Origin: an uncultured Oscillospiraceae bacterium
GTDB taxonomy: Bacteria; Bacillota; Clostridia; Oscillospirales; Ruminococcaceae
DNA length: 64,000 nt
Reading direction: 5' to 3'
NCBI GenBank assembly: GCA_964369645.1
Contig: CAYJFO010000001.1
Span: 703-64,702, forward strand
Position numbers and translations under genes: made by a program. Positions 1 through 64,000 of this stretch are shown here, one piece after another. The notes below the pieces were generated by a model, which ran no database searches, had not been told where the DNA came from, and saw nothing but the letters and a program-made list of their open reading frames with translations. Every line of letters starts with the position of its first letter. Within the stretch, counting starts at the first letter, position 1.

Positions 1-33
1 ATTTACCCATTGTTTTCTCCTTAATTTTAATTG

Positions 34-2154
34 TTATTTATGTTCGGGATCTAAATCAAAATTAGATTTAGATTTAATATTGTTTTTATATTCGTCTCTG
101 ACAGCTTGTTTATTCTTTTTATCCTTATACATCATCTCGTCAGCCACAAGTAACACCTTGTCAAACGTGTCGCCATCGTTTGGATATATTGCATAACCTA
201 TGCTTGTTTCAATCTCAACCGTGATATCATCGATCTTAAACTTGGGCAACACCGACCATTCAAGTCGAGCAACTAAGTTAATTATTTCGTTTGTATCTAC
301 TGTATCTTTAACAATAATAATAAATTCATCGCCGCCTATGCGAATAAACATATCCTTTTCACGCACTATCTGTTTAATTCGTTTGGTGAAATAAACCAAA
401 AGTCTGTCACCAACTTCGTGGCCATATATATCATTAATCTCTTTAAATTTATCAAGATCAAGATACAACACCGCGTATCTATCCGTGCTGCTATTTAATT
501 GTTCTAAGATAGCATCAAGTTTTTTGCGGTTGTATATTTCGGTTAATTGGTCTTTGAAAACCTCTTCATTAAGCAAAACTATTTGATTTTCTTTTCTAAT
601 GTAATAATATCCAACACCACCCATTAAAATCAACATAGGAATCAAAATTACATACCAAAACTCGTCTAAAAACGTTCTAAAAAGATATTTCGGGTTAAAC
701 TCTGCCATCGCGGAAAGTTCAATATCCTTTATCATTCCGTCCGAAATATTATAAAGCACAGTTTCAAAAGCAGGCATAACCTCTTGTTCAATATCTTTCG
801 AAACTAATATTTTAAGCGGAAACTGCATACTTGAACCATAAACATAATTGTCGTTTTTCCCAATTGCGGTTATCACAAACTCAAACAATGTTTCGCAAAA
901 GATAAGTGTATCAATTTTTCCGGTTTGGTATGCAACAAGACTTTGTTCAAAGCTGTCAAATTTAATTATTTCAGCATCGGGAAATTCTTTGTAAACTTCA
1001 TTGTAGTCAAACGAAACGTAATGTGATATCCCTATTTTTTCAGCCGAGTCTCTCGCTTCCTTTTCTATAGAATGTTCAGAAATATACACCATATCGATAT
1101 AGTGGAAGCTGTTTGAAAAGATATAATCTTGATAGAAGTCTTCTGGGGTTCCGGCAACCGACAAAACTATATCAAAATCATTTTTCTCGCTCAAATGATC
1201 ATACGCTTGGTATTCGACATCAAATCCATATTGCCCAGCGAGATGGTTAAAGATATCAATGCATATACCATCGGCTTGTCCAGCATCGTTTGTAAAATGG
1301 TATGGTTGAAAATCGTTTAAATACCCAACCTTGAACTTAGAATTTACCAAACTTTCTTGTTCTTTACTGCTTAAACCTCTTGAAAACAAAGGATGGTTTT
1401 CGCCAAAATAACTATCATACAGATTGTATAAGCTTATTGCGCTACATTGGGATGTATTTTCAATCGCTGCGTCAAGCCGTGCAATCAGTTGTTGGTCACC
1501 ACTTATCGAAGAAAAAAGCATCTCTTCATATCCAAGATTTAAAACAAGTTGAAAACCGGTTGTAACATTGTTGTTTAAAGAAGACACCAAAAAGAAATCG
1601 GCTTGTTTTGTAGTATAATCAAAACTAGTTCCGTATGTATATTTAAACTCAAAATTGTTTTTGTCTGCATATTCTTCAAAAAGCGAATTCGCAATGTTTC
1701 CGCTAAACGTTGCAACCGTTTTTCCCTCAAACGCCAAAGGGTCGGCATAGTTTAGTGCTTGTTCATCCCTTGCAACAACCATAATGCGCATTAGGCCAAT
1801 AGAATTTTCGGTGTACAGATAGTTTTTATCTGGATCATCAACCAGATACGTTGGACCATAGATATCAAATTCTTGATTGTCAACGGCATCAAAAAAATTG
1901 TCCGGACTATATTCGATAAATTCAAATTTTAAGTCAGAATAATACTCGGTATTTTTCAAGTAGTCATAACCATAACCAATTGTAGACGACGAAGTTGGGT
2001 CGTTTATCATTCCATAATTTTTAACATAACCGACCTTAATAACTTGATCGTCTGAAAAATTTTGCGCACTGGCAACCGACATAGACAAAAAGACAGAAAT
2101 TGCAATTATTGTAACAAAAACAGATACTTTTTTAAGCAAAATTTCAATCCCCAC
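34..2154 (-). CDS. Membrane sensor diguanylate cyclase: signal peptide, two tandem extracytoplasmic solute-binding (SBP family 3-like) domains, one TM helix, C-terminal GGDEF domain
   Basis: 706-aa ORF. N-terminal hydrophobic signal ends in VASA. TM helix WYVILIPMLILMGGVGYYYI. C-terminus has LDLDKFKEINDIYGHEVGD and an intact RIGGDEF, with an RxxD I-site (REKD) five residues upstream. Confidence 0.85.
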   Translation of the reverse strand: MGIEILLKKVSVFVTIIAISVFLSMSVASAQNFSDDQVIKVGYVKNYGMINDPTSSSTIGYGYDYLKNTEYYSDLKFEFIEYSPDNFFDAVDNQEFDIYGPTYLVDDPDKNYLYTENSIGLMRIMVVARDEQALNYADPLAFEGKTVATFSGNIANSLFEEYADKNNFEFKYTYGTSFDYTTKQADFFLVSSLNNNVTTGFQLVLNLGYEEMLFSSISGDQQLIARLDAAIENTSQCSAISLYNLYDSYFGENHPLFSRGLSSKEQESLVNSKFKVGYLNDFQPYHFTNDAGQADGICIDIFNHLAGQYGFDVEYQAYDHLSEKNDFDIVLSVAGTPEDFYQDYIFSNSFHYIDMVYISEHSIEKEARDSAEKIGISHYVSFDYNEVYKEFPDAEIIKFDSFEQSLVAYQTGKIDTLIFCETLFEFVITAIGKNDNYVYGSSMQFPLKILVSKDIEQEVMPAFETVLYNISDGMIKDIELSAMAEFNPKYLFRTFLDEFWYVILIPMLILMGGVGYYYIRKENQIVLLNEEVFKDQLTEIYNRKKLDAILEQLNSSTDRYAVLYLDLDKFKEINDIYGHEVGDRLLVYFTKRIKQIVREKDMFIRIGGDEFIIIVKDTVDTNEIINLVARLEWSVLPKFKIDDITVEIETSIGYAIYPNDGDTFDKVLLVADEMMYKDKKNKQAVRDEYKNNIKSKSNFDLDPEHK

Positions 2155-2344
2155 AAATTTATAATAAAATTAAAATCATTGAATGTTATTATATCATTAT
2201 TTAAATATAAGTATCAATAATAATTTTTGAATATTCAAGCTTTATAATGTTAATATTTGTATCATTATTTTGTATTTAAACCCAGCTATGCGGATTTTCT
2301 GTTTACAGATATTTTAAAGGGTTATTTAACGTATTTTCTTTTTT

Positions 2345-2372
2345 CTCTTTCTCCGCCAATAAAAAAGCACCC
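2345..2372 (+). repeat. Inverted copy of the last 14 nt of tRNA-Ser plus 14 nt of its trailer
   Basis: CTCTTTCTCCGCCAATAAAAAAGCACCC on the + strand is identical 28/28 to the minus-strand reading of 2521..2548. Confidence 0.9.
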
Positions 2373-2390
2373 TTTGTAGAGTGCTTTTTT
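2361..2390 (-). terminator. Rho-independent terminator (second of two in tandem downstream of tRNA-Ser)
   Basis: The minus strand reads A6-GCACTC-TACAAA-GGGTGC-T6, a 6-bp stem including one G.U pair, followed by a U-run. Confidence 0.5.
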
Positions 2391-2502
2391 ATACTTTCTT
2401 TATGGTATTCGCTTTTCTGCGGAAAAGCCACGCCGGTTAAAACAGTCCACCGGGCTGTTTTCAAGAGCCGGCTTGCGAACCCTTTTTCTCTTTTACGCCA
2501 AT

Positions 2503-2532
2503 AAAAAAACACCCTTAACTGGGTGCTTTTTT
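2503..2532 (-). terminator. Rho-independent terminator immediately 3-prime of tRNA-Ser, usable in both directions
   Basis: The minus strand reads A6-GCACCC-AGTTAA-GGGTGT-T7. It is flanked by an extended imperfect palindrome that includes the tRNA 3-prime end. Confidence 0.65.
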
Positions 2533-2534
2533 AT

Positions 2535-2627
2535 TGGCGGAGAAAGAGGGATTCGAACCCTCGCGGCAGTTACCCACCCTACGCCCTTAGCAGGGGCGCC
2601 TCTTCGACCAAGCTTGAGTATTTCTCC
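2535..2627 (-). tRNA. tRNA-Ser (anticodon GCU), class II with long variable arm, CCA encoded
   Basis: The reverse complement reads GGAGAAA-TA-CTC..GAG-G-CGCCC-CTGCTAA-GGGCG-long variable arm-GAGGG-TTCGAAT-CCCTC-TTTCTCC-G-CCA. All four stems pair. Confidence 0.93.
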
Positions 2628-2670
2628 ACGGTCAAAGTCATTCGATTTATTTTTTTTTCACAGTAAGAGT

Positions 2671-2679
2671 ATTATATCA
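2671..2679 (-). promoter_or_regulatory. Extended -10 element (TGATATAAT) likely driving tRNA-Ser
   Basis: The reverse complement of 2671..2679 is TGATATAAT, about 45 nt upstream of the tRNA 5-prime end. Confidence 0.4.
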
Positions 2680-2727
2680 AAAAACGCATATAAACACAAC
2701 AGTTTTTTTATAAAAAATTATTTTTTT

Positions 2728-3696
2728 TTAAAACGTCATCGTGTCTAGATATTCTTGATATCGTTGTTGGATTATCCTATTACTTTCTATCTCAATAAGT
2801 TTCATCTCAAAATCCCTAAGCTCTTTGTGTCGCAAGACGTCAAGAATTAGTCCGGCAAAAAAAGATTGGATAGCCGCAAGCGCAAGGAATCCACTCGCAA
2901 TCAATGTCGGAAACTTTGGAACTAAACCTGTTTTTACATACTCGATTAAAACAGGGGTAAAAAATGCCACCGCTACAACAAGCATAACAAAAGCTATCAA
3001 TCCGAAAAAAGCTAACGGTCGATAGTTTTTATATAAGTTGCCGATAGTTTTCAAGACCTTAATCCCGTCCGAAACGGTATTAAGTTTAGATTCGCTACCC
3101 TGTGGCCTGTCGCGATAGTCAACTATTATATTTTCTATATTCATATTTTTGTCAACCGCGTGTATCGTCATCTCGGTTTCTATTTCAAACCCTTTTGAAA
3201 TAACGGGAAACGACTTAACAAATTGATAGCTAAACCCACGATACCCCGTCATAACATCTTTAATTTCGTTGTTAAATAGTTTATTGATAAACTGTCTAAC
3301 AGCTTTGTTCCCCGAATTGTGGAACAGACGCTTGTTTTCGGTGAAATAGGTAGACGAAAGCCGGTCAGCTATTACCATGTCAATTTGTTTTTCCAACACC
3401 AACTCGACTATTTTGGGCGCATTCTCTGCGGGATATGTGTCGTCACCGTCTATCATTATGTAACATTCTGCGTTAATCTCACGAAACATTCTGCGAATAA
3501 CATTGCCTTTGCCTTGTAAACGCTCGAATCGAACAACCGCGCCCGCTTCTTTCGCTATTTTAGCCGAATCGTCGGTCGAGTTGTTGTCATATACATAAAC
3601 AGTCGCAGACGGCAACGCCGCCATGCAGTCGCCGACAACTTTTGCAATCGTCTTTTCTTCGTTATAACAAGGTATTAAAACCGCAACTTTATCCAT
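2728..3696 (-). CDS. Family 2 glycosyltransferase with two C-terminal TM helices (GtrB/CsbB-type polyprenyl-phosphate sugar transferase)
   Basis: VAVLIPCYNEEKTI, YDNNSTDDS and IDGDD motifs, with C-terminal helices FFGLIAFVMLVVAVAFF and TLIASGFLALAAIQSFFAGLIL. Start moved to the ATG at 3696 (MDKVAV), which has a GAAAGGA SD upstream. Confidence 0.8.
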   Translation of the reverse strand: MDKVAVLIPCYNEEKTIAKVVGDCMAALPSATVYVYDNNSTDDSAKIAKEAGAVVRFERLQGKGNVIRRMFREINAECYIMIDGDDTYPAENAPKIVELVLEKQIDMVIADRLSSTYFTENKRLFHNSGNKAVRQFINKLFNNEIKDVMTGYRGFSYQFVKSFPVISKGFEIETEMTIHAVDKNMNIENIIVDYRDRPQGSESKLNTVSDGIKVLKTIGNLYKNYRPLAFFGLIAFVMLVVAVAFFTPVLIEYVKTGLVPKFPTLIASGFLALAAIQSFFAGLILDVLRHKELRDFEMKLIEIESNRIIQQRYQEYLDTMTF

Positions 3697-3847
3697 TATA
3701 ATGATAGTCCTTTCTTTGGTGTGAAACATTGTTTCACATTAGCCCCAACATTTTGGCACATTTTATCAAGGTTAATTTAAGTTACAATAGTTGAAATTAC
3801 AAAACTTCTAGTATAAAAACTAATCAAATATACTAACACTAACCGAC

Positions 3848-5014
3848 TTATTTATCCTTTTCAATTTCCTTTTTGTCAATGTCGATACCAACATCTTTTG
3901 CAACCTTTTCAAGGTCGTCCGACGCCTTGTCAAGCGTCTCAACATATTCTTTTGCCGCCTTTTCTATCTTCTCTTGATTCTCTTTTTCAAGCTGTTTTTG
4001 CTGTTGTTCTCTTTGCTTTTCTTTTTGCTCAATCTCTTTTTCGGCTTCTTTTATCTTTTTGTTGGTTTTTTCAAGTTTTTTGTTCTCTCTTTCCTGTTCA
4101 AACTTCAAAAGTAAAAGCTTAGCTTCGTCCGTCTTTCCAAACGGCATCATATAATCGACGTCTGTTTTTCGTTTAGTTTGAATCTTTTTGCGAATTACTA
4201 TAATCGCCATAAGCGAAACAACAAACCCAGCAAGCGCCAACAACTGGGACACCCTTATCGAGCCTATATACAAACTATCGGTTCTAAGTCCTTCGATAAA
4301 AAATCTTCCAAAACCATTCCATGCAAGGTAAATAAGGAATATCTCGCCGTCGAACTTGCGTCTGTTTGCGTAAAACAATACAAACAAAAATCCTATAGCA
4401 CACCAAAGTGATTCATATAAAAAAGTTGGGTGAACCGGAAGCATTGGATCGACCATTATACCTTTTTCCACCAAATCAGCCATACTGTTTTGCAGATAGA
4501 AAGTTGTGACGTCGCTTTTCATTCCCCACGGAAGCGTCGTGTTTATTCCAAACGCCTCTTGATTGATAAAGTTTCCCCATCTTCCAATAGCTTGTCCGAT
4601 TAAAAATCCACCCGAAGCAACGTCAAGTGCCGGCAAAAACTTAACCTTTCTTAACGGACACATAAAGATTGTCGAAACAACTGCAAAGATAACGGTGCCG
4701 TAAAACGCAAGACCGCCTTTTCTAAAATTAAATATCTCGACGATGCTGTCGAATTCTCCGGGCGCTGCAAACACAAAATAGTATACCCTTGCGCCGATAA
4801 TTCCGGCAATTGCTCCGACCAATATAACGTCGAGCAACCTGTCGCTGTCTATACCAAATTTTTTTGCGTTTAACGTTGCATATACCATTCCGAGAAGCAA
4901 CCCCAAACCAATCAAAATTCCGTACCAATATATATCAAATCCGCCTATCGACAACGCAACCCTGTTAACCGTAATCTCAAGACCGATTCCCGGAAAGCTT
5001 ACTAGCACATCCAT
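3848..5014 (-). CDS. lgt: Prolipoprotein diacylglyceryl transferase with ~100-aa K/E-rich C-terminal extension
   Basis: YWYGILIGLG, GRWGNFINQEAFG and HPTFLYESLW signatures and multiple TM helices. The last ~100 aa are a charged coiled-coil-like tail. Confidence 0.9.
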   Translation of the reverse strand: MDVLVSFPGIGLEITVNRVALSIGGFDIYWYGILIGLGLLLGMVYATLNAKKFGIDSDRLLDVILVGAIAGIIGARVYYFVFAAPGEFDSIVEIFNFRKGGLAFYGTVIFAVVSTIFMCPLRKVKFLPALDVASGGFLIGQAIGRWGNFINQEAFGINTTLPWGMKSDVTTFYLQNSMADLVEKGIMVDPMLPVHPTFLYESLWCAIGFLFVLFYANRRKFDGEIFLIYLAWNGFGRFFIEGLRTDSLYIGSIRVSQLLALAGFVVSLMAIIVIRKKIQTKRKTDVDYMMPFGKTDEAKLLLLKFEQERENKKLEKTNKKIKEAEKEIEQKEKQREQQQKQLEKENQEKIEKAAKEYVETLDKASDDLEKVAKDVGIDIDKKEIEKDK

Positions 5015-5015
5015 T

Positions 5016-6335
5016 TTACTCTACCCCTTTTTCTTGTTTTGGCAAAACTACCGCCGTCGCAGAAAATTCATCTATTAATATCTCTTGCAAAACTTTTTCG
5101 GTATATTCTATCGAAATATCTTTTGCTTGTTCGAGATAATCATACGCACAAACGCCTTTAAAATGTGAGTAGACAAGGTTTGTAGCAACCTCTTCAACAC
5201 TGTCGAAATCTATTATCGTGTCGCCAATTAAAGCGCGCTTTGATTCCAAAAATCTTTGCTCGTCTATTCCATTATTTTTAAAAGTCTTGATCTCTTTTTT
5301 TATAAGTTCAATTGCTTTATACGGGTCTTCCGATTCAGAAGAAAATGTTGTACAAAGAAACCCTCTGCCCTCTATCGCCTCGGTCGAGAGTGGGCCATTT
5401 ATAAGCCCGTTGTCGTATAATTCGCGGAAAAGCTCGCTTGTTTCGCCCGCAATTATATCGAGAATAATCTCAATTGCAATAGATTTCTTTAACTCTTGTT
5501 TTTCGCCACACATAGGTTTTTCCTTAAAACCTAAACAAAACATAGGCGACGAGATATCAAGCTTTTGTTCAAACTCACCCTGAAAAATTTCGCGAGGCTC
5601 ATCTACCACAAGATACTCAACCTTGCTGTCAAAAGTTTTTATGATATCTTTTTTTGACTCTACAAGTTCGAAAACGCTTTCAGGGTCGATGTTGCCAGCA
5701 ACCGCTAGCACCATGTTTTCGGGGCGATAATACGCCTCGTAGCATTCGAACAATGTGTCTTTTGTTATATCCGCTATCGTTTCAACCGTTCCGGCTATAT
5801 CGTCTCTAACGGTGTGGTTAACATAAAGCGACTGTAACAGTCCAAACAACATAACCCACGGCGCAGCGTCAAGATACATCTTAATCTCTTGACCTATAAT
5901 TCCCTGTTCTTTTTCAACCGTTTCTTTTGTAAAATATGGTTCGTTTACAAAATCGATTAAAGAACTTAACGATTCAAGTTGGTTAGCCGATGCCGAAAAA
6001 AGATAACAGGTCTTGTCAAACGATGTGAACGCATTTGCTGAAGCTCCCGTTTTCGCAAACAATGTGAACGCGTCACCTTTTTCGCTTTCAAAAAGCTTAT
6101 GTTCTAGAAAATGTGCAATCCCCGCCGGAACCTCAATCTTTTTTCCGTCAAGTTTAAACGTTCGGTCGACAGAACCAATCTTCGCCCCATAAAGCGCATA
6201 GACCGACGACTTATCCGGCATAGGGTAGACCACAACGGCAAGTCCGTTATCAAACGTTTTTTTATAATAACTTTCAAGCAAAATTTCATTTTGCTGCAAA
6301 ATCTTATCTGTAGCTTTATTCATATTTATGACCAT
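5016..6335 (-). CDS. M16 (pitrilysin/insulinase) family zinc peptidase, YmfH-like active subunit
   Basis: HFLEHKLFE (HxxEH zinc site) near the N-terminus. ~430 aa, paired with a second M16 ORF. Confidence 0.8.
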   Translation of the reverse strand: MVINMNKATDKILQQNEILLESYYKKTFDNGLAVVVYPMPDKSSVYALYGAKIGSVDRTFKLDGKKIEVPAGIAHFLEHKLFESEKGDAFTLFAKTGASANAFTSFDKTCYLFSASANQLESLSSLIDFVNEPYFTKETVEKEQGIIGQEIKMYLDAAPWVMLFGLLQSLYVNHTVRDDIAGTVETIADITKDTLFECYEAYYRPENMVLAVAGNIDPESVFELVESKKDIIKTFDSKVEYLVVDEPREIFQGEFEQKLDISSPMFCLGFKEKPMCGEKQELKKSIAIEIILDIIAGETSELFRELYDNGLINGPLSTEAIEGRGFLCTTFSSESEDPYKAIELIKKEIKTFKNNGIDEQRFLESKRALIGDTIIDFDSVEEVATNLVYSHFKGVCAYDYLEQAKDISIEYTEKVLQEILIDEFSATAVVLPKQEKGVE

Positions 6336-6446
6336 TCCTTTTTAGTTTTGTGCAGCTTTTTCACGTAAATTATTAAAGCGAAAAAGTCTTGCCTATCGTA
6401 TTTGACAAAAGCACAAAACGTTGTTTGAAAATCTTATTTTTCAAAC

Positions 6447-7709
6447 TTAAGACTCTTTTCTTTCAAGCAAGCAAATTACGTTAAGTTTCATAAGCGACAA
6501 GATGTCGGACACCTGCTGTTTTGTCACGTCTAAAATCTTTTGCATCTCTATTTCGGGTTTTACAAACGAACCAAATCTAGTCAAACAACTAAAGTACCAC
6601 CCTATAACGCTTTCCGGAGTGTTTCCTATCATGCGCATAGAGTTTTGGAGCATGAGTTTAACCTCTCGCAGTTCTTTATCGGTTATCTGTTCTTTTATAA
6701 CCTGTTCAAGTTGAAGATTAATAGCGTCGATAGCTTTTTGAACGTTTTCATGTTCAACTCCACTATCCACCGTAAGCGCTCCTGTGTATATGCCGGGGCG
6801 ACTTGCGCAATAGTAACAAAGACTTTGCTTTTCCCTAACGTTGACAAAAAGCCTTGATGTCGGAACTCCGCCATACGCCGCCGACGCAACCTTTAACGCT
6901 ACTTGTTCATCATGATTTAAAAGTCTTCCGGCAGAATAGATCATTGCAAGTTTGTCCTGTTCAATGTCAAACTGTTTGACAACTTTTTTTGGACTTTCGA
7001 CATGGTCTATCGCGCAAAAACCTTTGATCTCTTTCGGACAACGAGTTATACTCGAAAACGCTTTTGCAAATATCTCTTTTACGTTTTTTTCGCTTTTTCC
7101 AACAACAAATATCTCGATTGTTGATGTGTTCAAAAAGCTTTTATATGTTTCGTAAAGAGAGCTTCCAGTTATCTTATCAAGGTCTTCTATATAACCATGA
7201 TTAGGGTTCGACCTCTCGTCGTTTTCAAAAAAAGTTTCCGACGCAAGGTTAAGGCAATATGCCCTTTTTTCATTTATCTCGGAATAGATAACTTCGCGAA
7301 GTTTCTCGCGTTCGATATCTATATATTCCTTTTTAAACTGTTCGTTTTCAACCATCGGATTACAAAGGACATCGATCAAAAATTCCGCTCTTTGCCCGAG
7401 AAGGTCAATATCTTTGCCGACATAACGCTCCTCGACGCCCTCTATCGAAACGCTAAGCGTACGCGAAAAATCAAAGCTTGAAACCGAGGTATAAAGGCTT
7501 GACCCATAAAGCATGTCAAGCTTTCTTCTAAGCATAATTATGTCGGGACACGAAGCCGTTCCTCTTTCAAGAATATATGGCAACAGAGCCGTTTCGGTTA
7601 TATCTTCTCGCGCAAGAGGCTTTCTTAATATAACCGAAATCCTGTTCTTTTTATAGTTGCCTTCTATAAAGGTATAGTAGACACCGTTTGCTATTTGTTC
7701 TCTTATCAT
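6447..7709 (-). CDS. M16 family peptidase-like protein lacking HxxEH (YmfF-like non-catalytic partner)
   Basis: 420 aa with M16 length and layout, directly upstream of the HxxEH-containing paralog. No HxxEH motif seen. Confidence 0.65.
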   Translation of the reverse strand: MIREQIANGVYYTFIEGNYKKNRISVILRKPLAREDITETALLPYILERGTASCPDIIMLRRKLDMLYGSSLYTSVSSFDFSRTLSVSIEGVEERYVGKDIDLLGQRAEFLIDVLCNPMVENEQFKKEYIDIEREKLREVIYSEINEKRAYCLNLASETFFENDERSNPNHGYIEDLDKITGSSLYETYKSFLNTSTIEIFVVGKSEKNVKEIFAKAFSSITRCPKEIKGFCAIDHVESPKKVVKQFDIEQDKLAMIYSAGRLLNHDEQVALKVASAAYGGVPTSRLFVNVREKQSLCYYCASRPGIYTGALTVDSGVEHENVQKAIDAINLQLEQVIKEQITDKELREVKLMLQNSMRMIGNTPESVIGWYFSCLTRFGSFVKPEIEMQKILDVTKQQVSDILSLMKLNVICLLERKES

Positions 7710-7822
7710 TTAATTAACCAATCCTTAAGTTAGATCATCTGTGTTTTGTGGCTAGCTAGAATTTAATACAGTTAGCAACATTTTAAACCAAACAACCCGA
7801 TAAAACCCATTATATTTTATAT

Positions 7823-9025
7823 TTAAAGAATAAATTCGTCGTGTATTGCGTTAACCGCTCTTTCAACATCTTTTTTTGCTATTATAACCGAAATTTTAAT
7901 CTCACTGGTCGAGATCATCGAAATGTTAATCTTCGCTTCGGAAAGCGCCCCAAACATACGAGCCGCAACCCCAACATTAGTTTGAATTCCTGAACCTACT
8001 ATCGAAACCTTTGCAACATCTTTCATGACCTTAACTTCTTTTGCGTTAAGTCCGCTGCTATCTTTCAAAAGCTCCACCGCTTCGTCAACCATGTTAAGCG
8101 GCACGGTTGCGGAGATATCCTGCGTTCCGTCTCTTCCTTCCGATTGAATAATGATATCTGTGTGGATGTTTTTTTGCGCCAAAAGCGAGATGAATTTAAA
8201 CGCAACACCCGGCTGATCCGGAACTCCGATAACCGAAACTGCCGCTATATTTGTGTCTTGGGCGACCCCTTTTACTAATAATCCTTCCATGTTTGTACTC
8301 TCCTTTATTATTGTTCCTGGCATATTTGTTAAGCTTGATAATACTTCAAGGTTTACATGATATTTCTTTGCAAGTTCGACCGAACGGTTGTGAAGAACCT
8401 GTGCGCCTTGTGTCGCAAGTTCAAGCATCTCATCATACGAGATCTCTTTTAATTTAACCGCAGTTTTAACTTTTCTCGGGTCTGCCGTGTAAACCCCGTC
8501 TACGTCGGTGTATATCTTACAAACGTCAGCTCTAAGCGCAACCGCAAGCGCTACCGCGCTTGTGTCGGAACCGCCTCTTCCAAGCGTCGTTATATCATCG
8601 TTTTTGCTGTAACCTTGGAAACCTGTGACAACGACAACGTTTTTGTTTGATATTTCTTGAAGAAGCCTGTCGCCCTCTATGCGCCTTATTCTTGCCATAG
8701 AGTGGTTTTTGTCGGTCAACATTCCCGATTGCCAACCTGTAAGCGAAATCGCGCTCACCCCGAGTTTGTTTATAGCCATAGCCATGAGCGCCGCCGAGGC
8801 TTGTTCCCCCGTTGCAAGAAGCATATCCATCTCGCGCGCCGACGGCCTTTGGTCTATCTGTCCCGCCTTATCGATAAGATCGTCTGTCGTGTCTCCCTGT
8901 GCGGAAACTACAACCGCGACAGAGTTCCCCTCTTTGTACGCATCTGCTATTATTCCGGCAACTCTCATTATTTTTTCGGTGTTTGCAACCGAACTTCCGC
9001 CAAATTTCATTACAATTAAAGACAT
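7823..9025 (-). CDS. lysC: Aspartate kinase
   Basis: MSLIVMKFGGSSV N-terminus, TLGRGGSD motif and two C-terminal ACT-like repeats. The ATG at 9025 is preferred over the GTG at 9043, which overlaps the thrB stop by 1 nt. Confidence 0.9.
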   Translation of the reverse strand: MSLIVMKFGGSSVANTEKIMRVAGIIADAYKEGNSVAVVVSAQGDTTDDLIDKAGQIDQRPSAREMDMLLATGEQASAALMAMAINKLGVSAISLTGWQSGMLTDKNHSMARIRRIEGDRLLQEISNKNVVVVTGFQGYSKNDDITTLGRGGSDTSAVALAVALRADVCKIYTDVDGVYTADPRKVKTAVKLKEISYDEMLELATQGAQVLHNRSVELAKKYHVNLEVLSSLTNMPGTIIKESTNMEGLLVKGVAQDTNIAAVSVIGVPDQPGVAFKFISLLAQKNIHTDIIIQSEGRDGTQDISATVPLNMVDEAVELLKDSSGLNAKEVKVMKDVAKVSIVGSGIQTNVGVAARMFGALSEAKINISMISTSEIKISVIIAKKDVERAVNAIHDEFIL

Positions 9026-9042
9026 TTCTCTACCCGCTTTCA

Positions 9043-9954
9043 CTAATACTGTATTTTGTCTATTTTTTTAACCGTTGCCCCTATGTTGTCAGACAAAAGG
9101 TGTTTAATCTCAAAATCTTTTGTTTTTTCGTTTTGTGCTATTAAACCATTTATCTTTTGTTTGTAATTCCTGTCGCTTGTTTTTATAATCGACAGTATCG
9201 TCGATCCCGCGCCGCTTATAAACGTAGCGTATGCGCCAAGAGAATTTGATATCTCAAAGATCTCGGACGCGCCCGGTATTAAACTTAGTCGATACGGTTG
9301 GTGTATCGCGTCTTTTGTCGCCTCGGTCAACAGGTCATATTTCCCAAGGGCAAACGCTGAGCAAAGCAACGAACAACGCGAAACATTAAAAAGCGCGTCC
9401 TTCATCGGAATAGTTTCCGGCATAACGCTTCTCGCAAGCGACGTTTTAAGTGGAAATGGCGGAATAAACGCCACAAACGATATATCTTCTCTTATATCAA
9501 ATCGTGCTGAAAACAGATTTTGTTCCCCAATTGCCGCCGCTGCCATTCCCCCAAGAAAAGCCGGAGCTACGTTATCGGGATGGCCCTCTATCCTTGCTGC
9601 TATGTCAAGCAAACCATTTGTGTCACACGGCTTATCCATAATCTCGTTTGCCGCAAGAAGTCCCGCTACTATACAAGCCGCGCTACTTCCCAGTCCACGC
9701 TCCATTGGTATGTTGTTAACCTGTTTAATCGAAAACTCCGGAATCGCCTTGTCAAACTTATCAAACAAGACCTTTGCCGATTGATATATTAAATTGTCTT
9801 TGTCGTTTGGAACTTTGGTACTATCTAGCGATTCGATTGAAAACGGCTCATCCAAACCGATGTAAACTTCGTTATATAAATTAAGCGCTATTCCGGCACA
9901 GTCAAAACCCGACCCAAGGTTAGCCGACGTTGCCGGGATTGAAATCTTCAACAT
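9043..9954 (-). CDS. thrB: Homoserine kinase (GHMP family)
   Basis: PATSANLGSGFDC and PMERGLGSSAA GHMP motifs, located between hom and lysC. Confidence 0.9.
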   Translation of the reverse strand: MLKISIPATSANLGSGFDCAGIALNLYNEVYIGLDEPFSIESLDSTKVPNDKDNLIYQSAKVLFDKFDKAIPEFSIKQVNNIPMERGLGSSAACIVAGLLAANEIMDKPCDTNGLLDIAARIEGHPDNVAPAFLGGMAAAAIGEQNLFSARFDIREDISFVAFIPPFPLKTSLARSVMPETIPMKDALFNVSRCSLLCSAFALGKYDLLTEATKDAIHQPYRLSLIPGASEIFEISNSLGAYATFISGAGSTILSIIKTSDRNYKQKINGLIAQNEKTKDFEIKHLLSDNIGATVKKIDKIQY

Positions 9955-10004
9955 CTCTATTGTATTCCTTTCTTCTCAATGTTTTAAGTATCTTTAAAAA
10001 AATT

Positions 10005-11147
10005 CTAATTCAAAACCTTGAAAACCTTTTTATATGAAGCGTCTTGCTTATAGTCTTTTTGGTCAACTATAGATGCCGAGAGTTTTTCGCCGTTTTGTTG
10101 TATAACAAAGTATTGTTCAGATTTAAGTTCTAATACCTCAAGTCCTTGCTTTGCCTCACCCCAACAAGGCTTCCTTGAGTTATCACATATCGTCCTTAGT
10201 GCGTCTGAAACAACTACCGAAGCAGTCGGATACTTTCCGGCGCCCCTACCATTAACAAAAATTCTTCCCGCAAATTCGTGGTCGATTATCATTCCGTTAA
10301 ACACATCCGAAACATTTTTAAGAGAGTTTTTGTTTTTTACAAACATCGGCTCAACCCCAACCATGATCGATTTATTGTCCTGTTTTTTATAGTATGCAAT
10401 TAATTTAATTGTGCCATTATTTTCGGTGGCTTTTTTAAGGTCACAAAGTTCAACGTTTGCAATTCCCGTATTTTTAATTACATCGGGGTTTACATAATGT
10501 TTGCTCGCGATCGACGAGATTATTGATATCTTTCTTTTCGCGTCGATTCCGTCGACATCGTCCGAAGGATCTTTGGTCTCGGCATACCCGAGATCTTGCG
10601 CAATCTTTAAAGCTTCTTCAAAACTAATGCCTTGTTTTTCCATCCTTGTAAGCATAAAGTTTGTCGTACCGTTTAAGATAGCAAATACGCTTTCGATTTC
10701 GCCCGCAAAATATGTATCCAAAAGCGGGGAAATCGTCGGCATAGCTCCTCCGACACTTGCTTCAAATCTAAACGAAACGCCTTGTTCAAACGCAATTTGC
10801 AAAAGCTCTGTTCCGTGTGTTGCAACCAATTCTTTGTTAGAGGTTACAACGCTTTTTTTTGCAAGCAAGCTTTGTTTAACGAATTTATATGCGGGGTTTG
10901 TCCCGCCTATCGTTTCAATCACAACCGAAACATCTTTATCGTTGACTATCGTTTCAAAATCTTTAATAAAATACTTTTCAAGTTCATGTCCCTCGAAACT
11001 TCTAATATCAAGAATATACCCAAGTTCAAACTGTTTGCCGCAATATGCCTCGTCTTTTTTTTGTAAATCAACTATTATATCCGCAACACCAGAGCCGATG
11101 TTGCCAAACCCAATAATAGCAATCTTGTTTTTTTCAGTATTAGCCAT
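10005..11147 (-). CDS. hom: Homoserine dehydrogenase
   Basis: IAIIGFGNIGSG Rossmann motif, a catalytic domain (LNGTTNFML) and a C-terminal ACT-like region. Start set to the ATG at 11147, with a GAGGAA SD 6 nt upstream. Confidence 0.9.
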   Translation of the reverse strand: MANTEKNKIAIIGFGNIGSGVADIIVDLQKKDEAYCGKQFELGYILDIRSFEGHELEKYFIKDFETIVNDKDVSVVIETIGGTNPAYKFVKQSLLAKKSVVTSNKELVATHGTELLQIAFEQGVSFRFEASVGGAMPTISPLLDTYFAGEIESVFAILNGTTNFMLTRMEKQGISFEEALKIAQDLGYAETKDPSDDVDGIDAKRKISIISSIASKHYVNPDVIKNTGIANVELCDLKKATENNGTIKLIAYYKKQDNKSIMVGVEPMFVKNKNSLKNVSDVFNGMIIDHEFAGRIFVNGRGAGKYPTASVVVSDALRTICDNSRKPCWGEAKQGLEVLELKSEQYFVIQQNGEKLSASIVDQKDYKQDASYKKVFKVLN

Positions 11148-11216
11148 TTTCTTTTCCTCATTCTTTATATACAATATTAGTATATTATAATACAAAACGT
11201 TGCTTTAATAAAGTAG

Positions 11217-11248
11217 TATATCAAAACTTTTCAAAAAGTTTTGATATA
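11217..11248. repeat. Perfect 32-nt palindrome (15-bp arms, 2-nt centre) upstream of the hom operon
   Basis: TATATCAAAACTTTT-CA-AAAAGTTTTGATATA. Confidence 0.9.
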
Positions 11249-11418
11249 AACATAAAGAATTGTATAAAGTTTGTTTTTTATTGAAAATTTCTGTTAATAC
11301 ACAAGGTAAAAGGTTACAAAGCCATTTATTTTTATGTTAGTTATTGCTAGTTTTAAATATGTTTAATTGTGCAACTCTACATATTTTTTGTTTAATTCGA
11401 TTTTTTACGAGAAAACTC

Positions 11419-11456
11419 TTTACAAACCGTTACAAAAAGGTTACAATGTGGTTACA
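11419..11456 (-). promoter_or_regulatory. Four helically phased TGTAA(C/A) hexamers (OmpR/WalR-type direct-repeat array)
   Basis: The minus strand reads TGTAAC-N5-TGTAAC-N5-TGTAAC-N4-TGTAAA. Hexamers start at 11456, 11445, 11434 and 11424. Confidence 0.45.
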
Positions 11457-11541
11457 AGAACAAGCTAATTTTTTTACTATCTTTTTCCTCCTTTTTATTA
11501 GTTGCAAAACAACTGCAGAGATGCAGTTGTTTTGTTGTTTT
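11454..11541 (+). ncRNA. Candidate ~90-nt small RNA (orphan promoter plus terminator, CCUCC motif)
   Basis: -35 TTTACA (11419-11424), 17-nt spacer, -10 TACAAT (11442-11447). There is no usable ORF. UUUUUCCUCCUUUUU lies at 11482-11496. The terminator stem AAAACAACTGCA/TGCAGTTGTTTT (11506-11533) is followed by a T-rich tract. Confidence 0.3.
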
Positions 11542-11639
11542 ATGCGATTTTTTTATACTTGTATTTTATTTTAAATCGATATCCGTAAATACAACAAGTT
11601 CACACGATACTTTTTACTAAACATATCATATATATTATT

Positions 11640-11668
11640 TTGCTAACCCTCGTTTTTTTTGTTATAAT
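11640..11668 (+). promoter_or_regulatory. Sigma-A type promoter of the GT4-GT2-cat operon
   Basis: TTGCTA, 17-nt spacer, TATAAT with a TGn extension (TGTTATAAT). A ~155-nt hairpin-rich leader follows. Confidence 0.6.
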
Positions 11669-11830
11669 ACGTATTGTAGACAACAAACAAAAAACTTGAG
11701 TAATAGTTTGAAGCAAAGTCTCAAACATGAATTTTGTGCTTTTCGGTCAATACGATAACCGAAATTTTGCCACCTTAAAAATCGCTGTGGCAAACCCGCC
11801 CAAAGCATCAAGAAAGGAATGTATATTTAT

Positions 11831-12949
11831 ATGGCTGTGACAAGGGTTGTACATGCAGTAGCCGGAATGAACTATGGCGGATATGAAACGTTAATAATCA
11901 ACCTATACCGAGCTATCGACAAACAACAAGTACAGTTTGATTTCATATCCTCTTTTGACGGAGTGTTTGACAAAGAAATAGTTTCACTTGGTGGGAGAAT
12001 TTTCAAAGTTCCGTTCATAACCGAAAAAGGCCCTTTCGCCTATTCCAAAAACATCTCCAAGATATTTTCTAAAAACAAAGAAATCAAGATTGTCCATTCA
12101 CATATGGATAAGTTTAGCGGAATGGTGTTGCGACAAGCAAACAAAGCAGATATTCCGGTTAGAATTGCACACAGCCACAGCATTAAAAATGAGGGTGGCG
12201 CTTTGTTCCACGCAGTCAAAAACTATTATGGAAGTTTTATAGAAAAAAACGCAACCGATTTGTTTGCTTGTTCAAAGCCTGCGGCGGAATGGTTGTTTAA
12301 ACAAAACGCTAAAGATGCCGTCATAATTAAAAACGGCATTGACTTAAATAGATTTAAACCAAATGACGTTATAAAAAAAGAGATGATTAAAAGCCTTGGC
12401 TTAAACGACAGTTTTGTTGTTGGGCATGTAGGAAGATTTAACGAGCCTAAAAACCATGAATTTTTACTTTCGGTATTTAATGAAATTCTAAAACAAAGAC
12501 ACGACGCGAAACTTGTTTTGGTTGGTGACGGCCACAAAAAAGCAACGATTGAAAAGCTTGCGACAGAGCTTGGTATAAAAGATAACGTTTCTTTTTTAGG
12601 CGCACGAAACGACATAGAAAAAATCATGCAGACTTTTGACGTTTTTTTAATGCCGTCGTTATACGAAGGTGTTCCGCTAACCGTTATAGAGGCGCAATCT
12701 CTTGGAATTCCGCTTGTTCTATCCGACAGAGTCTCGTCCGACAGCGACCTTACAAAAGGAGTTTGTCATCTTTCGCTTGAAACGCCTTGTTCTGTTTGGG
12801 CAAAAACCGTTTTATCTGTAAACCAACAGCCCGTTTTTGAATGCAGACAAAACGTCATAAACGCAGGGTATGACATAAACAAAACCGCAGAATTTCTAAC
12901 AGAATTCTATGTTAGGAGGGGTTCTTTTGCCGATCAAAAACAACCTTAA
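11831..12949 (+). CDS. Family 4 (GT-B fold) glycosyltransferase
   Basis: The C-terminal half has PSLYEGVPLTVIEAQSLGIPLVLSD (the EX7E region). The ATG at 11831 is preferred because the GAAAGGA SD is too close to the ATG at 11819. Confidence 0.8.
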   Translation: MAVTRVVHAVAGMNYGGYETLIINLYRAIDKQQVQFDFISSFDGVFDKEIVSLGGRIFKVPFITEKGPFAYSKNISKIFSKNKEIKIVHSHMDKFSGMVLRQANKADIPVRIAHSHSIKNEGGALFHAVKNYYGSFIEKNATDLFACSKPAAEWLFKQNAKDAVIIKNGIDLNRFKPNDVIKKEMIKSLGLNDSFVVGHVGRFNEPKNHEFLLSVFNEILKQRHDAKLVLVGDGHKKATIEKLATELGIKDNVSFLGARNDIEKIMQTFDVFLMPSLYEGVPLTVIEAQSLGIPLVLSDRVSSDSDLTKGVCHLSLETPCSVWAKTVLSVNQQPVFECRQNVINAGYDINKTAEFLTEFYVRRGSFADQKQP

Positions 12950-13940
12950 ATTCAGTGTTGTTGTCCCGATATACAACGTCGAAAAATACCTTGAAAAGTC
13001 TATCGACTGTTTAATTTCCGGAAGTTTCAAAAGCCTTGAAATACTTCTTGTAAACGACGGAAGCACCGACAGTTCGGGGGAAATCTGCGACAGATATGCA
13101 AAAAATGATAGTCGCATAAAAGTTTTTCATCAACAAAATCAAGGCCCTTCGGGCGCGCGCAACACCGCAATAAAAAACGCAACTGGCGACTATCTGGTTT
13201 TTTTAGACAGCGACGACAACTTTGCCAAAGACTGTTTGGTCGAAATTTCAAATATTTTAGTTGAACATCCTGTCGAAGTCGTGGTAAACTATGTAAAAGC
13301 GATTTTCTATGATACTGGGAAAGTTTTTTACCACCGCGATTCAAACCTTGACAAAAACGAAATCAATGGAAAAACCGGTGACAGCGTTGTTGCGGAATTT
13401 CGTAAAAATAACGTTTCACCTTGTGTTTATCGTTATGTGGTTAAGAGAGATTTAATAGTTAAAAATGACATTATGTTTGCTCCGGGGTTGTTTAACGAAG
13501 ACCCTCTTTGGACCGCCACAATGCTGTGTCACGCAAACAGTTTCTATTTAAACGAAAAAGATTATTATATTTATAATCTTCGAGAAAATTCAATTACAAC
13601 AAACCCTAGAAACTATAAGCGTTATTACGACCTTTTGACAATATGTGAAAAATTATTTGATCTTTCACGCGACAAGAGCGACGCTAAAAAATTATATATC
13701 TATAACTTGATCGTTATGCTTTTAAATGATCTTTTACAACATAGGGGGTATTTCCCAAAAGAACAAGAAAAGCAAACAAAAAGATGGTTTAACGAAAACA
13801 AAGTGTTGTTAACAACCGTTGTGGTAGCACAACCGATAATTAACCTTGTTTCAAAGATAATCGGCGCAAAAAACAGTATGACTTTTTTTGCGGATGTGAT
13901 AAAATATAAAAACAAACTAAAAAAAGCGTTTAGTAGATAA
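12927..13940 (+). CDS. Family 2 glycosyltransferase (soluble, GT-A fold)
   Basis: FSVVVPIYNVEKYL, VNDGSTDSS and LDSDD motifs. A TTG start at 12927 sits 7 nt after the AGGAGG SD. The gene overlaps the end of the GT4 gene. Confidence 0.8.
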   Translation: MPIKNNLKFSVVVPIYNVEKYLEKSIDCLISGSFKSLEILLVNDGSTDSSGEICDRYAKNDSRIKVFHQQNQGPSGARNTAIKNATGDYLVFLDSDDNFAKDCLVEISNILVEHPVEVVVNYVKAIFYDTGKVFYHRDSNLDKNEINGKTGDSVVAEFRKNNVSPCVYRYVVKRDLIVKNDIMFAPGLFNEDPLWTATMLCHANSFYLNEKDYYIYNLRENSITTNPRNYKRYYDLLTICEKLFDLSRDKSDAKKLYIYNLIVMLLNDLLQHRGYFPKEQEKQTKRWFNENKVLLTTVVVAQPIINLVSKIIGAKNSMTFFADVIKYKNKLKKAFSR

Positions 13941-13971
13941 TTTTATTTAAATAAATCAAGGAGATGTTACT

Positions 13972-14634
13972 ATGTTTAAACCAATAGACAAAAGCACCTG
14001 GGCAAGAACTCCGTTTTTCGATCATTACATCGAGGAAAATCGTTGTACCTACAGCATTACATGCAACATCGAAATAACCGAACTGTTAGCAGAGATAAAG
14101 CAAAAAAACATTAAACTTTATCCCGCTATGATGTACATCGTAACGACGGTAGCAAACCGTTTCGACGAGTTTAAAGTTAGATTCGACGACAAAGGCGTTG
14201 TTGGAATTTGGGATACGCTAGACCCTAGCTACACCGTTTTTAACGAACAAACAGAAACATTTTCAGCTATCTATACAAAGTACGACAAAGACTTTAACGT
14301 CTTTAACAACAACTACCTTGAAGACACAAAAAAATACGCTAACTCAACCGTTCTTTTTCCAAAAACGCCGATGCCACAAAACACTTTTGACGTATACATA
14401 ACCCCTTGGACAACATTCTCGGCGCTTAATCTTAACTTCTACAATGATGGTTTAGACCTTAAACCCACCATAACTATGGGTAAATTTTTCTTGCAAGACA
14501 ACACAACGTTTATTCCTATTTCGATGACAGTTCACCACGCAGTTTGCGACGGGTTCCACGTTTCCCGTTTCTTTGACAAGGTCCAAAGAATGTGTCACAA
14601 CCGCGTTGACTGGTTAAGGATTAACAAGGACTAG
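13972..14634 (+). CDS. cat: Type A chloramphenicol O-acetyltransferase
   Basis: 220 aa, colinear with classical CAT. It shows W..R..F..Y near the N-terminus, LYPAMMY and QTETFSA, and the catalytic-site motif VHHAVCDGFHVSRF. An AAGGAG SD lies upstream. Confidence 0.85.
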   Translation: MFKPIDKSTWARTPFFDHYIEENRCTYSITCNIEITELLAEIKQKNIKLYPAMMYIVTTVANRFDEFKVRFDDKGVVGIWDTLDPSYTVFNEQTETFSAIYTKYDKDFNVFNNNYLEDTKKYANSTVLFPKTPMPQNTFDVYITPWTTFSALNLNFYNDGLDLKPTITMGKFFLQDNTTFIPISMTVHHAVCDGFHVSRFFDKVQRMCHNRVDWLRINKD

Positions 14635-14677
14635 TTTTGTCTTATCAATTTTCACATTAATTTTATAAATAGTTTTA

Positions 14678-14710
14678 AGAGCTTCACATCGTTTAACGGT
14701 GCGAAGCTCT
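14678..14710 (+). terminator. Terminator of the GT4-GT2-cat operon
   Basis: AGAGCTTC..GAAGCTCT stem, extendable to ~13 bp, followed by CATTTTATTTTA. Confidence 0.6.
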
Positions 14711-14714
14711 CATT

Positions 14715-16040
14715 TTATTTTATCTTGTCTTTCACAAAGTTCAAAATTTCTTTTTTTTCGTTTATAAGCGTCCCTTCGATAACGTTTTGTAAAATTTGTT
14801 GCAAAATTTCACCGACTTGTTTCCCTTTTGGAACACCTATCTCAATTAGATCGTTTCCCGAAACCGCAAGCGACTTCAAATTAAAACACAGTTGTTCTGT
14901 TTCAACCTGTTTAGCTAGTTGTTTAAGTTGTTTTAATATATATAATTTCTCTTTATGCTCTTTTTTGCTTTGCGCTAAAGTATCGGCTTTTTTAACTTCT
15001 AATAGCAGTTCAAAATTATGTTGACCGAACTTGTTAAGCCAACGTTTAACTGATTTTAAATCGGGGGTTATATTCGCGTCGTGGTATTTCACAAGTTTCA
15101 AAACAACAGACTTCGTTTTGTTGTCAAACTTTAGTTTATTTAAGCACATTCTTGCGATTAGTTCGCTTTGTTGCGCATGTCGATAGAAATGTCCTGTTCC
15201 GCTTTGGTCTTGCGTGAACGTTTCCGGTTTTGCGATATCGTGAAACAAAAGCGCCAAGCGCACCTCTTTAATCGGAGCAGAATGTGACACCGCTTTAACG
15301 GTATGTGTATAAACATCATATATATGATACGAGTTGTGTTGAGCAAAATCAAACATTTTTGAAAGTTGCGGTATTATTATCGAAAAAACTTCTTTGTAAT
15401 CAAGTAATATTTTTTCGACATTGTCACCAACCAGCAGTTTACAAAGCTCGGTGTTCAACCTTTCTTGCGAGATATTGTTTAACAGATATTTATTTTTTAG
15501 CATACTTTCAGACGTTGCTTGTTCAATATCAAATCCGTAGACCGAGGCAAACCTTAAGCCTCTTATAATCCTAAGCCCATCCTCTTTAAACCTTGTGTCG
15601 GGGTCAAGAACCGCCGATATAAGTTTTTGTTCGAGATGTTTTTTCCCATCAAACAGATCGACAACCCCAACTTTTCGGTTATACGCCATCGCGTTAACTG
15701 TGAAATCCCGTCGCATTAAATCTTCTTTGATATTTCTCACAAAGGTGACATTTGTCGGCCTTCTGTTATCGACATATTCCCCGTCGGTTCTAAACGTCGT
15801 AATCTCATACGGTGTCGAATTTAATATAAGGGTAACCGTTCCGTGTTTCAAACCGGTATCAATTACATTAAGCCCCAAAAAACAAAGTTTGACCTCGTTT
15901 GGAAGCGCGTTTGTACATATATCATAGTCTTTCGGAACAAGCCCCAAAAGGCTGTCGCGGACGCAACCTCCAACGATGTAGCCTTGGTATCCGTTTTGTT
16001 CCAACGTATCAATTATAAATCCAACATCTTTTGTGTACAT
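14715..16040 (-). CDS. cca: CCA-adding tRNA nucleotidyltransferase with HD domain
   Basis: GGCVRDSLLG..KDYDI polymerase-beta motif, RRDFTVNAMA, and an HD region (LFHDIAKP). Confidence 0.9.
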   Translation of the reverse strand: MYTKDVGFIIDTLEQNGYQGYIVGGCVRDSLLGLVPKDYDICTNALPNEVKLCFLGLNVIDTGLKHGTVTLILNSTPYEITTFRTDGEYVDNRRPTNVTFVRNIKEDLMRRDFTVNAMAYNRKVGVVDLFDGKKHLEQKLISAVLDPDTRFKEDGLRIIRGLRFASVYGFDIEQATSESMLKNKYLLNNISQERLNTELCKLLVGDNVEKILLDYKEVFSIIIPQLSKMFDFAQHNSYHIYDVYTHTVKAVSHSAPIKEVRLALLFHDIAKPETFTQDQSGTGHFYRHAQQSELIARMCLNKLKFDNKTKSVVLKLVKYHDANITPDLKSVKRWLNKFGQHNFELLLEVKKADTLAQSKKEHKEKLYILKQLKQLAKQVETEQLCFNLKSLAVSGNDLIEIGVPKGKQVGEILQQILQNVIEGTLINEKKEILNFVKDKIK

Positions 16041-16102
16041 TTTTCTCCGTTAATCAAATAAAATTTTTCATATACTTTCAATTTTAAACATCAAGATATT
16101 TT

Positions 16103-16137
16103 AAAAAAAGAGCCACATTTTCACATGGCTCTTTTTT
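16103..16137. terminator. Bidirectional terminator between cca and the GPH transporter
   Basis: A7-GAGCCA..TGGCTC-T6. Confidence 0.6.
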
Positions 16138-16152
16138 GTTAATTTGTTTTGT

Positions 16153-17526
16153 TTATTGTTGTTCTAGACCTTCTCTATGTTGGGGTAGCTGTTTCATATC
16201 TTTGTCTATATGGAAAAAGTACACGAGCGCCAACATCCCTATCGACAACAAGAACGGAACCCAGCCTAGCATATAGTTAATCATGTTAATTGCTGTTTCG
16301 GGTTGAGCGCCATTTAACGTCGAGTCAAATCCGGCGGATGCTAGCGATATAGCTATAAGTTGGGTTGCCCCTGCGGAAGCTAGTTTCGAAGCCAAATTGT
16401 CGGCGGTTGAAACCATACTGTCAAGTCGGCGACCCTCTTGAAGTTCGATAAGATCAACTATCGTTGCACGGTTTGTGTTAAACATTATAAACGCTGTTGT
16501 CGCAGCAATACCCACCGTTAGCGCATTGAAATAGATTGCAAATATCGAAAACGGGTTTAGCATAAACCAAATCTTTCCGATAACGGCTACCACCGCACCA
16601 AACACCATAGTGTTTCTTCGGCCAATCTTTTTGTCGATTTGCGGAACTAAAAACGAAGCCCCAAGCGAAAACACAAGATAGACGGCTTGGATTAGCGTAG
16701 CAGATGAGGTTTGACCCAAAACATATGTTGCGTAATATGTTACACAGGTTAACAATAGTAAGTTTGTAACGCCATACAGACAGATGTATGCCGTGTTAAA
16801 AAGCCAAGCTTTGCTCTTTATAAGCATCATAAAAACTGTTTTTATCGAAAGCTTATCTTGAACGTTTGATATCTGTTTGACGCGTTCTTTAGATGTGAAG
16901 TAATGTATAAGCCCTCCCAAAGCGGTGATTACACCCATGATTAAAGCCGTCAATATAAACCCTTTTGAGGCGGAGGCATCAACCAAATTCCCATCGTCGC
17001 CGATAGCTCCGAATAATTTCAAAAGCGGAAGACAAGAAACCGCGCCAATTCCCGCGCCAATCGTTGCTCCTATGTTACGAAACATATTTATAGAACGTCG
17101 TTCCGAGTCAACCGATGTCGCAAGTCCCGCCATGCTGTTATACGGAATGTTCACAAACGTGTTGAACGTTTCAAACAATATGTAAATTATAAGCGAGATA
17201 ACGACGGTCGTTGTTTCGGTCGTATTAAAGTCGGTAAACAAAAGAACAACGGTAACGGCCCACGGAATCGAAAACCAAAGCGCAAGCGGACGAGCTCTTT
17301 CGCCACTTTTAAACCTTTTATTTACCGTCCAAAATCCAATTAGAGGGTCGTTAATTGCGTCCCAGATAGTTCCAATAGTCAAGATAGTTCCGGCTATCAA
17401 CACATTCATGTTTAAAACATCTGTCAAAAAAAACAGATAGTATATGCTCTTGAACTGGTAAACCACGTTGCTCGCGGTTGATAGCGAACAAAAGCCCATC
17501 TTTTCGGTTAGCTTAATTTTATTCAT
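16153..17526 (-). CDS. Glycoside-pentoside-hexuronide (GPH):cation symporter family transporter (MFS superfamily)
   Basis: 457 aa with ~12 TM helices. The N-terminal region has the GPH-like DAINDPLIGFW motif. Confidence 0.75.
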   Translation of the reverse strand: MNKIKLTEKMGFCSLSTASNVVYQFKSIYYLFFLTDVLNMNVLIAGTILTIGTIWDAINDPLIGFWTVNKRFKSGERARPLALWFSIPWAVTVVLLFTDFNTTETTTVVISLIIYILFETFNTFVNIPYNSMAGLATSVDSERRSINMFRNIGATIGAGIGAVSCLPLLKLFGAIGDDGNLVDASASKGFILTALIMGVITALGGLIHYFTSKERVKQISNVQDKLSIKTVFMMLIKSKAWLFNTAYICLYGVTNLLLLTCVTYYATYVLGQTSSATLIQAVYLVFSLGASFLVPQIDKKIGRRNTMVFGAVVAVIGKIWFMLNPFSIFAIYFNALTVGIAATTAFIMFNTNRATIVDLIELQEGRRLDSMVSTADNLASKLASAGATQLIAISLASAGFDSTLNGAQPETAINMINYMLGWVPFLLSIGMLALVYFFHIDKDMKQLPQHREGLEQQ

Positions 17527-17570
17527 GTAACACCTTTTCTATATAAGCTCCGCCGCAATGCGGAGTTTAT

Positions 17571-18524
17571 TTATACAAGCTTTAAGAGTTTTTCCCTTAA
17601 AAGCTTTTTAAATTTTTCTGGCTCGTCGGTCATCGGGTTGTGTCCCGAATGTTCAAACCAAACCAGTTCCTTTTGGGGCGCTTTAATTAAATTAAAATAG
17701 TCTTCGACAAGTTCCGCCGGTGTGTTTTGGTCGTGGACACCGTCAAATATAAATATAGGAATTTCAAACTCTGTGCAGGTTTTGGCAAGGTCGGTTGCAC
17801 CAACCTCGGGCCACATAGCTTCAAGCACAAGTTTATGCCCTTTAATTATTCCAAAAAGATCCGAAATTGAATACTCGCCTGAAAAAAGCATCGGCTTAAC
17901 TATCGAGCTAAAGTAACTGCGTTTGTTTTCGGATTTTGAATATCCGCCATATTTCATCATAACTCTGCGCTGTATCATCATGCCCTTGAAGCCACCTTTG
18001 TACACCCCTTTAACGGGAGGCCCTAGTTCCATGAGTTTCAAGATAGACGAGGTGTCGCCCGCTTTTTCTGCCGAATCAAGTGCAAAGTTATAGCTTATCT
18101 CTTCGTTAAGTGTTCCGTTAACAACCTGTCCGAAGCCCACAAAAGCCGCGAGTTGTTCGGGATATTTAAATGAAAGCCATGTTCCAAGTTCGCTTCCCCA
18201 GCTTCCGCCGATTATAAATATCTTTTGTTTGTCAAATTCTTTACAAAGATACGCAACGAGTTCTCTCGCGTCTTCAACAAGACGCTCAATCGTGAGATCT
18301 TTCACATCAACACCATAGTATGAGCCGCCGCTTCCGCGTTGGTCCCAACCTACAAGTGTAAATGTGTCGAGCAGGTCTTTGTGTGCGGTCATAACTGCGT
18401 GGCGGTTGCAAACTCCGGGGCCTCCATGCAAAAACAACAACACAGGGTTGTTTGTGTCAAGGCTTCTAATATGTATCTTTTGCAAAAAACCACCAAGTGG
18501 AACTTTTATTTTCTTATCTAACAT
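17571..18524 (-). CDS. Alpha/beta hydrolase, proline iminopeptidase (S33) family
   Basis: LFLHGGPG, nucleophile elbow GGSWGS, and a C-terminal HSGHNP. Confidence 0.8.
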   Translation of the reverse strand: MLDKKIKVPLGGFLQKIHIRSLDTNNPVLLFLHGGPGVCNRHAVMTAHKDLLDTFTLVGWDQRGSGGSYYGVDVKDLTIERLVEDARELVAYLCKEFDKQKIFIIGGSWGSELGTWLSFKYPEQLAAFVGFGQVVNGTLNEEISYNFALDSAEKAGDTSSILKLMELGPPVKGVYKGGFKGMMIQRRVMMKYGGYSKSENKRSYFSSIVKPMLFSGEYSISDLFGIIKGHKLVLEAMWPEVGATDLAKTCTEFEIPIFIFDGVHDQNTPAELVEDYFNLIKAPQKELVWFEHSGHNPMTDEPEKFKKLLREKLLKLV

Positions 18525-18740
18525 CGTTTAACAAACCTCTATGTGAAATTTCAAAAAAAAATCAATACCTATAAAATATAACCTTTATTTAACTATGTGT
18601 CAAGCTTAAAAGGCATAATATCATAGTAAACTCCCCAAGCGTTGTTTAATAATGAACTAATCTCAAATTTACAAGATTTAAGCATGTAATAAACACCCCT
18701 TGAGGAGCACTTTCTAAAAATATATATTTAGTTGTTTTTT

Positions 18741-20192
18741 CTATCTTCTTTTGTTTCTTGGGTTGTCCGCATAGGGGTTTTCGGGCGGGCGGTTATACAT
18801 GTTGTTACCATTTTGGTTAGGCAACTTTCCTTGTCTTTTAAGGTTTTCAAGTTGTTGGCGTCTTCTTAAAGCCGCTATTCTTTTTTTCTTTTTGTTGCGT
18901 TCCGAGATAATAACAACAAAGATATATAAAATATAAATCCCAACGATTGCAAGCACAACTATGACAACAATCTGCATATAACTTGAACTCATAATCTCGC
19001 TTAACGTGTCAAGAAACGCCGCCCAAGCGCTTTTCTCGATGTTCTCACGTGATATCAAGCTTATCTCGCCAATATATTCGCCGTCCGCAAAAACCTTTGC
19101 TTTTCCTATCTCTTGGCCAAATTCAACAGGCGCATAAACAAGATCCGGTATATCCATTTCATACGTAATCTCGGGATCTTGCTCCCTTGCTATCTCGACC
19201 ACTGTCGAAACTTCTCCGCTACCATATAAAACAAGTTCATCTTTTTGCGAGCTGTGTCTTAACTGTGCGCTTCCGATTGCCGTGTCCGTGTTGATTACAT
19301 TGATCGTCTCAAAGTTGTCATACGCCCAATCGTAAAGCATTATTGTTTCGGTGAACGAAGAAATCGCCCCGTCCCCCCAAAGTTGATACGAGGGGTCGGT
19401 TGACGCTCCGAGAAGCGTTAGAATATAGTTTTGTCCGTCGCTTGAAGCGGTTGTAACAAGACATCGTCCAGCCGCCGGCAATGTGCCTGTTTTAACTCCT
19501 TTGATGTACGACGTGTAGTATTGTGTCGAACTGTCTTGAACCAAGACGGTTGTCGCCAACAGTCGCTCGTCCGACATGTTTGTGGCGGGAACAGTGTATC
19601 TCGATTTTTCCGCTATCTCGATAAAACCCGGAACCGAAAGAGCCCATTCGGTTATTTTGTATAAATCTTCCGCTGTCGAGTAATGGTTGTCTACAAAAAG
19701 TCCGTGTGGATTTGAGAAGTTTGTCCCTGTGCAACCGAGTTCTAACGCTTTTTGGTTCATTAAATTAATAAACTCGTCGCCACCATAATATTCCGAAACG
19801 ATAGACGCCGCTTCGTTTGCCGACACTATCATCATACAGTGTAGTAAATCATACATCGACATTGTTTCGCCCGCATCTATTCCGGCATTTGATATCCCCG
19901 AAATCTGGCTGAATTCGTCCCACAAATCGTCCGGCGCTGTAACCATAACGTTTAAATCTTCCGTCATTTCAAGCGCTAGAGCGGTCGACATAATCTTTGT
20001 TGTGGACGCCGGATGAAGCTGTTCATCCTCATTCTTAGCATATACAACTTGATTTGTGTCTGTGTTAACAAGATATATACCCTCGGCGGTCACATCAAAC
20101 GACGGTTCATATTCCGCCGATAAAGCCGAAAACGGAACCGTAAAAGTTAAAACTAAAAGCAATATTAATGATTTAATTTTTTTATCTATCAA
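18741..20192 (-). CDS. Serine-type D-Ala-D-Ala carboxypeptidase (PBP5-like) with C-terminal TM anchor and basic tail
   Basis: Signal peptide, the SxxK motif in PASTTKIMS, SANEAA (SxN), KTGT, and a C-terminal helix followed by a K/R-rich tail. Confidence 0.85.
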   Translation of the reverse strand: MIDKKIKSLILLLVLTFTVPFSALSAEYEPSFDVTAEGIYLVNTDTNQVVYAKNEDEQLHPASTTKIMSTALALEMTEDLNVMVTAPDDLWDEFSQISGISNAGIDAGETMSMYDLLHCMMIVSANEAASIVSEYYGGDEFINLMNQKALELGCTGTNFSNPHGLFVDNHYSTAEDLYKITEWALSVPGFIEIAEKSRYTVPATNMSDERLLATTVLVQDSSTQYYTSYIKGVKTGTLPAAGRCLVTTASSDGQNYILTLLGASTDPSYQLWGDGAISSFTETIMLYDWAYDNFETINVINTDTAIGSAQLRHSSQKDELVLYGSGEVSTVVEIAREQDPEITYEMDIPDLVYAPVEFGQEIGKAKVFADGEYIGEISLISRENIEKSAWAAFLDTLSEIMSSSYMQIVVIVVLAIVGIYILYIFVVIISERNKKKKRIAALRRRQQLENLKRQGKLPNQNGNNMYNRPPENPYADNPRNKRR

Positions 20193-20193
20193 A

Positions 20194-22245
20194 TTAATTT
20201 AACCTTCCTTTCAAAAACCCTTCAAACATATCTTCAGTCTTTTGCCTTAAAGCATTAAACCTGTCCGACTCAAGGAACTGTTGATTTTCCATTATATCAA
20301 ATGCAATTTTTTGCGACAGTGTAATCTCGTCACTGTCACTTGCAAGGTCCGCTATCCTAAACTCGGGCAAACCATGTTGACGCCTACCCAAAAAGTCACC
20401 GGGACCCCTATTTTTAAGGTCGTCTTGCGCAATCTTAAAACCGTCGCTCGTCTGGCGCATAGTTTCAAGCCGCGCTTTTGAACTTTCGCTTTTGCTGTTT
20501 GACACCAAAACACAATAGCTTTGGTCGTCTCCTCTTCCAACACGTCCGCGAAGTTGGTGTAACGTAGAAAGGCCAAACCTTTCAGCATTTTCTATTATTA
20601 TAAGGTTTGCGCGTTTTATGTCAATCCCGACTTCGATAACGGTAGTTGAAACCAAAACCGAAATCTCGCCGCGAAGCATCTGTTCCATAACGTCGTTTTT
20701 CTCTTTAGGTTTCATTTTCCCATGTAAAAGTCCAACTTTTATGTCTTTGAAATAACTTTCAATCTCTTTTTTATATTCGCTTGCCGATTTAACCTCGTCG
20801 AGCATCTCGCTATCTTCAACTAAAGGACATATTATAAAAACAGCGTTTTTGCTTTCGGTAGATTTCCTTACAAAATCAAGATATCTTTTTTTATATTCAG
20901 ACGACACTACATATGTTTTAATCGGTTTTCTTCCGTGAGGAAGCTCGTCTATAACCGAAATATCAAGGTCGCCATATATTATAAGCGCAAGCGTTCGCGG
21001 TATCGGCGTTGCCGATATTACTAGTACATGTGGGTTGTTGCCTTTGTCCGAAAGGGCGGTTCTTTGGTTTACTCCAAAGCGGTGTTGCTCGTCTGTTATA
21101 ACTACGGCTAAGTTTTTAAACTTAACGTTTTGTGATATAACAGCATGTGTACCAACCAAAAGGTCAATCTCTCCGCTTTCAAGCTTTGATAAAAGTTGCT
21201 CCCTTGCTTTGCCTTTTACCGAGCCTGTTAAAAAACCTGTTTTAACCCCAAATGGTTCAAGCAACTGACTATATGTCTCAAAATGTTGCGACGCGAGGAT
21301 TTCGGTCGGAGCCATAACCGCCGATTGAAAGCCGTTATTAAAGCTTTGAAAAACCGCCGCTGCCGAAACAACCGTCTTTCCGCTTCCGACGTCACCCTGT
21401 AGCAATCTGTTCATCGGGGTGTCTTTTGTAAGATCTTTTGATATCTCTCTAATCGACTTTAACTGTGCGTTTGTAAGCTTAAACGGCACTCCATTAATAA
21501 AATTGGATAACGGAACAAGGGGCAACGAAACCCCATAAAGTTTTTTTGAGCTACTTTTTATGCATTTCATTCCAATCGACAAAACTAGAAGTTCTTCCGT
21601 TATAAGCCTTTTTTTTGCCGTCAAAATCTCTTGTTCATTTTTAGGAAAATGAATTTTTTTTGTCGCTTCTTTTAAAGATATCAACTCATATTTACTAAGT
21701 ATATCTTCGGGAATCGTTTCTTCAACAACCTCATCGATAAGTTTTAACGCTTCTGATATCGTGTTTGATATAACTTTGCTTGAAAGTCCGTCCGTCGAAG
21801 AATATACTGGCGAAAAAGTTCCAACCTTTTCAATAGGTATAATAACAGGGTTAACAGTTTCTCTTTTGGTGAAACCGGTCGAAAGCTTACAGAAAAAAAA
21901 GTACTCTTCGCCCTCTTTAAGCGCGTCATATGTATAACGATTGTTAAACCAAGTTAATATGACAGAACAGCTTTGATCAAACGCCGTCGCTTTGTATAGC
22001 ATACGTCCGCCACTAATTCTAGTAGCCGCTAGCTTTTGGTTTACCGTGGCTTTTATTACGACAAAGCTCCCTATCTCAGCGGACGCTATCGACGAAGAAA
22101 GTTCTAAGTTGTCATATCGTCTTGGGTAATAGCTCAAAAGAGCGTCAACAGTTCCCACGCCAAGCTTTTTAAAAAGCTTTTGGCGAAGACTGCCAACCCC
22201 CTTGAGTTTAGTTATATCATATTTTACAACATTTTGGTTGCTCAA
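20194..22245 (-). CDS. recG: ATP-dependent DNA helicase RecG
   Basis: Wedge domain at the N-terminus, GDVGSGKT Walker A, DEQHRFG (DEAH-type box) and QLRGRVGRG motif VI. 683 aa. Confidence 0.93.
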   Translation of the reverse strand: MSNQNVVKYDITKLKGVGSLRQKLFKKLGVGTVDALLSYYPRRYDNLELSSSIASAEIGSFVVIKATVNQKLAATRISGGRMLYKATAFDQSCSVILTWFNNRYTYDALKEGEEYFFFCKLSTGFTKRETVNPVIIPIEKVGTFSPVYSSTDGLSSKVISNTISEALKLIDEVVEETIPEDILSKYELISLKEATKKIHFPKNEQEILTAKKRLITEELLVLSIGMKCIKSSSKKLYGVSLPLVPLSNFINGVPFKLTNAQLKSIREISKDLTKDTPMNRLLQGDVGSGKTVVSAAAVFQSFNNGFQSAVMAPTEILASQHFETYSQLLEPFGVKTGFLTGSVKGKAREQLLSKLESGEIDLLVGTHAVISQNVKFKNLAVVITDEQHRFGVNQRTALSDKGNNPHVLVISATPIPRTLALIIYGDLDISVIDELPHGRKPIKTYVVSSEYKKRYLDFVRKSTESKNAVFIICPLVEDSEMLDEVKSASEYKKEIESYFKDIKVGLLHGKMKPKEKNDVMEQMLRGEISVLVSTTVIEVGIDIKRANLIIIENAERFGLSTLHQLRGRVGRGDDQSYCVLVSNSKSESSKARLETMRQTSDGFKIAQDDLKNRGPGDFLGRRQHGLPEFRIADLASDSDEITLSQKIAFDIMENQQFLESDRFNALRQKTEDMFEGFLKGRLN

Positions 22246-22250
22246 TTTGT

Positions 22251-23930
22251 CTATTCCGCTGATAAGTAGTAGTAATAGACCGGTTGGCCGCCGTTAATAA
22301 GGTTAATCTCGATGTTGGACGGGATTTTTTGCTTAATAAGCTCAAGGGTTTTTTCCGCTTCGTCCTCGTTAACATCGCTTCCGTATATAACGGTTAAGAA
22401 ACTCTTGTCTTTTGAAACTATCTTTTTTGCGAGTTTTACAGCCGCGTTTGATATAGACTTTTCGGTGAATACAAGTTTTCCGCTTTCAAGCGCCAAAATC
22501 TCGCCTTCTTTTATCGTATGTCCGTCAAAGTCGCTGTTTCTTGCCGCAAACGTAATCTGTCCGACTACTGCATTTTCAGCAGATTCTTTCATCGTCACAA
22601 GGTTTTGCTCGACACCATCATCCGGATTAAACATAAGCATAGCGCTTATTCCGGCCGGTATAGAACGCGTCGGCAACGTAACGGCATTTCTATCCGCTAA
22701 AAGACAGGCTTGTTCCGCCGCCATTATTATGTTTTTGTTGTTGGCGAGAACTATAACATTTTCCGCCGCAACCGATTGTATAGCCGCTAAAATATCGTCG
22801 GTTGACGGGTTCATCGTTTGTCCGCCACTTACAACTTTGTCGACTCCAAGATCGAAGAAAAGTTGTTTTAACCCTTCCCCACACGAAACCGAAACTATAC
22901 CATATTTAATTGAACTGTCTTTTTTAACATATTCAAATTCGCTTACGTCTTCGACCGAAGCTTTTTTCTCAGGCATCTTCGCGCCCGGGTTAAGAGCCAT
23001 AAACTGCTCTAACATATTTTCAATCTTAATCTTGGAAAGATATCCGTGGATTAACGCAAACTTTAAAGCTTTGTCGGGTGTTTTTGTGTGAACGTGGCAT
23101 TTAATAAGCTCGTCGTCCTCAACAACTACAACGCTATTTCCGATAGATTCAAGATTAGCGCGAAGTTTAACCGCGTTTGCCTCTTGCTCCTCGGTTTTGA
23201 TTACGAGAAATTCGGTACAATAACTGTCGGTATCCTCGTTTATCATATCTTCGGCATGCACGCCTTTAGGAACAACAGCCGCTTCGCTTTGGCCTTCCTC
23301 GGCATTTGAAAGTTCGACAATCTTTCCGTTTTTAAGCGACGAAAGCATACCCTCAAAAATACACACGAAGCCACGTCCACCCGCGTCTACAACCCCTGCT
23401 TTTTTCAAAACGGGTAACATCTCGGGGGTTTGCTGAAGAGTTTCTTCCGCAACGTCTACAATAAGTTCAAACGTTTCAAGCGGCGACAACTCCCCTGCTT
23501 GTTCTACAGATTTCTCCGCCGCAACACGCGCAACGGTTAGAATAGTTCCCTCTGTTGGTTTCATAACGGCTTTATACGCCGATTCAACACCCTTTGCAAG
23601 CGAACTAGCAATGTCTTTACTTCCCGCTTGTTCAAGACCCGAAAGGCCTTTAGAAAAACCTCTGAACAAAAGTGAAAGAATAACGCCGGAATTTCCCCTA
23701 GCGCCTCTTAAAAGCGACGATGCTGCAACTTGAGAAACTTTCTCTACAGTGCAGTTATCATCTAATAATTGAAGTTCGCGAACCGCGAAGCCTATCGTCA
23801 TAGACATGTTGGTTCCGGTGTCTCCGTCCGGAACCGGGAATACGTTTAGTTCATCAACAGCACTCTTATTATTTTTAATATTGTTAGCGCCGGAAATAAT
23901 GCTGTCTCGCAACTGTTTACCGGTTATCAT
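22251..23930 (-). CDS. DAK2 domain protein (YloV / fatty-acid kinase FakA-like)
   Basis: The N-terminal DAK2 signature is VFPVPDGDTGTNM. 559 aa, in the conserved Asp23-YloV-RecG neighbourhood. Confidence 0.85.
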   Translation of the reverse strand: MITGKQLRDSIISGANNIKNNKSAVDELNVFPVPDGDTGTNMSMTIGFAVRELQLLDDNCTVEKVSQVAASSLLRGARGNSGVILSLLFRGFSKGLSGLEQAGSKDIASSLAKGVESAYKAVMKPTEGTILTVARVAAEKSVEQAGELSPLETFELIVDVAEETLQQTPEMLPVLKKAGVVDAGGRGFVCIFEGMLSSLKNGKIVELSNAEEGQSEAAVVPKGVHAEDMINEDTDSYCTEFLVIKTEEQEANAVKLRANLESIGNSVVVVEDDELIKCHVHTKTPDKALKFALIHGYLSKIKIENMLEQFMALNPGAKMPEKKASVEDVSEFEYVKKDSSIKYGIVSVSCGEGLKQLFFDLGVDKVVSGGQTMNPSTDDILAAIQSVAAENVIVLANNKNIIMAAEQACLLADRNAVTLPTRSIPAGISAMLMFNPDDGVEQNLVTMKESAENAVVGQITFAARNSDFDGHTIKEGEILALESGKLVFTEKSISNAAVKLAKKIVSKDKSFLTVIYGSDVNEDEAEKTLELIKQKIPSNIEINLINGGQPVYYYYLSAE

Positions 23931-23967
23931 TTAAGAAAAGTCCTTCCAAAAAAATTTTACCTTTGGT

Positions 23968-24321
23968 TTACTCTGAAACCATTTCATCGACAAAAACATC
24001 GACTTTATGAACGATAAATCCTGTGGCGTTTTCAACAGCGTATTTCACTTTGTTTGAAATCGAGTCAACTATCGCGTTAAGATTTACCCCATAAATAACT
24101 CTTATGTGGAGTTCGATGTCGAGTTTTCCGTCGTTTGCGGAAACGCGCACCCCTTTTTCAGGGAAGTCGTTACCAAAAATAAGCGAGCGAAACCCTTCCA
24201 TTGGGCCACTTGTTGCCATTCCGCTAACCCCGTAACAGGTTGTCGAAATCTTGCCAACTAGGCTTGCAAAAAAGTCAGATGTGAATGTTACGGAACCTAT
24301 CGAATTTGTATATTTAACCAC
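23968..24321 (-). CDS. Asp23/Gls24 family envelope-stress protein (YloU-like)
   Basis: 117 aa directly upstream of the DAK2 protein. The Asp23-like pattern GV.V......L.I.L....YG is present. Confidence 0.8.
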   Translation of the reverse strand: MVKYTNSIGSVTFTSDFFASLVGKISTTCYGVSGMATSGPMEGFRSLIFGNDFPEKGVRVSANDGKLDIELHIRVIYGVNLNAIVDSISNKVKYAVENATGFIVHKVDVFVDEMVSE

Positions 24322-24413
24322 TGTTGTTAATTTCCTTTCAGTGCGCTTGTAATAATATATTACCCTATATCTACCTATTATGTCAAGATTCGAACGAAAA
24401 AGTTGGTGAATTT

Positions 24414-25193
24414 TTAGTTGGTTAATTCACATATTCTTTCTATCCCAACACAACTTTTAGTTTTCAAATCAATGTTAAAACTAACTCCGCAAAGCTTAGC
24501 TTCTCCCCCCTCGACGCTAAATCGAACAGGAACGCCAAAACGTTGCTTTTTTATAGATTGCTCTATTTTAACCCCAATAACCGAATTAATCGCCCCAACC
24601 ATTCCGGCGTCGGTTATATATCCCGTGCCTTTTTCAAAAATTCTAGCATCGGCGGTCTCGACATGTGTGTGTGTTCCGAAAAGGGCGGATATCTCGCCGT
24701 CGAAACAGTTTGCAAACGCTAATTTTTCGCTTGTCGACTCGGCGTGGAAATCAACTATCTTTATCGCATTTGGATATTCTTTTATTATATTCTCCATTAT
24801 ATTATATGGGTTATCGCTTGAAATACCCATGAAACTTTGCCCTATGATATTGACGACAACAATTTGATACGAACCTTTATCGATAATACAGCTTCCTTTT
24901 CCACAAACCCCTTTCGGGTAGTTTAATGGTCGAATTAAAAACTCGGACGACTCAAAAAGTTCGACATAGTCCGCGCTTCTAAACGAATGGTTGCCCGTCG
25001 TTATCGCGTCGATACCAAACGAAAAAAGTCTTGTCGCCGTCTTGCGGTTTATTCCAACTCCCGAATCGGCGCTGTTCTCTCCGTTAACGATAATAACGTC
25101 GGGATTATACTTCATTCTTAAAGTCGGCAAAAGTTTTTCAACAGCATCTACGCCGGTTCTTCCAACGATATCTCCGATACAAATTACATTCAT
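24414..25193 (-). CDS. ymdB: YmdB-type metallophosphoesterase (TIGR00282-like)
   Basis: The N-terminus reads MNVICIGDIVGRTG, with GENSA and GNH motifs, and the gene lies directly downstream of rny as in Bacillus. The ATG at 25193 is preferred over the one at 25205. Confidence 0.85.
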   Translation of the reverse strand: MNVICIGDIVGRTGVDAVEKLLPTLRMKYNPDVIIVNGENSADSGVGINRKTATRLFSFGIDAITTGNHSFRSADYVELFESSEFLIRPLNYPKGVCGKGSCIIDKGSYQIVVVNIIGQSFMGISSDNPYNIMENIIKEYPNAIKIVDFHAESTSEKLAFANCFDGEISALFGTHTHVETADARIFEKGTGYITDAGMVGAINSVIGVKIEQSIKKQRFGVPVRFSVEGGEAKLCGVSFNIDLKTKSCVGIERICELTN

Positions 25194-25343
25194 ACAAGCC
25201 ACCATTCCTTTCCGAAAATTCTATGTCTGTCGATTATTTAAGATTTAAAACAAAGTAATAAATAGAATTGTAGGGACAACCCTTGCTGTTGCCCCTACAG
25301 TTTTTTTGCATGTTTAAGCGTAAATAATTCTTATATCTTTCGT

Positions 25344-26900
25344 CTACTTCGCGTAGTCTATCGCTCTGCTTTCTCTAATAACGTGGACTTTTATCTGTCC
25401 CGGATAATCAAGTTCGTTTTCTATGCGGCTTACAATTTGGTGTGCAACAACGGTTAGGTTGTCGTCCGAAACCTCTTCTGGTTTAACCAAAATTCTAATC
25501 TCGCGGCCGGCTTGAATTGCGAACGAGCGGTCAACCCCTACAAACGAATCGGCAATCTCTTCAAGTTTTTCAAGACGCTTGATATAGTTTTCAAGGTTTT
25601 CGCTTCGTGCGCCAGGACGCGCCGCAGAAATGGCGTCTGCCGCCATAACGATGTATGCAAGCGGAGTTTTCGCTTCAACGTCGCCATGATGAGCTTCGAT
25701 AGCGTGTACAATTTCTGGATTTTCCTTGTACTTTTTCGCAAGATCAACACCGATTTGAATATGGCTTCCGTCCGTTTCGTGGTCGATAGATTTTCCTATG
25801 TCGTGTAGAAGTCCCGCACGTTTTGCCATAGTAACGTCAAGACCAAGTTCTGCCGCGAGTATTCCCGATAACATTGCGACCTCAAACGAATGGTTAAGAA
25901 CATTTTGTCCGTAACTTGTTCTGTAATGAAGTCTTCCGAGAAGTTTTATCATGTCGGGATGGATACCGTGGATACCGACATCAAGCACAAGTTTTTCACC
26001 TTGTTTTTTGATTATGTTATCGACTTCTCGTTTAGATTTTTCAACCGATTCTTCGATCCTTGCCGGATGTATTCTTCCGTCAAAGATAAGCTTTTCAAGG
26101 GTAAGTCGCGCAATCTCTCTTCTAACTGGGTCGAAACTTGATATGGTAATCGCTTCCGGCGTGTCGTCGATTATAAGGTCGACGCCGGTAACCGTTTCGA
26201 TAGTTCTTATATTACGGCCCTCACGACCAATAATTCTTCCCTTCATCTCGTCGTTAGGAAGCGGAACAACCGACACGGTAGCCTCGGACGAATGGTCCGC
26301 AGCACACCTTGCAATTGCAAGGCTTATAAGATTTCTCGCCATCGTTTCGGATTCGTCTTGTAGATTTTGTTCAAAGAACTTGATACGAAGCGCCTTTTCG
26401 TGGGAAAGTTCGCCGTCAAGTTGATGGAGCAACATCTCTTTTGCTTGTTCCGTTGTAAGAGAGGAAATCTGTTCCAACATTCCAAGTTGAGTCACTTTAA
26501 GCTTATCAACCTCTTCAATCTTGTTTTCAAGGTCTTGTACTCTAACCTTTTGTTTTTGTTCTTCTTTTTCAAATTGATCTACTTTTTTGTCGAAATTTTC
26601 TTCCTTTTGTGTCAATCTTCTTTCTTGACGTATTGTCTCGTTTCTTCTCTCACGAAGTTCGTTTTCAGACTCGCTTCGCATTTTGAATATCTCGTCCTTT
26701 GCTTCAAGGACCGCTTCTTTTCTTTTTTGTTCAGCTGATTTAATAGCATCGTTTATGATTCTTCTCGACTCATCTTCCGCAGAACCAATCTTTGCTTCTG
26801 CTATCTTACGGCGATATGCAACGCCGAAGTAAAAACATGCTATTCCGGCGACAACCGCCGCCACAATCGCTGAAACAACCGGTACAATTATAGATACCAT
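25344..26900 (-). CDS. rny: Ribonuclease Y
   Basis: N-terminal TM helix, a charged coiled coil, a KH domain ([12 protein letters not shown]) and an HD domain (LLHDIGK). Confidence 0.95.
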
Positions 26901-27159
26901 TGCTTCATTTGTCTCCTAACTAAAATTCATTTTTCATCACTTTTTTATGGCAAAGTAATGAAATTATTGTGAAATATATCCATTATTTAAAGCCTACTAG
27001 CTTTATATTAAAACATATACGACAAGTAATATTTTAGACCTAATATTTCAATATGTCAATGGTTTGTTAACATTTATTATATATTTATTTTTCGTCTTGT
27101 TTTTTTTTATATTATATAGTATAATATTTTTTAATATTAAATCAATATTAAAAAGCTGT

Positions 27160-27388
27160 TATTTGTGAACGAGCGCAGGTGTTTTTGCTTTTACAGAGAG
27201 TGCCGCTGAAGTTGGAAAGGCACAAGCGAACCCATTGCGACACCATCACATTAGCTTTGTCGTTAAAAGCGACGACGGTTTGGCGCGTTATAGCCTGCTT
27301 AAAGTGGCGATTTCAAATCGCAATTTGGGTGGAACCATGGAGTTTAAAGCTTCATCCCTTGTTTTTGGGATGGGCTTTTATTTTTTTT
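27160..27388 (+). promoter_or_regulatory. T-box riboswitch leader (threonine specifier) controlling thrS
   Basis: AGAGAG bulge (27195-27200). A candidate specifier ACC followed by A (27242-27245) sits between the pairings TGTGA/TCACA and CGCA/TGCG. The T-box sequence AATTTGGGTGGAACCATGG is at 27322-27340. The terminator CATCCC..GGGATG is followed by a T-run (27353-27388). Confidence 0.85.
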
Positions 27389-27401
27389 AAGGAGTTTAAA
27401 T

Positions 27402-29303
27402 ATGGCAGTAACACTTACATTAAAAGGTGAACAAAGAGAGTTTGAAAGCGGAATAACCCCCGCTGAAATCGCAAAATCAATCGGCATGGGACTATACAAA
27501 GCCGCATGTGCCGCAAGAGTAGACGGACAAAACGTAGATCTTAGAACCCCAATCACCCACGATTGTGAGGTCGAGATTTTAACTTTTGACGACGAATACG
27601 GCAAAAAAGCATTTTGGCACAGTTCCTCGCATCTTATGGCACAAGCTGTCCACCGTCTTTTCCCTGACGTCAAATTTGCAATCGGCCCCGCTATCGAAAG
27701 CGGTTTCTATTACGACCTTGACAGCGAAAGAACATTCACACCGGACGATTTTGAAGCAATCGAAGCCGAAATGGCAAAGATAGTTAAAGCAAACATACCT
27801 CTTGAACGTTTCACACTCGACCGAAACGAGGCTTTGGAATTTATGAAAACCGAGCCGTATAAAGTTGAACTTATTTCGGAACTTCCCGAAGGCGAAACAA
27901 TAAGCTTTTATAAACAAGACGATTTTTGTGACCTTTGCGCTGGCCCACACCTTATGTCAACCGGCGCAATAGCCGCCGTCAAGCTAACCTCGATAACCGG
28001 GGCATACTGGCGCGGAGACGCAAGCAACAAGATGCTCCAACGCCTTTATGGTATAGCTTTCCCAAAATCTGCCCAATTAAAAGAACATCTCCTAATGCTT
28101 GAAGAAGCAAAGAAAAGAGACCACAGAAAACTCGGAAAAGAACTTGAACTTTTCGAGATCATGGAAGAAGGTCCCGGTTTTCCGTTTTTCTTCCCAAAAG
28201 GAATGGTTATACGCAACAAGCTTGAAGAGATGTGGCGCGAGGAACACCAAAAAGCGGGTTATGTTGAGATTAAAACACCGCTTATTCTTAATCGTTCTCT
28301 TTGGGAACGTTCGGGACATTGGGGTCACTATCGCGAAAATATGTACACAACCTTGATAGACGAAACAGATTTCGCAATTAAACCTATGAACTGTCCCGGC
28401 GGAATACTTGTGTACAACAACAAACTCATGAGCTATCGCGACCTTCCGTACCGCGTCGGCGAACTTGGTATTGTCCACCGCCACGAGCTTTCGGGAGCGC
28501 TCCATGGACTTATGCGTGTTCGCTGTTTCACACAGGACGACGCACATCTTTACATAACAGAAGACCAAATTGTCGAGGAAATTTTGGGCATTGCTCGCCT
28601 TGACGATAAACTATATCGTATGTTCGGGTTTGAATATTCTATCGAACTTTCGACAAGACCGGACGACTTTATGGGGGAAAAAGAAACGTGGGACAAGGCG
28701 GAAGCCTCGCTTAAAGAAGCCCTAGACAGGTTTGGGAAACCATATAAAATCAATCCGGGCGACGGCGCGTTTTACGGTCCGAAGATCGATTTCCACCTTC
28801 GTGACTGTGTCGGAAGAACATGGCAATGTGGAACTATCCAGCTTGACTATCAACTGCCCGAGCGTTTCGACATGACATATATCGGGGCTGACGGTGAAAA
28901 ACACCGTCCAGTCATGCTACACAGAACGATTCTCGGAAGCATCGAACGCTTTATCGGTATTTTAACAGAGCATTTCGCCGGAGCGTTTCCGCTTTGGATG
29001 GCTCCCGTCCAAGTTATGGTTATCCCAATTGCGGAAGCCCACCACGAATATGCCTCGCAGGTTACTAACCGTTTAAGTGCGCTTGGCATGAGGGTTGAGT
29101 GTGATAAACGTAGCGAAAAGATGGGATATAAGATAAGAGAAGCCCAACTTCAAAAAACTCCTTACATGCTTGTTGTAGGAGACAAGGAAAAAGAAGCCGA
29201 CGCCGTTGCCATTCGTTCACGAAAAAATGGAGACATGGGAACAAAAGCATTGGATGAATTTATCAAGTTAGCCCAGCAAGAAATCGACGAAAAAGCCTTT
29301 TAA
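27402..29303 (+). CDS. thrS: Threonine--tRNA ligase
   Basis: 633 aa with a TGS domain at the N-terminus, class II motifs (FRHE-like HRHELSGALHGLMRVR) and a C-terminal anticodon-binding domain. The AAGGAG SD lies 7 nt upstream. Confidence 0.95.
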   Translation: MAVTLTLKGEQREFESGITPAEIAKSIGMGLYKAACAARVDGQNVDLRTPITHDCEVEILTFDDEYGKKAFWHSSSHLMAQAVHRLFPDVKFAIGPAIESGFYYDLDSERTFTPDDFEAIEAEMAKIVKANIPLERFTLDRNEALEFMKTEPYKVELISELPEGETISFYKQDDFCDLCAGPHLMSTGAIAAVKLTSITGAYWRGDASNKMLQRLYGIAFPKSAQLKEHLLMLEEAKKRDHRKLGKELELFEIMEEGPGFPFFFPKGMVIRNKLEEMWREEHQKAGYVEIKTPLILNRSLWERSGHWGHYRENMYTTLIDETDFAIKPMNCPGGILVYNNKLMSYRDLPYRVGELGIVHRHELSGALHGLMRVRCFTQDDAHLYITEDQIVEEILGIARLDDKLYRMFGFEYSIELSTRPDDFMGEKETWDKAEASLKEALDRFGKPYKINPGDGAFYGPKIDFHLRDCVGRTWQCGTIQLDYQLPERFDMTYIGADGEKHRPVMLHRTILGSIERFIGILTEHFAGAFPLWMAPVQVMVIPIAEAHHEYASQVTNRLSALGMRVECDKRSEKMGYKIREAQLQKTPYMLVVGDKEKEADAVAIRSRKNGDMGTKALDEFIKLAQQEIDEKAF

Positions 29304-29333
29304 ATAAGCATAAAACAAACATAAAACAAAAAA

Positions 29334-29366
29334 AGAGAAATTTTTTTGAAAAATTTCTCTTTTTTT
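29334..29366 (+). terminator. thrS terminator
   Basis: AGAGAAATTTTT-TTG-AAAAATTTCTCT followed by T6. Confidence 0.6.
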
Positions 29367-29367
29367 G

Positions 29368-29396
29368 TTGACAAACCGATTTAAATTTGTTAAGAT
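29368..29396 (+). promoter_or_regulatory. Sigma-A promoter of tRNA-Lys
   Basis: TTGACA, 17-nt spacer, TAAGAT. The tRNA 5-prime end lies 14 nt downstream of the -10. Confidence 0.65.
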
Positions 29397-29409
29397 ATTA
29401 AAGCTGTAC

Positions 29410-29485
29410 GAGACATTAGCTCAGCCGGTAGAGCATCTGCCTTTTAAGCCGAGGGTCCGGGGTTCGAGTCCCCGATGTCTCACCA
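29410..29485 (+). tRNA. tRNA-Lys (anticodon UUU), CCA encoded
   Basis: GAGACAT-TA-GCTC..GAGC-A-TCTGC-CTTTTAA-GCCGA-GGGTC-CGGGG-TTCGAGT-CCCCG-ATGTCTC-A-CCA. There is one U.C mismatch in the anticodon stem (29:41). Confidence 0.9.
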
Positions 29486-29519
29486 AACGTCGCAAACTAA
29501 CAAAGTTTGCGACGTTTTT
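29486..29519 (+). terminator. tRNA-Lys terminator
   Basis: AACGTCGCAAACT-AACA-AGTTTGCGACGTT followed by TTTT. Confidence 0.85.
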
Positions 29520-29555
29520 CTTATAATTACTCTTTACATTATTTAGGTGACACAA

Positions 29556-30281
29556 ATGAACTTAACGTATGCTTTAATGTTATTCTTTCTTTTTATTTTA
29601 ATCTATCTTTTAATAATCGAGGTTTTCACCGTGTTGTTTCGTCTAACCGGAATGACGTATGACAAAGCAAATCTACAGGTTATCTCGATGCTTACCAACT
29701 GTGGATTCACGACACAGGAAAGCGAGAACATAACTATTTTCAGAATGCGCAGAAAACTTGCGAAACTAACTATTATCTTCGGCTATCTTTTCACCGTTAT
29801 TATCATGTCGAGTATAGTCAACATATTTCTCTCGCTTAGTTATTCCGAAGTTGAAAACATGTGGGAAGCGGTTGTCGTTATCTTTATATCGGTTATGATT
29901 ATTACTGTTATAATGCGATTTAAATGGGTGCGCCACTTTGTTGACGCACGTCTTGAAGCTCTCGGAAACCGAATAATGTTCGGAGACGGTTCAAACGCAA
30001 TCATTCTTCTTGAGATGTTCGGAAGCAGCGCAATGTGTGAAATCAACCTTTCAAGGCTTCCTTTAGAGTTTGACAACATCAAACTTAAAGACTCGGGGCT
30101 TAAGGAAAAATATAAAATTCAAGTTATTCTTATAAAAAGAAACGGCAAAACGTTAAGCATAATGAACGGCGAAGAGGTTCTTTCCACTAACGACACTGTG
30201 GTTGTTTTCGGAAATTACGGCAACATAAAAAAACTGTTTAAAAAGCCGACACAAGTTGCAAACCAAACAACCGACGTTTAA
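29556..30281 (+). CDS. Membrane protein with C-terminal TrkA-C (RCK_C) domain, putative ion channel/transport regulator
   Basis: Three hydrophobic helices followed by an RCK_C-like segment (INLSRLPLEFDNIKLKDSGL...VVVFGNYGNIKKL). The ATG at 29556 lies 6 nt after an AGGTGA SD. Confidence 0.6.
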   Translation: MNLTYALMLFFLFILIYLLIIEVFTVLFRLTGMTYDKANLQVISMLTNCGFTTQESENITIFRMRRKLAKLTIIFGYLFTVIIMSSIVNIFLSLSYSEVENMWEAVVVIFISVMIITVIMRFKWVRHFVDARLEALGNRIMFGDGSNAIILLEMFGSSAMCEINLSRLPLEFDNIKLKDSGLKEKYKIQVILIKRNGKTLSIMNGEEVLSTNDTVVVFGNYGNIKKLFKKPTQVANQTTDV

Positions 30282-30299
30282 ACAGTTTTAACGATCTTT

Positions 30300-31175
30300 T
30301 TATACATGAGCCTCGCTTTTTTGATTTAAATATCCATCATACAAACTGTATGCGGTAACCGTCACAACGACGACAATTCCGCCTATGATAGCAAACGTTC
30401 CGGGAGTTTCTCCGTTAAAGATAAACACCCAAACAGGATTTAGAAGCGGTTCTAACATAGCAATTAAAGAACACAAAAACACAGGGCAATCTTTCGCGGC
30501 AAGCGTGAACAAGATATACGGTATACCGAGTTGAATTACCCCTAAAAAGACTATGTTAACTATTGGAGCAATTGAAATATCGGTTATCGGATATCGAATT
30601 AAAAATGCTATCCCGACAACCGCAGTTATTATGTTACCGATAAGCAACGTCGAGGTTCGCTCATTTTGCGAAACAGCCCCAACCGTCATAAACAAAAAAG
30701 CAAGCGCAACCCCCGCCAAAATAGCAAGAAAATTTCCAAGCATGTTCCCAACCGAAATTTCGTCGAAGAAAAAAAGCGCAATTCCGAAAAACGTAAGTAA
30801 CGCCGCCAAAATATCATGGCGGCGAAATTTTTGCCCCAAAAAAACCGCGGAAAAGATCATCAAAAACACGGGCTCAGTGTATTGAAGCGCAATTGCGTTT
30901 GCGGCGGTCGTTAGCTTGTTCGCTACGACAAACAAAAAAAACACAAGCGTCATCATTATTCCGCCAAACACCGTCTTTTTGTTTACAATGGGCTTTATCT
31001 TGCAAACCAACATAAATATTGCGGTTGTAATCCCGGCGAATAAACTTCTAAACCCGGCTATGACTAACGGGTTCCAATCGATAATCTTTATAAATATTCC
31101 AGATAAAGACCAACCGACGGCACACAAGACCATCAAAATCACGCCTCTTCTAAGCGCAGTTTTATTTGTTGCCAT
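30300..31175 (-). CDS. EamA/DMT superfamily transporter
   Basis: 291 aa with ten TM helices in two 5-TM repeats, typical of EamA proteins. Confidence 0.75.
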   Translation of the reverse strand: MATNKTALRRGVILMVLCAVGWSLSGIFIKIIDWNPLVIAGFRSLFAGITTAIFMLVCKIKPIVNKKTVFGGIMMTLVFFLFVVANKLTTAANAIALQYTEPVFLMIFSAVFLGQKFRRHDILAALLTFFGIALFFFDEISVGNMLGNFLAILAGVALAFLFMTVGAVSQNERTSTLLIGNIITAVVGIAFLIRYPITDISIAPIVNIVFLGVIQLGIPYILFTLAAKDCPVFLCSLIAMLEPLLNPVWVFIFNGETPGTFAIIGGIVVVVTVTAYSLYDGYLNQKSEAHV

Positions 31176-31190
31176 TCTGCAAACCCACCC

Positions 31191-32099
31191 TTAACTTCCA
31201 CAAAATTTTTGTTCAAACACCAAAAGTTCATCTTGTTGTTCTTTGATTGATCCAAAATTATTATATATTTTCAACTTGATTTTCTCGCCATTTTCAAGCT
31301 TTAAACGCACAGTGTTGTTAAAAAACACAGTGCGTTTATTTTTGTATTTTTCAACGTCATCAAGAGATATCTTTTTCCCCTCTATAACCATTAAAGCCTT
31401 GTTTAGCTTAGCAAATATTAAATGTTCATGTGTTATCCCCAAAAAATAATCAAAGTTTTTAGGTAAATCCTTGACATTTGATTTAATAATCGTTGTATAT
31501 ACAGCTGCTAAAATCGGGTTTTCTTTTGTTCCCGTTATAAGTTTCAACATCTTTTGTCTTGTATCTTGTTGAATTAACCCTTGGTTGTTTAAATTTTTTA
31601 AAAAATTGTTCCCTTTTTGATCGTCCAACAAACAAAGGTATTCCATCATTGTTGCGGCATTAATTTCTTTCTTTAGTTCTCTTTTGAAAAAAACTGCTTT
31701 AACGCCGAAAGCCACACCAACGATACCTAGAACAATCGCAAACAACAGCGAAATATTTTCAAACAAGACAAATGCATTATTAAATCCATTAATAACTATA
31801 TAAATAATTTGAGCAAAGACAATAGCAAAAAAGGATATAGTAAGTATTACTCTGTTCATCTTTTTTGAAAGTTTCGATTTAAAGGTAACAAGGATAAACA
31901 GTAGCGAAAAAACAACCAATGTATTAAAAATTACGTTTCGAATAAATGGAAACGTCTCTTCTGTTGCGACGGTTGAAATCTTATAAAACGTTTGAATTTC
32001 ATCTGTTAAAATGTTATTTTCCGAAAGAATAAGTGTCGCCCCTAAAGAAACAATAGCAACAACTATAATAATTACAAAACGCTTAAAACTATAGTTCAA
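31191..32099 (-). CDS. Hypothetical membrane protein (4 TM) with C-terminal soluble domain, possibly bacterial PH-like
   Basis: Hydrophobic N-terminal half and a beta-rich C-terminal ~100 aa. A TTG start at 32099 lies 5 nt after a GGGAGGG SD. No motif recognised. Confidence 0.45.
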   Translation of the reverse strand: MNYSFKRFVIIIVVAIVSLGATLILSENNILTDEIQTFYKISTVATEETFPFIRNVIFNTLVVFSLLFILVTFKSKLSKKMNRVILTISFFAIVFAQIIYIVINGFNNAFVLFENISLLFAIVLGIVGVAFGVKAVFFKRELKKEINAATMMEYLCLLDDQKGNNFLKNLNNQGLIQQDTRQKMLKLITGTKENPILAAVYTTIIKSNVKDLPKNFDYFLGITHEHLIFAKLNKALMVIEGKKISLDDVEKYKNKRTVFFNNTVRLKLENGEKIKLKIYNNFGSIKEQQDELLVFEQKFCGS

Positions 32100-32141
32100 A
32101 AAGCCCTCCCGATTTTTCACAAAACAAAAAAATATCAAGTT

Positions 32142-32993
32142 TTAAAACAACGTTGTCTGTTGTTCTATTAGTGGAAATTTTGATACATATTTAAACACCG
32201 CGTCAACGCCATAAATAATATCGTTTTCTGCGCAAAACTTTTTTATCATACGCGATAAAACCGCGCTGTTTTTGCTTCGGATACCATATGCCGCGCCAAA
32301 GTTACGCATATATTCTTTTTTAAGTCCGGGAAAATGCTCGTCGAGCTTTTTAAAGTAGTATTCCCTGTTCCCAAATCTCAACGTCATGCCCGTTCCAAAC
32401 GTTAGTATCCCCTTAACATTCGCCTGTTTACAATAGGACAAAATACCCTCGACATTTTCTTTTGTATCATTAATAAACGGCAATATAGGGCAAAACCAAA
32501 CGACGGTCGGTATCCCCTGTTCGTTAAATCTTTTCAAAACCTCAAATCTTTGTTTTGTTGTCGCTACGTTAGGTTCTACTATTTTACAAAGATCTTCATC
32601 ATACGTCGTAAGTGTCATCGCGACAACACATTTTGCTTTGTCGTTTATTCTTTTTAAAATGTCAATATCTCGAAGCACAAGGTCGGATTTTGTCAAAACC
32701 GAAACGCCAAACCCATGTTTTTCGATAACCTCAAGGCATTTTCGCATATTTTCAAGCTCTTTTTCAAGCGGAATATACGGGTCGGTCATAGCCCCTGTCG
32801 TTATCATACACCTTGCGCGTTTTTTTGAAAGAGCTTTGTCGAGAAGCTCAACAGCGTTAACCTTAACTTCGATATCCTCAAAACTATAGGTCATTCCGTA
32901 ACATTCGCTTCGCGAATCGCAATAGATGCAACCATGGGTACAGCCGCGGTATATGTTCATGTTGTTTTTTGCTGACAATATGCTTTTTGCCAC
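32142..32993 (-). CDS. Radical SAM protein, SPL/SplB-like (COG1533-type) family
   Basis: The CxxxCxxC cluster is at the extreme N-terminus (YRGCTHGCIYCDS). 283 aa, TIM-barrel sized. Confidence 0.7.
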   Translation of the reverse strand: MAKSILSAKNNMNIYRGCTHGCIYCDSRSECYGMTYSFEDIEVKVNAVELLDKALSKKRARCMITTGAMTDPYIPLEKELENMRKCLEVIEKHGFGVSVLTKSDLVLRDIDILKRINDKAKCVVAMTLTTYDEDLCKIVEPNVATTKQRFEVLKRFNEQGIPTVVWFCPILPFINDTKENVEGILSYCKQANVKGILTFGTGMTLRFGNREYYFKKLDEHFPGLKKEYMRNFGAAYGIRSKNSAVLSRMIKKFCAENDIIYGVDAVFKYVSKFPLIEQQTTLF

Positions 32994-33174
32994 AATCTCT
33001 TTGATTTTAAATCAACTCCGATTAAATATTAGCGTTATTTCTCGGTTTGTCTCGTTTAGTAATTGTACCATATTCCTGTCGACATATAAATATTTTTGAA
33101 ACAATTAAATTTAAACTTTGATAAGCTTAAATCCCAAAGTAAATTCCATAATGAACTTCACTTTGGGATTTGCG

Positions 33175-34872
33175 TTAAATATTATTTATTATCTCTATTT
33201 TATCTTGATACGCTTTGTAATGCGGAATGTTAAAACTTTGCCATCCTAAACTCTCCTCATCATATTCGATAATACGATTGTCTTCTAAGTAATCCATGTA
33301 CAAATAATCTTTGGAAAGCAAAAAACCAATCTCTATTGATTTTATCTCATCATACGCATCTGCCGACAGCGACGCAAGGTAATAAAAATCTGCGTCTCCC
33401 GTTTGGTTGTATATCTCAACGTGGCTTTTTGCAACAATGCCGTCAATATTTATAAGGTTAATACTAATATAGAAAGTAAGGCCGATAAGCGCATATGCTG
33501 CAATTATCTTTAGTTTTGACTTAAATATAAAAACAAGCGTTATGACAAGCCCGATAATTTCAAACCACAAGAATATCATCACAAGAACACGAAGCCTTGT
33601 CAACCCAAACTCTTGGTAATATAGCATCATCTTGTAAAACGACAAGCCCGCAAGCATAACGGTTAAAACGCAAAGCCCCGCCATGAAAATTTTGATAACC
33701 GAGCTTCCCGTGACTTTCGTTACATAGATGCGATTTTTTGCAACTTTAATCGTCGTCAACATAACCGCAATGTTAATGAACGTAAGTATTAACAGTTCAA
33801 AGAAACCACGCCGTGCGTATTCCGAATAGGTGTAGCCATACGGCAACTCCGTTTCTAAAAACAAATAGGTCACTTGTATGTATGCAAAGACAGAGTACAC
33901 AACCATCAACATACAGTTAATCATCAAAAATATGATTAAGTCTTGCGGCTCTTGTTTTTGTGTGGGTTTCGGTTTTGTGCGCGGCGGTGTTAAAGCCTGT
34001 TTCTCTTTTAAACTACCGTTGTTCAACGAAGCCGCTAACATCTCGATATGCCTAGCTTCTGTTATCTCACTTTGGTCGGCATTAGTTTGTTTAGTTTCGG
34101 TTGTTACTTCAACTTTTTTGGTTTGTTGTTCCCCTTTAACCGTTCCGGCCTCGACAGTTTTTAGCTCGCTTATCTCTTTATTGTCTCTTTGTTTTTTCTC
34201 GACAAACAACATATAAAGTTGACAGAAAAAGTATATCGCTATTACTATCGCCAAAACAATCTTAAAGAACAGTTCCACAAAAAAAGCTAAATTTAACTTT
34301 TCTAAAAAGTCTTCCACCAATCGTGAAAAGATTAAATCGGCAGAACTTAACAACGCAAGCACCACCAAAACAAGTGGTATACAAATACAAAGCCCAATGA
34401 CTATCTGTCTAAAAATTATTGATTGCTTTGAAGAACCTAAAAACGTAGAGCCCATCATTTTAGCCGATGTTTTTGTGTAGTTTAGCGGCTCGAAAACTCT
34501 TGTCAAACTTCTTGAAACAAACCCAAACCCGCCCTCTTGGATATTAAGTTTATTTTGAAGATCCAAAAGCATCGCCGAAAACAAAATCCACATAACTATA
34601 ACGTTATAAAAGCTAAACATTCTGTTTGCTCTTAATGTGAACGACAACGAAATTAATATTATCGGAACAAACCACAAAAAAGCTCTTTTGTTTTTTACCT
34701 GTTCAACGTCTTTTAAAAAAACAAAAAGCATTGCGCACGTCATCAAGATAAAAAGGGTCATTCCTATTCCGACATACCATTCAGTCGTTAGATATACGCA
34801 AAGAAACCCAAGCGCTAGCGCAACTTTAAACAATCGCTTTATTAGTTGTTTGTTTATATCTAAATTTTGCAT
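33175..34872 (-). CDS. Large polytopic membrane protein (DUF4153/DUF4173-like), unknown function
   Basis: ~565 aa with more than 10 TM helices, interrupted by a charged T/K/E/Q-rich loop. The ATG at 34872 is preferred. Confidence 0.5.
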   Translation of the reverse strand: MQNLDINKQLIKRLFKVALALGFLCVYLTTEWYVGIGMTLFILMTCAMLFVFLKDVEQVKNKRAFLWFVPIILISLSFTLRANRMFSFYNVIVMWILFSAMLLDLQNKLNIQEGGFGFVSRSLTRVFEPLNYTKTSAKMMGSTFLGSSKQSIIFRQIVIGLCICIPLVLVVLALLSSADLIFSRLVEDFLEKLNLAFFVELFFKIVLAIVIAIYFFCQLYMLFVEKKQRDNKEISELKTVEAGTVKGEQQTKKVEVTTETKQTNADQSEITEARHIEMLAASLNNGSLKEKQALTPPRTKPKPTQKQEPQDLIIFLMINCMLMVVYSVFAYIQVTYLFLETELPYGYTYSEYARRGFFELLILTFINIAVMLTTIKVAKNRIYVTKVTGSSVIKIFMAGLCVLTVMLAGLSFYKMMLYYQEFGLTRLRVLVMIFLWFEIIGLVITLVFIFKSKLKIIAAYALIGLTFYISINLINIDGIVAKSHVEIYNQTGDADFYYLASLSADAYDEIKSIEIGFLLSKDYLYMDYLEDNRIIEYDEESLGWQSFNIPHYKAYQDKIEIINNI

Positions 34873-35031
34873 AATTAGTACCATCCTTTATAATTGATCT
34901 TTGGTTTACTATAAAGCAATCCAAAGTTTAAAACAAAATATACTCTTGTTAAACAAAACAAATATCCTATATTATAATAAGTTATATGTTTCTTTGTGAT
35001 AATTTTGTGTTTTTTTGGTATACTTGATAAT

Positions 35032-35238
35032 TTAATCTTTCTTAAATTCTAAAATCTCGCCCGGTTGACATTCAAGAACCTCGCAAAGTTTTTCAAGCGT
35101 CGAAAACCTAACCGCTTTTGCTTTGTTGTTTTTTAGAATCGATAAATTCGCCTGTGTAAGGTCGATCTTTTCGGCAAGTTCCGAAAGTCCTATTTTACGC
35201 TTGGCCATCATGACGTCAAGGTTAATTATAATTCCCAT
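35032..35238 (-). CDS. Small XRE-family HTH transcriptional regulator (YozG-like)
   Basis: 68 aa, reading MAKRKIGLSELAEKIDLTQANLSILKNNKAKAVRFSTLEKLCEVLECQPGEILEF. Confidence 0.85.
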   Translation of the reverse strand: MGIIINLDVMMAKRKIGLSELAEKIDLTQANLSILKNNKAKAVRFSTLEKLCEVLECQPGEILEFKKD

Positions 35239-35250
35239 AAACTCTCCCCT

Positions 35251-35739
35251 TTATATCGTCATGTCGTTGTCTTGTTTGTAGCTAACCGCCTTGGAAAACA
35301 AGTCTTTAATCGTCAAGCAAAACAGCCCCGCCATTCCGAAAACCGCAATTATTATAACTGTTGCAAGGGTTGGAACAAAAAATATCTTTACCACTGCAAC
35401 AAAAAATATTATAAAACAAGCTCTTCCCATATTAAGAAGATATCTTATGTTTTTTTCAACAAAAGGGTTGTTATCTAGCGTTTTGTAAATCGACATAAGA
35501 TTGTAAAGAATGTAGATTGCACACGCGCCGAATATAAAAAGTACAACCGTCATAAAAGGATAATAACGAGTTTCAAGCTTTACAAATTTATAAAAAAATC
35601 TTGTCCAAAACGGAATTGTGATGGTCACGGCAACCCCAAAGTAAAATATAAAATTAACCAATAATTTAGTAAGTTTTTTCAAATTATCTTGTTTTCTCAT
35701 TTTGGCTTTCCCTTGTTGATTTTTTTTGTAGTTTAGCAT
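35251..35739 (-). CDS. DUF2975-like 4-TM membrane protein (usual partner of YozG-type HTH)
   Basis: Four hydrophobic helices, immediately upstream of the HTH gene with a 12-nt gap. Confidence 0.6.
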   Translation of the reverse strand: MLNYKKNQQGKAKMRKQDNLKKLTKLLVNFIFYFGVAVTITIPFWTRFFYKFVKLETRYYPFMTVVLFIFGACAIYILYNLMSIYKTLDNNPFVEKNIRYLLNMGRACFIIFFVAVVKIFFVPTLATVIIIAVFGMAGLFCLTIKDLFSKAVSYKQDNDMTI

Positions 35740-35802
35740 ACCAAAAGATGTTTGTCAATATTTTTTTATCGTTTTTCGATATTTTTTTGTTGATAAACAA
35801 AT

Positions 35803-35832
35803 TTGACGTTTTGTATCGAAATAAAGTATAAT
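35803..35832 (+). promoter_or_regulatory. Sigma-A promoter upstream of the radical SAM pair
   Basis: TTGACG, 18-nt spacer, TATAAT (35827-35832). Confidence 0.55.
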
Positions 35833-35881
35833 CATATCAATATGCTTTCAAAAATAACGAAAGGGCGGTTGCAAAACCACA

Positions 35882-36784
35882 ATGAAGTTTAATAATTTTT
35901 TGTACTTTGCTAAATTTGGAGTTAAAACTATACTGTTTAAAAAGAAAGATCCTATTTTGGGAACCATTATACTAACCGATAAATGCAACCTTTCTTGTAA
36001 ACATTGTTCGGTAAACAACATAACCGCCGTTATGCATAGTTATGAACAAGTAAAAAGCGAGATGGCTTGGCTTTATAGAATGGGTATTCGCATCTTGTTT
36101 TTTTGTGGCGGCGAAACATTTATGTGGAACGACGATGGCAAAACTGTGCGCGACCTTGTTAAGGAAGCAAAAAAGATGGGTTTTTTAATTGTAAACGTCG
36201 TTACAAACGGAACGTTTGAGCTTAACCTTCCCGAAGCAGATCTTATCCTTTTAAGCGTTGACGGAGATAAACAGCGCCACAACGATATACGCGGAGACAC
36301 ATATGATTTAATTATGCAAAACATTAAAAACGCGACAAGCGATAATATCTGCTTTTACATGGCAATTAATCAGATAAACAAAGACACTATTCGCGACGTT
36401 TGCATAACCGCACGCGACACAAAAAACGTTCGCGCCGTTTCGTTTAACTTCCACACCCCCTATCAAGACACAGAGCACCTAGCGCTTTCTATTTCTGAAA
36501 AACTTAAATGTTTTAAAACTATCAAAAAGATGATAGACCAGGGAGTCCCAGTGTTTAACCTTAAATCCGCGTTTCCGTACATTGCGAATAACAGTTTCCC
36601 GACGCCGTGCCATCAATGTGTCGTTATAGAAAATGGAATTATCCACACCTGTGGACGATGTATCGAGGTTTCGGGGCTTTGCAAAAACTGTGGGTATTTT
36701 TTTGTCGCAGAGTACACTTTACTTTTTAGCGGAAAGATAAAGATAATCTTGGATATGCTTTTTACCTATCTTAAATATATCTAA
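35882..36784 (+). CDS. Radical SAM enzyme with Cys-rich (SPASM/twitch-like) C-terminus
   Basis: LTDKCNLSCKHCS (CxxxCxxC), GGETF, and a C-terminal CHQC..TCGRC..LCKNC cluster. Confidence 0.75.
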   Translation: MKFNNFLYFAKFGVKTILFKKKDPILGTIILTDKCNLSCKHCSVNNITAVMHSYEQVKSEMAWLYRMGIRILFFCGGETFMWNDDGKTVRDLVKEAKKMGFLIVNVVTNGTFELNLPEADLILLSVDGDKQRHNDIRGDTYDLIMQNIKNATSDNICFYMAINQINKDTIRDVCITARDTKNVRAVSFNFHTPYQDTEHLALSISEKLKCFKTIKKMIDQGVPVFNLKSAFPYIANNSFPTPCHQCVVIENGIIHTCGRCIEVSGLCKNCGYFFVAEYTLLFSGKIKIILDMLFTYLKYI

Positions 36785-36844
36785 TAAACTATTATATTGT
36801 ATACATATATTTAGCCTTTACGCCTTTTAACGAATGGAGATTTA

Positions 36845-38098
36845 ATGAGCTTTTTAACCACCGTTTCAAGAATGTGGTTGACTAAAACCACAAAACCTTT
36901 TACGTTTACAAACGAATATGACAATTCACTTGATTTCGAGCAACTTGAAAATCTGGGACTTTATGTTCACATACCGTTTTGCAAAAACATCTGTGACTTT
37001 TGTCCCTATTGCAAGGAAATTTATGACAAACAAAAAGCAAACGTTTATATCGACAGTTTAATACAAGAGATCCATCTTGTCGGAAAAGGATTGCAAAATA
37101 AAAAGATGGTAACAAGCCTTTATTTTGGCGGAGGAACTCCGGCTTTGGTTGCAAACAGGCTTTACGAAATCATTGATGCTTTAAAGCTATATTTTGAGAT
37201 AACCGAAGGCATTGGGCTTGAACTCCACCCCGAAAACGTCAACACCGAGACACTTGAAACGATAAAAAAAGCCGGTGTCACAAAAATAAGCATCGGTATC
37301 CAGTCTTTTTCAAAAAAGTTCTTAGATGTTTTGGGTAGAAACCCCGCTAATATTGAAGACTTATCAAACGCTTTGAAACAAACTTCGTTTGAAACGGTGT
37401 CGATGGATTTTATATTTGCTCTTCCAAACCAAACAAAACAAGATTTAATAACCGATATCGACACGGCTTTTTCTATCGGCGCAAACCACATAGCGGTCTA
37501 TCCGTTTATTGACTTTACGTTTACAAAAAGCGCGGTTAAAACGATGGACAAAAAACAAAAAAGAAAACTGCTCGACGATATAACACTTTACTGTCAAAAA
37601 AAATGTTACAAAAGGGACTCAATCTGGACGTTTTCCAACACAGATAAAGCAAAGTATTCCTCTATGACAAGAGACAACTTCTTAGGGTTTGGTTGTTCCG
37701 CAACCACACTTTTAAAGGATAGTTTCAAAATCAACACGTTTTCCGTCCAACATTATATCGAGCGCATCAACAAAAAACAACTCCCAACTTCGCTTACAAT
37801 TCGTTTCACCAAAAGACAACGTATGGTTTATTTTTTATTTTGGACGGCATATAGCACACATGTAAATCCAAAAGCCTTTGAGGAGTTTTTCGGTGTTTCG
37901 CTTAAAAGCAAATTTGGTTTTGAAATTTTACTTGCAAAGAAACTTGGGTTTATAACGGAAACAGACGGAATCTTGTCGATGACGTTAAAAGGCGCGTTTT
38001 ACTATCACCACTACGAAAACTACTACACACTTTCGTATATAGACAAAATGTGGTCGGTTATGCGAAAACAAGCGTTTCCAAAAGAAATAAAATTTTAG
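36845..38098 (+). CDS. HemN-family (class C) radical SAM enzyme
   Basis: YVHIPFCKNICDFCPY, YFGGGTP and a HemN_C-like C-terminal domain. 417 aa. Confidence 0.75.
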   Translation: MSFLTTVSRMWLTKTTKPFTFTNEYDNSLDFEQLENLGLYVHIPFCKNICDFCPYCKEIYDKQKANVYIDSLIQEIHLVGKGLQNKKMVTSLYFGGGTPALVANRLYEIIDALKLYFEITEGIGLELHPENVNTETLETIKKAGVTKISIGIQSFSKKFLDVLGRNPANIEDLSNALKQTSFETVSMDFIFALPNQTKQDLITDIDTAFSIGANHIAVYPFIDFTFTKSAVKTMDKKQKRKLLDDITLYCQKKCYKRDSIWTFSNTDKAKYSSMTRDNFLGFGCSATTLLKDSFKINTFSVQHYIERINKKQLPTSLTIRFTKRQRMVYFLFWTAYSTHVNPKAFEEFFGVSLKSKFGFEILLAKKLGFITETDGILSMTLKGAFYYHHYENYYTLSYIDKMWSVMRKQAFPKEIKF

Positions 38099-38219
38099 TT
38101 TTAAAATATGTATTAAAAACGCTTTAACAAAAAGTGTTGAATACCTCCTGTTAAACAAGAAGAAACCATCAAGCTTTTTGCAGTATACAATTTATAAAGC
38201 GCAAAAAGCGGAACGGGTT

Positions 38220-38312
38220 TTTAGGGCGTGTGTCGCCCTAAATCGTTGAGGGGGTTTTGGGGGTGTCGGGGGACAAAGGGGGAGATTCGAAACTCCCCCT
38301 AGTCCCCTGACA
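38220..38312 (+). other. GC-rich structured island: 9-bp hairpin, four G5 tracts, and an alternative 11+7 bp composite hairpin
   Basis: TTTAGGGCG-TGTGT-CGCCCTAAA (38220-38242). G5-N4-G5-N4-G5-N5-G5 (38250-38282). TGTCGGGGGAC/GTCCCCTGACA encloses GGGGGAG-ATTCGAAA-CTCCCCC (38264-38312). Confidence 0.6.
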
Positions 38313-38344
38313 AAAAACGCTTCTCTAAAAAAAATTGCTCTTCT

Positions 38345-38412
38345 GATTATTTATATAATCGCTGCCTTGCGGCAGAGCTCTTGGAAATAATCCTGCGGAT
38401 TATTTATATAAT
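38345..38412 (+). repeat. Two direct copies of GATTATTTATATAAT, 53 nt apart, with two small hairpins between them
   Basis: Copies at 38345-38359 and 38398-38412. Hairpins are CTGCC-TTGC-GGCAG (38362-38375) and AAATAATCC-TGC-GGATTATTT (38385-38405). Confidence 0.8.
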
Positions 38413-38425
38413 ATTATTACCGATC

Positions 38426-38466
38426 AAAAAGGCAAAGGGTCAAAATTTAACCCTTTGCCTTTTTTT
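38426..38466. terminator. Bidirectional terminator (msrAB on the minus strand, radical SAM operon on the plus strand)
   Basis: A5-GGCAAAGGG-(11-nt loop)-CCCTTTGCC-T7. Confidence 0.8.
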
Positions 38467-38499
38467 GTAATAATTAAATATTAGAAATCTGTTTTTGTT

Positions 38500-39639
38500 C
38501 TAGTTCACTTCGACAAGATGTTGAAGATATCCGTATCCCCTTTCGGTCATCTCGTCATACGGTATGAACTCAAGCGCCGCGCCGTTTATACAATACCTTA
38601 ATCCACCGTCGTCAACAGGTCCGTCCTCAAACACATGCCCAAGGTGCGAATCGCCTACGCGACTTTTAATTTCAACTCGTTTCATTCCAAAACTGCTATC
38701 GTCGTGTTCGACAACAACGCTTTGGTCGATAGGCCTTGTAAAGCTAGGCCACCCTGAACCGCTGTCGTATTTATCGGTTGAGCTAAAAAGCGGTTCACCG
38801 GTTACGACGTCAACATATATACCCGATTGTTTATTGTCATTGTATTCGTGGGTAAACGCGCGTTCTGTTGCGCCATTTCTAACTACGTCATACTGCAACT
38901 CTGAAAGTTGTTGTTTAAGTTGTTCGTCGGTCGGAACTTGATATGACGATGGGTCGATAACCGTCAAACCCTCGCTTGCCGTGCTAAGATCTATATGGCA
39001 ATATCCGTTAGGATTTTTCTTTAGGTAATCTTGGTGGTACTCTTCCGCAAGATAGAAATGTTCAAGCGGCAAAAGTTCAACCGCCAACGGTTCATCATAC
39101 TGTTGTTGAACGATATCTAGATGTTTTTTCGCAACTTCCTGATGCATTTCGTTTTCAAAATATATTCCTGTTCGATACTGTGTTCCGACGTCGTTTCCTT
39201 GTTTGTTTAGACTTGTCGGGTCAATTATCTTAAAATAATGCTCAAGCAAAAAGTCAAGTTCAACCTGTTTCGGGTCAAAAACGACCCTGACGGTTTCGGC
39301 GTGGCCAGTGTTGTTGTAGATAACGTCTTGATAACTTGGGTTTTCCGTGTTACCGTTTGCATACCCCGATGAAGAATCATATACCCCGTTTATCCTGGCA
39401 AAATATTCCTCGACACCCCAAAAACAACCGCCTGCAAGGTAGATTGTTTCAAGTTCTTCGCTTTGAATTAGTTGTTGAACTTGTTGTTCTTTTTGTTCAA
39501 ACGATAGCGTCATCTCTTCTGCTTCCTCCTTGTTTGTCTCGTTTATTGGCGAGTCTTGCGTATATATATCGGAACATCCGACAACTAAACCGCACATGCT
39601 CAGTGTTAATATTATTACCGCGATTTTATTTTTAAACAT
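38500..39639 (-). CDS. msrAB: Bifunctional peptide methionine sulfoxide reductase MsrA/MsrB, lipoprotein
   Basis: Lipobox LVVGC after the signal peptide, the MsrA motif [11 protein letters not shown], and the MsrB motifs GWPSF and RYCINGAAL. Confidence 0.9.
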
Positions 39640-39810
39640 ATCTGATTTTTCCTTTCTAAACTTTTCTTATGCGCTCCATTTTCTATAAAGCATATACGTC
39701 CTCCTTGGAAGTATCCTTGACGTTAGTATAGCTAAAAAATAATAAGTTAATATGGAGTAATTTTGTCTAATTAATTAATTTTATATTATATTCTTTAAAC
39801 AACTGTGAAC

Positions 39811-39849
39811 AAAAAAGCGGCCAACCTTTTTAAAGGTTGGCCGCTTTTT
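39811..39849. terminator. Strong bidirectional terminator ending the Q/P-rich operon
   Basis: A6-GCGGCCAACCTTT-TT-AAAGGTTGGCCGC-T5. Confidence 0.85.
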
Positions 39850-39867
39850 GATTCATTTCATGTTTAA

Positions 39868-41676
39868 TCAATAGTATTCGTCGTCGTCATCATAATCATC
39901 GTCGTCATCGTCATCATAGCCGTTGTCGTTAACAACCTTACCGGTTGACATCACAACAAGCAATGCTGCCGCGGCAAGGAACATTGCGGCAACTGCTAGC
40001 ATTATAGCAAGGTTAGCTCCTTCAGAGGTAAACCCTTTTATAAGCCTTAGTATCTCTGCGCCCTCAACCGCTATCGCTCCTGAACTGTCAACGGTTGGGT
40101 CGGGAACTCCAAGCGACATCAAAGTCATTACTAGAGCAACAAGCCCGACAAGTCCAAATAAAATTCCAAAAATCAGTTTAGCAATGCTCATCTTTACAAC
40201 CGGTTGAGCAACATCGTCAAACCCTCCGAAACCTTTGGGCGGAGAAAATTGCTCTGAGACCCCTCTAAAAGCATTGGAATTTTGCATCATTGCAGGATTG
40301 TTGTTTCTTTGATTATTTAAAAACCCGTCGTTAGCAACGGTTTGCATAGGGGGTCTTTGAGGCGGCATATTTTGTGCGCCCATTCTTTGGTGCATAGCCG
40401 CTGAAGGTGGTTGGTTTTGTGGTCTCAACTCTTGTTGTTCAGCAGGCGGACGTTGGTTTTGAACCAAAGGTCGCTGGCTTTGTACGTATGACCTTTGTTC
40501 CGAGATCGGCTGCCTTTGTTCAACTGGTGGTCGTTGACTAGTCACTTGAGGACGTTGCTGTGGCGCTTGCTGTCTTTGTTCATCCATCGGAGGACGTTCG
40601 CTTTGAATTTGTGGCCTTTGCGCCGGGTTAATTATAGGGCGAGCGACCGATTGTTCGGCGTTTATTTCCCTTTGTTGTTTTGGTTGTGGTGTTTGTGTTG
40701 CTGTTGGTGGTGTGTTTTGTGGTTCGACAGGGGGAAGTTTATGCGCTTGTTGTTGGGCACGGGGTACAGACATCGGCGCAACACTTCCCGGTTTGATTGG
40801 TTGATTTGGTGCGGCAAGTTTCTTTTGAGCCGCAACTAAAACTGCGGTCCTTGTCATTATAACTTCATCCGCTACATAGTCTCCCGCCAACTGATCCGGA
40901 TTGAAAAATTGCGGAATAAAATTCCCCGATTTTCCCGAACCAACCACGACACACAATGCATATAATACAATTATTAAAAATATTACAAGATTTAAAAAGC
41001 TCGCAAATTTAAAATCCATCATCGACGAAATGTTTGTCGCTAACGTTTCGGGTTCAAGGTATCCGTAATACCCGAATGCGGCCAGCAACACCATTGTTAT
41101 TGCAAGCGAAAAAACTGTTGTTACAAAATTAAATTTTTGACGGTTAAGTAACAAAGCTAACATCATCGAAAGCATTGTAAAAAACAAAACGGCATAAAGA
41201 CCGACAAAATAAAGTGAGATTATATAATTCAAAACAAAGTTTAATCGTATAAGCATGCTAAATATAAACGTCAAAACATATCCGACAGAATAGGTCACCG
41301 CGGCGGCAATTAACGTTGCGGTTAAACGCGCAGCGGTTATTCCGGCGGTCGCAAGGCCCATCTTAATCAACAGATTACATCGGTTATTATTTATCTCCGC
41401 AAAACCAAAAAGTTTTGGATGGATAATATAGTGTATCAAAAGGGTTATAAGCGCAAGCGTTACGTATATATATTGCATTCCGAACAACGAGCTCGGAAGA
41501 TATGTCGGTATAACGTCTTCCCCAAGCGACGTTTGAAGTATAATCAAGATATAGTGCGCCGCAATAGCGCCCATAACGATTCCGGCCGCCCAAATCATCT
41601 GTCGAGGAAAATCAAATCTGCCATTTATTAGTTGTTCTTTTTTTTCAATTTTAATGAATCCCGAAATATCACTCAT
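39868..41676 (-). CDS. Polytopic membrane protein (ABC-2 permease-like N-terminal ~280 aa), ~210-aa P/Q/R-rich insert, two more TM helices, poly-Asp tail
   Basis: About 6 hydrophobic helices in aa 25-245. QRP-type repeats span aa ~285-495. The C-terminus has the helices LIFGILFGLVGLVALVMTLM and LAIMLAVAAMFLAAAALLVVM, then DDDDDDYDDDDEYY. The ATG abuts the upstream stop codon. Confidence 0.5.
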   Translation of the reverse strand: MSDISGFIKIEKKEQLINGRFDFPRQMIWAAGIVMGAIAAHYILIILQTSLGEDVIPTYLPSSLFGMQYIYVTLALITLLIHYIIHPKLFGFAEINNNRCNLLIKMGLATAGITAARLTATLIAAAVTYSVGYVLTFIFSMLIRLNFVLNYIISLYFVGLYAVLFFTMLSMMLALLLNRQKFNFVTTVFSLAITMVLLAAFGYYGYLEPETLATNISSMMDFKFASFLNLVIFLIIVLYALCVVVGSGKSGNFIPQFFNPDQLAGDYVADEVIMTRTAVLVAAQKKLAAPNQPIKPGSVAPMSVPRAQQQAHKLPPVEPQNTPPTATQTPQPKQQREINAEQSVARPIINPAQRPQIQSERPPMDEQRQQAPQQRPQVTSQRPPVEQRQPISEQRSYVQSQRPLVQNQRPPAEQQELRPQNQPPSAAMHQRMGAQNMPPQRPPMQTVANDGFLNNQRNNNPAMMQNSNAFRGVSEQFSPPKGFGGFDDVAQPVVKMSIAKLIFGILFGLVGLVALVMTLMSLGVPDPTVDSSGAIAVEGAEILRLIKGFTSEGANLAIMLAVAAMFLAAAALLVVMSTGKVVNDNGYDDDDDDDYDDDDEYY

Positions 41677-44175
41677 CTATTTCACCAATTCTTTCCGACC
41701 CAAAACAAACGACCTAACCCCAAGCCTCACGGTTTTGAGGTCGATTTCGTTGTTACTAAGTTCGACAACAACGTTTTCAACAACCGAAGCGTCTGCTCCT
41801 TTTCCTTTAACCGTTACTTTATCGTTGTCTGTCGAGAATTCGAGATTTTCAAAAGCTTTTGAAATCTTTTCGATCTTTTCGGCATCATTTGATTCAAACG
41901 TCATAATCTCTTCACAGTATTTTTCTATAAACTCTCTGTAAACTCCGTTAAACGCAACCTCGCCTTCTTTTAAAGCCAAAACTCTATTTGGTAGATTGCT
42001 TGAGAGTATGTCGTTGCAATCGTTCATAATAACCGTTATATCACGAAGTCTTAACATCTCGAAAACTTTCATCATTCGTACTTCGTCTTCCGGTTCAAGC
42101 AATAATTTTCTAAAGTTAATTACAACGCATCTGATTAACGGATTTTGTGTGGCCGCTATAAGTAAAACCATGATTTTTCGTGCAGTCGAGAAAAGTTTCA
42201 TAGTGTCGTCCGCAACGTTGTCAAGCCCGAGTTTCTCGAGAATTTCGGTTAATTTTTGTATCTTAACTTCGTCGTCAGTCTGAACCTTTGCAATGCATTG
42301 CATAAGGAAATCAAAAACCGTCATTCGGTCGGGAACCATCGAATCGTCGTCGATATAAAGAACTTCTTGCATTATGCTTTTGCTTCGTACTTCGTTTCCA
42401 TTGATAAGCATATCGCCGTTAGCAAGTCCTAGCCCCGTTCCGACAAGTTTAGCTATCGCGTATTTTGTCGCTTCGTCCTCGCTTGTAACGACGGTGCAAC
42501 TTGAAACGGGGAAGTTTGCTGTGACGTTTGAAAACACCGGTATTCCCTCGTCATCCGACGAAGAAAGTAGATATTTTGACGTCGCTTCTCGTATGTTTAT
42601 ATAACTCCTGTCCGGAAATTTAAACAGGTTGTTTTGCGTAAAGATTTTGTCGAAGTCCGCAATAACCACCGCTTGTTCAAGTTTGCTTTGAATCTCCGCA
42701 ATGTCCACCTTTGGCTTTTGAATCTGGTTCGCTTTAGGAAGCTGCGGTAGAGTTGTTGGTGGGGTTATCGGCGTGTTGATTTGTGGCGGCTGTTTTTGAG
42801 CCGTCGGCGCGCCGCCTTGTGGCGGCCGTTGTAAAGGCGGCCGTTGCATAGGTGGCCTTTGCTGCCCTTGCGCTCCCCTTTGCGGTCGTGCTTGTCCGAC
42901 AGGGCCTTTGTTTGACGGTGGTCTCCTGTCGGGAGGTTTTTGGTTTGGGTTTGGGTTTGGCCGAGGCCCCCTTTGCATTTCGGGAGACATTGGTCTTTGT
43001 TGCATACTACCCGGACGCGCGGGAGGTTTGTTTCTTGGAGCATTCGGATTAAACGAACTTCCGTCATGGTTGTTCGCTTGATTTACCGGTCTTTTGGGCT
43101 GTACCGGTCTTTCGTCGTCCTCCGACACAGCCTCTTTAAAATTTCCTCTTTTACCTTTTCCAAAAGTTTGGTCGAATTTACTTCCCGAAAACGGAGTAAC
43201 TTCGTTTTTATTTTGTTGATCGAATATATCGGATTTTGGTTCGTTGGAACCAAAAGGATCATTGTCGTTTTGTTCAAATCCCTGTTGTTGGCCATTAAAT
43301 GCCTGTTGGCCTTGCGACATAAAGTTTATTCCGCCAGCGCCACCGTTTGGTTGCGCACCAAGGTCAAACGCACCTTGTCCACCGTCAAAAGATTGTCCTA
43401 ACGAAAAATCGTTATAATTTGAACCGTCCGTTACGTTTTGCGGCATATTGTTTGCGCCAAACAAGTTGTTTTGCACACCCAAATGTTGCATAACGTCATA
43501 TGCCGGATTTTGTGCATGATCGGGTATCGGCAACTGAACGGGGCTGTTTTGCGGCATACCATAGTTCATTCCCTGTGACATGTCGAAATTTTGAGCCAGA
43601 TCTTGGGTTGGGTTAAATCCTGATTGTCCCATCGGCATCGACTGCATACCGTTTCCGTAGATATCCTGTCCTATCGGCATTTGGGGTTGCCCTGTCGGTT
43701 GAGAAAAATCTTGTGCCGACGATACACCAAACATGCCTTGCGAGAAATCTTGCATAGGTTGAAGTTGTGCTGGCTGTCCCGGTTGTACATATCCGCCGCC
43801 ATACATCGCTTGTTCTTGTGGGTTTTGTCCTAAAGCGGTTGGCACCATCATGTTGTCTTGATATTGTGTGCCGCTAAACGACATATCGTTCACACCGATG
43901 TTTGGAAGTTGTCCTATTTGAGGTTGATATGGGTCAACAGGCAGCGTCCCGTATTGCAACGGTTGCTGTTGAATCTGATTTTGAGCATAAGGATCTAACC
44001 CTTGACCTATCGGTTGGGTCGGTTGTCCTTGAACCGCTTGATTTTGATAGATATCGCCATTTAACGGAACGTTTTGCGCCCCTATTTGTTGAGACATATT
44101 TGGCACCTGTCCATTCCCTGTAACGTTGTTAGGGTCGTTTGGATTTATCGGTTGGTTCGGATAAAAATTCTGCAT
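41677..44175 (-). CDS. Q/N/P-rich low-complexity protein with C-terminal degenerate ABC-ATPase fold (pseudo-ATPase) plus ABC-2-type C-terminal extension
   Basis: aa 1-345 are Q/N/G/M-rich and aa 355-490 are basic P/Q/R-rich. aa 500-750 are colinear with ABC ATPases, but every catalytic motif is replaced (details in findings). Confidence 0.55.
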   Translation of the reverse strand: MQNFYPNQPINPNDPNNVTGNGQVPNMSQQIGAQNVPLNGDIYQNQAVQGQPTQPIGQGLDPYAQNQIQQQPLQYGTLPVDPYQPQIGQLPNIGVNDMSFSGTQYQDNMMVPTALGQNPQEQAMYGGGYVQPGQPAQLQPMQDFSQGMFGVSSAQDFSQPTGQPQMPIGQDIYGNGMQSMPMGQSGFNPTQDLAQNFDMSQGMNYGMPQNSPVQLPIPDHAQNPAYDVMQHLGVQNNLFGANNMPQNVTDGSNYNDFSLGQSFDGGQGAFDLGAQPNGGAGGINFMSQGQQAFNGQQQGFEQNDNDPFGSNEPKSDIFDQQNKNEVTPFSGSKFDQTFGKGKRGNFKEAVSEDDERPVQPKRPVNQANNHDGSSFNPNAPRNKPPARPGSMQQRPMSPEMQRGPRPNPNPNQKPPDRRPPSNKGPVGQARPQRGAQGQQRPPMQRPPLQRPPQGGAPTAQKQPPQINTPITPPTTLPQLPKANQIQKPKVDIAEIQSKLEQAVVIADFDKIFTQNNLFKFPDRSYINIREATSKYLLSSSDDEGIPVFSNVTANFPVSSCTVVTSEDEATKYAIAKLVGTGLGLANGDMLINGNEVRSKSIMQEVLYIDDDSMVPDRMTVFDFLMQCIAKVQTDDEVKIQKLTEILEKLGLDNVADDTMKLFSTARKIMVLLIAATQNPLIRCVVINFRKLLLEPEDEVRMMKVFEMLRLRDITVIMNDCNDILSSNLPNRVLALKEGEVAFNGVYREFIEKYCEEIMTFESNDAEKIEKISKAFENLEFSTDNDKVTVKGKGADASVVENVVVELSNNEIDLKTVRLGVRSFVLGRKELVK

Positions 44176-44199
44176 TTTATAACAATTCCTTATATTTTA

Positions 44200-44517
44200 T
44201 TATAGATTAAAAATTTCAAATATATCGCTTATTTCTCGCGAATTAAGCGCGCTTGCTATCACAGCGACAAGCCCACAAAAAACAAAAACAATCGCCATTT
44301 TTATAACCGCAAACAAAACACTCATTTGTTGGGATTGTTGCTTTATTTCGGGCAGATTAGAGGGCGCCGCCCCGCCGGCTACCGGCGCTTGTGGATTATT
44401 TGGCGCTTGTGGATTAGGGTTAGTTGGCGCTTGTGGGTTAATTGGCGCTCGTGTCCCCGTTTGGGCTTTTACTCCACTAGTGTTTCCAGAAACCATACTT
44501 ACGATTTTTCCTTCCAT
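44200..44517 (-). CDS. Small tail-anchored membrane protein with NPQAP repeats
   Basis: NPQAPTNPNPQAPNNPQAP is followed by the single TM helix MSVLFAVIKMAIVFVFCGLVAVIASAL. An alternative start is the ATG at 44496, which has a better SD. Confidence 0.5.
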   Translation of the reverse strand: MEGKIVSMVSGNTSGVKAQTGTRAPINPQAPTNPNPQAPNNPQAPVAGGAAPSNLPEIKQQSQQMSVLFAVIKMAIVFVFCGLVAVIASALNSREISDIFEIFNL

Positions 44518-44659
44518 ATTGACAGTTTGTGCGCTTTTCTAGATATCTTTGTTTTTTTAAACCCTTGTTAATTTAAGCTTAAAATAACCAATAAACTTCT
44601 GTTTTTTCTTGCTTAATGGCGCAAAAAAACAAGCAAACAAACAATATTTTTTTATTAAC

Positions 44660-44688
44660 TTGATTACTTTTTTCATTTAAGATATAAT
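44660..44688 (+). promoter_or_regulatory. Sigma-A promoter of the DUF1893-mrp operon
   Basis: TTGATT, 17-nt spacer, TATAAT. Confidence 0.55.
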
Positions 44689-44745
44689 GGTGTAGTTTAA
44701 TTATACATAATATAAGCCAAAAATCAAGTTTTTTGTAGTTCAAAC

Positions 44746-45198
44746 TTGGAAAAAATAAAGGAAATTTCTCAAAATATGGATTTGAAAAACCTAATTGAAA
44801 TGGACGATTGTTCTGTTGCTGTAAAGCTCCAAAACAACCAAGTTATAAAAAGAGTTGGCAAAAGTGTTCGCCCACTCTACGACATCTATCTTAATTTCAA
44901 AAACGAGATGAACGGCGCACAGGTTGCTGATAGAATTATTGGAAAAGCCGCCGCTAGTTTGCTTGTCGACGCAAATGTCAAAAGCGTCTACACCTTTTTA
45001 CTAAGTCATTCTGCTAAACGGCTTTTAGAGTCAAACGGAATAACAACCGAATATGTCACACTTTGTGAACACATCGAAAATCGTCACGGAACCGACCTTT
45101 GCCCAATGGAAAAACTTATTGTCGACATAGACGATGTCTCTGTTTGCATCGAAAAGATAGATTGGTTTGTTAAAAACGTCCAATACCCAAATAGTTAA
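44746..45198 (+). CDS. DUF1893-like small protein
   Basis: ~140-150 aa with the segment VADRIIGKAAASLLV, immediately upstream of an Mrp/NBP35 ATPase. The start is uncertain (TTG 44746 or ATG 44776). Confidence 0.5.
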   Translation: MEKIKEISQNMDLKNLIEMDDCSVAVKLQNNQVIKRVGKSVRPLYDIYLNFKNEMNGAQVADRIIGKAAASLLVDANVKSVYTFLLSHSAKRLLESNGITTEYVTLCEHIENRHGTDLCPMEKLIVDIDDVSVCIEKIDWFVKNVQYPNS

Positions 45199-45218
45199 TT
45201 TCAAGGAGATTTTTTTAC

Positions 45219-46043
45219 ATGAGTGATTGTAGCAAAGACTGTTCTTCGTGTGGTAGTGGTTGCCCCTCAAGCGGAATTACCCACGAACTTCCAAATTCGA
45301 TGAGTCGAATAAAAAAAGTTGTTGCGGTTATGAGCGGAAAAGGCGGCGTTGGAAAATCGCTAACTTGTTCTATGCTTGCCGTTTTGCTTAACCGAATGGG
45401 ATACAAAACAGCGGTGCTAGACGCCGACATAACCGGTCCTTCGATTCCAAAGATATTTGGTATTACGGAAAAAGCCGAAGGAACTGAGCTTGGAATTCTT
45501 CCAAGACCATCCAAAACAGGCATAAAGATTATGTCGGTAAACATGCTTCTTGCAAACGAAACCGACCCAGTAATCTGGCGCGGTCCCGTAATCTCGGGAA
45601 TGGTTCAAAAATTTTGGACCGACGTTATCTGGCACGATGTCGATTTCATGTTCATAGACATGCCCCCCGGAACGGGTGATGTTCCGCTCACCGTGTTTCA
45701 ATCGATTCCGGTTGACGGAATCGTTGTCGTAACCTCTCCGCAAGAACTCGTTTCGATGATAGTTGAAAAAGCCGTAAACATGGCCGACATAACCGAAACT
45801 CCTATACTTGCGGCGGTTGAAAACATGTCGTACTACGAATGTCACGATTGCAAAACCAAAGTCGAAATTTTCGGACAAAGCAAGGTAGAAAAAACCGCAA
45901 GCACCCACGGTATCGACGTAACAGCAAAGATCCCAATTAACCCAAAATTCTCGGCAGCATGCGACGCGGGCACTATCGAACTTTTTGAGTCAAGCTGTCT
46001 CGACAACGTCGCGAGCGTCGTCGAACAACTCCTTAAAGGGTAG
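45219..46043 (+). CDS. Mrp/NBP35/ApbC family iron-sulfur cluster carrier ATPase
   Basis: Cys-rich N-terminus (CSKDCSSCGSGC), the deviant Walker A VMSGKGGVGKS, and the motif CHDC. Confidence 0.88.
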   Translation: MSDCSKDCSSCGSGCPSSGITHELPNSMSRIKKVVAVMSGKGGVGKSLTCSMLAVLLNRMGYKTAVLDADITGPSIPKIFGITEKAEGTELGILPRPSKTGIKIMSVNMLLANETDPVIWRGPVISGMVQKFWTDVIWHDVDFMFIDMPPGTGDVPLTVFQSIPVDGIVVVTSPQELVSMIVEKAVNMADITETPILAAVENMSYYECHDCKTKVEIFGQSKVEKTASTHGIDVTAKIPINPKFSAACDAGTIELFESSCLDNVASVVEQLLKG

Positions 46044-46220
46044 ATGTCGTTTGTGGTTTATTATTCCTATAATAACCGCAAATATCATGATTGTTCAAAA
46101 AAAATTTTATAAAACTAATTAAAGCGTATGACGGCGATAAATCATTTTTGTTTTATCAAGCCACTCATACGCTTTTTAAATGCATTATTTTTTTATAAAA
46201 ATCTAAACTGTTGTCGTTAT

Positions 46221-48455
46221 CTAGTTTGTATCTTTTGGGTTCGATTGTACCACGGCGGCTTTTTTTTGGCGTTTTTTTCTTTTCATCAAGATAAAACTAA
46301 CAACTCCTAACGCCGTAACGACCGATAAAACTACCCCAACTTCAAAACCGTTTGGAACAAAGTATATCTCTATTTTGTGTTCCCCTTTTTCAAGAGGTAT
46401 CGCACAAAGTGCACCAAACGCAGGGACTATCTCGGCCACCATTCCGTCTACTTTACAGCGCAACCCTTTTGAATACGGCATCGAAAGAAACAACACGTTA
46501 TCTCCCGACATGTTAATCGTTCCGTTTATCCCATTGTTCGAGGTTTGTGTAATTTTTAATGTATTTTGCGAAAGATTTATAAGCTCGGCTTCAATCTCGA
46601 AAACCTCGTTCCCAACAAGTGCCGTCAAAAGAGCTAACTGGTTTTGCTCTGCAACGTCAAACGAAGATATCGCCGAAACAACCGCATTGTCTGCTTCAAA
46701 CCCTAACGGCAAAGCATAGTTGTTTTCGTAAAGGGTTGTCGTTTCGTTACTGTCGATTTCTCTAAGATATGGTATTTTATCATTAGAAAACGCATACTTA
46801 ACTCCCAAAACACTGTCGCTTATAAGAGATGTCGGGCGATAGGCAACCGCTTTAAAATTGTCGTCATATCCAAAGTCGCCCATAAGTTGTTGGAACGGAA
46901 CGTCGTAAGTCGAAGTAAAAAACGAAAAGCCATAATACCCTAAAACCGAACCGTCGTTTATAGCGGATATGTCGGTTTCGCCTACCCTATATATTTCATC
47001 TTGTATATCAAAATATCCAACCGACGTCAACAACTGTTGTTTGTCGTTTTGGGAGGTTGTATAGATCTTTTTTTCTGGAAAGTGTCCATTTTCAACCTGT
47101 GTTCTTATAATCAACATAGCATTTAAAAACATCTCGAGCGACAAGATCAAAAGCAAACCGATATAAACCATTTTTAATTTATACTTTTTGTTAATCAACG
47201 ACAAAATTATACAATAAGTTACGCCAAGCATCGCAGTTAAAACTATCTTGTAAATCTCTATGTCTTGATTAAAGAACCGTATAAAAACGTGTAGCGATAA
47301 AAACGCCAAAGCCAAAACAACAAAATACCTTTTTTTTACGTTGTCTAAGTCGTTAAAACTCTTTGCCGCAACACTAATCAACAGGAAGCAAAAACAAAAT
47401 ACATAGCGATACGGAAACGAGTTTGGATAGGAAAAGCCGTGCCACACAATGTCAAGTTCCGGCAACAAAAAGCTTATAAACATAAAACCTACAAAAACCG
47501 CTGTGGCGATTTTTTCTTTTACTCCAAACCTTTTTGACACAAAATAAAGCGCGACCAACGAAAACACAAACAAAGAACAATAGATGGTCGGCGCTGCTTG
47601 GTTACCCGCTCCGTCATAAAAGCCTATGAAAAGTTTTAGCAAAAGTTGTTTTAATGTAAAATTAAATTCGCCATAACCGTTGTACACGGGAACGGAGTTT
47701 TGAACCATAAAAACAACATTTGGAAAAATAATAAACGCCGAAAGCAAGACCGAAACAATCACACAACTAAAAAGGAGGCTCAATATTTTTTTCGCGACTT
47801 TCCCCTTTAAAACGGCAATATATATCGTATACAAAGCTACAAAAAGTCCCGTTATATACGCCATATAAAAGTTTGTTATTATTACAGCCGAAACAGAAAA
47901 TATAAGCAACAGTCTTCCGTCTTTTCCGTCAAAAATTTGTTCAACAGCAAGCACAATAAGTGGCAAAAGAACAACCGCATCGAACCAGAAAAAATTGCTG
48001 TAAAAAAACAACCCAAACGACATAAGCGAATATGCTATCGATAAAATAACCGGCTTAACATACCCCGTAAGCACGCGACTTTTTAAATATAAACTCATAG
48101 TAGACGCCGAACATGATACTTTAAGCCAAAATATCAAAAGTGCCGCTTTGTCAAGATTTTGTGCGTCAAAAAACAAAACGACCAAGTTAAAAGGGCTTGC
48201 AAGATAGTATGCAAATGTTGGGAAAAAGTTCATCGAAAGCCCTATGTTTTGATTAAAAAAAACATCTCCGTTTTTAAGCGCAGACAAAAATGGGATATAC
48301 TGGGTTTGCACATCCGATATAATAAACGACATCTCGGAAAAAAGCCCGACTCCATTAACCGAAAAAGCCAGTATATAAAGAAGCAAACTTAACGCCCCAG
48401 ACGCCGTCATCATGATAATATATTTATGCTTTATTCTATTTGTTTTATATTTCAT
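46221..48455 (-). CDS. YfhO family polytopic membrane protein (GT-C type extracytoplasmic glycosyltransferase)
   Basis: ~745 aa with ~13 TM helices, a large C-terminal extracytoplasmic domain and a final TM anchor, which is the typical YfhO layout. The ATG at 48455 lies 6 nt after a GGAG SD. Confidence 0.7.
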   Translation of the reverse strand: MKYKTNRIKHKYIIMMTASGALSLLLYILAFSVNGVGLFSEMSFIISDVQTQYIPFLSALKNGDVFFNQNIGLSMNFFPTFAYYLASPFNLVVLFFDAQNLDKAALLIFWLKVSCSASTMSLYLKSRVLTGYVKPVILSIAYSLMSFGLFFYSNFFWFDAVVLLPLIVLAVEQIFDGKDGRLLLIFSVSAVIITNFYMAYITGLFVALYTIYIAVLKGKVAKKILSLLFSCVIVSVLLSAFIIFPNVVFMVQNSVPVYNGYGEFNFTLKQLLLKLFIGFYDGAGNQAAPTIYCSLFVFSLVALYFVSKRFGVKEKIATAVFVGFMFISFLLPELDIVWHGFSYPNSFPYRYVFCFCFLLISVAAKSFNDLDNVKKRYFVVLALAFLSLHVFIRFFNQDIEIYKIVLTAMLGVTYCIILSLINKKYKLKMVYIGLLLILSLEMFLNAMLIIRTQVENGHFPEKKIYTTSQNDKQQLLTSVGYFDIQDEIYRVGETDISAINDGSVLGYYGFSFFTSTYDVPFQQLMGDFGYDDNFKAVAYRPTSLISDSVLGVKYAFSNDKIPYLREIDSNETTTLYENNYALPLGFEADNAVVSAISSFDVAEQNQLALLTALVGNEVFEIEAELINLSQNTLKITQTSNNGINGTINMSGDNVLFLSMPYSKGLRCKVDGMVAEIVPAFGALCAIPLEKGEHKIEIYFVPNGFEVGVVLSVVTALGVVSFILMKRKKRQKKAAVVQSNPKDTN

Positions 48456-48655
48456 AACACTCTCCAACTTTTGGAAATTATCATTTTATGTTGAAAGTTT
48501 TTTGTATTTACTATAATATTATAACAACTATACACAAGATTTGCAAAACACAAGGCAAGTTAAATGAGTGAACAATTGCGTTGATTTACTTTTTGTAAGA
48601 CTTAATTTTGCCATTACTTGAAGTTAACAAAACGTTTTTTCTAAGGGGTTTTAAT

Positions 48656-50188
48656 TTGGAAACATCAAAGCTTAAAATCAAAGATCTGTTGACGGTTGGT
48701 TACATAAAACAAAACAAGCATTTTATTTATGTGTTGTTTGTAACGGTTTTGTTTTTTCTTTTTAACCTATACCTTTTAATGCAACACGAAAGTTGGCTTG
48801 ACGAAGCGCAAGCGTGGCTTATCGCACGAGACACCGATTTTTTGGGACTTCTCGAACAGGTTAGATACGAAGGACACCCTGTTTTGTGGTTTTTGTTTTT
48901 AATGCCGTTTGCAAAGCTTGGGTTTCCGTATGAGTATATAGGGCTTATAAGTCTTTCGGTTGTCACCGTCTCGGTTTTTTTAGTTTTGCGATATTTTCCG
49001 TTTGGCATAATATCAAATACAGCGGTTGTACTGTCTTCGGTTTTTATCTACTACTATCCGGTAATTGCAAGAAACTATTGTTTGGTACTTCTCTTAGTTG
49101 TTGTTTTGGCGATACTGTATAAGCAACGCAAGCAAAAACCATTAAGATATGCCGTTTTAATAGCAATGCTTGCGCAGACACATGTTCTAATTTTCGGGTT
49201 TTGTCTTGCCCTTTTTATTCTTCATTTTTTTGAACTTACAACAGATAAAAGGATACACAAAAAAAGTTTAAGCTATTTAAGCGCAGTTTTCATTCCTCCG
49301 CTAAGTTTTGTTTTTTTGATTTTTGAGCTTTTCGGAAGCGTTGGTGCAAATGTTACGGTGTCAGAATTTTCGGCATTTGGAAAGATTACTTTAGACGGAA
49401 TTTTATTTTCTGCCCTGACCTATTTCAAACATATAATGTTGCGATTTTTTGGAATCGACCTAAATCTTTTTTTCTCGGTTGTGCTTTTTTCCGTTGTGTT
49501 GGGCGCGATTGTTGTGGTTGGGTTTTTGTTCCCCAAATCGGCATTTATAACAACTTTTGGAGTTGGTTTTGTATTTGCTGTACACATTCTTATCTACCAA
49601 AGCTTTATGATGCAAAAGTTAATTATAGCAGTCCTTGTTATTATATTTTGTCTCTTAACTGTGTTTCACGACAAACCGTTAAAGTATAAAAAAATCCCCG
49701 AAATAAACACACGGTATATTAAAAAAACCGCGTCTCTTGCGGTTTTGGTTATCTCCATCCTGTCGCTAGGTTCCCTTTCTTCCGACATAGTCGCAGAACA
49801 AGACCGCGTTTATTCCCGTTCGGACGAGATAGCAGGGTTTGTCACGAAAAACCTCCCACCCGACAGCGTAATCGTCTGCCCTACGGTTGGCGACGGCTCT
49901 GCCATTGCGCCATATCTTACAACGCAAAAATTATTCAGTCCGTCAAGCGAAGAGTTTTTTACATACCTCACGTGGGACCAATCGTTAAACGTTCGCTTAA
50001 CAGCCGAACAACTAGCACAAACTATCAACCACAATCTTTCAGACTATCAAAATATATTTATCCTGTTCCAACCATACGGAGTTGTCCCGGCAGTTGACGG
50101 ATATCCCGGCGGACTAGAGGTTGTTAAAACGTTTTCGGGGGACACTATTCAAGGCGAGCCCGAAATCGTTCTATATAAAGTTCCGTAA
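48656..50188 (+). CDS. Polytopic membrane protein, GT-C (ArnT/PMT_2-like) glycosyltransferase candidate
   Basis: After TM1 the loop reads ESWLDEAQAWLIARD..YEGHPVLWF, which resembles the acidic DExxxA loop-1 motif of ArnT-like enzymes. ~11 TM helices and a C-terminal soluble domain. The TTG start at 48656 lies 7 nt after an AAGGGG SD. Confidence 0.5.
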   Translation: METSKLKIKDLLTVGYIKQNKHFIYVLFVTVLFFLFNLYLLMQHESWLDEAQAWLIARDTDFLGLLEQVRYEGHPVLWFLFLMPFAKLGFPYEYIGLISLSVVTVSVFLVLRYFPFGIISNTAVVLSSVFIYYYPVIARNYCLVLLLVVVLAILYKQRKQKPLRYAVLIAMLAQTHVLIFGFCLALFILHFFELTTDKRIHKKSLSYLSAVFIPPLSFVFLIFELFGSVGANVTVSEFSAFGKITLDGILFSALTYFKHIMLRFFGIDLNLFFSVVLFSVVLGAIVVVGFLFPKSAFITTFGVGFVFAVHILIYQSFMMQKLIIAVLVIIFCLLTVFHDKPLKYKKIPEINTRYIKKTASLAVLVISILSLGSLSSDIVAEQDRVYSRSDEIAGFVTKNLPPDSVIVCPTVGDGSAIAPYLTTQKLFSPSSEEFFTYLTWDQSLNVRLTAEQLAQTINHNLSDYQNIFILFQPYGVVPAVDGYPGGLEVVKTFSGDTIQGEPEIVLYKVP

Positions 50189-50246
50189 ATCATCACCGAT
50201 TAAATTTGTTTCAATAATCCAAAATGTATGGTATAATTTTCATATT

Positions 50247-52118
50247 ATGTTTTTACCTATTTCAAAAAAAGAATTCGAACAGTTAGGCAAAAGCCGTCCC
50301 GACTTTATATTCGTGTCGGGCGACGCGTATGTCGACCATCCGTCCTTTGCAAACGCCGTTATCCCTCGTGTACTCGAGGATGCGGGTTTTTGTGTTGCAA
50401 TAATTTCTCAACCAGATTTTAAAACGAACAAAGATATAACGATGTACGGCGAGCCGAAATATGGGTTTCTTGTAAGTTCCGGAAATATGGATTCGATGGT
50501 AAACCATTATTCTGTAACCAAAACAAGGCGCAAGACCGACAGTTATACCCCCGGCGGAATTATGGGAAAGCGTCCCGACTACGCTACAACAGTTTATTCG
50601 TTAATGATTAAAAAGGCGTTTCCAAACTGTCCTATTATTATAGGCGGAACAGAGGCAAGTCTTAGACGTTTTGGCCATTATGACTATTGGAGTGACAGCG
50701 TTAAAAAATCTGTTTTAATCGATTCGAAAGCAGATCTTTTGGTTTTTGGGATGGGAGAAGCCCCGATATTAGAGATTGCTAACCTCATGCGTGACGGAGT
50801 TAAAGCGGACGAGATAACCTCGGTTAGAGGAACATGTTACATAACTAAAACAATAGATTATATGTCTGACTTTGTTCGGCTTCCGTATTACGAAGATATC
50901 GTTAAAGACAAAAAGAAATACGCAAAAAGTTATATGCGCCAGTACAACAACTGTGACGCTTTTAGAGGAAAAACTTTGGTCGAGCCGTACCTTAACGATG
51001 GCTTTGTTGTTCAAAATCCCCCAAGCCTTCCGCTTACAAAACAACAACTCGACAGGATATATTCGCTCGACTATATGCGCAACTACCACCCCTCGTATGA
51101 AGCTTTGGGCGGAGTTCCCGCTATTGAAGAGGTAAGGTTCAGCCTTATAAGCTCGCGAGGATGTTTCGGAGCTTGCAGTTTTTGCGCGCTCGGTTACCAT
51201 CAAGGAAGGATAGTTCAGTCGAGAAGCCACGAATCGCTTGTTAACGAGGCAAAAAAAATAACGGAACTTTCAGATTTTAAAGGATATATCCACGACGTTG
51301 GCGGACCTACCGCAAACTTTCGCAACCCGGCTTGTGCAAAACAGCTTAAAGTAGGAACGTGTGAGCAAAGGCAGTGTCTTTTCCCCTCCCCTTGTGAAAA
51401 TATAGATGCCTCACATACAGACTACATTGATCTTTTAAACAAACTCAGAGAACTTCCAAAAATAAAAAAAGTTTTTATTCGTTCAGGCGTTCGCTTCGAT
51501 TATCTTTTGGCGGACAAAGACGAGAAATTTTTTCAACAACTTGTCTCCCATCACGTAAGCGGACAGCTTAAAGTTGCTCCAGAACACGTTTCAAATAGAG
51601 TATTAAGCGCAATGGGTAAACCCGAAAACGCTGTGTTCAACCGTTTTTGCGAAAGGTTTAAAACGCTTACAAAAAAAGCGGGGCTTGAACAATATCTTGT
51701 GCCCTATCTTATGTCGTCACATCCTGGAAGCGAACTTAAAGACGCAGTTGAGCTTGCAGTCTATCTCAACGAAAACAGAATAAGCCCGGAACAAGTTCAA
51801 GATTTCTATCCAACCCCGTCTTCGCTATCTACAACGATGTTTTATACGGGGTTAGATCCTCGAACAATGACCGAGCTCTTTATTCCGAAAACCACCGAAC
51901 AAAAAGCTATGCAACGCGCGCTTATACAGTTCAAAAACCCTAAAAACAAACAACTGGTTTACAAGGCTCTTGTATCTTGTAACCGACGCGACTTAATTGG
52001 AAACGGAAAAGGTTGTTTGATTTCGGATATTGGAACACTTAAAACTCAAAACAAAAACAAAAAAAATATCAAAACAAAAGGAACTAATAAATATAATGGC
52101 AAAATTAAAAATCGTTAA
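50247..52118 (+). CDS. ygiQ: YgiQ (UPF0313) family radical SAM protein
   Basis: MFLPISKKEFEQLG..DFIFVSGDAYVDHPSF N-terminus, and the cluster SSRGCFGACSFC. ~620 aa with a K-rich tail. Confidence 0.85.
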   Translation: MFLPISKKEFEQLGKSRPDFIFVSGDAYVDHPSFANAVIPRVLEDAGFCVAIISQPDFKTNKDITMYGEPKYGFLVSSGNMDSMVNHYSVTKTRRKTDSYTPGGIMGKRPDYATTVYSLMIKKAFPNCPIIIGGTEASLRRFGHYDYWSDSVKKSVLIDSKADLLVFGMGEAPILEIANLMRDGVKADEITSVRGTCYITKTIDYMSDFVRLPYYEDIVKDKKKYAKSYMRQYNNCDAFRGKTLVEPYLNDGFVVQNPPSLPLTKQQLDRIYSLDYMRNYHPSYEALGGVPAIEEVRFSLISSRGCFGACSFCALGYHQGRIVQSRSHESLVNEAKKITELSDFKGYIHDVGGPTANFRNPACAKQLKVGTCEQRQCLFPSPCENIDASHTDYIDLLNKLRELPKIKKVFIRSGVRFDYLLADKDEKFFQQLVSHHVSGQLKVAPEHVSNRVLSAMGKPENAVFNRFCERFKTLTKKAGLEQYLVPYLMSSHPGSELKDAVELAVYLNENRISPEQVQDFYPTPSSLSTTMFYTGLDPRTMTELFIPKTTEQKAMQRALIQFKNPKNKQLVYKALVSCNRRDLIGNGKGCLISDIGTLKTQNKNKKNIKTKGTNKYNGKIKNR

Positions 52119-52611
52119 AGAACAGAACATTTCAGAAGATTGTATCGTATGCGGAGACAAAAATCTTCTAGGCCTTAACTGCAGATTTTTTGAACTTGAG
52201 GACAACTCTGTCGCAGGGATTGTCACCCCGACAAAGGACCACCAAAGCTACCCTGGGCGCGTCCATGGCGGAATTGAAGCCGCTCTTTTGGACGAAACTA
52301 TTGGACGCGTTTTAATGGCACTTGACCCCGACGGTTGGGCGGTTACTGCCGAGATGAACGTTAAGTTTAAGAAGCCATGTCCATATGACACACAGCTTAT
52401 AATTCACGGAAGAACGACAGAGCACAACAGACGAATATTTAAAGGCGAAGGAGAGATCTATCTTCCAAGCGGCGAAGTATGCGCAACCGCTACCGCAACA
52501 TATTTCAAGATGTCGCTTGAAAAGATTGGCGCGGGGGATGTCGAAACACTCGGTTGGCGACCGGCAACCATCCCGTCTGATCTAACCGAAATTGAGATAC
52601 CTTCGGTATAA
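52096..52611 (+). CDS. PaaI/hotdog-fold thioesterase
   Basis: CIVCG near the N-terminus and HGGIEAALLDETIG, the typical PaaI-type catalytic region. It overlaps the ygiQ end by 23 nt. Confidence 0.7.
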   Translation: MAKLKIVKEQNISEDCIVCGDKNLLGLNCRFFELEDNSVAGIVTPTKDHQSYPGRVHGGIEAALLDETIGRVLMALDPDGWAVTAEMNVKFKKPCPYDTQLIIHGRTTEHNRRIFKGEGEIYLPSGEVCATATATYFKMSLEKIGAGDVETLGWRPATIPSDLTEIEIPSV

Positions 52612-52633
52612 AATATTAACTTCAAAAAAACAA

Positions 52634-52690
52634 AAGGCTTTGGCAATTTTGATCAGTTCAAAAAAGCCAAAGCCTTCTTTTTTTATTTTT
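52634..52690. terminator. Bidirectional terminator
   Basis: AAGGCTTTGGC..GCCAAAGCCTT (11-bp stem) followed by a long T-run. Confidence 0.6.
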
Positions 52691-53266
52691 TTAGCGTTTT
52701 TGTTTTGGTTTTTTCCTAACTGAAAAACCAAACGTTCCAAGACTCTCGCCCAACTTAAAATACTCGCCGTGGGCATACGCCAAAAGACCTGCCCTTTTCA
52801 TGTCTAGTTTGCCGTTTTTGTCTAGAAGTTTCGGTTCAACCAAAACCGAGACTATGTCCGCCATAAACATGTCGTGGGAACCAAGTTTTATAATCTCAAA
52901 CACTTTACATTCAAGACAAAGCGGAGATTTCGCAATCGACGGACACGAAACGTTAACCCCAGCTTCAAGAGATAGTCCCATTTTTTTAAGCTTGTCCTCG
53001 TTCTTTGTACTTTTAACCCCAATGTAATCTGTCGCAAACGCCATATCGGCGGTTGTTAGGTTAATTGTAAACTCGCCGCTATTTTTTATTATGTCATAGG
53101 AATGTCTTTCGGGGCGTATCGAAATGTAGGTTTTTGGAGGCTGCGAGTTAATTATCCCCGTCCAGCCGATAGTTATTGAGCTTGGCTGTTCCAACGTTCC
53201 GGCGGTAGCTATGACAGCGGGAACGGGGGAAAGAATTGTGCTTCCTTTCCATTGTTGTTTAGACAT
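52691..53266 (-). CDS. Flavin reductase-like FMN-binding protein (flavoredoxin family)
   Basis: 191 aa. The pattern PVPAVIATAG....SITIGWTG..N..P is typical of the Flavin_Reduct split-barrel fold. Confidence 0.7.
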   Translation of the reverse strand: MSKQQWKGSTILSPVPAVIATAGTLEQPSSITIGWTGIINSQPPKTYISIRPERHSYDIIKNSGEFTINLTTADMAFATDYIGVKSTKNEDKLKKMGLSLEAGVNVSCPSIAKSPLCLECKVFEIIKLGSHDMFMADIVSVLVEPKLLDKNGKLDMKRAGLLAYAHGEYFKLGESLGTFGFSVRKKPKQKR

Positions 53267-53403
53267 ACTTTCTCCTTTTTAATTTTTGCCTTTATATAAC
53301 AAATTTATTTCACTAGGTTTGTTATAAACTTGTATTTATATCTTTATTTTATAGCGAATTTATGGTATTATAAAACATAATATCATTTTTCGGAGCTTAA
53401 CTT

Positions 53404-54621
53404 ATGGTTCAAACCAAAAAAAAGTATAACATAACCCTTTTTATCCTGCTATTAATTTTGTCGGCGGCAATTATGATTCCCGTTTTCTATGCCGGAAACT
53501 TCTTAATGAGGGAATCGGATTTTCCGCCACATTACGTTTCTGCCATGGAACTATTTTCGATTAATCGCGAAGATTTTTCGTTTCCGATAATTCTCGCTTA
53601 CCCAACATACCACATCATTTTAAAAGGAATTGCGGAGTTTTTAAAACTTTCGCTTTCACTTGCCACAACCGTGAGCTATAAAACCGCCTCAATAATAATG
53701 GGTGTGGTTTTTAATCTGTTTACGGTTTTTGTTGTGCGAAAGATATTTCGAGTTTTGGTTAAAACTAATGACACAAAAAAACTATATCTTATCGATTTAT
53801 TAAGCGCCGGCTCTATATTTTTCATCGGCATCTGTGGCCCGCTTACAAGCGGAGCGTTCTACCTACCGCAAGGCGCTCCAAACGTTTGGCACAACCCGAC
53901 AACCCTCTTTGTTCGTCCGTTTGGGTTGTTGGCTTTTTATTCTCTAATCGTTATCTTTAATAATTATAAATCAAACAGTAAGAATTTAAAAGCACTAGTT
54001 TTGTTTTCTATTGCAAGCGGCATAAGCTGTCTTGCAAAACCAAGCTACGCTTTTGTTCTTCTTCCAGCCGCAGCGATAATGACGCTTGTCGTTATTTTTC
54101 AAAATTTTAAAATAAACTTTAAAAAATTCGGAGTCCCGCTTTTAATTGCGGCGCTTCCAAGCGCATTTATACTGCTTGCTCAATATCTCGTTGTTGCAAA
54201 CGCTTGGGTCGAATACGAGGTTGAAACGTTTTTAAAGTTTGGTTCACAGTTCAATATGACGTTCACACAGTCTGTCTTTTCGACGATATCGCTCATGTTA
54301 ATTGTCGTTTTTGTGCTTTGTTCTATAGGGTATCGTTATGTAAAATCAAATCCTGAATATTTAATAGCGGTTTTGGCGGCGTTTGTTGGGTGGTTACAGT
54401 ATTATTTTATATACCAAACGGGTCCTGCCGCCGGAGACTTTTTTTGGGGCTACAGTCTTGGCGTCCACCTTGCAACGGTAGTTTCGCTTGCGCTTGTAAT
54501 ACGATACGAAACCCGAAAGCCCATCGTATTTGCTACGTTCTCGATCTTTTCGATTCAGTTGTTTTTCGGGTTGTGGTATGTATATAAAATTATATTTGAA
54601 CAAGCGGAGTACTTTATTTAA
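53404..54621 (+). CDS. Polytopic membrane protein, tandem paralog 1 of 3 (GT-C-like candidate)
   Basis: It shares the blocks GICGPLT..FYLPQGAPNVWHNPTTLFVRPFGL, CLAKPSYAFVLLPA and YQTGPAAGDFFWGYSL with the next two ORFs. The first loop reads RESDFPPH. Confidence 0.5.
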   Translation: MVQTKKKYNITLFILLLILSAAIMIPVFYAGNFLMRESDFPPHYVSAMELFSINREDFSFPIILAYPTYHIILKGIAEFLKLSLSLATTVSYKTASIIMGVVFNLFTVFVVRKIFRVLVKTNDTKKLYLIDLLSAGSIFFIGICGPLTSGAFYLPQGAPNVWHNPTTLFVRPFGLLAFYSLIVIFNNYKSNSKNLKALVLFSIASGISCLAKPSYAFVLLPAAAIMTLVVIFQNFKINFKKFGVPLLIAALPSAFILLAQYLVVANAWVEYEVETFLKFGSQFNMTFTQSVFSTISLMLIVVFVLCSIGYRYVKSNPEYLIAVLAAFVGWLQYYFIYQTGPAAGDFFWGYSLGVHLATVVSLALVIRYETRKPIVFATFSIFSIQLFFGLWYVYKIIFEQAEYFI

Positions 54622-54650
54622 AATCAATCTATCGTTAGGTATGAAAAAAG

Positions 54651-55889
54651 ATGAATATTAAAAAATATAATAAACACCCATATTATATCTCGTGTATAGT
54701 TGCGCTAGGTCTTATGAGTATAATGTTTTACAACCTTGGAGTAAACCACGCTCAAGAAGATTTCCCGTTACATAACAGTGCCGCATTGGAACTTTTTGAA
54801 CTGGCTCCGTCTGAAATGGCAATCCCCCACATCTTAGCCTATCCACTTATGCACGCAACTATAAAAATTCTTAGCTATCTAATTTATTTTCCGTTTTCCG
54901 GAAGCATAACAGCGCTTTATTCGGTCGAAATAGCCTCGGTTATAGTTGCAACAGTTTTTAACATGCTGTCTATATTTGCGGTTCGTCTTGTGTTAAACGG
55001 GCTGTTTCCGCAAAAAAGCCCTGCAATTCGTTATATATATGATTTTTTAAGTATAAGTTCAGTTTTCATAATGGGAATTTGCGGGCCGTTAACCTACAAT
55101 GAATTTTATCTTCCGCAAGGCGGTCCAAACGTTTGGCATAACCCCACATTTATCTTTGTTAGACCTTTTGGACTAATGTCTTTTTATTTTTTCATCAAAG
55201 CTTTCGAAGCATTAAAATCAGGAAAACCTTACGTTAAAAATCTTTGTTTGTTTTCATTTGTTTTAATATTAAGTTGTTTTGCAAAACCAAACTATGCTTT
55301 TGTTTTAATGCCGGCGATGGGAATTTTAACGTTAATTGAACTATCAAATAATTTTATACCCAAGTTCAAAAAAATCGCCGTGCCACTTTTTTTGTCTGTC
55401 TTGCCGGCCGGTTTTGTCTTGATTGCACAATTTGTCTTTATAAACGCAACTTTAACAGACAAAAACGTTTACACTCTTGTTCAATTCGGAACACAATACA
55501 ACCTTCCGTTTGAACATTCTTTGCGAGCCACAGTTTCGCTGTTGATTATTCCACTTATCATCTTCATAATTATTGGTCGAAAATATATAAAAAAAGACTC
55601 GGCTTATACATTATCTATCTTGACCGTGTTGGCCGGTTGGTTTCAATATTTTTTTCTTTATCAAACCGGAGCCGCCGGAGGAGATTATTTTTGGGGATAT
55701 GGTCTTGCAGTACATCTCGCAATCCTCATATCGATAGCTTTTCTTTTAAAACAAAAAGCAGACAAATTAATTGTTAATTCTGTTTGCGTATTGTATCTTC
55801 TTCATTTATTTTTTGGGTTGCAATACTTTATCGGCTTGTTTTATGGCGCTAGGTTTATTAGCTACAGCCTTTATTTGTATGCTAAGTAG
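54651..55889 (+). CDS. Polytopic membrane protein, tandem paralog 2 of 3
   Basis: GICGPLTYNEFYLPQGGPNVWHNPTFIFVRPFGL, CFAKPNYAFVLMPAMGILTLIELSNNF and YQTGAAGGDYFWGYGL. The first loop reads AQEDFPLH. Confidence 0.5.
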   Translation: MNIKKYNKHPYYISCIVALGLMSIMFYNLGVNHAQEDFPLHNSAALELFELAPSEMAIPHILAYPLMHATIKILSYLIYFPFSGSITALYSVEIASVIVATVFNMLSIFAVRLVLNGLFPQKSPAIRYIYDFLSISSVFIMGICGPLTYNEFYLPQGGPNVWHNPTFIFVRPFGLMSFYFFIKAFEALKSGKPYVKNLCLFSFVLILSCFAKPNYAFVLMPAMGILTLIELSNNFIPKFKKIAVPLFLSVLPAGFVLIAQFVFINATLTDKNVYTLVQFGTQYNLPFEHSLRATVSLLIIPLIIFIIIGRKYIKKDSAYTLSILTVLAGWFQYFFLYQTGAAGGDYFWGYGLAVHLAILISIAFLLKQKADKLIVNSVCVLYLLHLFFGLQYFIGLFYGARFISYSLYLYAK

Positions 55890-55930
55890 GTTTAATTATT
55901 CTCTATTTAAATATTTAATCGGAGTAAAAC

Positions 55931-57148
55931 ATGTTAAAAACAAAATATAATCAACTACCGTTTGTTTTCTTTTGTATCATTGCTTCAATTGCCATGGCGG
56001 TTATGTTCACTCAAGTCGGGGTCTTTCACGAGCAAGTCGACTTTTCGGCACACAACCTCTCGGCAATAGAACTCTATGAAACGCCAATATCAAAGATGTC
56101 TTATCCTTTGATAGTTGGATATCCTTTGATGCACACAACGCTAAAACTTTTGGGCCAAGCCGTTTGTTTTTTGTCTTTCGGTTCTTTCTCTTTAAGCTTT
56201 GCAACCGACATAGCTTCGGTAGCGTTAGCAACGATTTTTAACCTCTTGACCATTATACTGGTTCGATTTATACTAAACAACCTCTTCCCACCCTCAAACA
56301 AAAAAATTCTCTATCTTTATGATTGTATAAGTGTTACCTCTGTTTTTATCATGGGTATTTGTGGCTACTTGACTAACTTCAAGTTCTATCTTCCCCAAGG
56401 CGGCCCAAACGTTTGGCACAACCCGACGTTTATCTTTGTTCGTCCATTCGGTCTTTTAACGTTTTATCTTTTTATAAAGGCCTTCGAGGCGATTAAATCG
56501 GGCAAAGACTACAAAAAAAAGCTCTTTTGGTTTTCGTTAGTGCTTGTTATTAGTTGTATTGCAAAGCCCAACTATGCTTTTGTGTTACTCCCGGCCATGG
56601 GAATACTAACGTTGATTGAACTTTCAAACAACTTTGTCCACAAACTTAAAACTATAGGAATTCCGCTTCTTTTGTCCGTTTTGCCGGCCGGAATTATTTT
56701 GATTTTACAGTTTGTCTATGTAACCGGCACATTTGCAAGCGGCAACGTTTATACAATTATAAAATTCGGATCCCAGTTTAACATGTCATTTTGGGTATCA
56801 ATAAAAGCGATCATCTCTCTTTTGTCAATACCGATATTAGTTTTTGTAACGTTTGGATACAAATATATTAAAAGGGAACCGGCCTATATTCTTTCGGTTC
56901 TAACTGTTTTTATTGGTTTCTTGCAATACTATTTCTTGTATCAAACCGGCCCCTCACATGGCGACTATTTCTGGGGATATGGTCTTTCTGCTCATCTTGC
57001 GATATTTGTTTCGTTAGGTCTTTTGTTTAAACATAATGCAAATAAACTACTTATTAATTCATCTATAGTTATATATCTTTTCCAACTATACTATGGTCTC
57101 CAGTATTTTATAGGCATTCTTTTAGGACAAGATTTTATTGGTTTATAA
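55931..57148 (+). CDS. Polytopic membrane protein, tandem paralog 3 of 3
   Basis: GICGYLTNFKFYLPQGGPNVWHNPTFIFVRPFGL, CIAKPNYAFVLLPAMGILTLIELSNNF and YQTGPSHGDYFWGYGL. The first loop reads EQVDFSAH. Confidence 0.5.
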   Translation: MLKTKYNQLPFVFFCIIASIAMAVMFTQVGVFHEQVDFSAHNLSAIELYETPISKMSYPLIVGYPLMHTTLKLLGQAVCFLSFGSFSLSFATDIASVALATIFNLLTIILVRFILNNLFPPSNKKILYLYDCISVTSVFIMGICGYLTNFKFYLPQGGPNVWHNPTFIFVRPFGLLTFYLFIKAFEAIKSGKDYKKKLFWFSLVLVISCIAKPNYAFVLLPAMGILTLIELSNNFVHKLKTIGIPLLLSVLPAGIILILQFVYVTGTFASGNVYTIIKFGSQFNMSFWVSIKAIISLLSIPILVFVTFGYKYIKREPAYILSVLTVFIGFLQYYFLYQTGPSHGDYFWGYGLSAHLAIFVSLGLLFKHNANKLLINSSIVIYLFQLYYGLQYFIGILLGQDFIGL

Positions 57149-57181
57149 TTTAGTATTCCTAGTATTACACCGGTGGTTTAT

Positions 57182-58711
57182 ATGTTAAAAAACAAAAAAC
57201 AACTGAATAACGTTTTCTCGTTGCTTTTTATCTTCTCGCCGTTGATAGGCGTAGTTTTGTTGTGCGCTTTTCAAGGCAACTCGTTTTCCAACATATTTTT
57301 ACCAAACTCCCTTTGGGGCGACGAGCTGTTATACTTCAAACAGATAGAAGCTATTATCCATTTCGGTATCCCCCACGGGTACTTTGGATATAACGAAACT
57401 CCCGCTAGTCTGTTGACTTTTGGCGCTTGGAGCCCGATGTTGCTTTTGCCACATGTGGTTTTGGGAAGTTTGTTCGGTTGGAGCATCTATTCGCCTATTA
57501 TCTATAATCTTGTTATGGTTATCTTTTCCCTTGCAATCTTTGTAATATTAACCTCTCCAAGTTTGTATCAAAAAATCTGCCTTTCAATCTTTGTGTGCAG
57601 TTACACCTTTTTAAGCAGATTTATAGTTTCAAGCATGATGGAGGCATTAAATTTTTCTGCGCTAATCCTTCTTCTTTCTCTTTTTCTATATATTATTGAA
57701 TTTAGTAAAAGTTCGATATCAGTTTACTTTTACCTTGGAATTGCGTTGTATTTTACGATGTCAAGGCCGTATTACGTTGTATTTATAATTCCCGTTTTAG
57801 TTTATTGTTTTCTTAAAAAGAAATATACTATATGTTTTGTTTCGATATTTTTCTCATTGTTCGCACTTGTAAGTTTTTATTGGATAGAAAAAAACCTCTT
57901 AGCCCCTCGATTTGAACAAGGGTTAACCCCGTCTACCTTTGATATATTCACACATAATGGTTTGTTTGGAGTAGTTGAACATTATATAAACTTGATAGCA
58001 AGCGGGTTTGTCGAAATGTTCACCCTGTTTTATTATGAAGATGTCTTTGGTATGACTTCAATTATATATTTTTTCACACTTTGCCAAATACTAATGCTTG
58101 TCTGTGCCTCAACAAAAGTTGACAAAACACGTCGAGAGGTAAAGCTAGCGTTGATAGCAGTTGCGTTTACTATAATTTTGTTGATAGTTATAATGTTCTG
58201 TTTTTATCCCGTGTACAACGGTGCACGACACATTGCGCCAATGGCATTTGTTTCGGTTTTTATCGTTGCTAGATATAGCAAAGAAATAAGCGTTATCAAC
58301 GTTGCGTTGTCGTTCATCTTTTTTGTTTTTCTAGCTCCATTCGGCAAAACATATAACTATAACTTTGACATTCCGTTCGGAACAGCTCAAGATTTCGAGG
58401 CCTATACAGAAATATCACAAGAGATGTTCAACATAATGAAAAATCCTATAAGCGAAAACAGTTGGGACAACACGGTTGCATTTTTATCACCTGACTACGA
58501 TGCTTCAAACGCAACCTTAAGCGACTCACCGTATAGGCCGCTTTATTCAATACCAGCCGGTTATGGGATAAACTATCTTGACATTGACAATTACAAAACT
58601 GACCACGATTTAAGCGACATTATGTCGGGGTATATAATAACTTTTCCAAAAAACGCTCCCGCCAGTACGCCATTGCTTAGTATCGACAACTATGTTCTAA
58701 TTAAAAATTAA
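57182..58711 (+). CDS. Polytopic membrane protein, GT-C-like candidate
   Basis: ~12 TM helices. The loop after TM1 reads NSLWGDELLYFKQIEAI. A C-terminal ~130-aa soluble domain follows. The ATG at 57182 lies after a GGTGG SD. Confidence 0.45.
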   Translation: MLKNKKQLNNVFSLLFIFSPLIGVVLLCAFQGNSFSNIFLPNSLWGDELLYFKQIEAIIHFGIPHGYFGYNETPASLLTFGAWSPMLLLPHVVLGSLFGWSIYSPIIYNLVMVIFSLAIFVILTSPSLYQKICLSIFVCSYTFLSRFIVSSMMEALNFSALILLLSLFLYIIEFSKSSISVYFYLGIALYFTMSRPYYVVFIIPVLVYCFLKKKYTICFVSIFFSLFALVSFYWIEKNLLAPRFEQGLTPSTFDIFTHNGLFGVVEHYINLIASGFVEMFTLFYYEDVFGMTSIIYFFTLCQILMLVCASTKVDKTRREVKLALIAVAFTIILLIVIMFCFYPVYNGARHIAPMAFVSVFIVARYSKEISVINVALSFIFFVFLAPFGKTYNYNFDIPFGTAQDFEAYTEISQEMFNIMKNPISENSWDNTVAFLSPDYDASNATLSDSPYRPLYSIPAGYGINYLDIDNYKTDHDLSDIMSGYIITFPKNAPASTPLLSIDNYVLIKN

Positions 58712-58738
58712 ATCTATCGTTTGAAATTGGAGAATTCT

Positions 58739-60142
58739 ATGCAACTTAATATATCCCGCGGACCGCTCAAAACTATTACAAATTTTATAATAGTTTTTGT
58801 GTTTGTGTTCATACTAATTTTGATTTCTGGAAGAAACATCGAGACAGTGTCGATAATGGACGCCTCACATTATTACAACGCGTCACAGTCGTTCGACCGT
58901 GGCGAGGGATTTTCATTTTTAAACTATAACGGAGACTATCGTGGATATTTCTTTCCGTTTTTGCTATATCTTTTCACTAACATAGTCCCCATCGTTTCGC
59001 CAAAAATCATAAGTTCTCTTCTGTCTTCTATAGTTTTTTCAGCAGTAATGGTCTATTTTATTAACAAGCTTTTGGGTTGTAAATTTAGCCTAATCAAAAC
59101 TCTGTTGAGCTGTTCGGTATTTATATATTTCTTTTCAGATCTTTTAATATATCCTTTGTCCGATATATATTCTTTTTCGCTAATGCTAATATCGGCAATA
59201 TTAATCTTTGAACTTAAAACAGAAAAATTTATAGTCGGTTGTGTTATGGCTTTCTTCTCGGGTTTTTTGTTCTATGGGGCATATAACACCCGTTCGGTCT
59301 ATATTTTTTCTTTCTTCATTTTAATTATTTTGTTTGCAAAAAAAATCTTTAGCGACAGGAAATATGCTTTGTTGTTGTTACCGTTTACTCTTGGCCTTTT
59401 CGTGTCGGCTTTTCCACAGATGTATATACATTTTTCCTTTGGGCTTGGGTTTACGCCATTTTTACAAACCGCAGTTTCTGGTATGGAAAACGGGCTTGTC
59501 ATGTTTCAACTCAACGCAGGGCTTTATGGACAAAAATATGAAACTTTTATCGGAAGCGAGGAGCTTTACGGCTCGGCGGCCATGATGTTTTTTGACCCTG
59601 TCATGCAACAACTTCTTGAAGAACGCGAACAACTTTGGGAGATAACTAGCTTTTCGGAATACTTCGCGGTTATCTTGAAATATCCTATTGAATATATTAT
59701 TTTGATTTTCAAACATTTCATCAACCTTTTAAACCCTATCTACAACAGGGTCTATGTCACCGACATAAGGGTCCGAACCTATCCGCTTGTTTTAAATTTT
59801 ATTATTTATTTTTTGGTAACATCGGATATTTTGTTAAAGCTTAGGGGTAAAAAATTCAACTTAAAGAAGATTCTTGGCGATCGTTTGTTGATTGTCTATT
59901 CCCTTTTTGTTCCCGTTGTTTTTTCAATTCCGGGAGTTGTCGAAACGCGATATGCAATGCAACTTTACATCCTCGTATTTTGCTATTTCTTTTATGTCAC
60001 AGACTTTAAAGCTTTATTTTTAGATTTTAAGAAAAACTGGCTTTTATATTCATTTTTGTTTGTGCTAACCGCGATGTTTAACTTCACAATTATAAGCAAC
60101 CTTTTATCAAACATCAAATATGCAATAGTTTGGCTAAGTTAA
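58739..60142 (+). CDS. Polytopic membrane protein, GT-C (PMT_2-like) candidate
   Basis: The loop after TM1 reads SIMDASHYYNASQSFDRGEGF. ~12 TM helices. The ATG at 58739 lies 6 nt after a GGAG SD. Confidence 0.45.
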   Translation: MQLNISRGPLKTITNFIIVFVFVFILILISGRNIETVSIMDASHYYNASQSFDRGEGFSFLNYNGDYRGYFFPFLLYLFTNIVPIVSPKIISSLLSSIVFSAVMVYFINKLLGCKFSLIKTLLSCSVFIYFFSDLLIYPLSDIYSFSLMLISAILIFELKTEKFIVGCVMAFFSGFLFYGAYNTRSVYIFSFFILIILFAKKIFSDRKYALLLLPFTLGLFVSAFPQMYIHFSFGLGFTPFLQTAVSGMENGLVMFQLNAGLYGQKYETFIGSEELYGSAAMMFFDPVMQQLLEEREQLWEITSFSEYFAVILKYPIEYIILIFKHFINLLNPIYNRVYVTDIRVRTYPLVLNFIIYFLVTSDILLKLRGKKFNLKKILGDRLLIVYSLFVPVVFSIPGVVETRYAMQLYILVFCYFFYVTDFKALFLDFKKNWLLYSFLFVLTAMFNFTIISNLLSNIKYAIVWLS

Positions 60143-60263
60143 AATATATTAAGTTTACAAATAAATTTCAAGCAGCAGGTTTTTTCTTTTACAAAACCGC
60201 TTTTAACCGTTGCTGTTTTGATGTGAAACAACAGTTCATATCAAAGAAAGGACAATTATAACC

Positions 60264-61361
60264 ATGAAAATAATGCCCAACAACTTAAAAAGACAATATG
60301 ATTTACACGCTTCAGAATACGAACAAGCAGCCCTTTCGGTTTTAAGAAGCGGTTGGTATATCCTTGGCAAAGAGGTCGAGGAATTTGAAAAAGAGTTTGC
60401 AAGTTACACTGGTTCTAAATACTGTGTAGGTCTTGCGAGCGGACTTGATGCGCTTTGGATATCGTTAAGGATTCTCGGAATCGGTAAGGGTGACGAGGTT
60501 ATCGTTGCCGGCAACGCATACATTGCGTGCGTAATGGGGATTTCGATGAACGAAGCCACCCCCGTATTTGTCGAACCAGATCAATATGACAACATCGACG
60601 CAGACAAGATTGAAGATGCAATAACCAAAAACACAAAAGCCATTCTCCCTGTGCATCTATTTGGCCAAAGTTGCGACATGACGGCTATAACAAAGATAGC
60701 AAAAAAACACAACCTTATGGTTGTTGAAGACTGTGCTCAAAGCCACGGAACATTTTGGAGCGGAAAAATGTTAGGGTCGATAGGCAATATCGGTTGCTTT
60801 AGTTTTTACCCGTCCAAAGGTTGCGGAGCTTTTGGCGACGCCGGCGCAATTGTGACCGACGACCAAGAGATAGCAAACAAGTTTAAAGCTTTTCGCAACT
60901 ACGGAAGTAGCAAAAGATACTATAACGATTTTGTCGGCGCAAATAGCCGCCTTGACGAACTTCAAGCGGGACTTTTAAGGGTTAAACTATCCCACATGGA
61001 CGAGCTTAATGCCGAACGAGTTACCATTGCGACAAGATATCTTAACGAGATTAAGAATCCATTAGTATCGCTTCCCAAAACGCGCCCCGGCTCAACCAAC
61101 ACTTGGCACCAATTCACGTTACACAGCGACAAACGAGACGAGCTTATTCAACACCTTGCATCGTTTGACATCGGAACTATTATACACTACCCTGTTCCTC
61201 CCCATCTTTCTAAAGCATATGCCTATCTAAACGTCCAAAAAGGAACGCTTCCTATAACAGAAAAATGTGCCGACACTATCGTTTCTATCCCGATGTACAA
61301 CGGGATGACAAGCGACGAGATAGACTATGTAATAGAAAAGATTAACGATTTCGGTGTATAG
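60264..61361 (+). CDS. DegT/DnrJ/EryC1/StrS (ArnB/FdtB-type) PLP-dependent sugar aminotransferase
   Basis: Fold-type I sugar aminotransferase pattern: GKEVEEFEKEFA, GLDAL, a PLP-lysine region in FSFYPSKGCGAFGDAG, and NSRLDELQA. Confidence 0.88.
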   Translation: MKIMPNNLKRQYDLHASEYEQAALSVLRSGWYILGKEVEEFEKEFASYTGSKYCVGLASGLDALWISLRILGIGKGDEVIVAGNAYIACVMGISMNEATPVFVEPDQYDNIDADKIEDAITKNTKAILPVHLFGQSCDMTAITKIAKKHNLMVVEDCAQSHGTFWSGKMLGSIGNIGCFSFYPSKGCGAFGDAGAIVTDDQEIANKFKAFRNYGSSKRYYNDFVGANSRLDELQAGLLRVKLSHMDELNAERVTIATRYLNEIKNPLVSLPKTRPGSTNTWHQFTLHSDKRDELIQHLASFDIGTIIHYPVPPHLSKAYAYLNVQKGTLPITEKCADTIVSIPMYNGMTSDEIDYVIEKINDFGV

Positions 61362-61393
61362 CATTTAACATCCAAGAAAGGGTTGTCACGTAT

Positions 61394-61903
61394 ATGATTA
61401 AATTAAGACGTTTGGAAAAAAAAGATGTTCCTTTCATACTCGAATGGATGAAGGACGACGAACTTAACCAGTTTTTTCGTTTTGATGCAAAAACTATTAC
61501 TGAACAAACAGTACTAAACTTTGTCGAAAATTCTTTTTCAGACATTTCTAAAAACTACGCTATTACACTTGACGACGACGAATATCTCGGAACCATTAGT
61601 CTTAAAGAGATTAACCAAAAAGACAAAAGCACCGAATATGCCGTTGCTCTTCGCAAAAAAGCCATTGGAAAAGGTGTCGCAAAAAGCGCCACCCTCGAGG
61701 TTTTGAAAACTGCATTTAAAGACCTTAAACTTAACAAAGTATATCTTAATGTATACGCCGACAATTTAAGGGCAGCAAAACTTTATGAAAAATGCGGCTT
61801 TAAAAAAACCGGCTACCTTAAACAACATGTCTACCTTAACGGTGTCTATAAAGATTTGTTGTTGTATGAAATTTTAAGTGAGGAATTCAGTTATGAACGT
61901 TAA
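61394..61903 (+). CDS. GNAT family N-acetyltransferase
   Basis: 169 aa. LRRLEKKDVPFILEWM at the N-terminus and the acetyl-CoA loop RKKAIGKGVAKSA (Q/RxxGxG/A). Confidence 0.8.
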   Translation: MIKLRRLEKKDVPFILEWMKDDELNQFFRFDAKTITEQTVLNFVENSFSDISKNYAITLDDDEYLGTISLKEINQKDKSTEYAVALRKKAIGKGVAKSATLEVLKTAFKDLKLNKVYLNVYADNLRAAKLYEKCGFKKTGYLKQHVYLNGVYKDLLLYEILSEEFSYER

Positions 61904-62300
61904 ACCTTTTATGCTTAATTTTAAACAGATGGGGGACGAACGAGGCCAACTTGTAGTTATCGAACAGCTTAAAGATGTCCCATTTGAGATAAAAAGGATC
62001 TTCTACATCTATGGCAGCGACCCCGATGTCGTACGCGGACAACATGCAAACCGGAAAACCCAGTTTGTACTTATAAACCTTTCGGGCAAAAGCAAGGTTA
62101 AAACGGACGACGGAAAAGGAAATGTTCAGATTTTTGAACTTAACGAGCCGCATATAGGGGTATATCTTCCAACAATGCTCTGGAAAGACATGTACGATTT
62201 CAGCAGCGATTCGGTGCTTCTTTGTGTTGCAAGCGAAACATATGATGCCGATGAATACATGAGGGATTTTGATGAATTCGTTAAGGAAGTGAATAGATAA
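61893..62300 (+). CDS. FdtA/WxcM-type cupin, dTDP-4-dehydro-6-deoxyhexose 3,4-ketoisomerase-like
   Basis: DERGQLVVIEQ..VPFEIKRIFYIYG..VRGQHANRK..VLIN.SG is colinear with FdtA (DSRGSLVAIE..IPFSIKRVYYIFD..PRGFHAHKK). The ATG at 61893 lies 7 nt after a GAGGAA SD. Confidence 0.8.
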   Translation: MNVKPFMLNFKQMGDERGQLVVIEQLKDVPFEIKRIFYIYGSDPDVVRGQHANRKTQFVLINLSGKSKVKTDDGKGNVQIFELNEPHIGVYLPTMLWKDMYDFSSDSVLLCVASETYDADEYMRDFDEFVKEVNR

Positions 62301-63244
62301 TGAGCAAACTATCAATAATTATACCTGTATACTACAACAGCGAAAACCTCATGCCGTTGTACGACGACATAAAAAAAGAGCTAATCGATAAAGCCGACTT
62401 TGAATACGAGATAGTCATGGTTGACGACGGGTCAAATGATGACAGTTTCGAGGTCATGACAAAACTCGCCGAAATTGATAGCAACATTAAAACGATTAAA
62501 CTTTCACGTAACTTCGGAAGTCACGCTGCAATTCTTTGCGGTTTAAACAACTGTACAGGCGACTGTGCCGTAATAAAAGCCGCCGACCTCCAAGAACCCA
62601 CCTCGCTTTTGGTAGACATGTTTCGCGAATGGCAAAAAGGTTTTAACGTTGTTTTGGCGGTGCGAAGCGGACGAGACGAGACAAAATCAAAAACATTTTT
62701 TGCAAACTTTTATTATTGGTTGGTTAGAAACTATGCTCTTTCCGAGATGCCGAAAAACGGCTTTGATATCTTTTTAATCGACAGAAAAGTTATTCAAGTG
62801 CTAGAACTTATGGACGAAAAAAACACCGCGATAACGGGCCAGATTTTGTGGTCTGGATTTAAGACTTCGACGGTTGAATATATGCGAAAAGCGCGCGAGA
62901 TAGGCAAAAGTCGTTGGACATTAAAGAAAAAAATCAAACTCGTTAAAGACACTTTGTTTAGTTTCTCAACCCTTCCGATAACTGCAGTTTGGGTTACGGG
63001 AATTATTTCTTGCATCTTTTCGCTATCTCTTAGTATATATTCTTTGGTTGGGCGGCTCACAAATAATATACCGGTAAGCGGGTATACAACGCTTATAATA
63101 GTAAGTTTACTTTCTCTTGGAATAATCATGTTAACGCTTGGTGTCATATGTGAATATCTTTACCGAACGTTTGATGGGGCAAGAAACCGACCTGTTTACA
63201 TCGAAGAAAAACGTATAAGTGACTCGAAAGATTTAAAACGATGA
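62300..63244 (+). CDS. Family 2 glycosyltransferase with two C-terminal TM helices (GtrB/ArnC-type polyprenyl-phosphate sugar transferase)
   Basis: LSIIIPVYYNSENL, VDDGSNDDS, KLSRNFGSHAA and AADLQEP, with the C-terminal helices TAVWVTGIISCIFSLSLSIY and TLIIVSLLSLGIIMLTLGVI. There is a TAATG overlap with the upstream gene. Confidence 0.85.
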   Translation: MSKLSIIIPVYYNSENLMPLYDDIKKELIDKADFEYEIVMVDDGSNDDSFEVMTKLAEIDSNIKTIKLSRNFGSHAAILCGLNNCTGDCAVIKAADLQEPTSLLVDMFREWQKGFNVVLAVRSGRDETKSKTFFANFYYWLVRNYALSEMPKNGFDIFLIDRKVIQVLELMDEKNTAITGQILWSGFKTSTVEYMRKAREIGKSRWTLKKKIKLVKDTLFSFSTLPITAVWVTGIISCIFSLSLSIYSLVGRLTNNIPVSGYTTLIIVSLLSLGIIMLTLGVICEYLYRTFDGARNRPVYIEEKRISDSKDLKR

Positions 63245-64000
63245 AACTTAGCCTTTTATTGAAAAACATTTTTTCCGCTGTGTTTTTAATGCTCTTGTTG
63301 CCGCTTGCCATAACAGCTTTCACCCATTCCGTAACATTTGGCTTTTCGCTTGTATTTTTTTGCGTGATGTGTGTTTGCGTTTTGGTAGCACTTTTAGCTT
63401 GCAAAGATTATTTAAAATTTTTAAATAATCTTTCTGCAAAAAAAACTGTTTTACTATTTTGCTTGCTGTTAGGTCTTGCATCTATCGTTCAAGTTGACTA
63501 TGCGTTAAACAACCACGTCTACCCGGCAGCGGATTTCGAGGCCATATTTACCGGCGCAAAAGAAGCTATTGGAAACGGATTTAAATTAACAGAAAGCAAC
63601 ACATATTTTTTGTGGTATCCGTTTAATCGTGGAGCTTTGTTTTTCCAAATCTTTACCGATTATATAACATATAAACTTTTTGGAATACTCCCCGGAAACG
63701 TTGTTGCCAATAATATTGTGAATATAATCTGTATAAACGTTGGGATTACCTTTGCTTTCTTGTGTGCAAAAAAAATATACGGAAACTATATTTCCCTTGT
63801 TTTTTCTGCACTGCTTTTTTTGTTTTTGCCGTACTACGCAATGATCCCTTACTTTTATTCACACACCTATTGTTTCCCGTTTATATCGGCTAGTTTATTT
63901 TTTATAGTTAGATATTATTATGCCATAGATACTCGTCAGCGTATAACATCTCTTATGTTAAGCGGTGTTTTTTGCGCAGTAGCCGCAATTCTTTACAGCA
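63241..64000 (+). CDS. Polytopic membrane protein, 5-prime partial (runs off the window), ArnT/GT-C-like candidate
   Basis: The ATG at 63241 overlaps the GT2 stop (ATGA). The frame stays open for 253 codons to the window end. Several TM helices are present, and the loop after TM2 reads YPAADFEAIFTGAKEAI. This ORF is not listed in the ORF track. Confidence 0.55.
   Translation, partial: MKLSLLLKNIFSAVFLMLLLPLAITAFTHSVTFGFSLVFFCVMCVCVLVALLACKDYLKFLNNLSAKKTVLLFCLLLGLASIVQVDYALNNHVYPAADFEAIFTGAKEAIGNGFKLTESNTYFLWYPFNRGALFFQIFTDYITYKLFGILPGNVVANNIVNIICINVGITFAFLCAKKIYGNYISLVFSALLFLFLPYYAMIPYFYSHTYCFPFISASLFFIVRYYYAIDTRQRITSLMLSGVFCAVAAILYS

Follow-up and report, generated by a model that had tools for sequence, protein, structure and literature searches.

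A candidate non-catalytic ABC-2-like operon carrying long disordered regions in an uncultured Oscillospiraceae bacterium

Three adjacent genes in the 64,000-nucleotide stretch of uncultured Oscillospiraceae DNA analysed here (the window) encode what we interpret, with moderate confidence, as a complex that descends from an ABC-2 (type V) transporter but is no longer catalytic, and that most likely anchors long disordered chains at the cytoplasmic side of the membrane or serves as their hub. The loss of all ATP motifs, together with strong conservation and hundreds of disordered residues, makes an anchor or scaffold rather than a pump the probable function. ABC transporters rank among the best-studied protein machines, and to our knowledge no described family has a transporter-type nucleotide-binding domain (NBD) that lacks Walker A, Walker B, signature and H-loop throughout.

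Results

Organisation and expression signals of the operon

The operon lies on the minus strand, as do all of the features described below (coordinates are those of the window), and the ORF list gives ORF1 (105 aa, 44200..44517), ORF2 (832 aa, 41677-44175) and ORF3 (602 aa, 39868-41676). These coordinates bear out the tight three-gene arrangement described in a first-pass annotation of the DNA. ORF1 and ORF2 are indeed spaced by 24 nt with AAGGAA inside, and the ORF2 stop abuts the ORF3 start at the junction AAA TAG ATG, with both genes in the same frame. The strong terminator that had been said to close the unit is also present, as a GC-rich hairpin of 17 bp that leads into a T-run (39812-39849). 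Because an A-run as well as a T-run flanks its stem, this intrinsic terminator could, judging from its sequence, act bidirectionally.

Approximately 180 nt upstream of ORF1 is a sigma-A (sigma-70)-like promoter, TTGATT-16-TATAAT (44700..44727), which matches 10/12 consensus positions and is kept in the alignment with the related loci L001 and L002. The scan of the window's own upstream region covered sigma-70-type promoters only. Among five relatives (L002-L004, L006, L008), regular expressions for sigma-A consensus promoters matched in L002 only and those for sigma-E, -K, -F and -G matched in none; in the other distant loci, extended -10 boxes of the type TGnTATAAT were read by eye 5' of the small gene. 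Promoters that look sigma-A-type appear to precede the operon across all examined lineages. The 5' leader of ~180 nt (44518..44699) is mostly missing from L002, where the alignment has a gap. Its predicted folding is not better than that of shuffled sequences (z = -0.11), and an Rfam scan of the locus gave no above-threshold match and no RNA element.

ORF2 carries an ABC nucleotide-binding fold with a dead active site

The C-terminal part of ORF2 comprises an N-terminal helix with a catalytically dead ABC nucleotide-binding-like domain (aa 490-754, 41914..42708), followed by an alpha/beta C-terminal domain comparable to that of NosF and to the ABCA regulatory domain (aa 755-832, 41680..41913). 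An AF2 model of the last 342 aa has the ABC NBD fold plus the C-terminal domain (pLDDT 91, pTM 0.86), with the strands and helices of the post-NBD domain at domain residues 266-341. Foldseek searches with this model returned many ABC NBDs at E ~1e-15 with TMt up to 0.76; the high-TM alignments that extend over 308-340 columns, for a query of 342 residues, are to NosF (TMq 0.61-0.62) and to ATP-free ABCA4 (0.63). When the ORF2 family profile was compared with PDB sequences, NBD1 of ABCA4 and the bacterial ABC ATPase 1vpl were found at 2e-11. AF2, Foldseek and the family profile agree on the ABC-ATPase-like fold and C-terminal extension originally proposed for ORF2. In Pfam, ORF2 has zero hits and misses the cut-off of PF00005 (ABC_tran), for which only 5 of the 23 family members get to E = 1e-3, and DUF4162 is matched neither by ORF2 nor by its relatives. 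The best NCBIfam scores of ORF2, to ABC ATPase families other than GldA, DrrA, CcmA and NodI, are ~18 bits, where the cut-offs are 240 or higher.

The motif positions were read across a 23-sequence family alignment and confirmed by residue-level alignment to EcfA2 and ABCA4. ORF2 and every one of its 22 aligned relatives have other residues in place of Walker A, Walker B, signature and H-loop, in agreement with the earlier description of a dead ATPase. At the former Walker A (aa 564-572, 42460..42486) ORF2 has TSEDEATKY instead of GxxGxGK[ST], aligned to GNTGSGKST of EcfA2 and GVNGAGKTT of ABCA4 NBD2; the family consensus here is S-D-x-P-L-x-x-Y, with neither the Gly-rich loop nor the Lys. The former signature (LSGGQ) position (aa 662-667, 42175..42192) reads FSTARK, and the family consensus LSxNKR is one residue shorter than LSGGxKR. 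The former Walker B (aa 683-689, 42109..42129) reads CVVINFR, in which Asp is replaced by Asn and the catalytic Glu by Phe; the family consensus is V-I-x-N-D-P, the Asn being nearly invariant. The H-loop position is occupied by Cys, Ser or Asp. With all four motifs lost, ORF2 should, judged from its sequence, be incapable of canonical ATP binding or hydrolysis. Three residues of the remodelled site, Ser75, Tyr117 and Asn197 (domain numbering), are nearly invariant, which suggests that the site has taken on a new role rather than simply having died; it may bind a nucleotide or other ligand in a non-canonical way.

ORF3 and ORF1 are predicted membrane proteins

Hydropathy and AF2 modelling define a 6-TM core in ORF3 (aa 1-262, 40891..41676). 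The model (pLDDT 78, pTM 0.77, from an input alignment of 10 sequences) places helices at residues 2-19, 23-51, 64-85, 93-105, 110-142, 149-177, 180-200, 209-218 and 227-251, and the core features an N-terminal amphipathic helix, a conserved TM2-TM3 loop and a short TM5-TM6 helix on the outside. It is predicted to be N-in/C-in, matching the layout of ABC-2 permeases, and hydropathy and the K/R pattern are consistent with this. NosY, ABCG5/8, CcmB, Rv1217c and KpsM lead the Foldseek matches, and nine of the ten best are ABC-2 permeases; probabilities are mostly 0.94-1.00, but the matches score weakly, at E 0.03-1, TM 0.40-0.48 and rmsd 7-10 Å. The core has no Pfam hit, the family profile found nothing relevant in the PDB, and one of nine ORF3 orthologues reaches ABC2_membrane_4, at E = 0.22. 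By structure the ORF3 core comes closest to the ABC-2-permease-like layout first assigned to it, at weak scores, and it has no match at the sequence level.

The ORF3 core is kept at 17-31% identity in distant loci. Its top-conserved motif, FAEINNNRCNLLIKMG (aa 92-107, 41356..41403), lies in the cytoplasmic TM2-TM3 loop and is a predicted coupling helix; F92, E94, N98, L102 and G107 are invariant, and the helix at 93-105 in the model falls within it. As this is the coupling-helix position in ABC-2 transporters, the loop probably forms the contact with the NBD. Downstream of the disordered insert described below, aa 496-602 (39871..40191) contain two more TM helices, as had been noticed and as hydropathy supports, and end in an Asp/Tyr tail of 17 aa (39871-39921); the poly-Asp description of this tail is apt, with 65% Asp in these last 17 residues. 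This region is retained in L001 and L002. The segment between the last two TM helices is ~35 aa here, and beta-rich and ~100 aa long in some orthologues.

At the sequence level ORF1 has the layout reported for it, a Pro-rich N-terminal tail with NPQAP repeats ahead of a single C-terminal TM helix (aa 67-91, 44245-44319). After the helix comes a conserved C-terminus, N-S-x...F-E-I-F, and Asn92 is invariant among the orthologues. These are 81-97 aa long, and in L001-L004, L006 and L008 they directly precede the ORF2 homologue. The real start of ORF1 may be Met8 (ATG at 44496), to judge from its Shine-Dalgarno sequence, GGAAGGA, which is better than that of the first ATG.

Long disordered regions differ in composition across the family

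The three proteins contain 489 aa (ORF2), 233 aa (ORF3) and ~60 aa (ORF1) of disordered sequence. For reference, the other long ORFs of the window contain 3.5% Q and 3.6% P. The first region of ORF2 (aa 1-345, 43141..44175) is acidic, with a net charge of -20, and rich in Q (17.7%), G (13.3%), N (11.0%) and P (9.9%); the initial description as Q/N/G/M-rich is right for Q, N and G, but overstated for M, as Met makes up only 5%. It has an FYPN motif at its N-terminus and dipeptides of the FG/DF type, and it diverges rapidly among orthologues, with indels in frame. The second region (aa 346-489, 42709..43140) is basic (net +15) and is P/Q/R-rich as previously noted, at 24.3% P, 13.9% Q and 9.7% R. 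Taken as a whole, aa 1-489 are classed as disordered by the charge-hydropathy plot and have an excess of FG/GF/FD/DF dipeptides (z = 3.0); in about half of the family, FG/DF-type dipeptides stand above shuffles at z >= 3. The extreme N-terminus of ORF2 carries a recurrent motif. In ORF3 the QRP-repeat insert was recognised again (aa 263-495, 40192..40890): it is a basic Q/P/R-rich disordered segment (17.2% Q, 15.5% P, net charge +8) that is predicted to be cytoplasmic, and it is missing or different in distant orthologues. The positive-inside rule and the lack of a signal peptide would place all of the low-complexity sequence on the cytoplasmic face.

Across the family, N-terminal regions of the ORF2 type are between 0 and 1,281 aa long and vary in make-up. 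Low complexity rich in Q/N/P, which had been stressed for these proteins, is true of this operon, but the disordered regions of distant relatives are acidic and A/P/E-rich. In the sequences compared, Q/N/P richness is a local rather than a family-wide trait, and what is conserved is disorder, not composition. Charge complementarity between the ORF2 and ORF3 tails was considered as a conserved feature and dropped, since in distant relatives the tails of ORF2 are acidic throughout and those of ORF3 are short or missing.

The gene pair is conserved and the dead domain is strongly constrained

Homologues were gathered by exhaustive HMMER search; word-indexed searches with the ORF2 C-domain alone or with the family profile gave nothing useful. 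Locus searches with sub-alignments gave only five genome and two metagenome loci, so the taxonomic range is thinly sampled. In Oscillospiraceae MAGs the pair of NBD-like and TMD genes is found again at identities as low as 25%, in most cases together with a small ORF1-like gene, and the start and stop codons of the pair overlap or abut wherever the junction is visible. Three-gene synteny, which the first-pass annotation had put forward for verification, was found in L001-L004, L006 and L008. As a family trait this extends to the gene pair but not to the small gene, for which the L014 branch has no counterpart directly upstream of the pair. A branch without disordered regions also retains the pair, and the partner of one such relative is homologous to the ORF3 core (hhalign 98.3%).

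Values of dN/dS are 0.025-0.052 for the pseudo-NBD, 0.044-0.10 for the ORF3 core and 0.06 for ORF3 aa 496-602 (against L001), compared with 0.21-0.25 for the disordered aa 1-489 of ORF2 and 0.19-0.25 for the ORF3 insert. The dead domain is the most constrained part of the protein, and all three ORFs evolve under purifying selection. Among distant loci the neighbourhood is conserved and includes csoR-copA, a D-Ala-D-Ala carboxypeptidase gene, recG and fakA, without a functional clue.

The operon matches no named system, as the initial reading had it: the family is covered neither in Pfam, NCBIfam and PADLOC nor in the literature searched, and every name given in the sources reads "hypothetical protein". 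PADLOC gave no match to anti-phage defence, PHROGs, with a generic ABC-transporter family as its sole match, gave no link to phage genes, and no paper on a family of this type came up in full-text literature searches.

Discussion

Relation to known ABC systems

One close comparison is with NosFY of the ABC-2 complex NosDFY(L) (PDB 7o0y, 7osf, 7znq). The NBD and C-domain of ORF2, a query of 342 residues, align with NosF over 308-319 columns (TMq 0.61-0.62), NosY is the top Foldseek match of the ORF3 core, and in both systems the NBD and the 6-TM permease come from two genes that are separate but lie side by side. In contrast to ORF2, NosF keeps its motifs and is an active ATPase, and NosFY acts in copper-centre assembly with the periplasmic NosD and NosL; it has no long disordered regions, and identity is 13-15%. 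Among type V proteins, NBD1 of ABCA4 is one of the best profile hits, and the ATP-free form of ABCA4 (NBD plus regulatory domain) has the highest TMq, 0.63; the ABCG5/8 TMD is among the leading structural matches of ORF3, and the NBD-TMD domain order of ABCG proteins equals the gene order here. The ABCA and ABCG proteins differ in being eukaryotic, ATP-driven exporters of lipid or sterol. ABCG5/G8 has one degenerate site and keeps its P-loops, whereas in the presumed homodimer here both sites would be dead. For the degenerate relatives that lack disordered regions, the best-scoring named NCBIfam families are GldA, DrrA, CcmA and NodI; these are active ATPases, and all scores are 10- to 20-fold under the family cut-offs.

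Disordered linkers of ABC transporters are cytoplasmic, evolve faster than the domains, are rich in short motifs and are common regulatory elements; with medians of ~150-300 aa, they lie between the functional domains of active pumps (PMC13257379). The CFTR R-domain and the ABCC linkers resemble the present case as low-complexity cytoplasmic segments on an ABC core. Here, however, the segments are terminal or inserted, are up to 489 aa long (~1,280 aa in relatives) and belong to a core without ATP motifs.

Alternative explanations

Extreme composition and the lack of any database annotation might point to decaying pseudogenes or to chance ORFs in low-complexity DNA. This is refuted by dN/dS values far under 1 in each segment, by indels that stay in frame, by the conservation of all three ORFs across divergent genomes and by confident fold predictions. 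It is unlikely that the operon still encodes a transporter, channel or flippase, either ATP-free (by facilitated passage, or gated when some other ligand binds to the remodelled NBD site) or powered by a canonical NBD from elsewhere, with disordered regions that regulate it like the CFTR R-domain. The TMD core and the predicted coupling loop are strongly conserved, as are the near-invariant new residues in the old active site; ABC proteins that act as channels or regulators exist in CFTR and SUR (textbook knowledge), and regulation of ABC transporters by disordered linkers is common (PMC13257379). Yet each cassette has one NBD-like gene, family-wide without the nucleotide-binding motifs that CFTR and SUR retain, and the related loci contain no conserved second NBD gene nearby. 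The disordered regions, at 0 to ~1,300 aa, also extend well beyond known regulatory linkers.

We regard as rather improbable a morphogenetic module of the envelope, of division or of sporulation that passes a signal or anchors machinery across the membrane, in the manner of FtsEX or CcmABCD without ATP, through the outside segment between the last two TM helices. Although FtsE and CcmB turn up as structural neighbours, and CcmABCD likewise has a small single-TM subunit (8ce1), FtsEX requires ATP hydrolysis (textbook knowledge). The outside segment is beta-rich and ~100 aa long in some orthologues but only ~35 aa in the window, and the D-Ala-D-Ala carboxypeptidase gene conserved beside distant loci is on the opposite strand and absent from the window. 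The hosts do have sporulation genes; the promoters of the operon look sigma-A-type rather than sporulation-specific. It is very improbable, finally, that ORF3 threads or exports the disordered N-terminus of ORF2, which the cell wall would then display as a surface polymer rich in Pro and Gln, with the dead NBD as a plug on the inside. Low complexity rich in Pro/Ala/Glu/Gln does typify wall-spanning segments in Gram-positive bacteria (textbook knowledge), ABC-2 exporters move polymers, and a recurrent motif is present at the extreme N-terminus of ORF2. Against this, ORF2 has neither a signal peptide nor a TM segment, threading would lack an energy source as well as a precedent, and the positive-inside pattern indicates that the ORF3 insert joins cytoplasmic helix ends.

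A membrane-anchored platform for disordered chains

In the anchor or hub that we favour, ORF3 would provide an ABC-2-like 6-TM membrane core, onto which the NBD-like and C-terminal domains of ORF2 would still dock, and ORF1 would be a small accessory subunit with a single TM helix. From these parts we infer a complex which, in a 2+2 assembly, would tether ~1,500 disordered residues at the membrane. The chains might recruit partners via short motifs, such as the FG/DF dipeptides and the N-terminal aromatic-Pro motif; alternatively, they might self-associate through opposite charges, given the acidic and basic blocks of ORF2 and the basic insert and Asp/Tyr tail of ORF3. A non-pump role fits the loss of the catalytic motifs together with strong purifying selection, and we infer that a structural, scaffolding or condensate-forming role, as the first-pass annotation suggested, could be served in this way. 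More speculatively, and as a plausible but doubtful extension, a lineage of gut and digester Clostridia may have made an ABC-2 transporter into an ATP-independent membrane platform whose sole task would be to keep a dense prion-like or FG-like brush on the membrane's inner face, where the chains would form a membrane-bound condensate or selective meshwork that organises other proteins. If true, such a pseudo-transporter scaffold would be a first for bacteria.

Genes that had no name or were called "hypothetical protein" in the Oscillospiraceae, a family prominent in gut microbiomes, hereby gain a fold-level assignment, and a wider group of degenerate ABC-2-like modules without disordered regions exists. 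Should the complex indeed be a scaffold, it would provide a clear bacterial case of a transporter-derived pseudoenzyme, and would offer a natural system for the study of membrane-tethered disordered proteins, and possibly of condensates, in Gram-positive anaerobes.

Organisation of the operon

The operon consists of three minus-strand genes, ORF1 (44200-44517, 105 aa), ORF2 (41677-44175, 832 aa) and ORF3 (39868-41676, 602 aa), and the ORF listing matched the positions in the first-pass annotation exactly. Its finer details were also borne out: ORF1 and ORF2 are separated by 24 nt containing AAGGAA, the ORF2 stop directly abuts the ORF3 start in a single frame (AAA-TAG-ATG), and the operon ends at a strong terminator, a 17-bp GC-rich hairpin with a T-run (39812-39849). 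Readthrough of the adjacent, in-frame TAG and ATG (41674-41682) would yield an NBD-TMD fusion with the domain order of ABCG; the equivalents at other loci have 1- or 4-nt overlaps rather than in-frame abutment. About 180 nt 5' of ORF1, a block that two related genomes also conserve contains a sigma-70-like promoter (TTGATT-16-TATAAT, 44727-44700, minus strand); the promoters of all lineages examined are of sigma-A type, suggesting expression in vegetative cells. Between this block and ORF1, a stretch of ~130 nt (about 44518-44650) is present in the window and the related locus L001 and missing from L002 (7031-7148); it has no Rfam match and does not fold above shuffles. The first ATG of ORF1 has no obvious Shine-Dalgarno sequence (44490-44517) and the second in-frame ATG (Met8, 44496) is preceded by GGAAGGA at good spacing, so the true protein may be 98 aa.

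The window neighbours (35882-39639 and 44746-48467) are two radical-SAM genes, a fused MsrA-MsrB, a TM1506-family gene, a Mrp/ParA-type ATPase and a YfhO membrane protein, with no evident functional link to the operon. L001 has the whole neighbourhood; L002 shares only the TM1506-family/Mrp-ParA-type ATPase/YfhO side. A sub-threshold Rfam match to SurA sRNA (44804-45005, minus strand; 26 bits against a gathering score of 100, E = 4e-4) runs antisense to the TM1506-family gene and is probably due to chance. In distant relatives the cassette has a conserved place beside csoR-copA, which is not so in the window. There, ATACCCC-N-GGGGTAT-type palindromes between the divergent csoR-like/P-type ATPase operon and the cassette (L003 2270-2340; L004 7466-7520; L006 3272-3300) look like putative CsoR operators.

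ORF2 carries a remodelled ABC ATPase-like domain

Curated libraries (Pfam 2025, NCBIfam 2026) gave nothing above threshold for ORF2, and the sequence resemblance of its last 342 aa to ABC ATPases is weak (EcfA2, E = 3e-5). Searched exhaustively with HMMER, 1.84 billion representatives yielded 94 relatives, of which 39 scored E < 1e-10. The ~40 with the better scores are built alike: low-complexity sequence of 0 to 1,281 aa and widely differing composition (P/Q/N, A/P/E or E/D-rich) at the N-terminus is followed by a conserved C-terminal domain of ~340 aa. A profile of this domain from ORF2 and 22 relatives matched ABCA4 NBD1 and the bacterial ABC ATPase 1vpl at 2e-11, with EcfA2 and LptB next. 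AlphaFold2 on the same alignment modelled the ORF2 domain with pLDDT 91 and pTM 0.86, and with E <= 1e-3 Foldseek matched the model to >1,000 ABC NBDs. For alignments spanning most of the domain, query-normalised TM-scores among the matches listed were highest for NosF (TMq 0.61-0.62, 308-319 columns) and ATP-free ABCA4 (TMq 0.63, 340 columns). Both are ABC-2/type V proteins and align through the C-terminal alpha/beta domain of ORF2, in agreement with the ABC-ATPase-like fold and C-terminal extension proposed from sequence.

The proposal of a dead ATPase also stood. In residue-level alignments, Walker A (GxxGxGK[ST]) is replaced by TSEDEATKY in ORF2 and S-D-x-P-L-x-x-Y in the family, the signature (LSGGQ) by FSTARK and LSxNKR, one residue shorter, Walker B (hhhhDE) by VVINFR and V-I-x-N-D-P, and the H-loop His by Asp/Cys and Cys/Ser. 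Judged by this motif loss, the ATPase is dead throughout the family, and even at E = 1e-3 Pfam ABC_tran detects only 5 of the 23 members. Despite the lost motifs, the pseudo-NBD is under the strongest constraint in the operon, with dN/dS of 0.025 against L001 and 0.052 against L002, compared with 0.044 and 0.10 for the ORF3 core (aa 1-262), 0.25 and 0.21 for the ORF2 disordered region and 0.25 and 0.19 for that of ORF3. The old active site holds new near-invariant residues (Ser75, Tyr117 and Asn197, domain numbering). Together with the constraint, these residues indicate that the site is remodelled, not decayed.

ORF3 weakly resembles ABC-2 permeases

Hydropathy of ORF3 reproduced the anticipated layout: six TM helices at the N-terminus, then a long hydrophilic insert, a second set of two TM helices and an acidic tail. 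Distant orthologues conserve only the first ~260 aa (17-31% identity), and that of L004 is the core alone (265 aa). The invariant residues F92, E94, N98, L102 and G107 all lie in the cytoplasmic TM2-TM3 loop. In an AlphaFold2 model of the core from a 10-sequence alignment (pLDDT 78, pTM 0.77), an amphipathic helix at the N-terminus is followed by six TM helices, and the TM2-TM3 loop holds short helices, as does the TM5-TM6 connection with one. Nine of its ten best Foldseek matches are ABC-2 permeases (NosY, ABCG5/8, CcmB), with ABCG25, Rv1217c and KpsM ranked lower. Many have probabilities of 0.94-1.00, yet scores are weak (E 0.03-1, TM 0.40-0.48), and neither Pfam on the core nor the family profile against the PDB finds a family. 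For ORF3 alone, the suggested ABC-2-permease-like nature is provisional. The main support for an ABC-2 origin of the pair is that the same systems, NosF/NosY and ABCA/ABCG, top the matches of both modelled products independently.

Some orthologues have a beta-rich-looking segment of ~100 aa between the last two TM helices (C-terminal parts of L006 8038-9477 and L016 5981-7441), which would be extracellular; in the window it is only about 35 aa. The tail of the L014 orthologue (about 4700-5217) holds tandem DPRQDQ[QR][FY] repeats, a further independent low-complexity expansion at the same position.

Disordered regions evolve rapidly

The compositional claims held against the window's other long ORFs (Q 3.5%, P 3.6%). 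ORF2 aa 1-345 contain 17.7% Q, 13.3% G, 11.0% N and 9.9% P (net charge -20), ORF2 aa 346-489 24.3% P, 13.9% Q and 9.7% R (+15), and ORF3 aa 263-495 17.2% Q and 15.5% P (+8); Asp makes up 65% of the final 17 residues of ORF3. The charge-hydropathy boundary places ORF2 aa 1-489 and ORF3 aa 263-495 among disordered sequences. Raised GC and a strong AT skew, both at 42-44 kb, coincide with the stretch encoding the disordered region, which is richer in GC (0.48 against 0.38-0.41). The Pro, Gln and Gly codons of this stretch probably explain both, so neither is taken to point to foreign DNA.

In close relatives the ORF2 disordered region accumulates substitutions and in-frame indels while the domain keeps 89-99% identity, and its length and composition vary across the family. 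Compared with shuffled sequence, FG/GF/FD/DF dipeptides are in excess (z >= 3) in roughly half of the 34 regions, with z = 3.0 in ORF2. An aromatic-Pro motif (FYPN, YNPY, YYPY) falls within the first 15 residues of 9 of 31 full-length members where shuffles predict 0.85, a lead only, as the pattern was picked post hoc; bearers include the N-termini of ORF2 (44152-44175) and its relatives P0005, P0012, P0014, P0017, P0019, P0025 and P0027. Another subgroup begins F/Y-x-D...FPE[LV]D..TG, and both types may be tethered short linear motifs.

The gene pair is conserved in Oscillospiraceae

An NBD-like gene followed by a TMD gene whose start overlaps or abuts its stop recurs in L001 and L002 (domain identity 89-99%), L003 (38%), L004/L005, L006/L007, L008 (25-30%) and L013-L015. 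The expected three-gene synteny extends to L001-L004, L006 and L008, where the pair follows a small ORF1-like gene of 81-97 aa with a C-terminal TM and an invariant Asn; L014 has no counterpart immediately upstream, and in L015 none was recognised. A second tier among the 94 relatives (320-340 aa) has no disordered region and likewise degenerate Walker A and B; its best named matches, GldA, DrrA, CcmA and NodI, are far below cut-offs. The member in L016 is followed by a membrane protein that hhalign relates to the ORF3 core (98.3%, E = 2e-14). This group comprises P0046-P0062, with the ORF3-like pairing at least in L016 (5001-7441, GCA_040767925.1), where four small genes without assigned family lie upstream; genes for a LytTR regulator and a Ser/Thr kinase are close by. 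All labelled relatives come from Oscillospiraceae (Ruminococcaceae) MAGs, class Clostridia, and the only source name given is 'hypothetical protein'.

Discussion

The closest systems are NosFY, ABCA/ABCG and bacterial ABC-2 ATPases. By defining motifs or curated thresholds ORF2 is not a member of the ABC ATPase family, and the ORF2/ORF3 system is a non-catalytic derivative. Canonical ABC transporters also contain disordered linkers (medians ~150-300 aa), which, unlike the disordered regions of ORF2/ORF3, are attached to active pumps (PMC13257379). The impression that this is no named system was upheld: Pfam 2025, NCBIfam 2026, PADLOC and PHROGs do not describe the family, and full-text literature searches found no paper describing it.

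Beyond the folds, motif loss, gene pairing and selection, which are directly supported, ORF2 would dock on ORF3 through the conserved TM2-TM3 loop; in ABC-2 transporters, NBDs dock on coupling helices. The two would assemble 2+2, with ORF1 as accessory subunit, into a complex that is unable to use ATP canonically and whose role would be to tether, for each ORF1-3 set, ~780 disordered residues to the membrane. The architecture, as distinct from this role, is very likely right. The tethered chains may serve recruitment through short motifs, or self-association. In the window, electrostatics would favour self-association: ORF2 has an acidic and a basic block, and ORF3 a basic insert and an Asp/Tyr tail. 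Distant relatives do not conserve this charge pattern. A scaffold function is a tentative proposal, and the explanation as a whole, roughly blending the two judgements, is evenly balanced between right and wrong.

An ATP-independent or ligand-gated transporter or channel is unlikely, and an envelope, division or sporulation module that works through the stretch separating the final two TM helices slightly more so. ORF2 has no signal peptide and the K/R pattern of ORF3 puts its N-terminus, TM2-TM3 and TM4-TM5 loops and post-TM6 segment inside the cell, so all long low-complexity segments are predicted to be cytoplasmic; surface display of the ORF2 tail is very improbable. Pseudogenes or an artefact, with next to no chance, are refuted by the in-frame indels, the confident ORF2 and ORF3 fold models and dN/dS. 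The gene pairing across divergent loci and the L016 pair lacking a disordered region indicate that the dead-NBD/TMD pair is an old co-inherited module of which the form bearing disordered regions is one branch.
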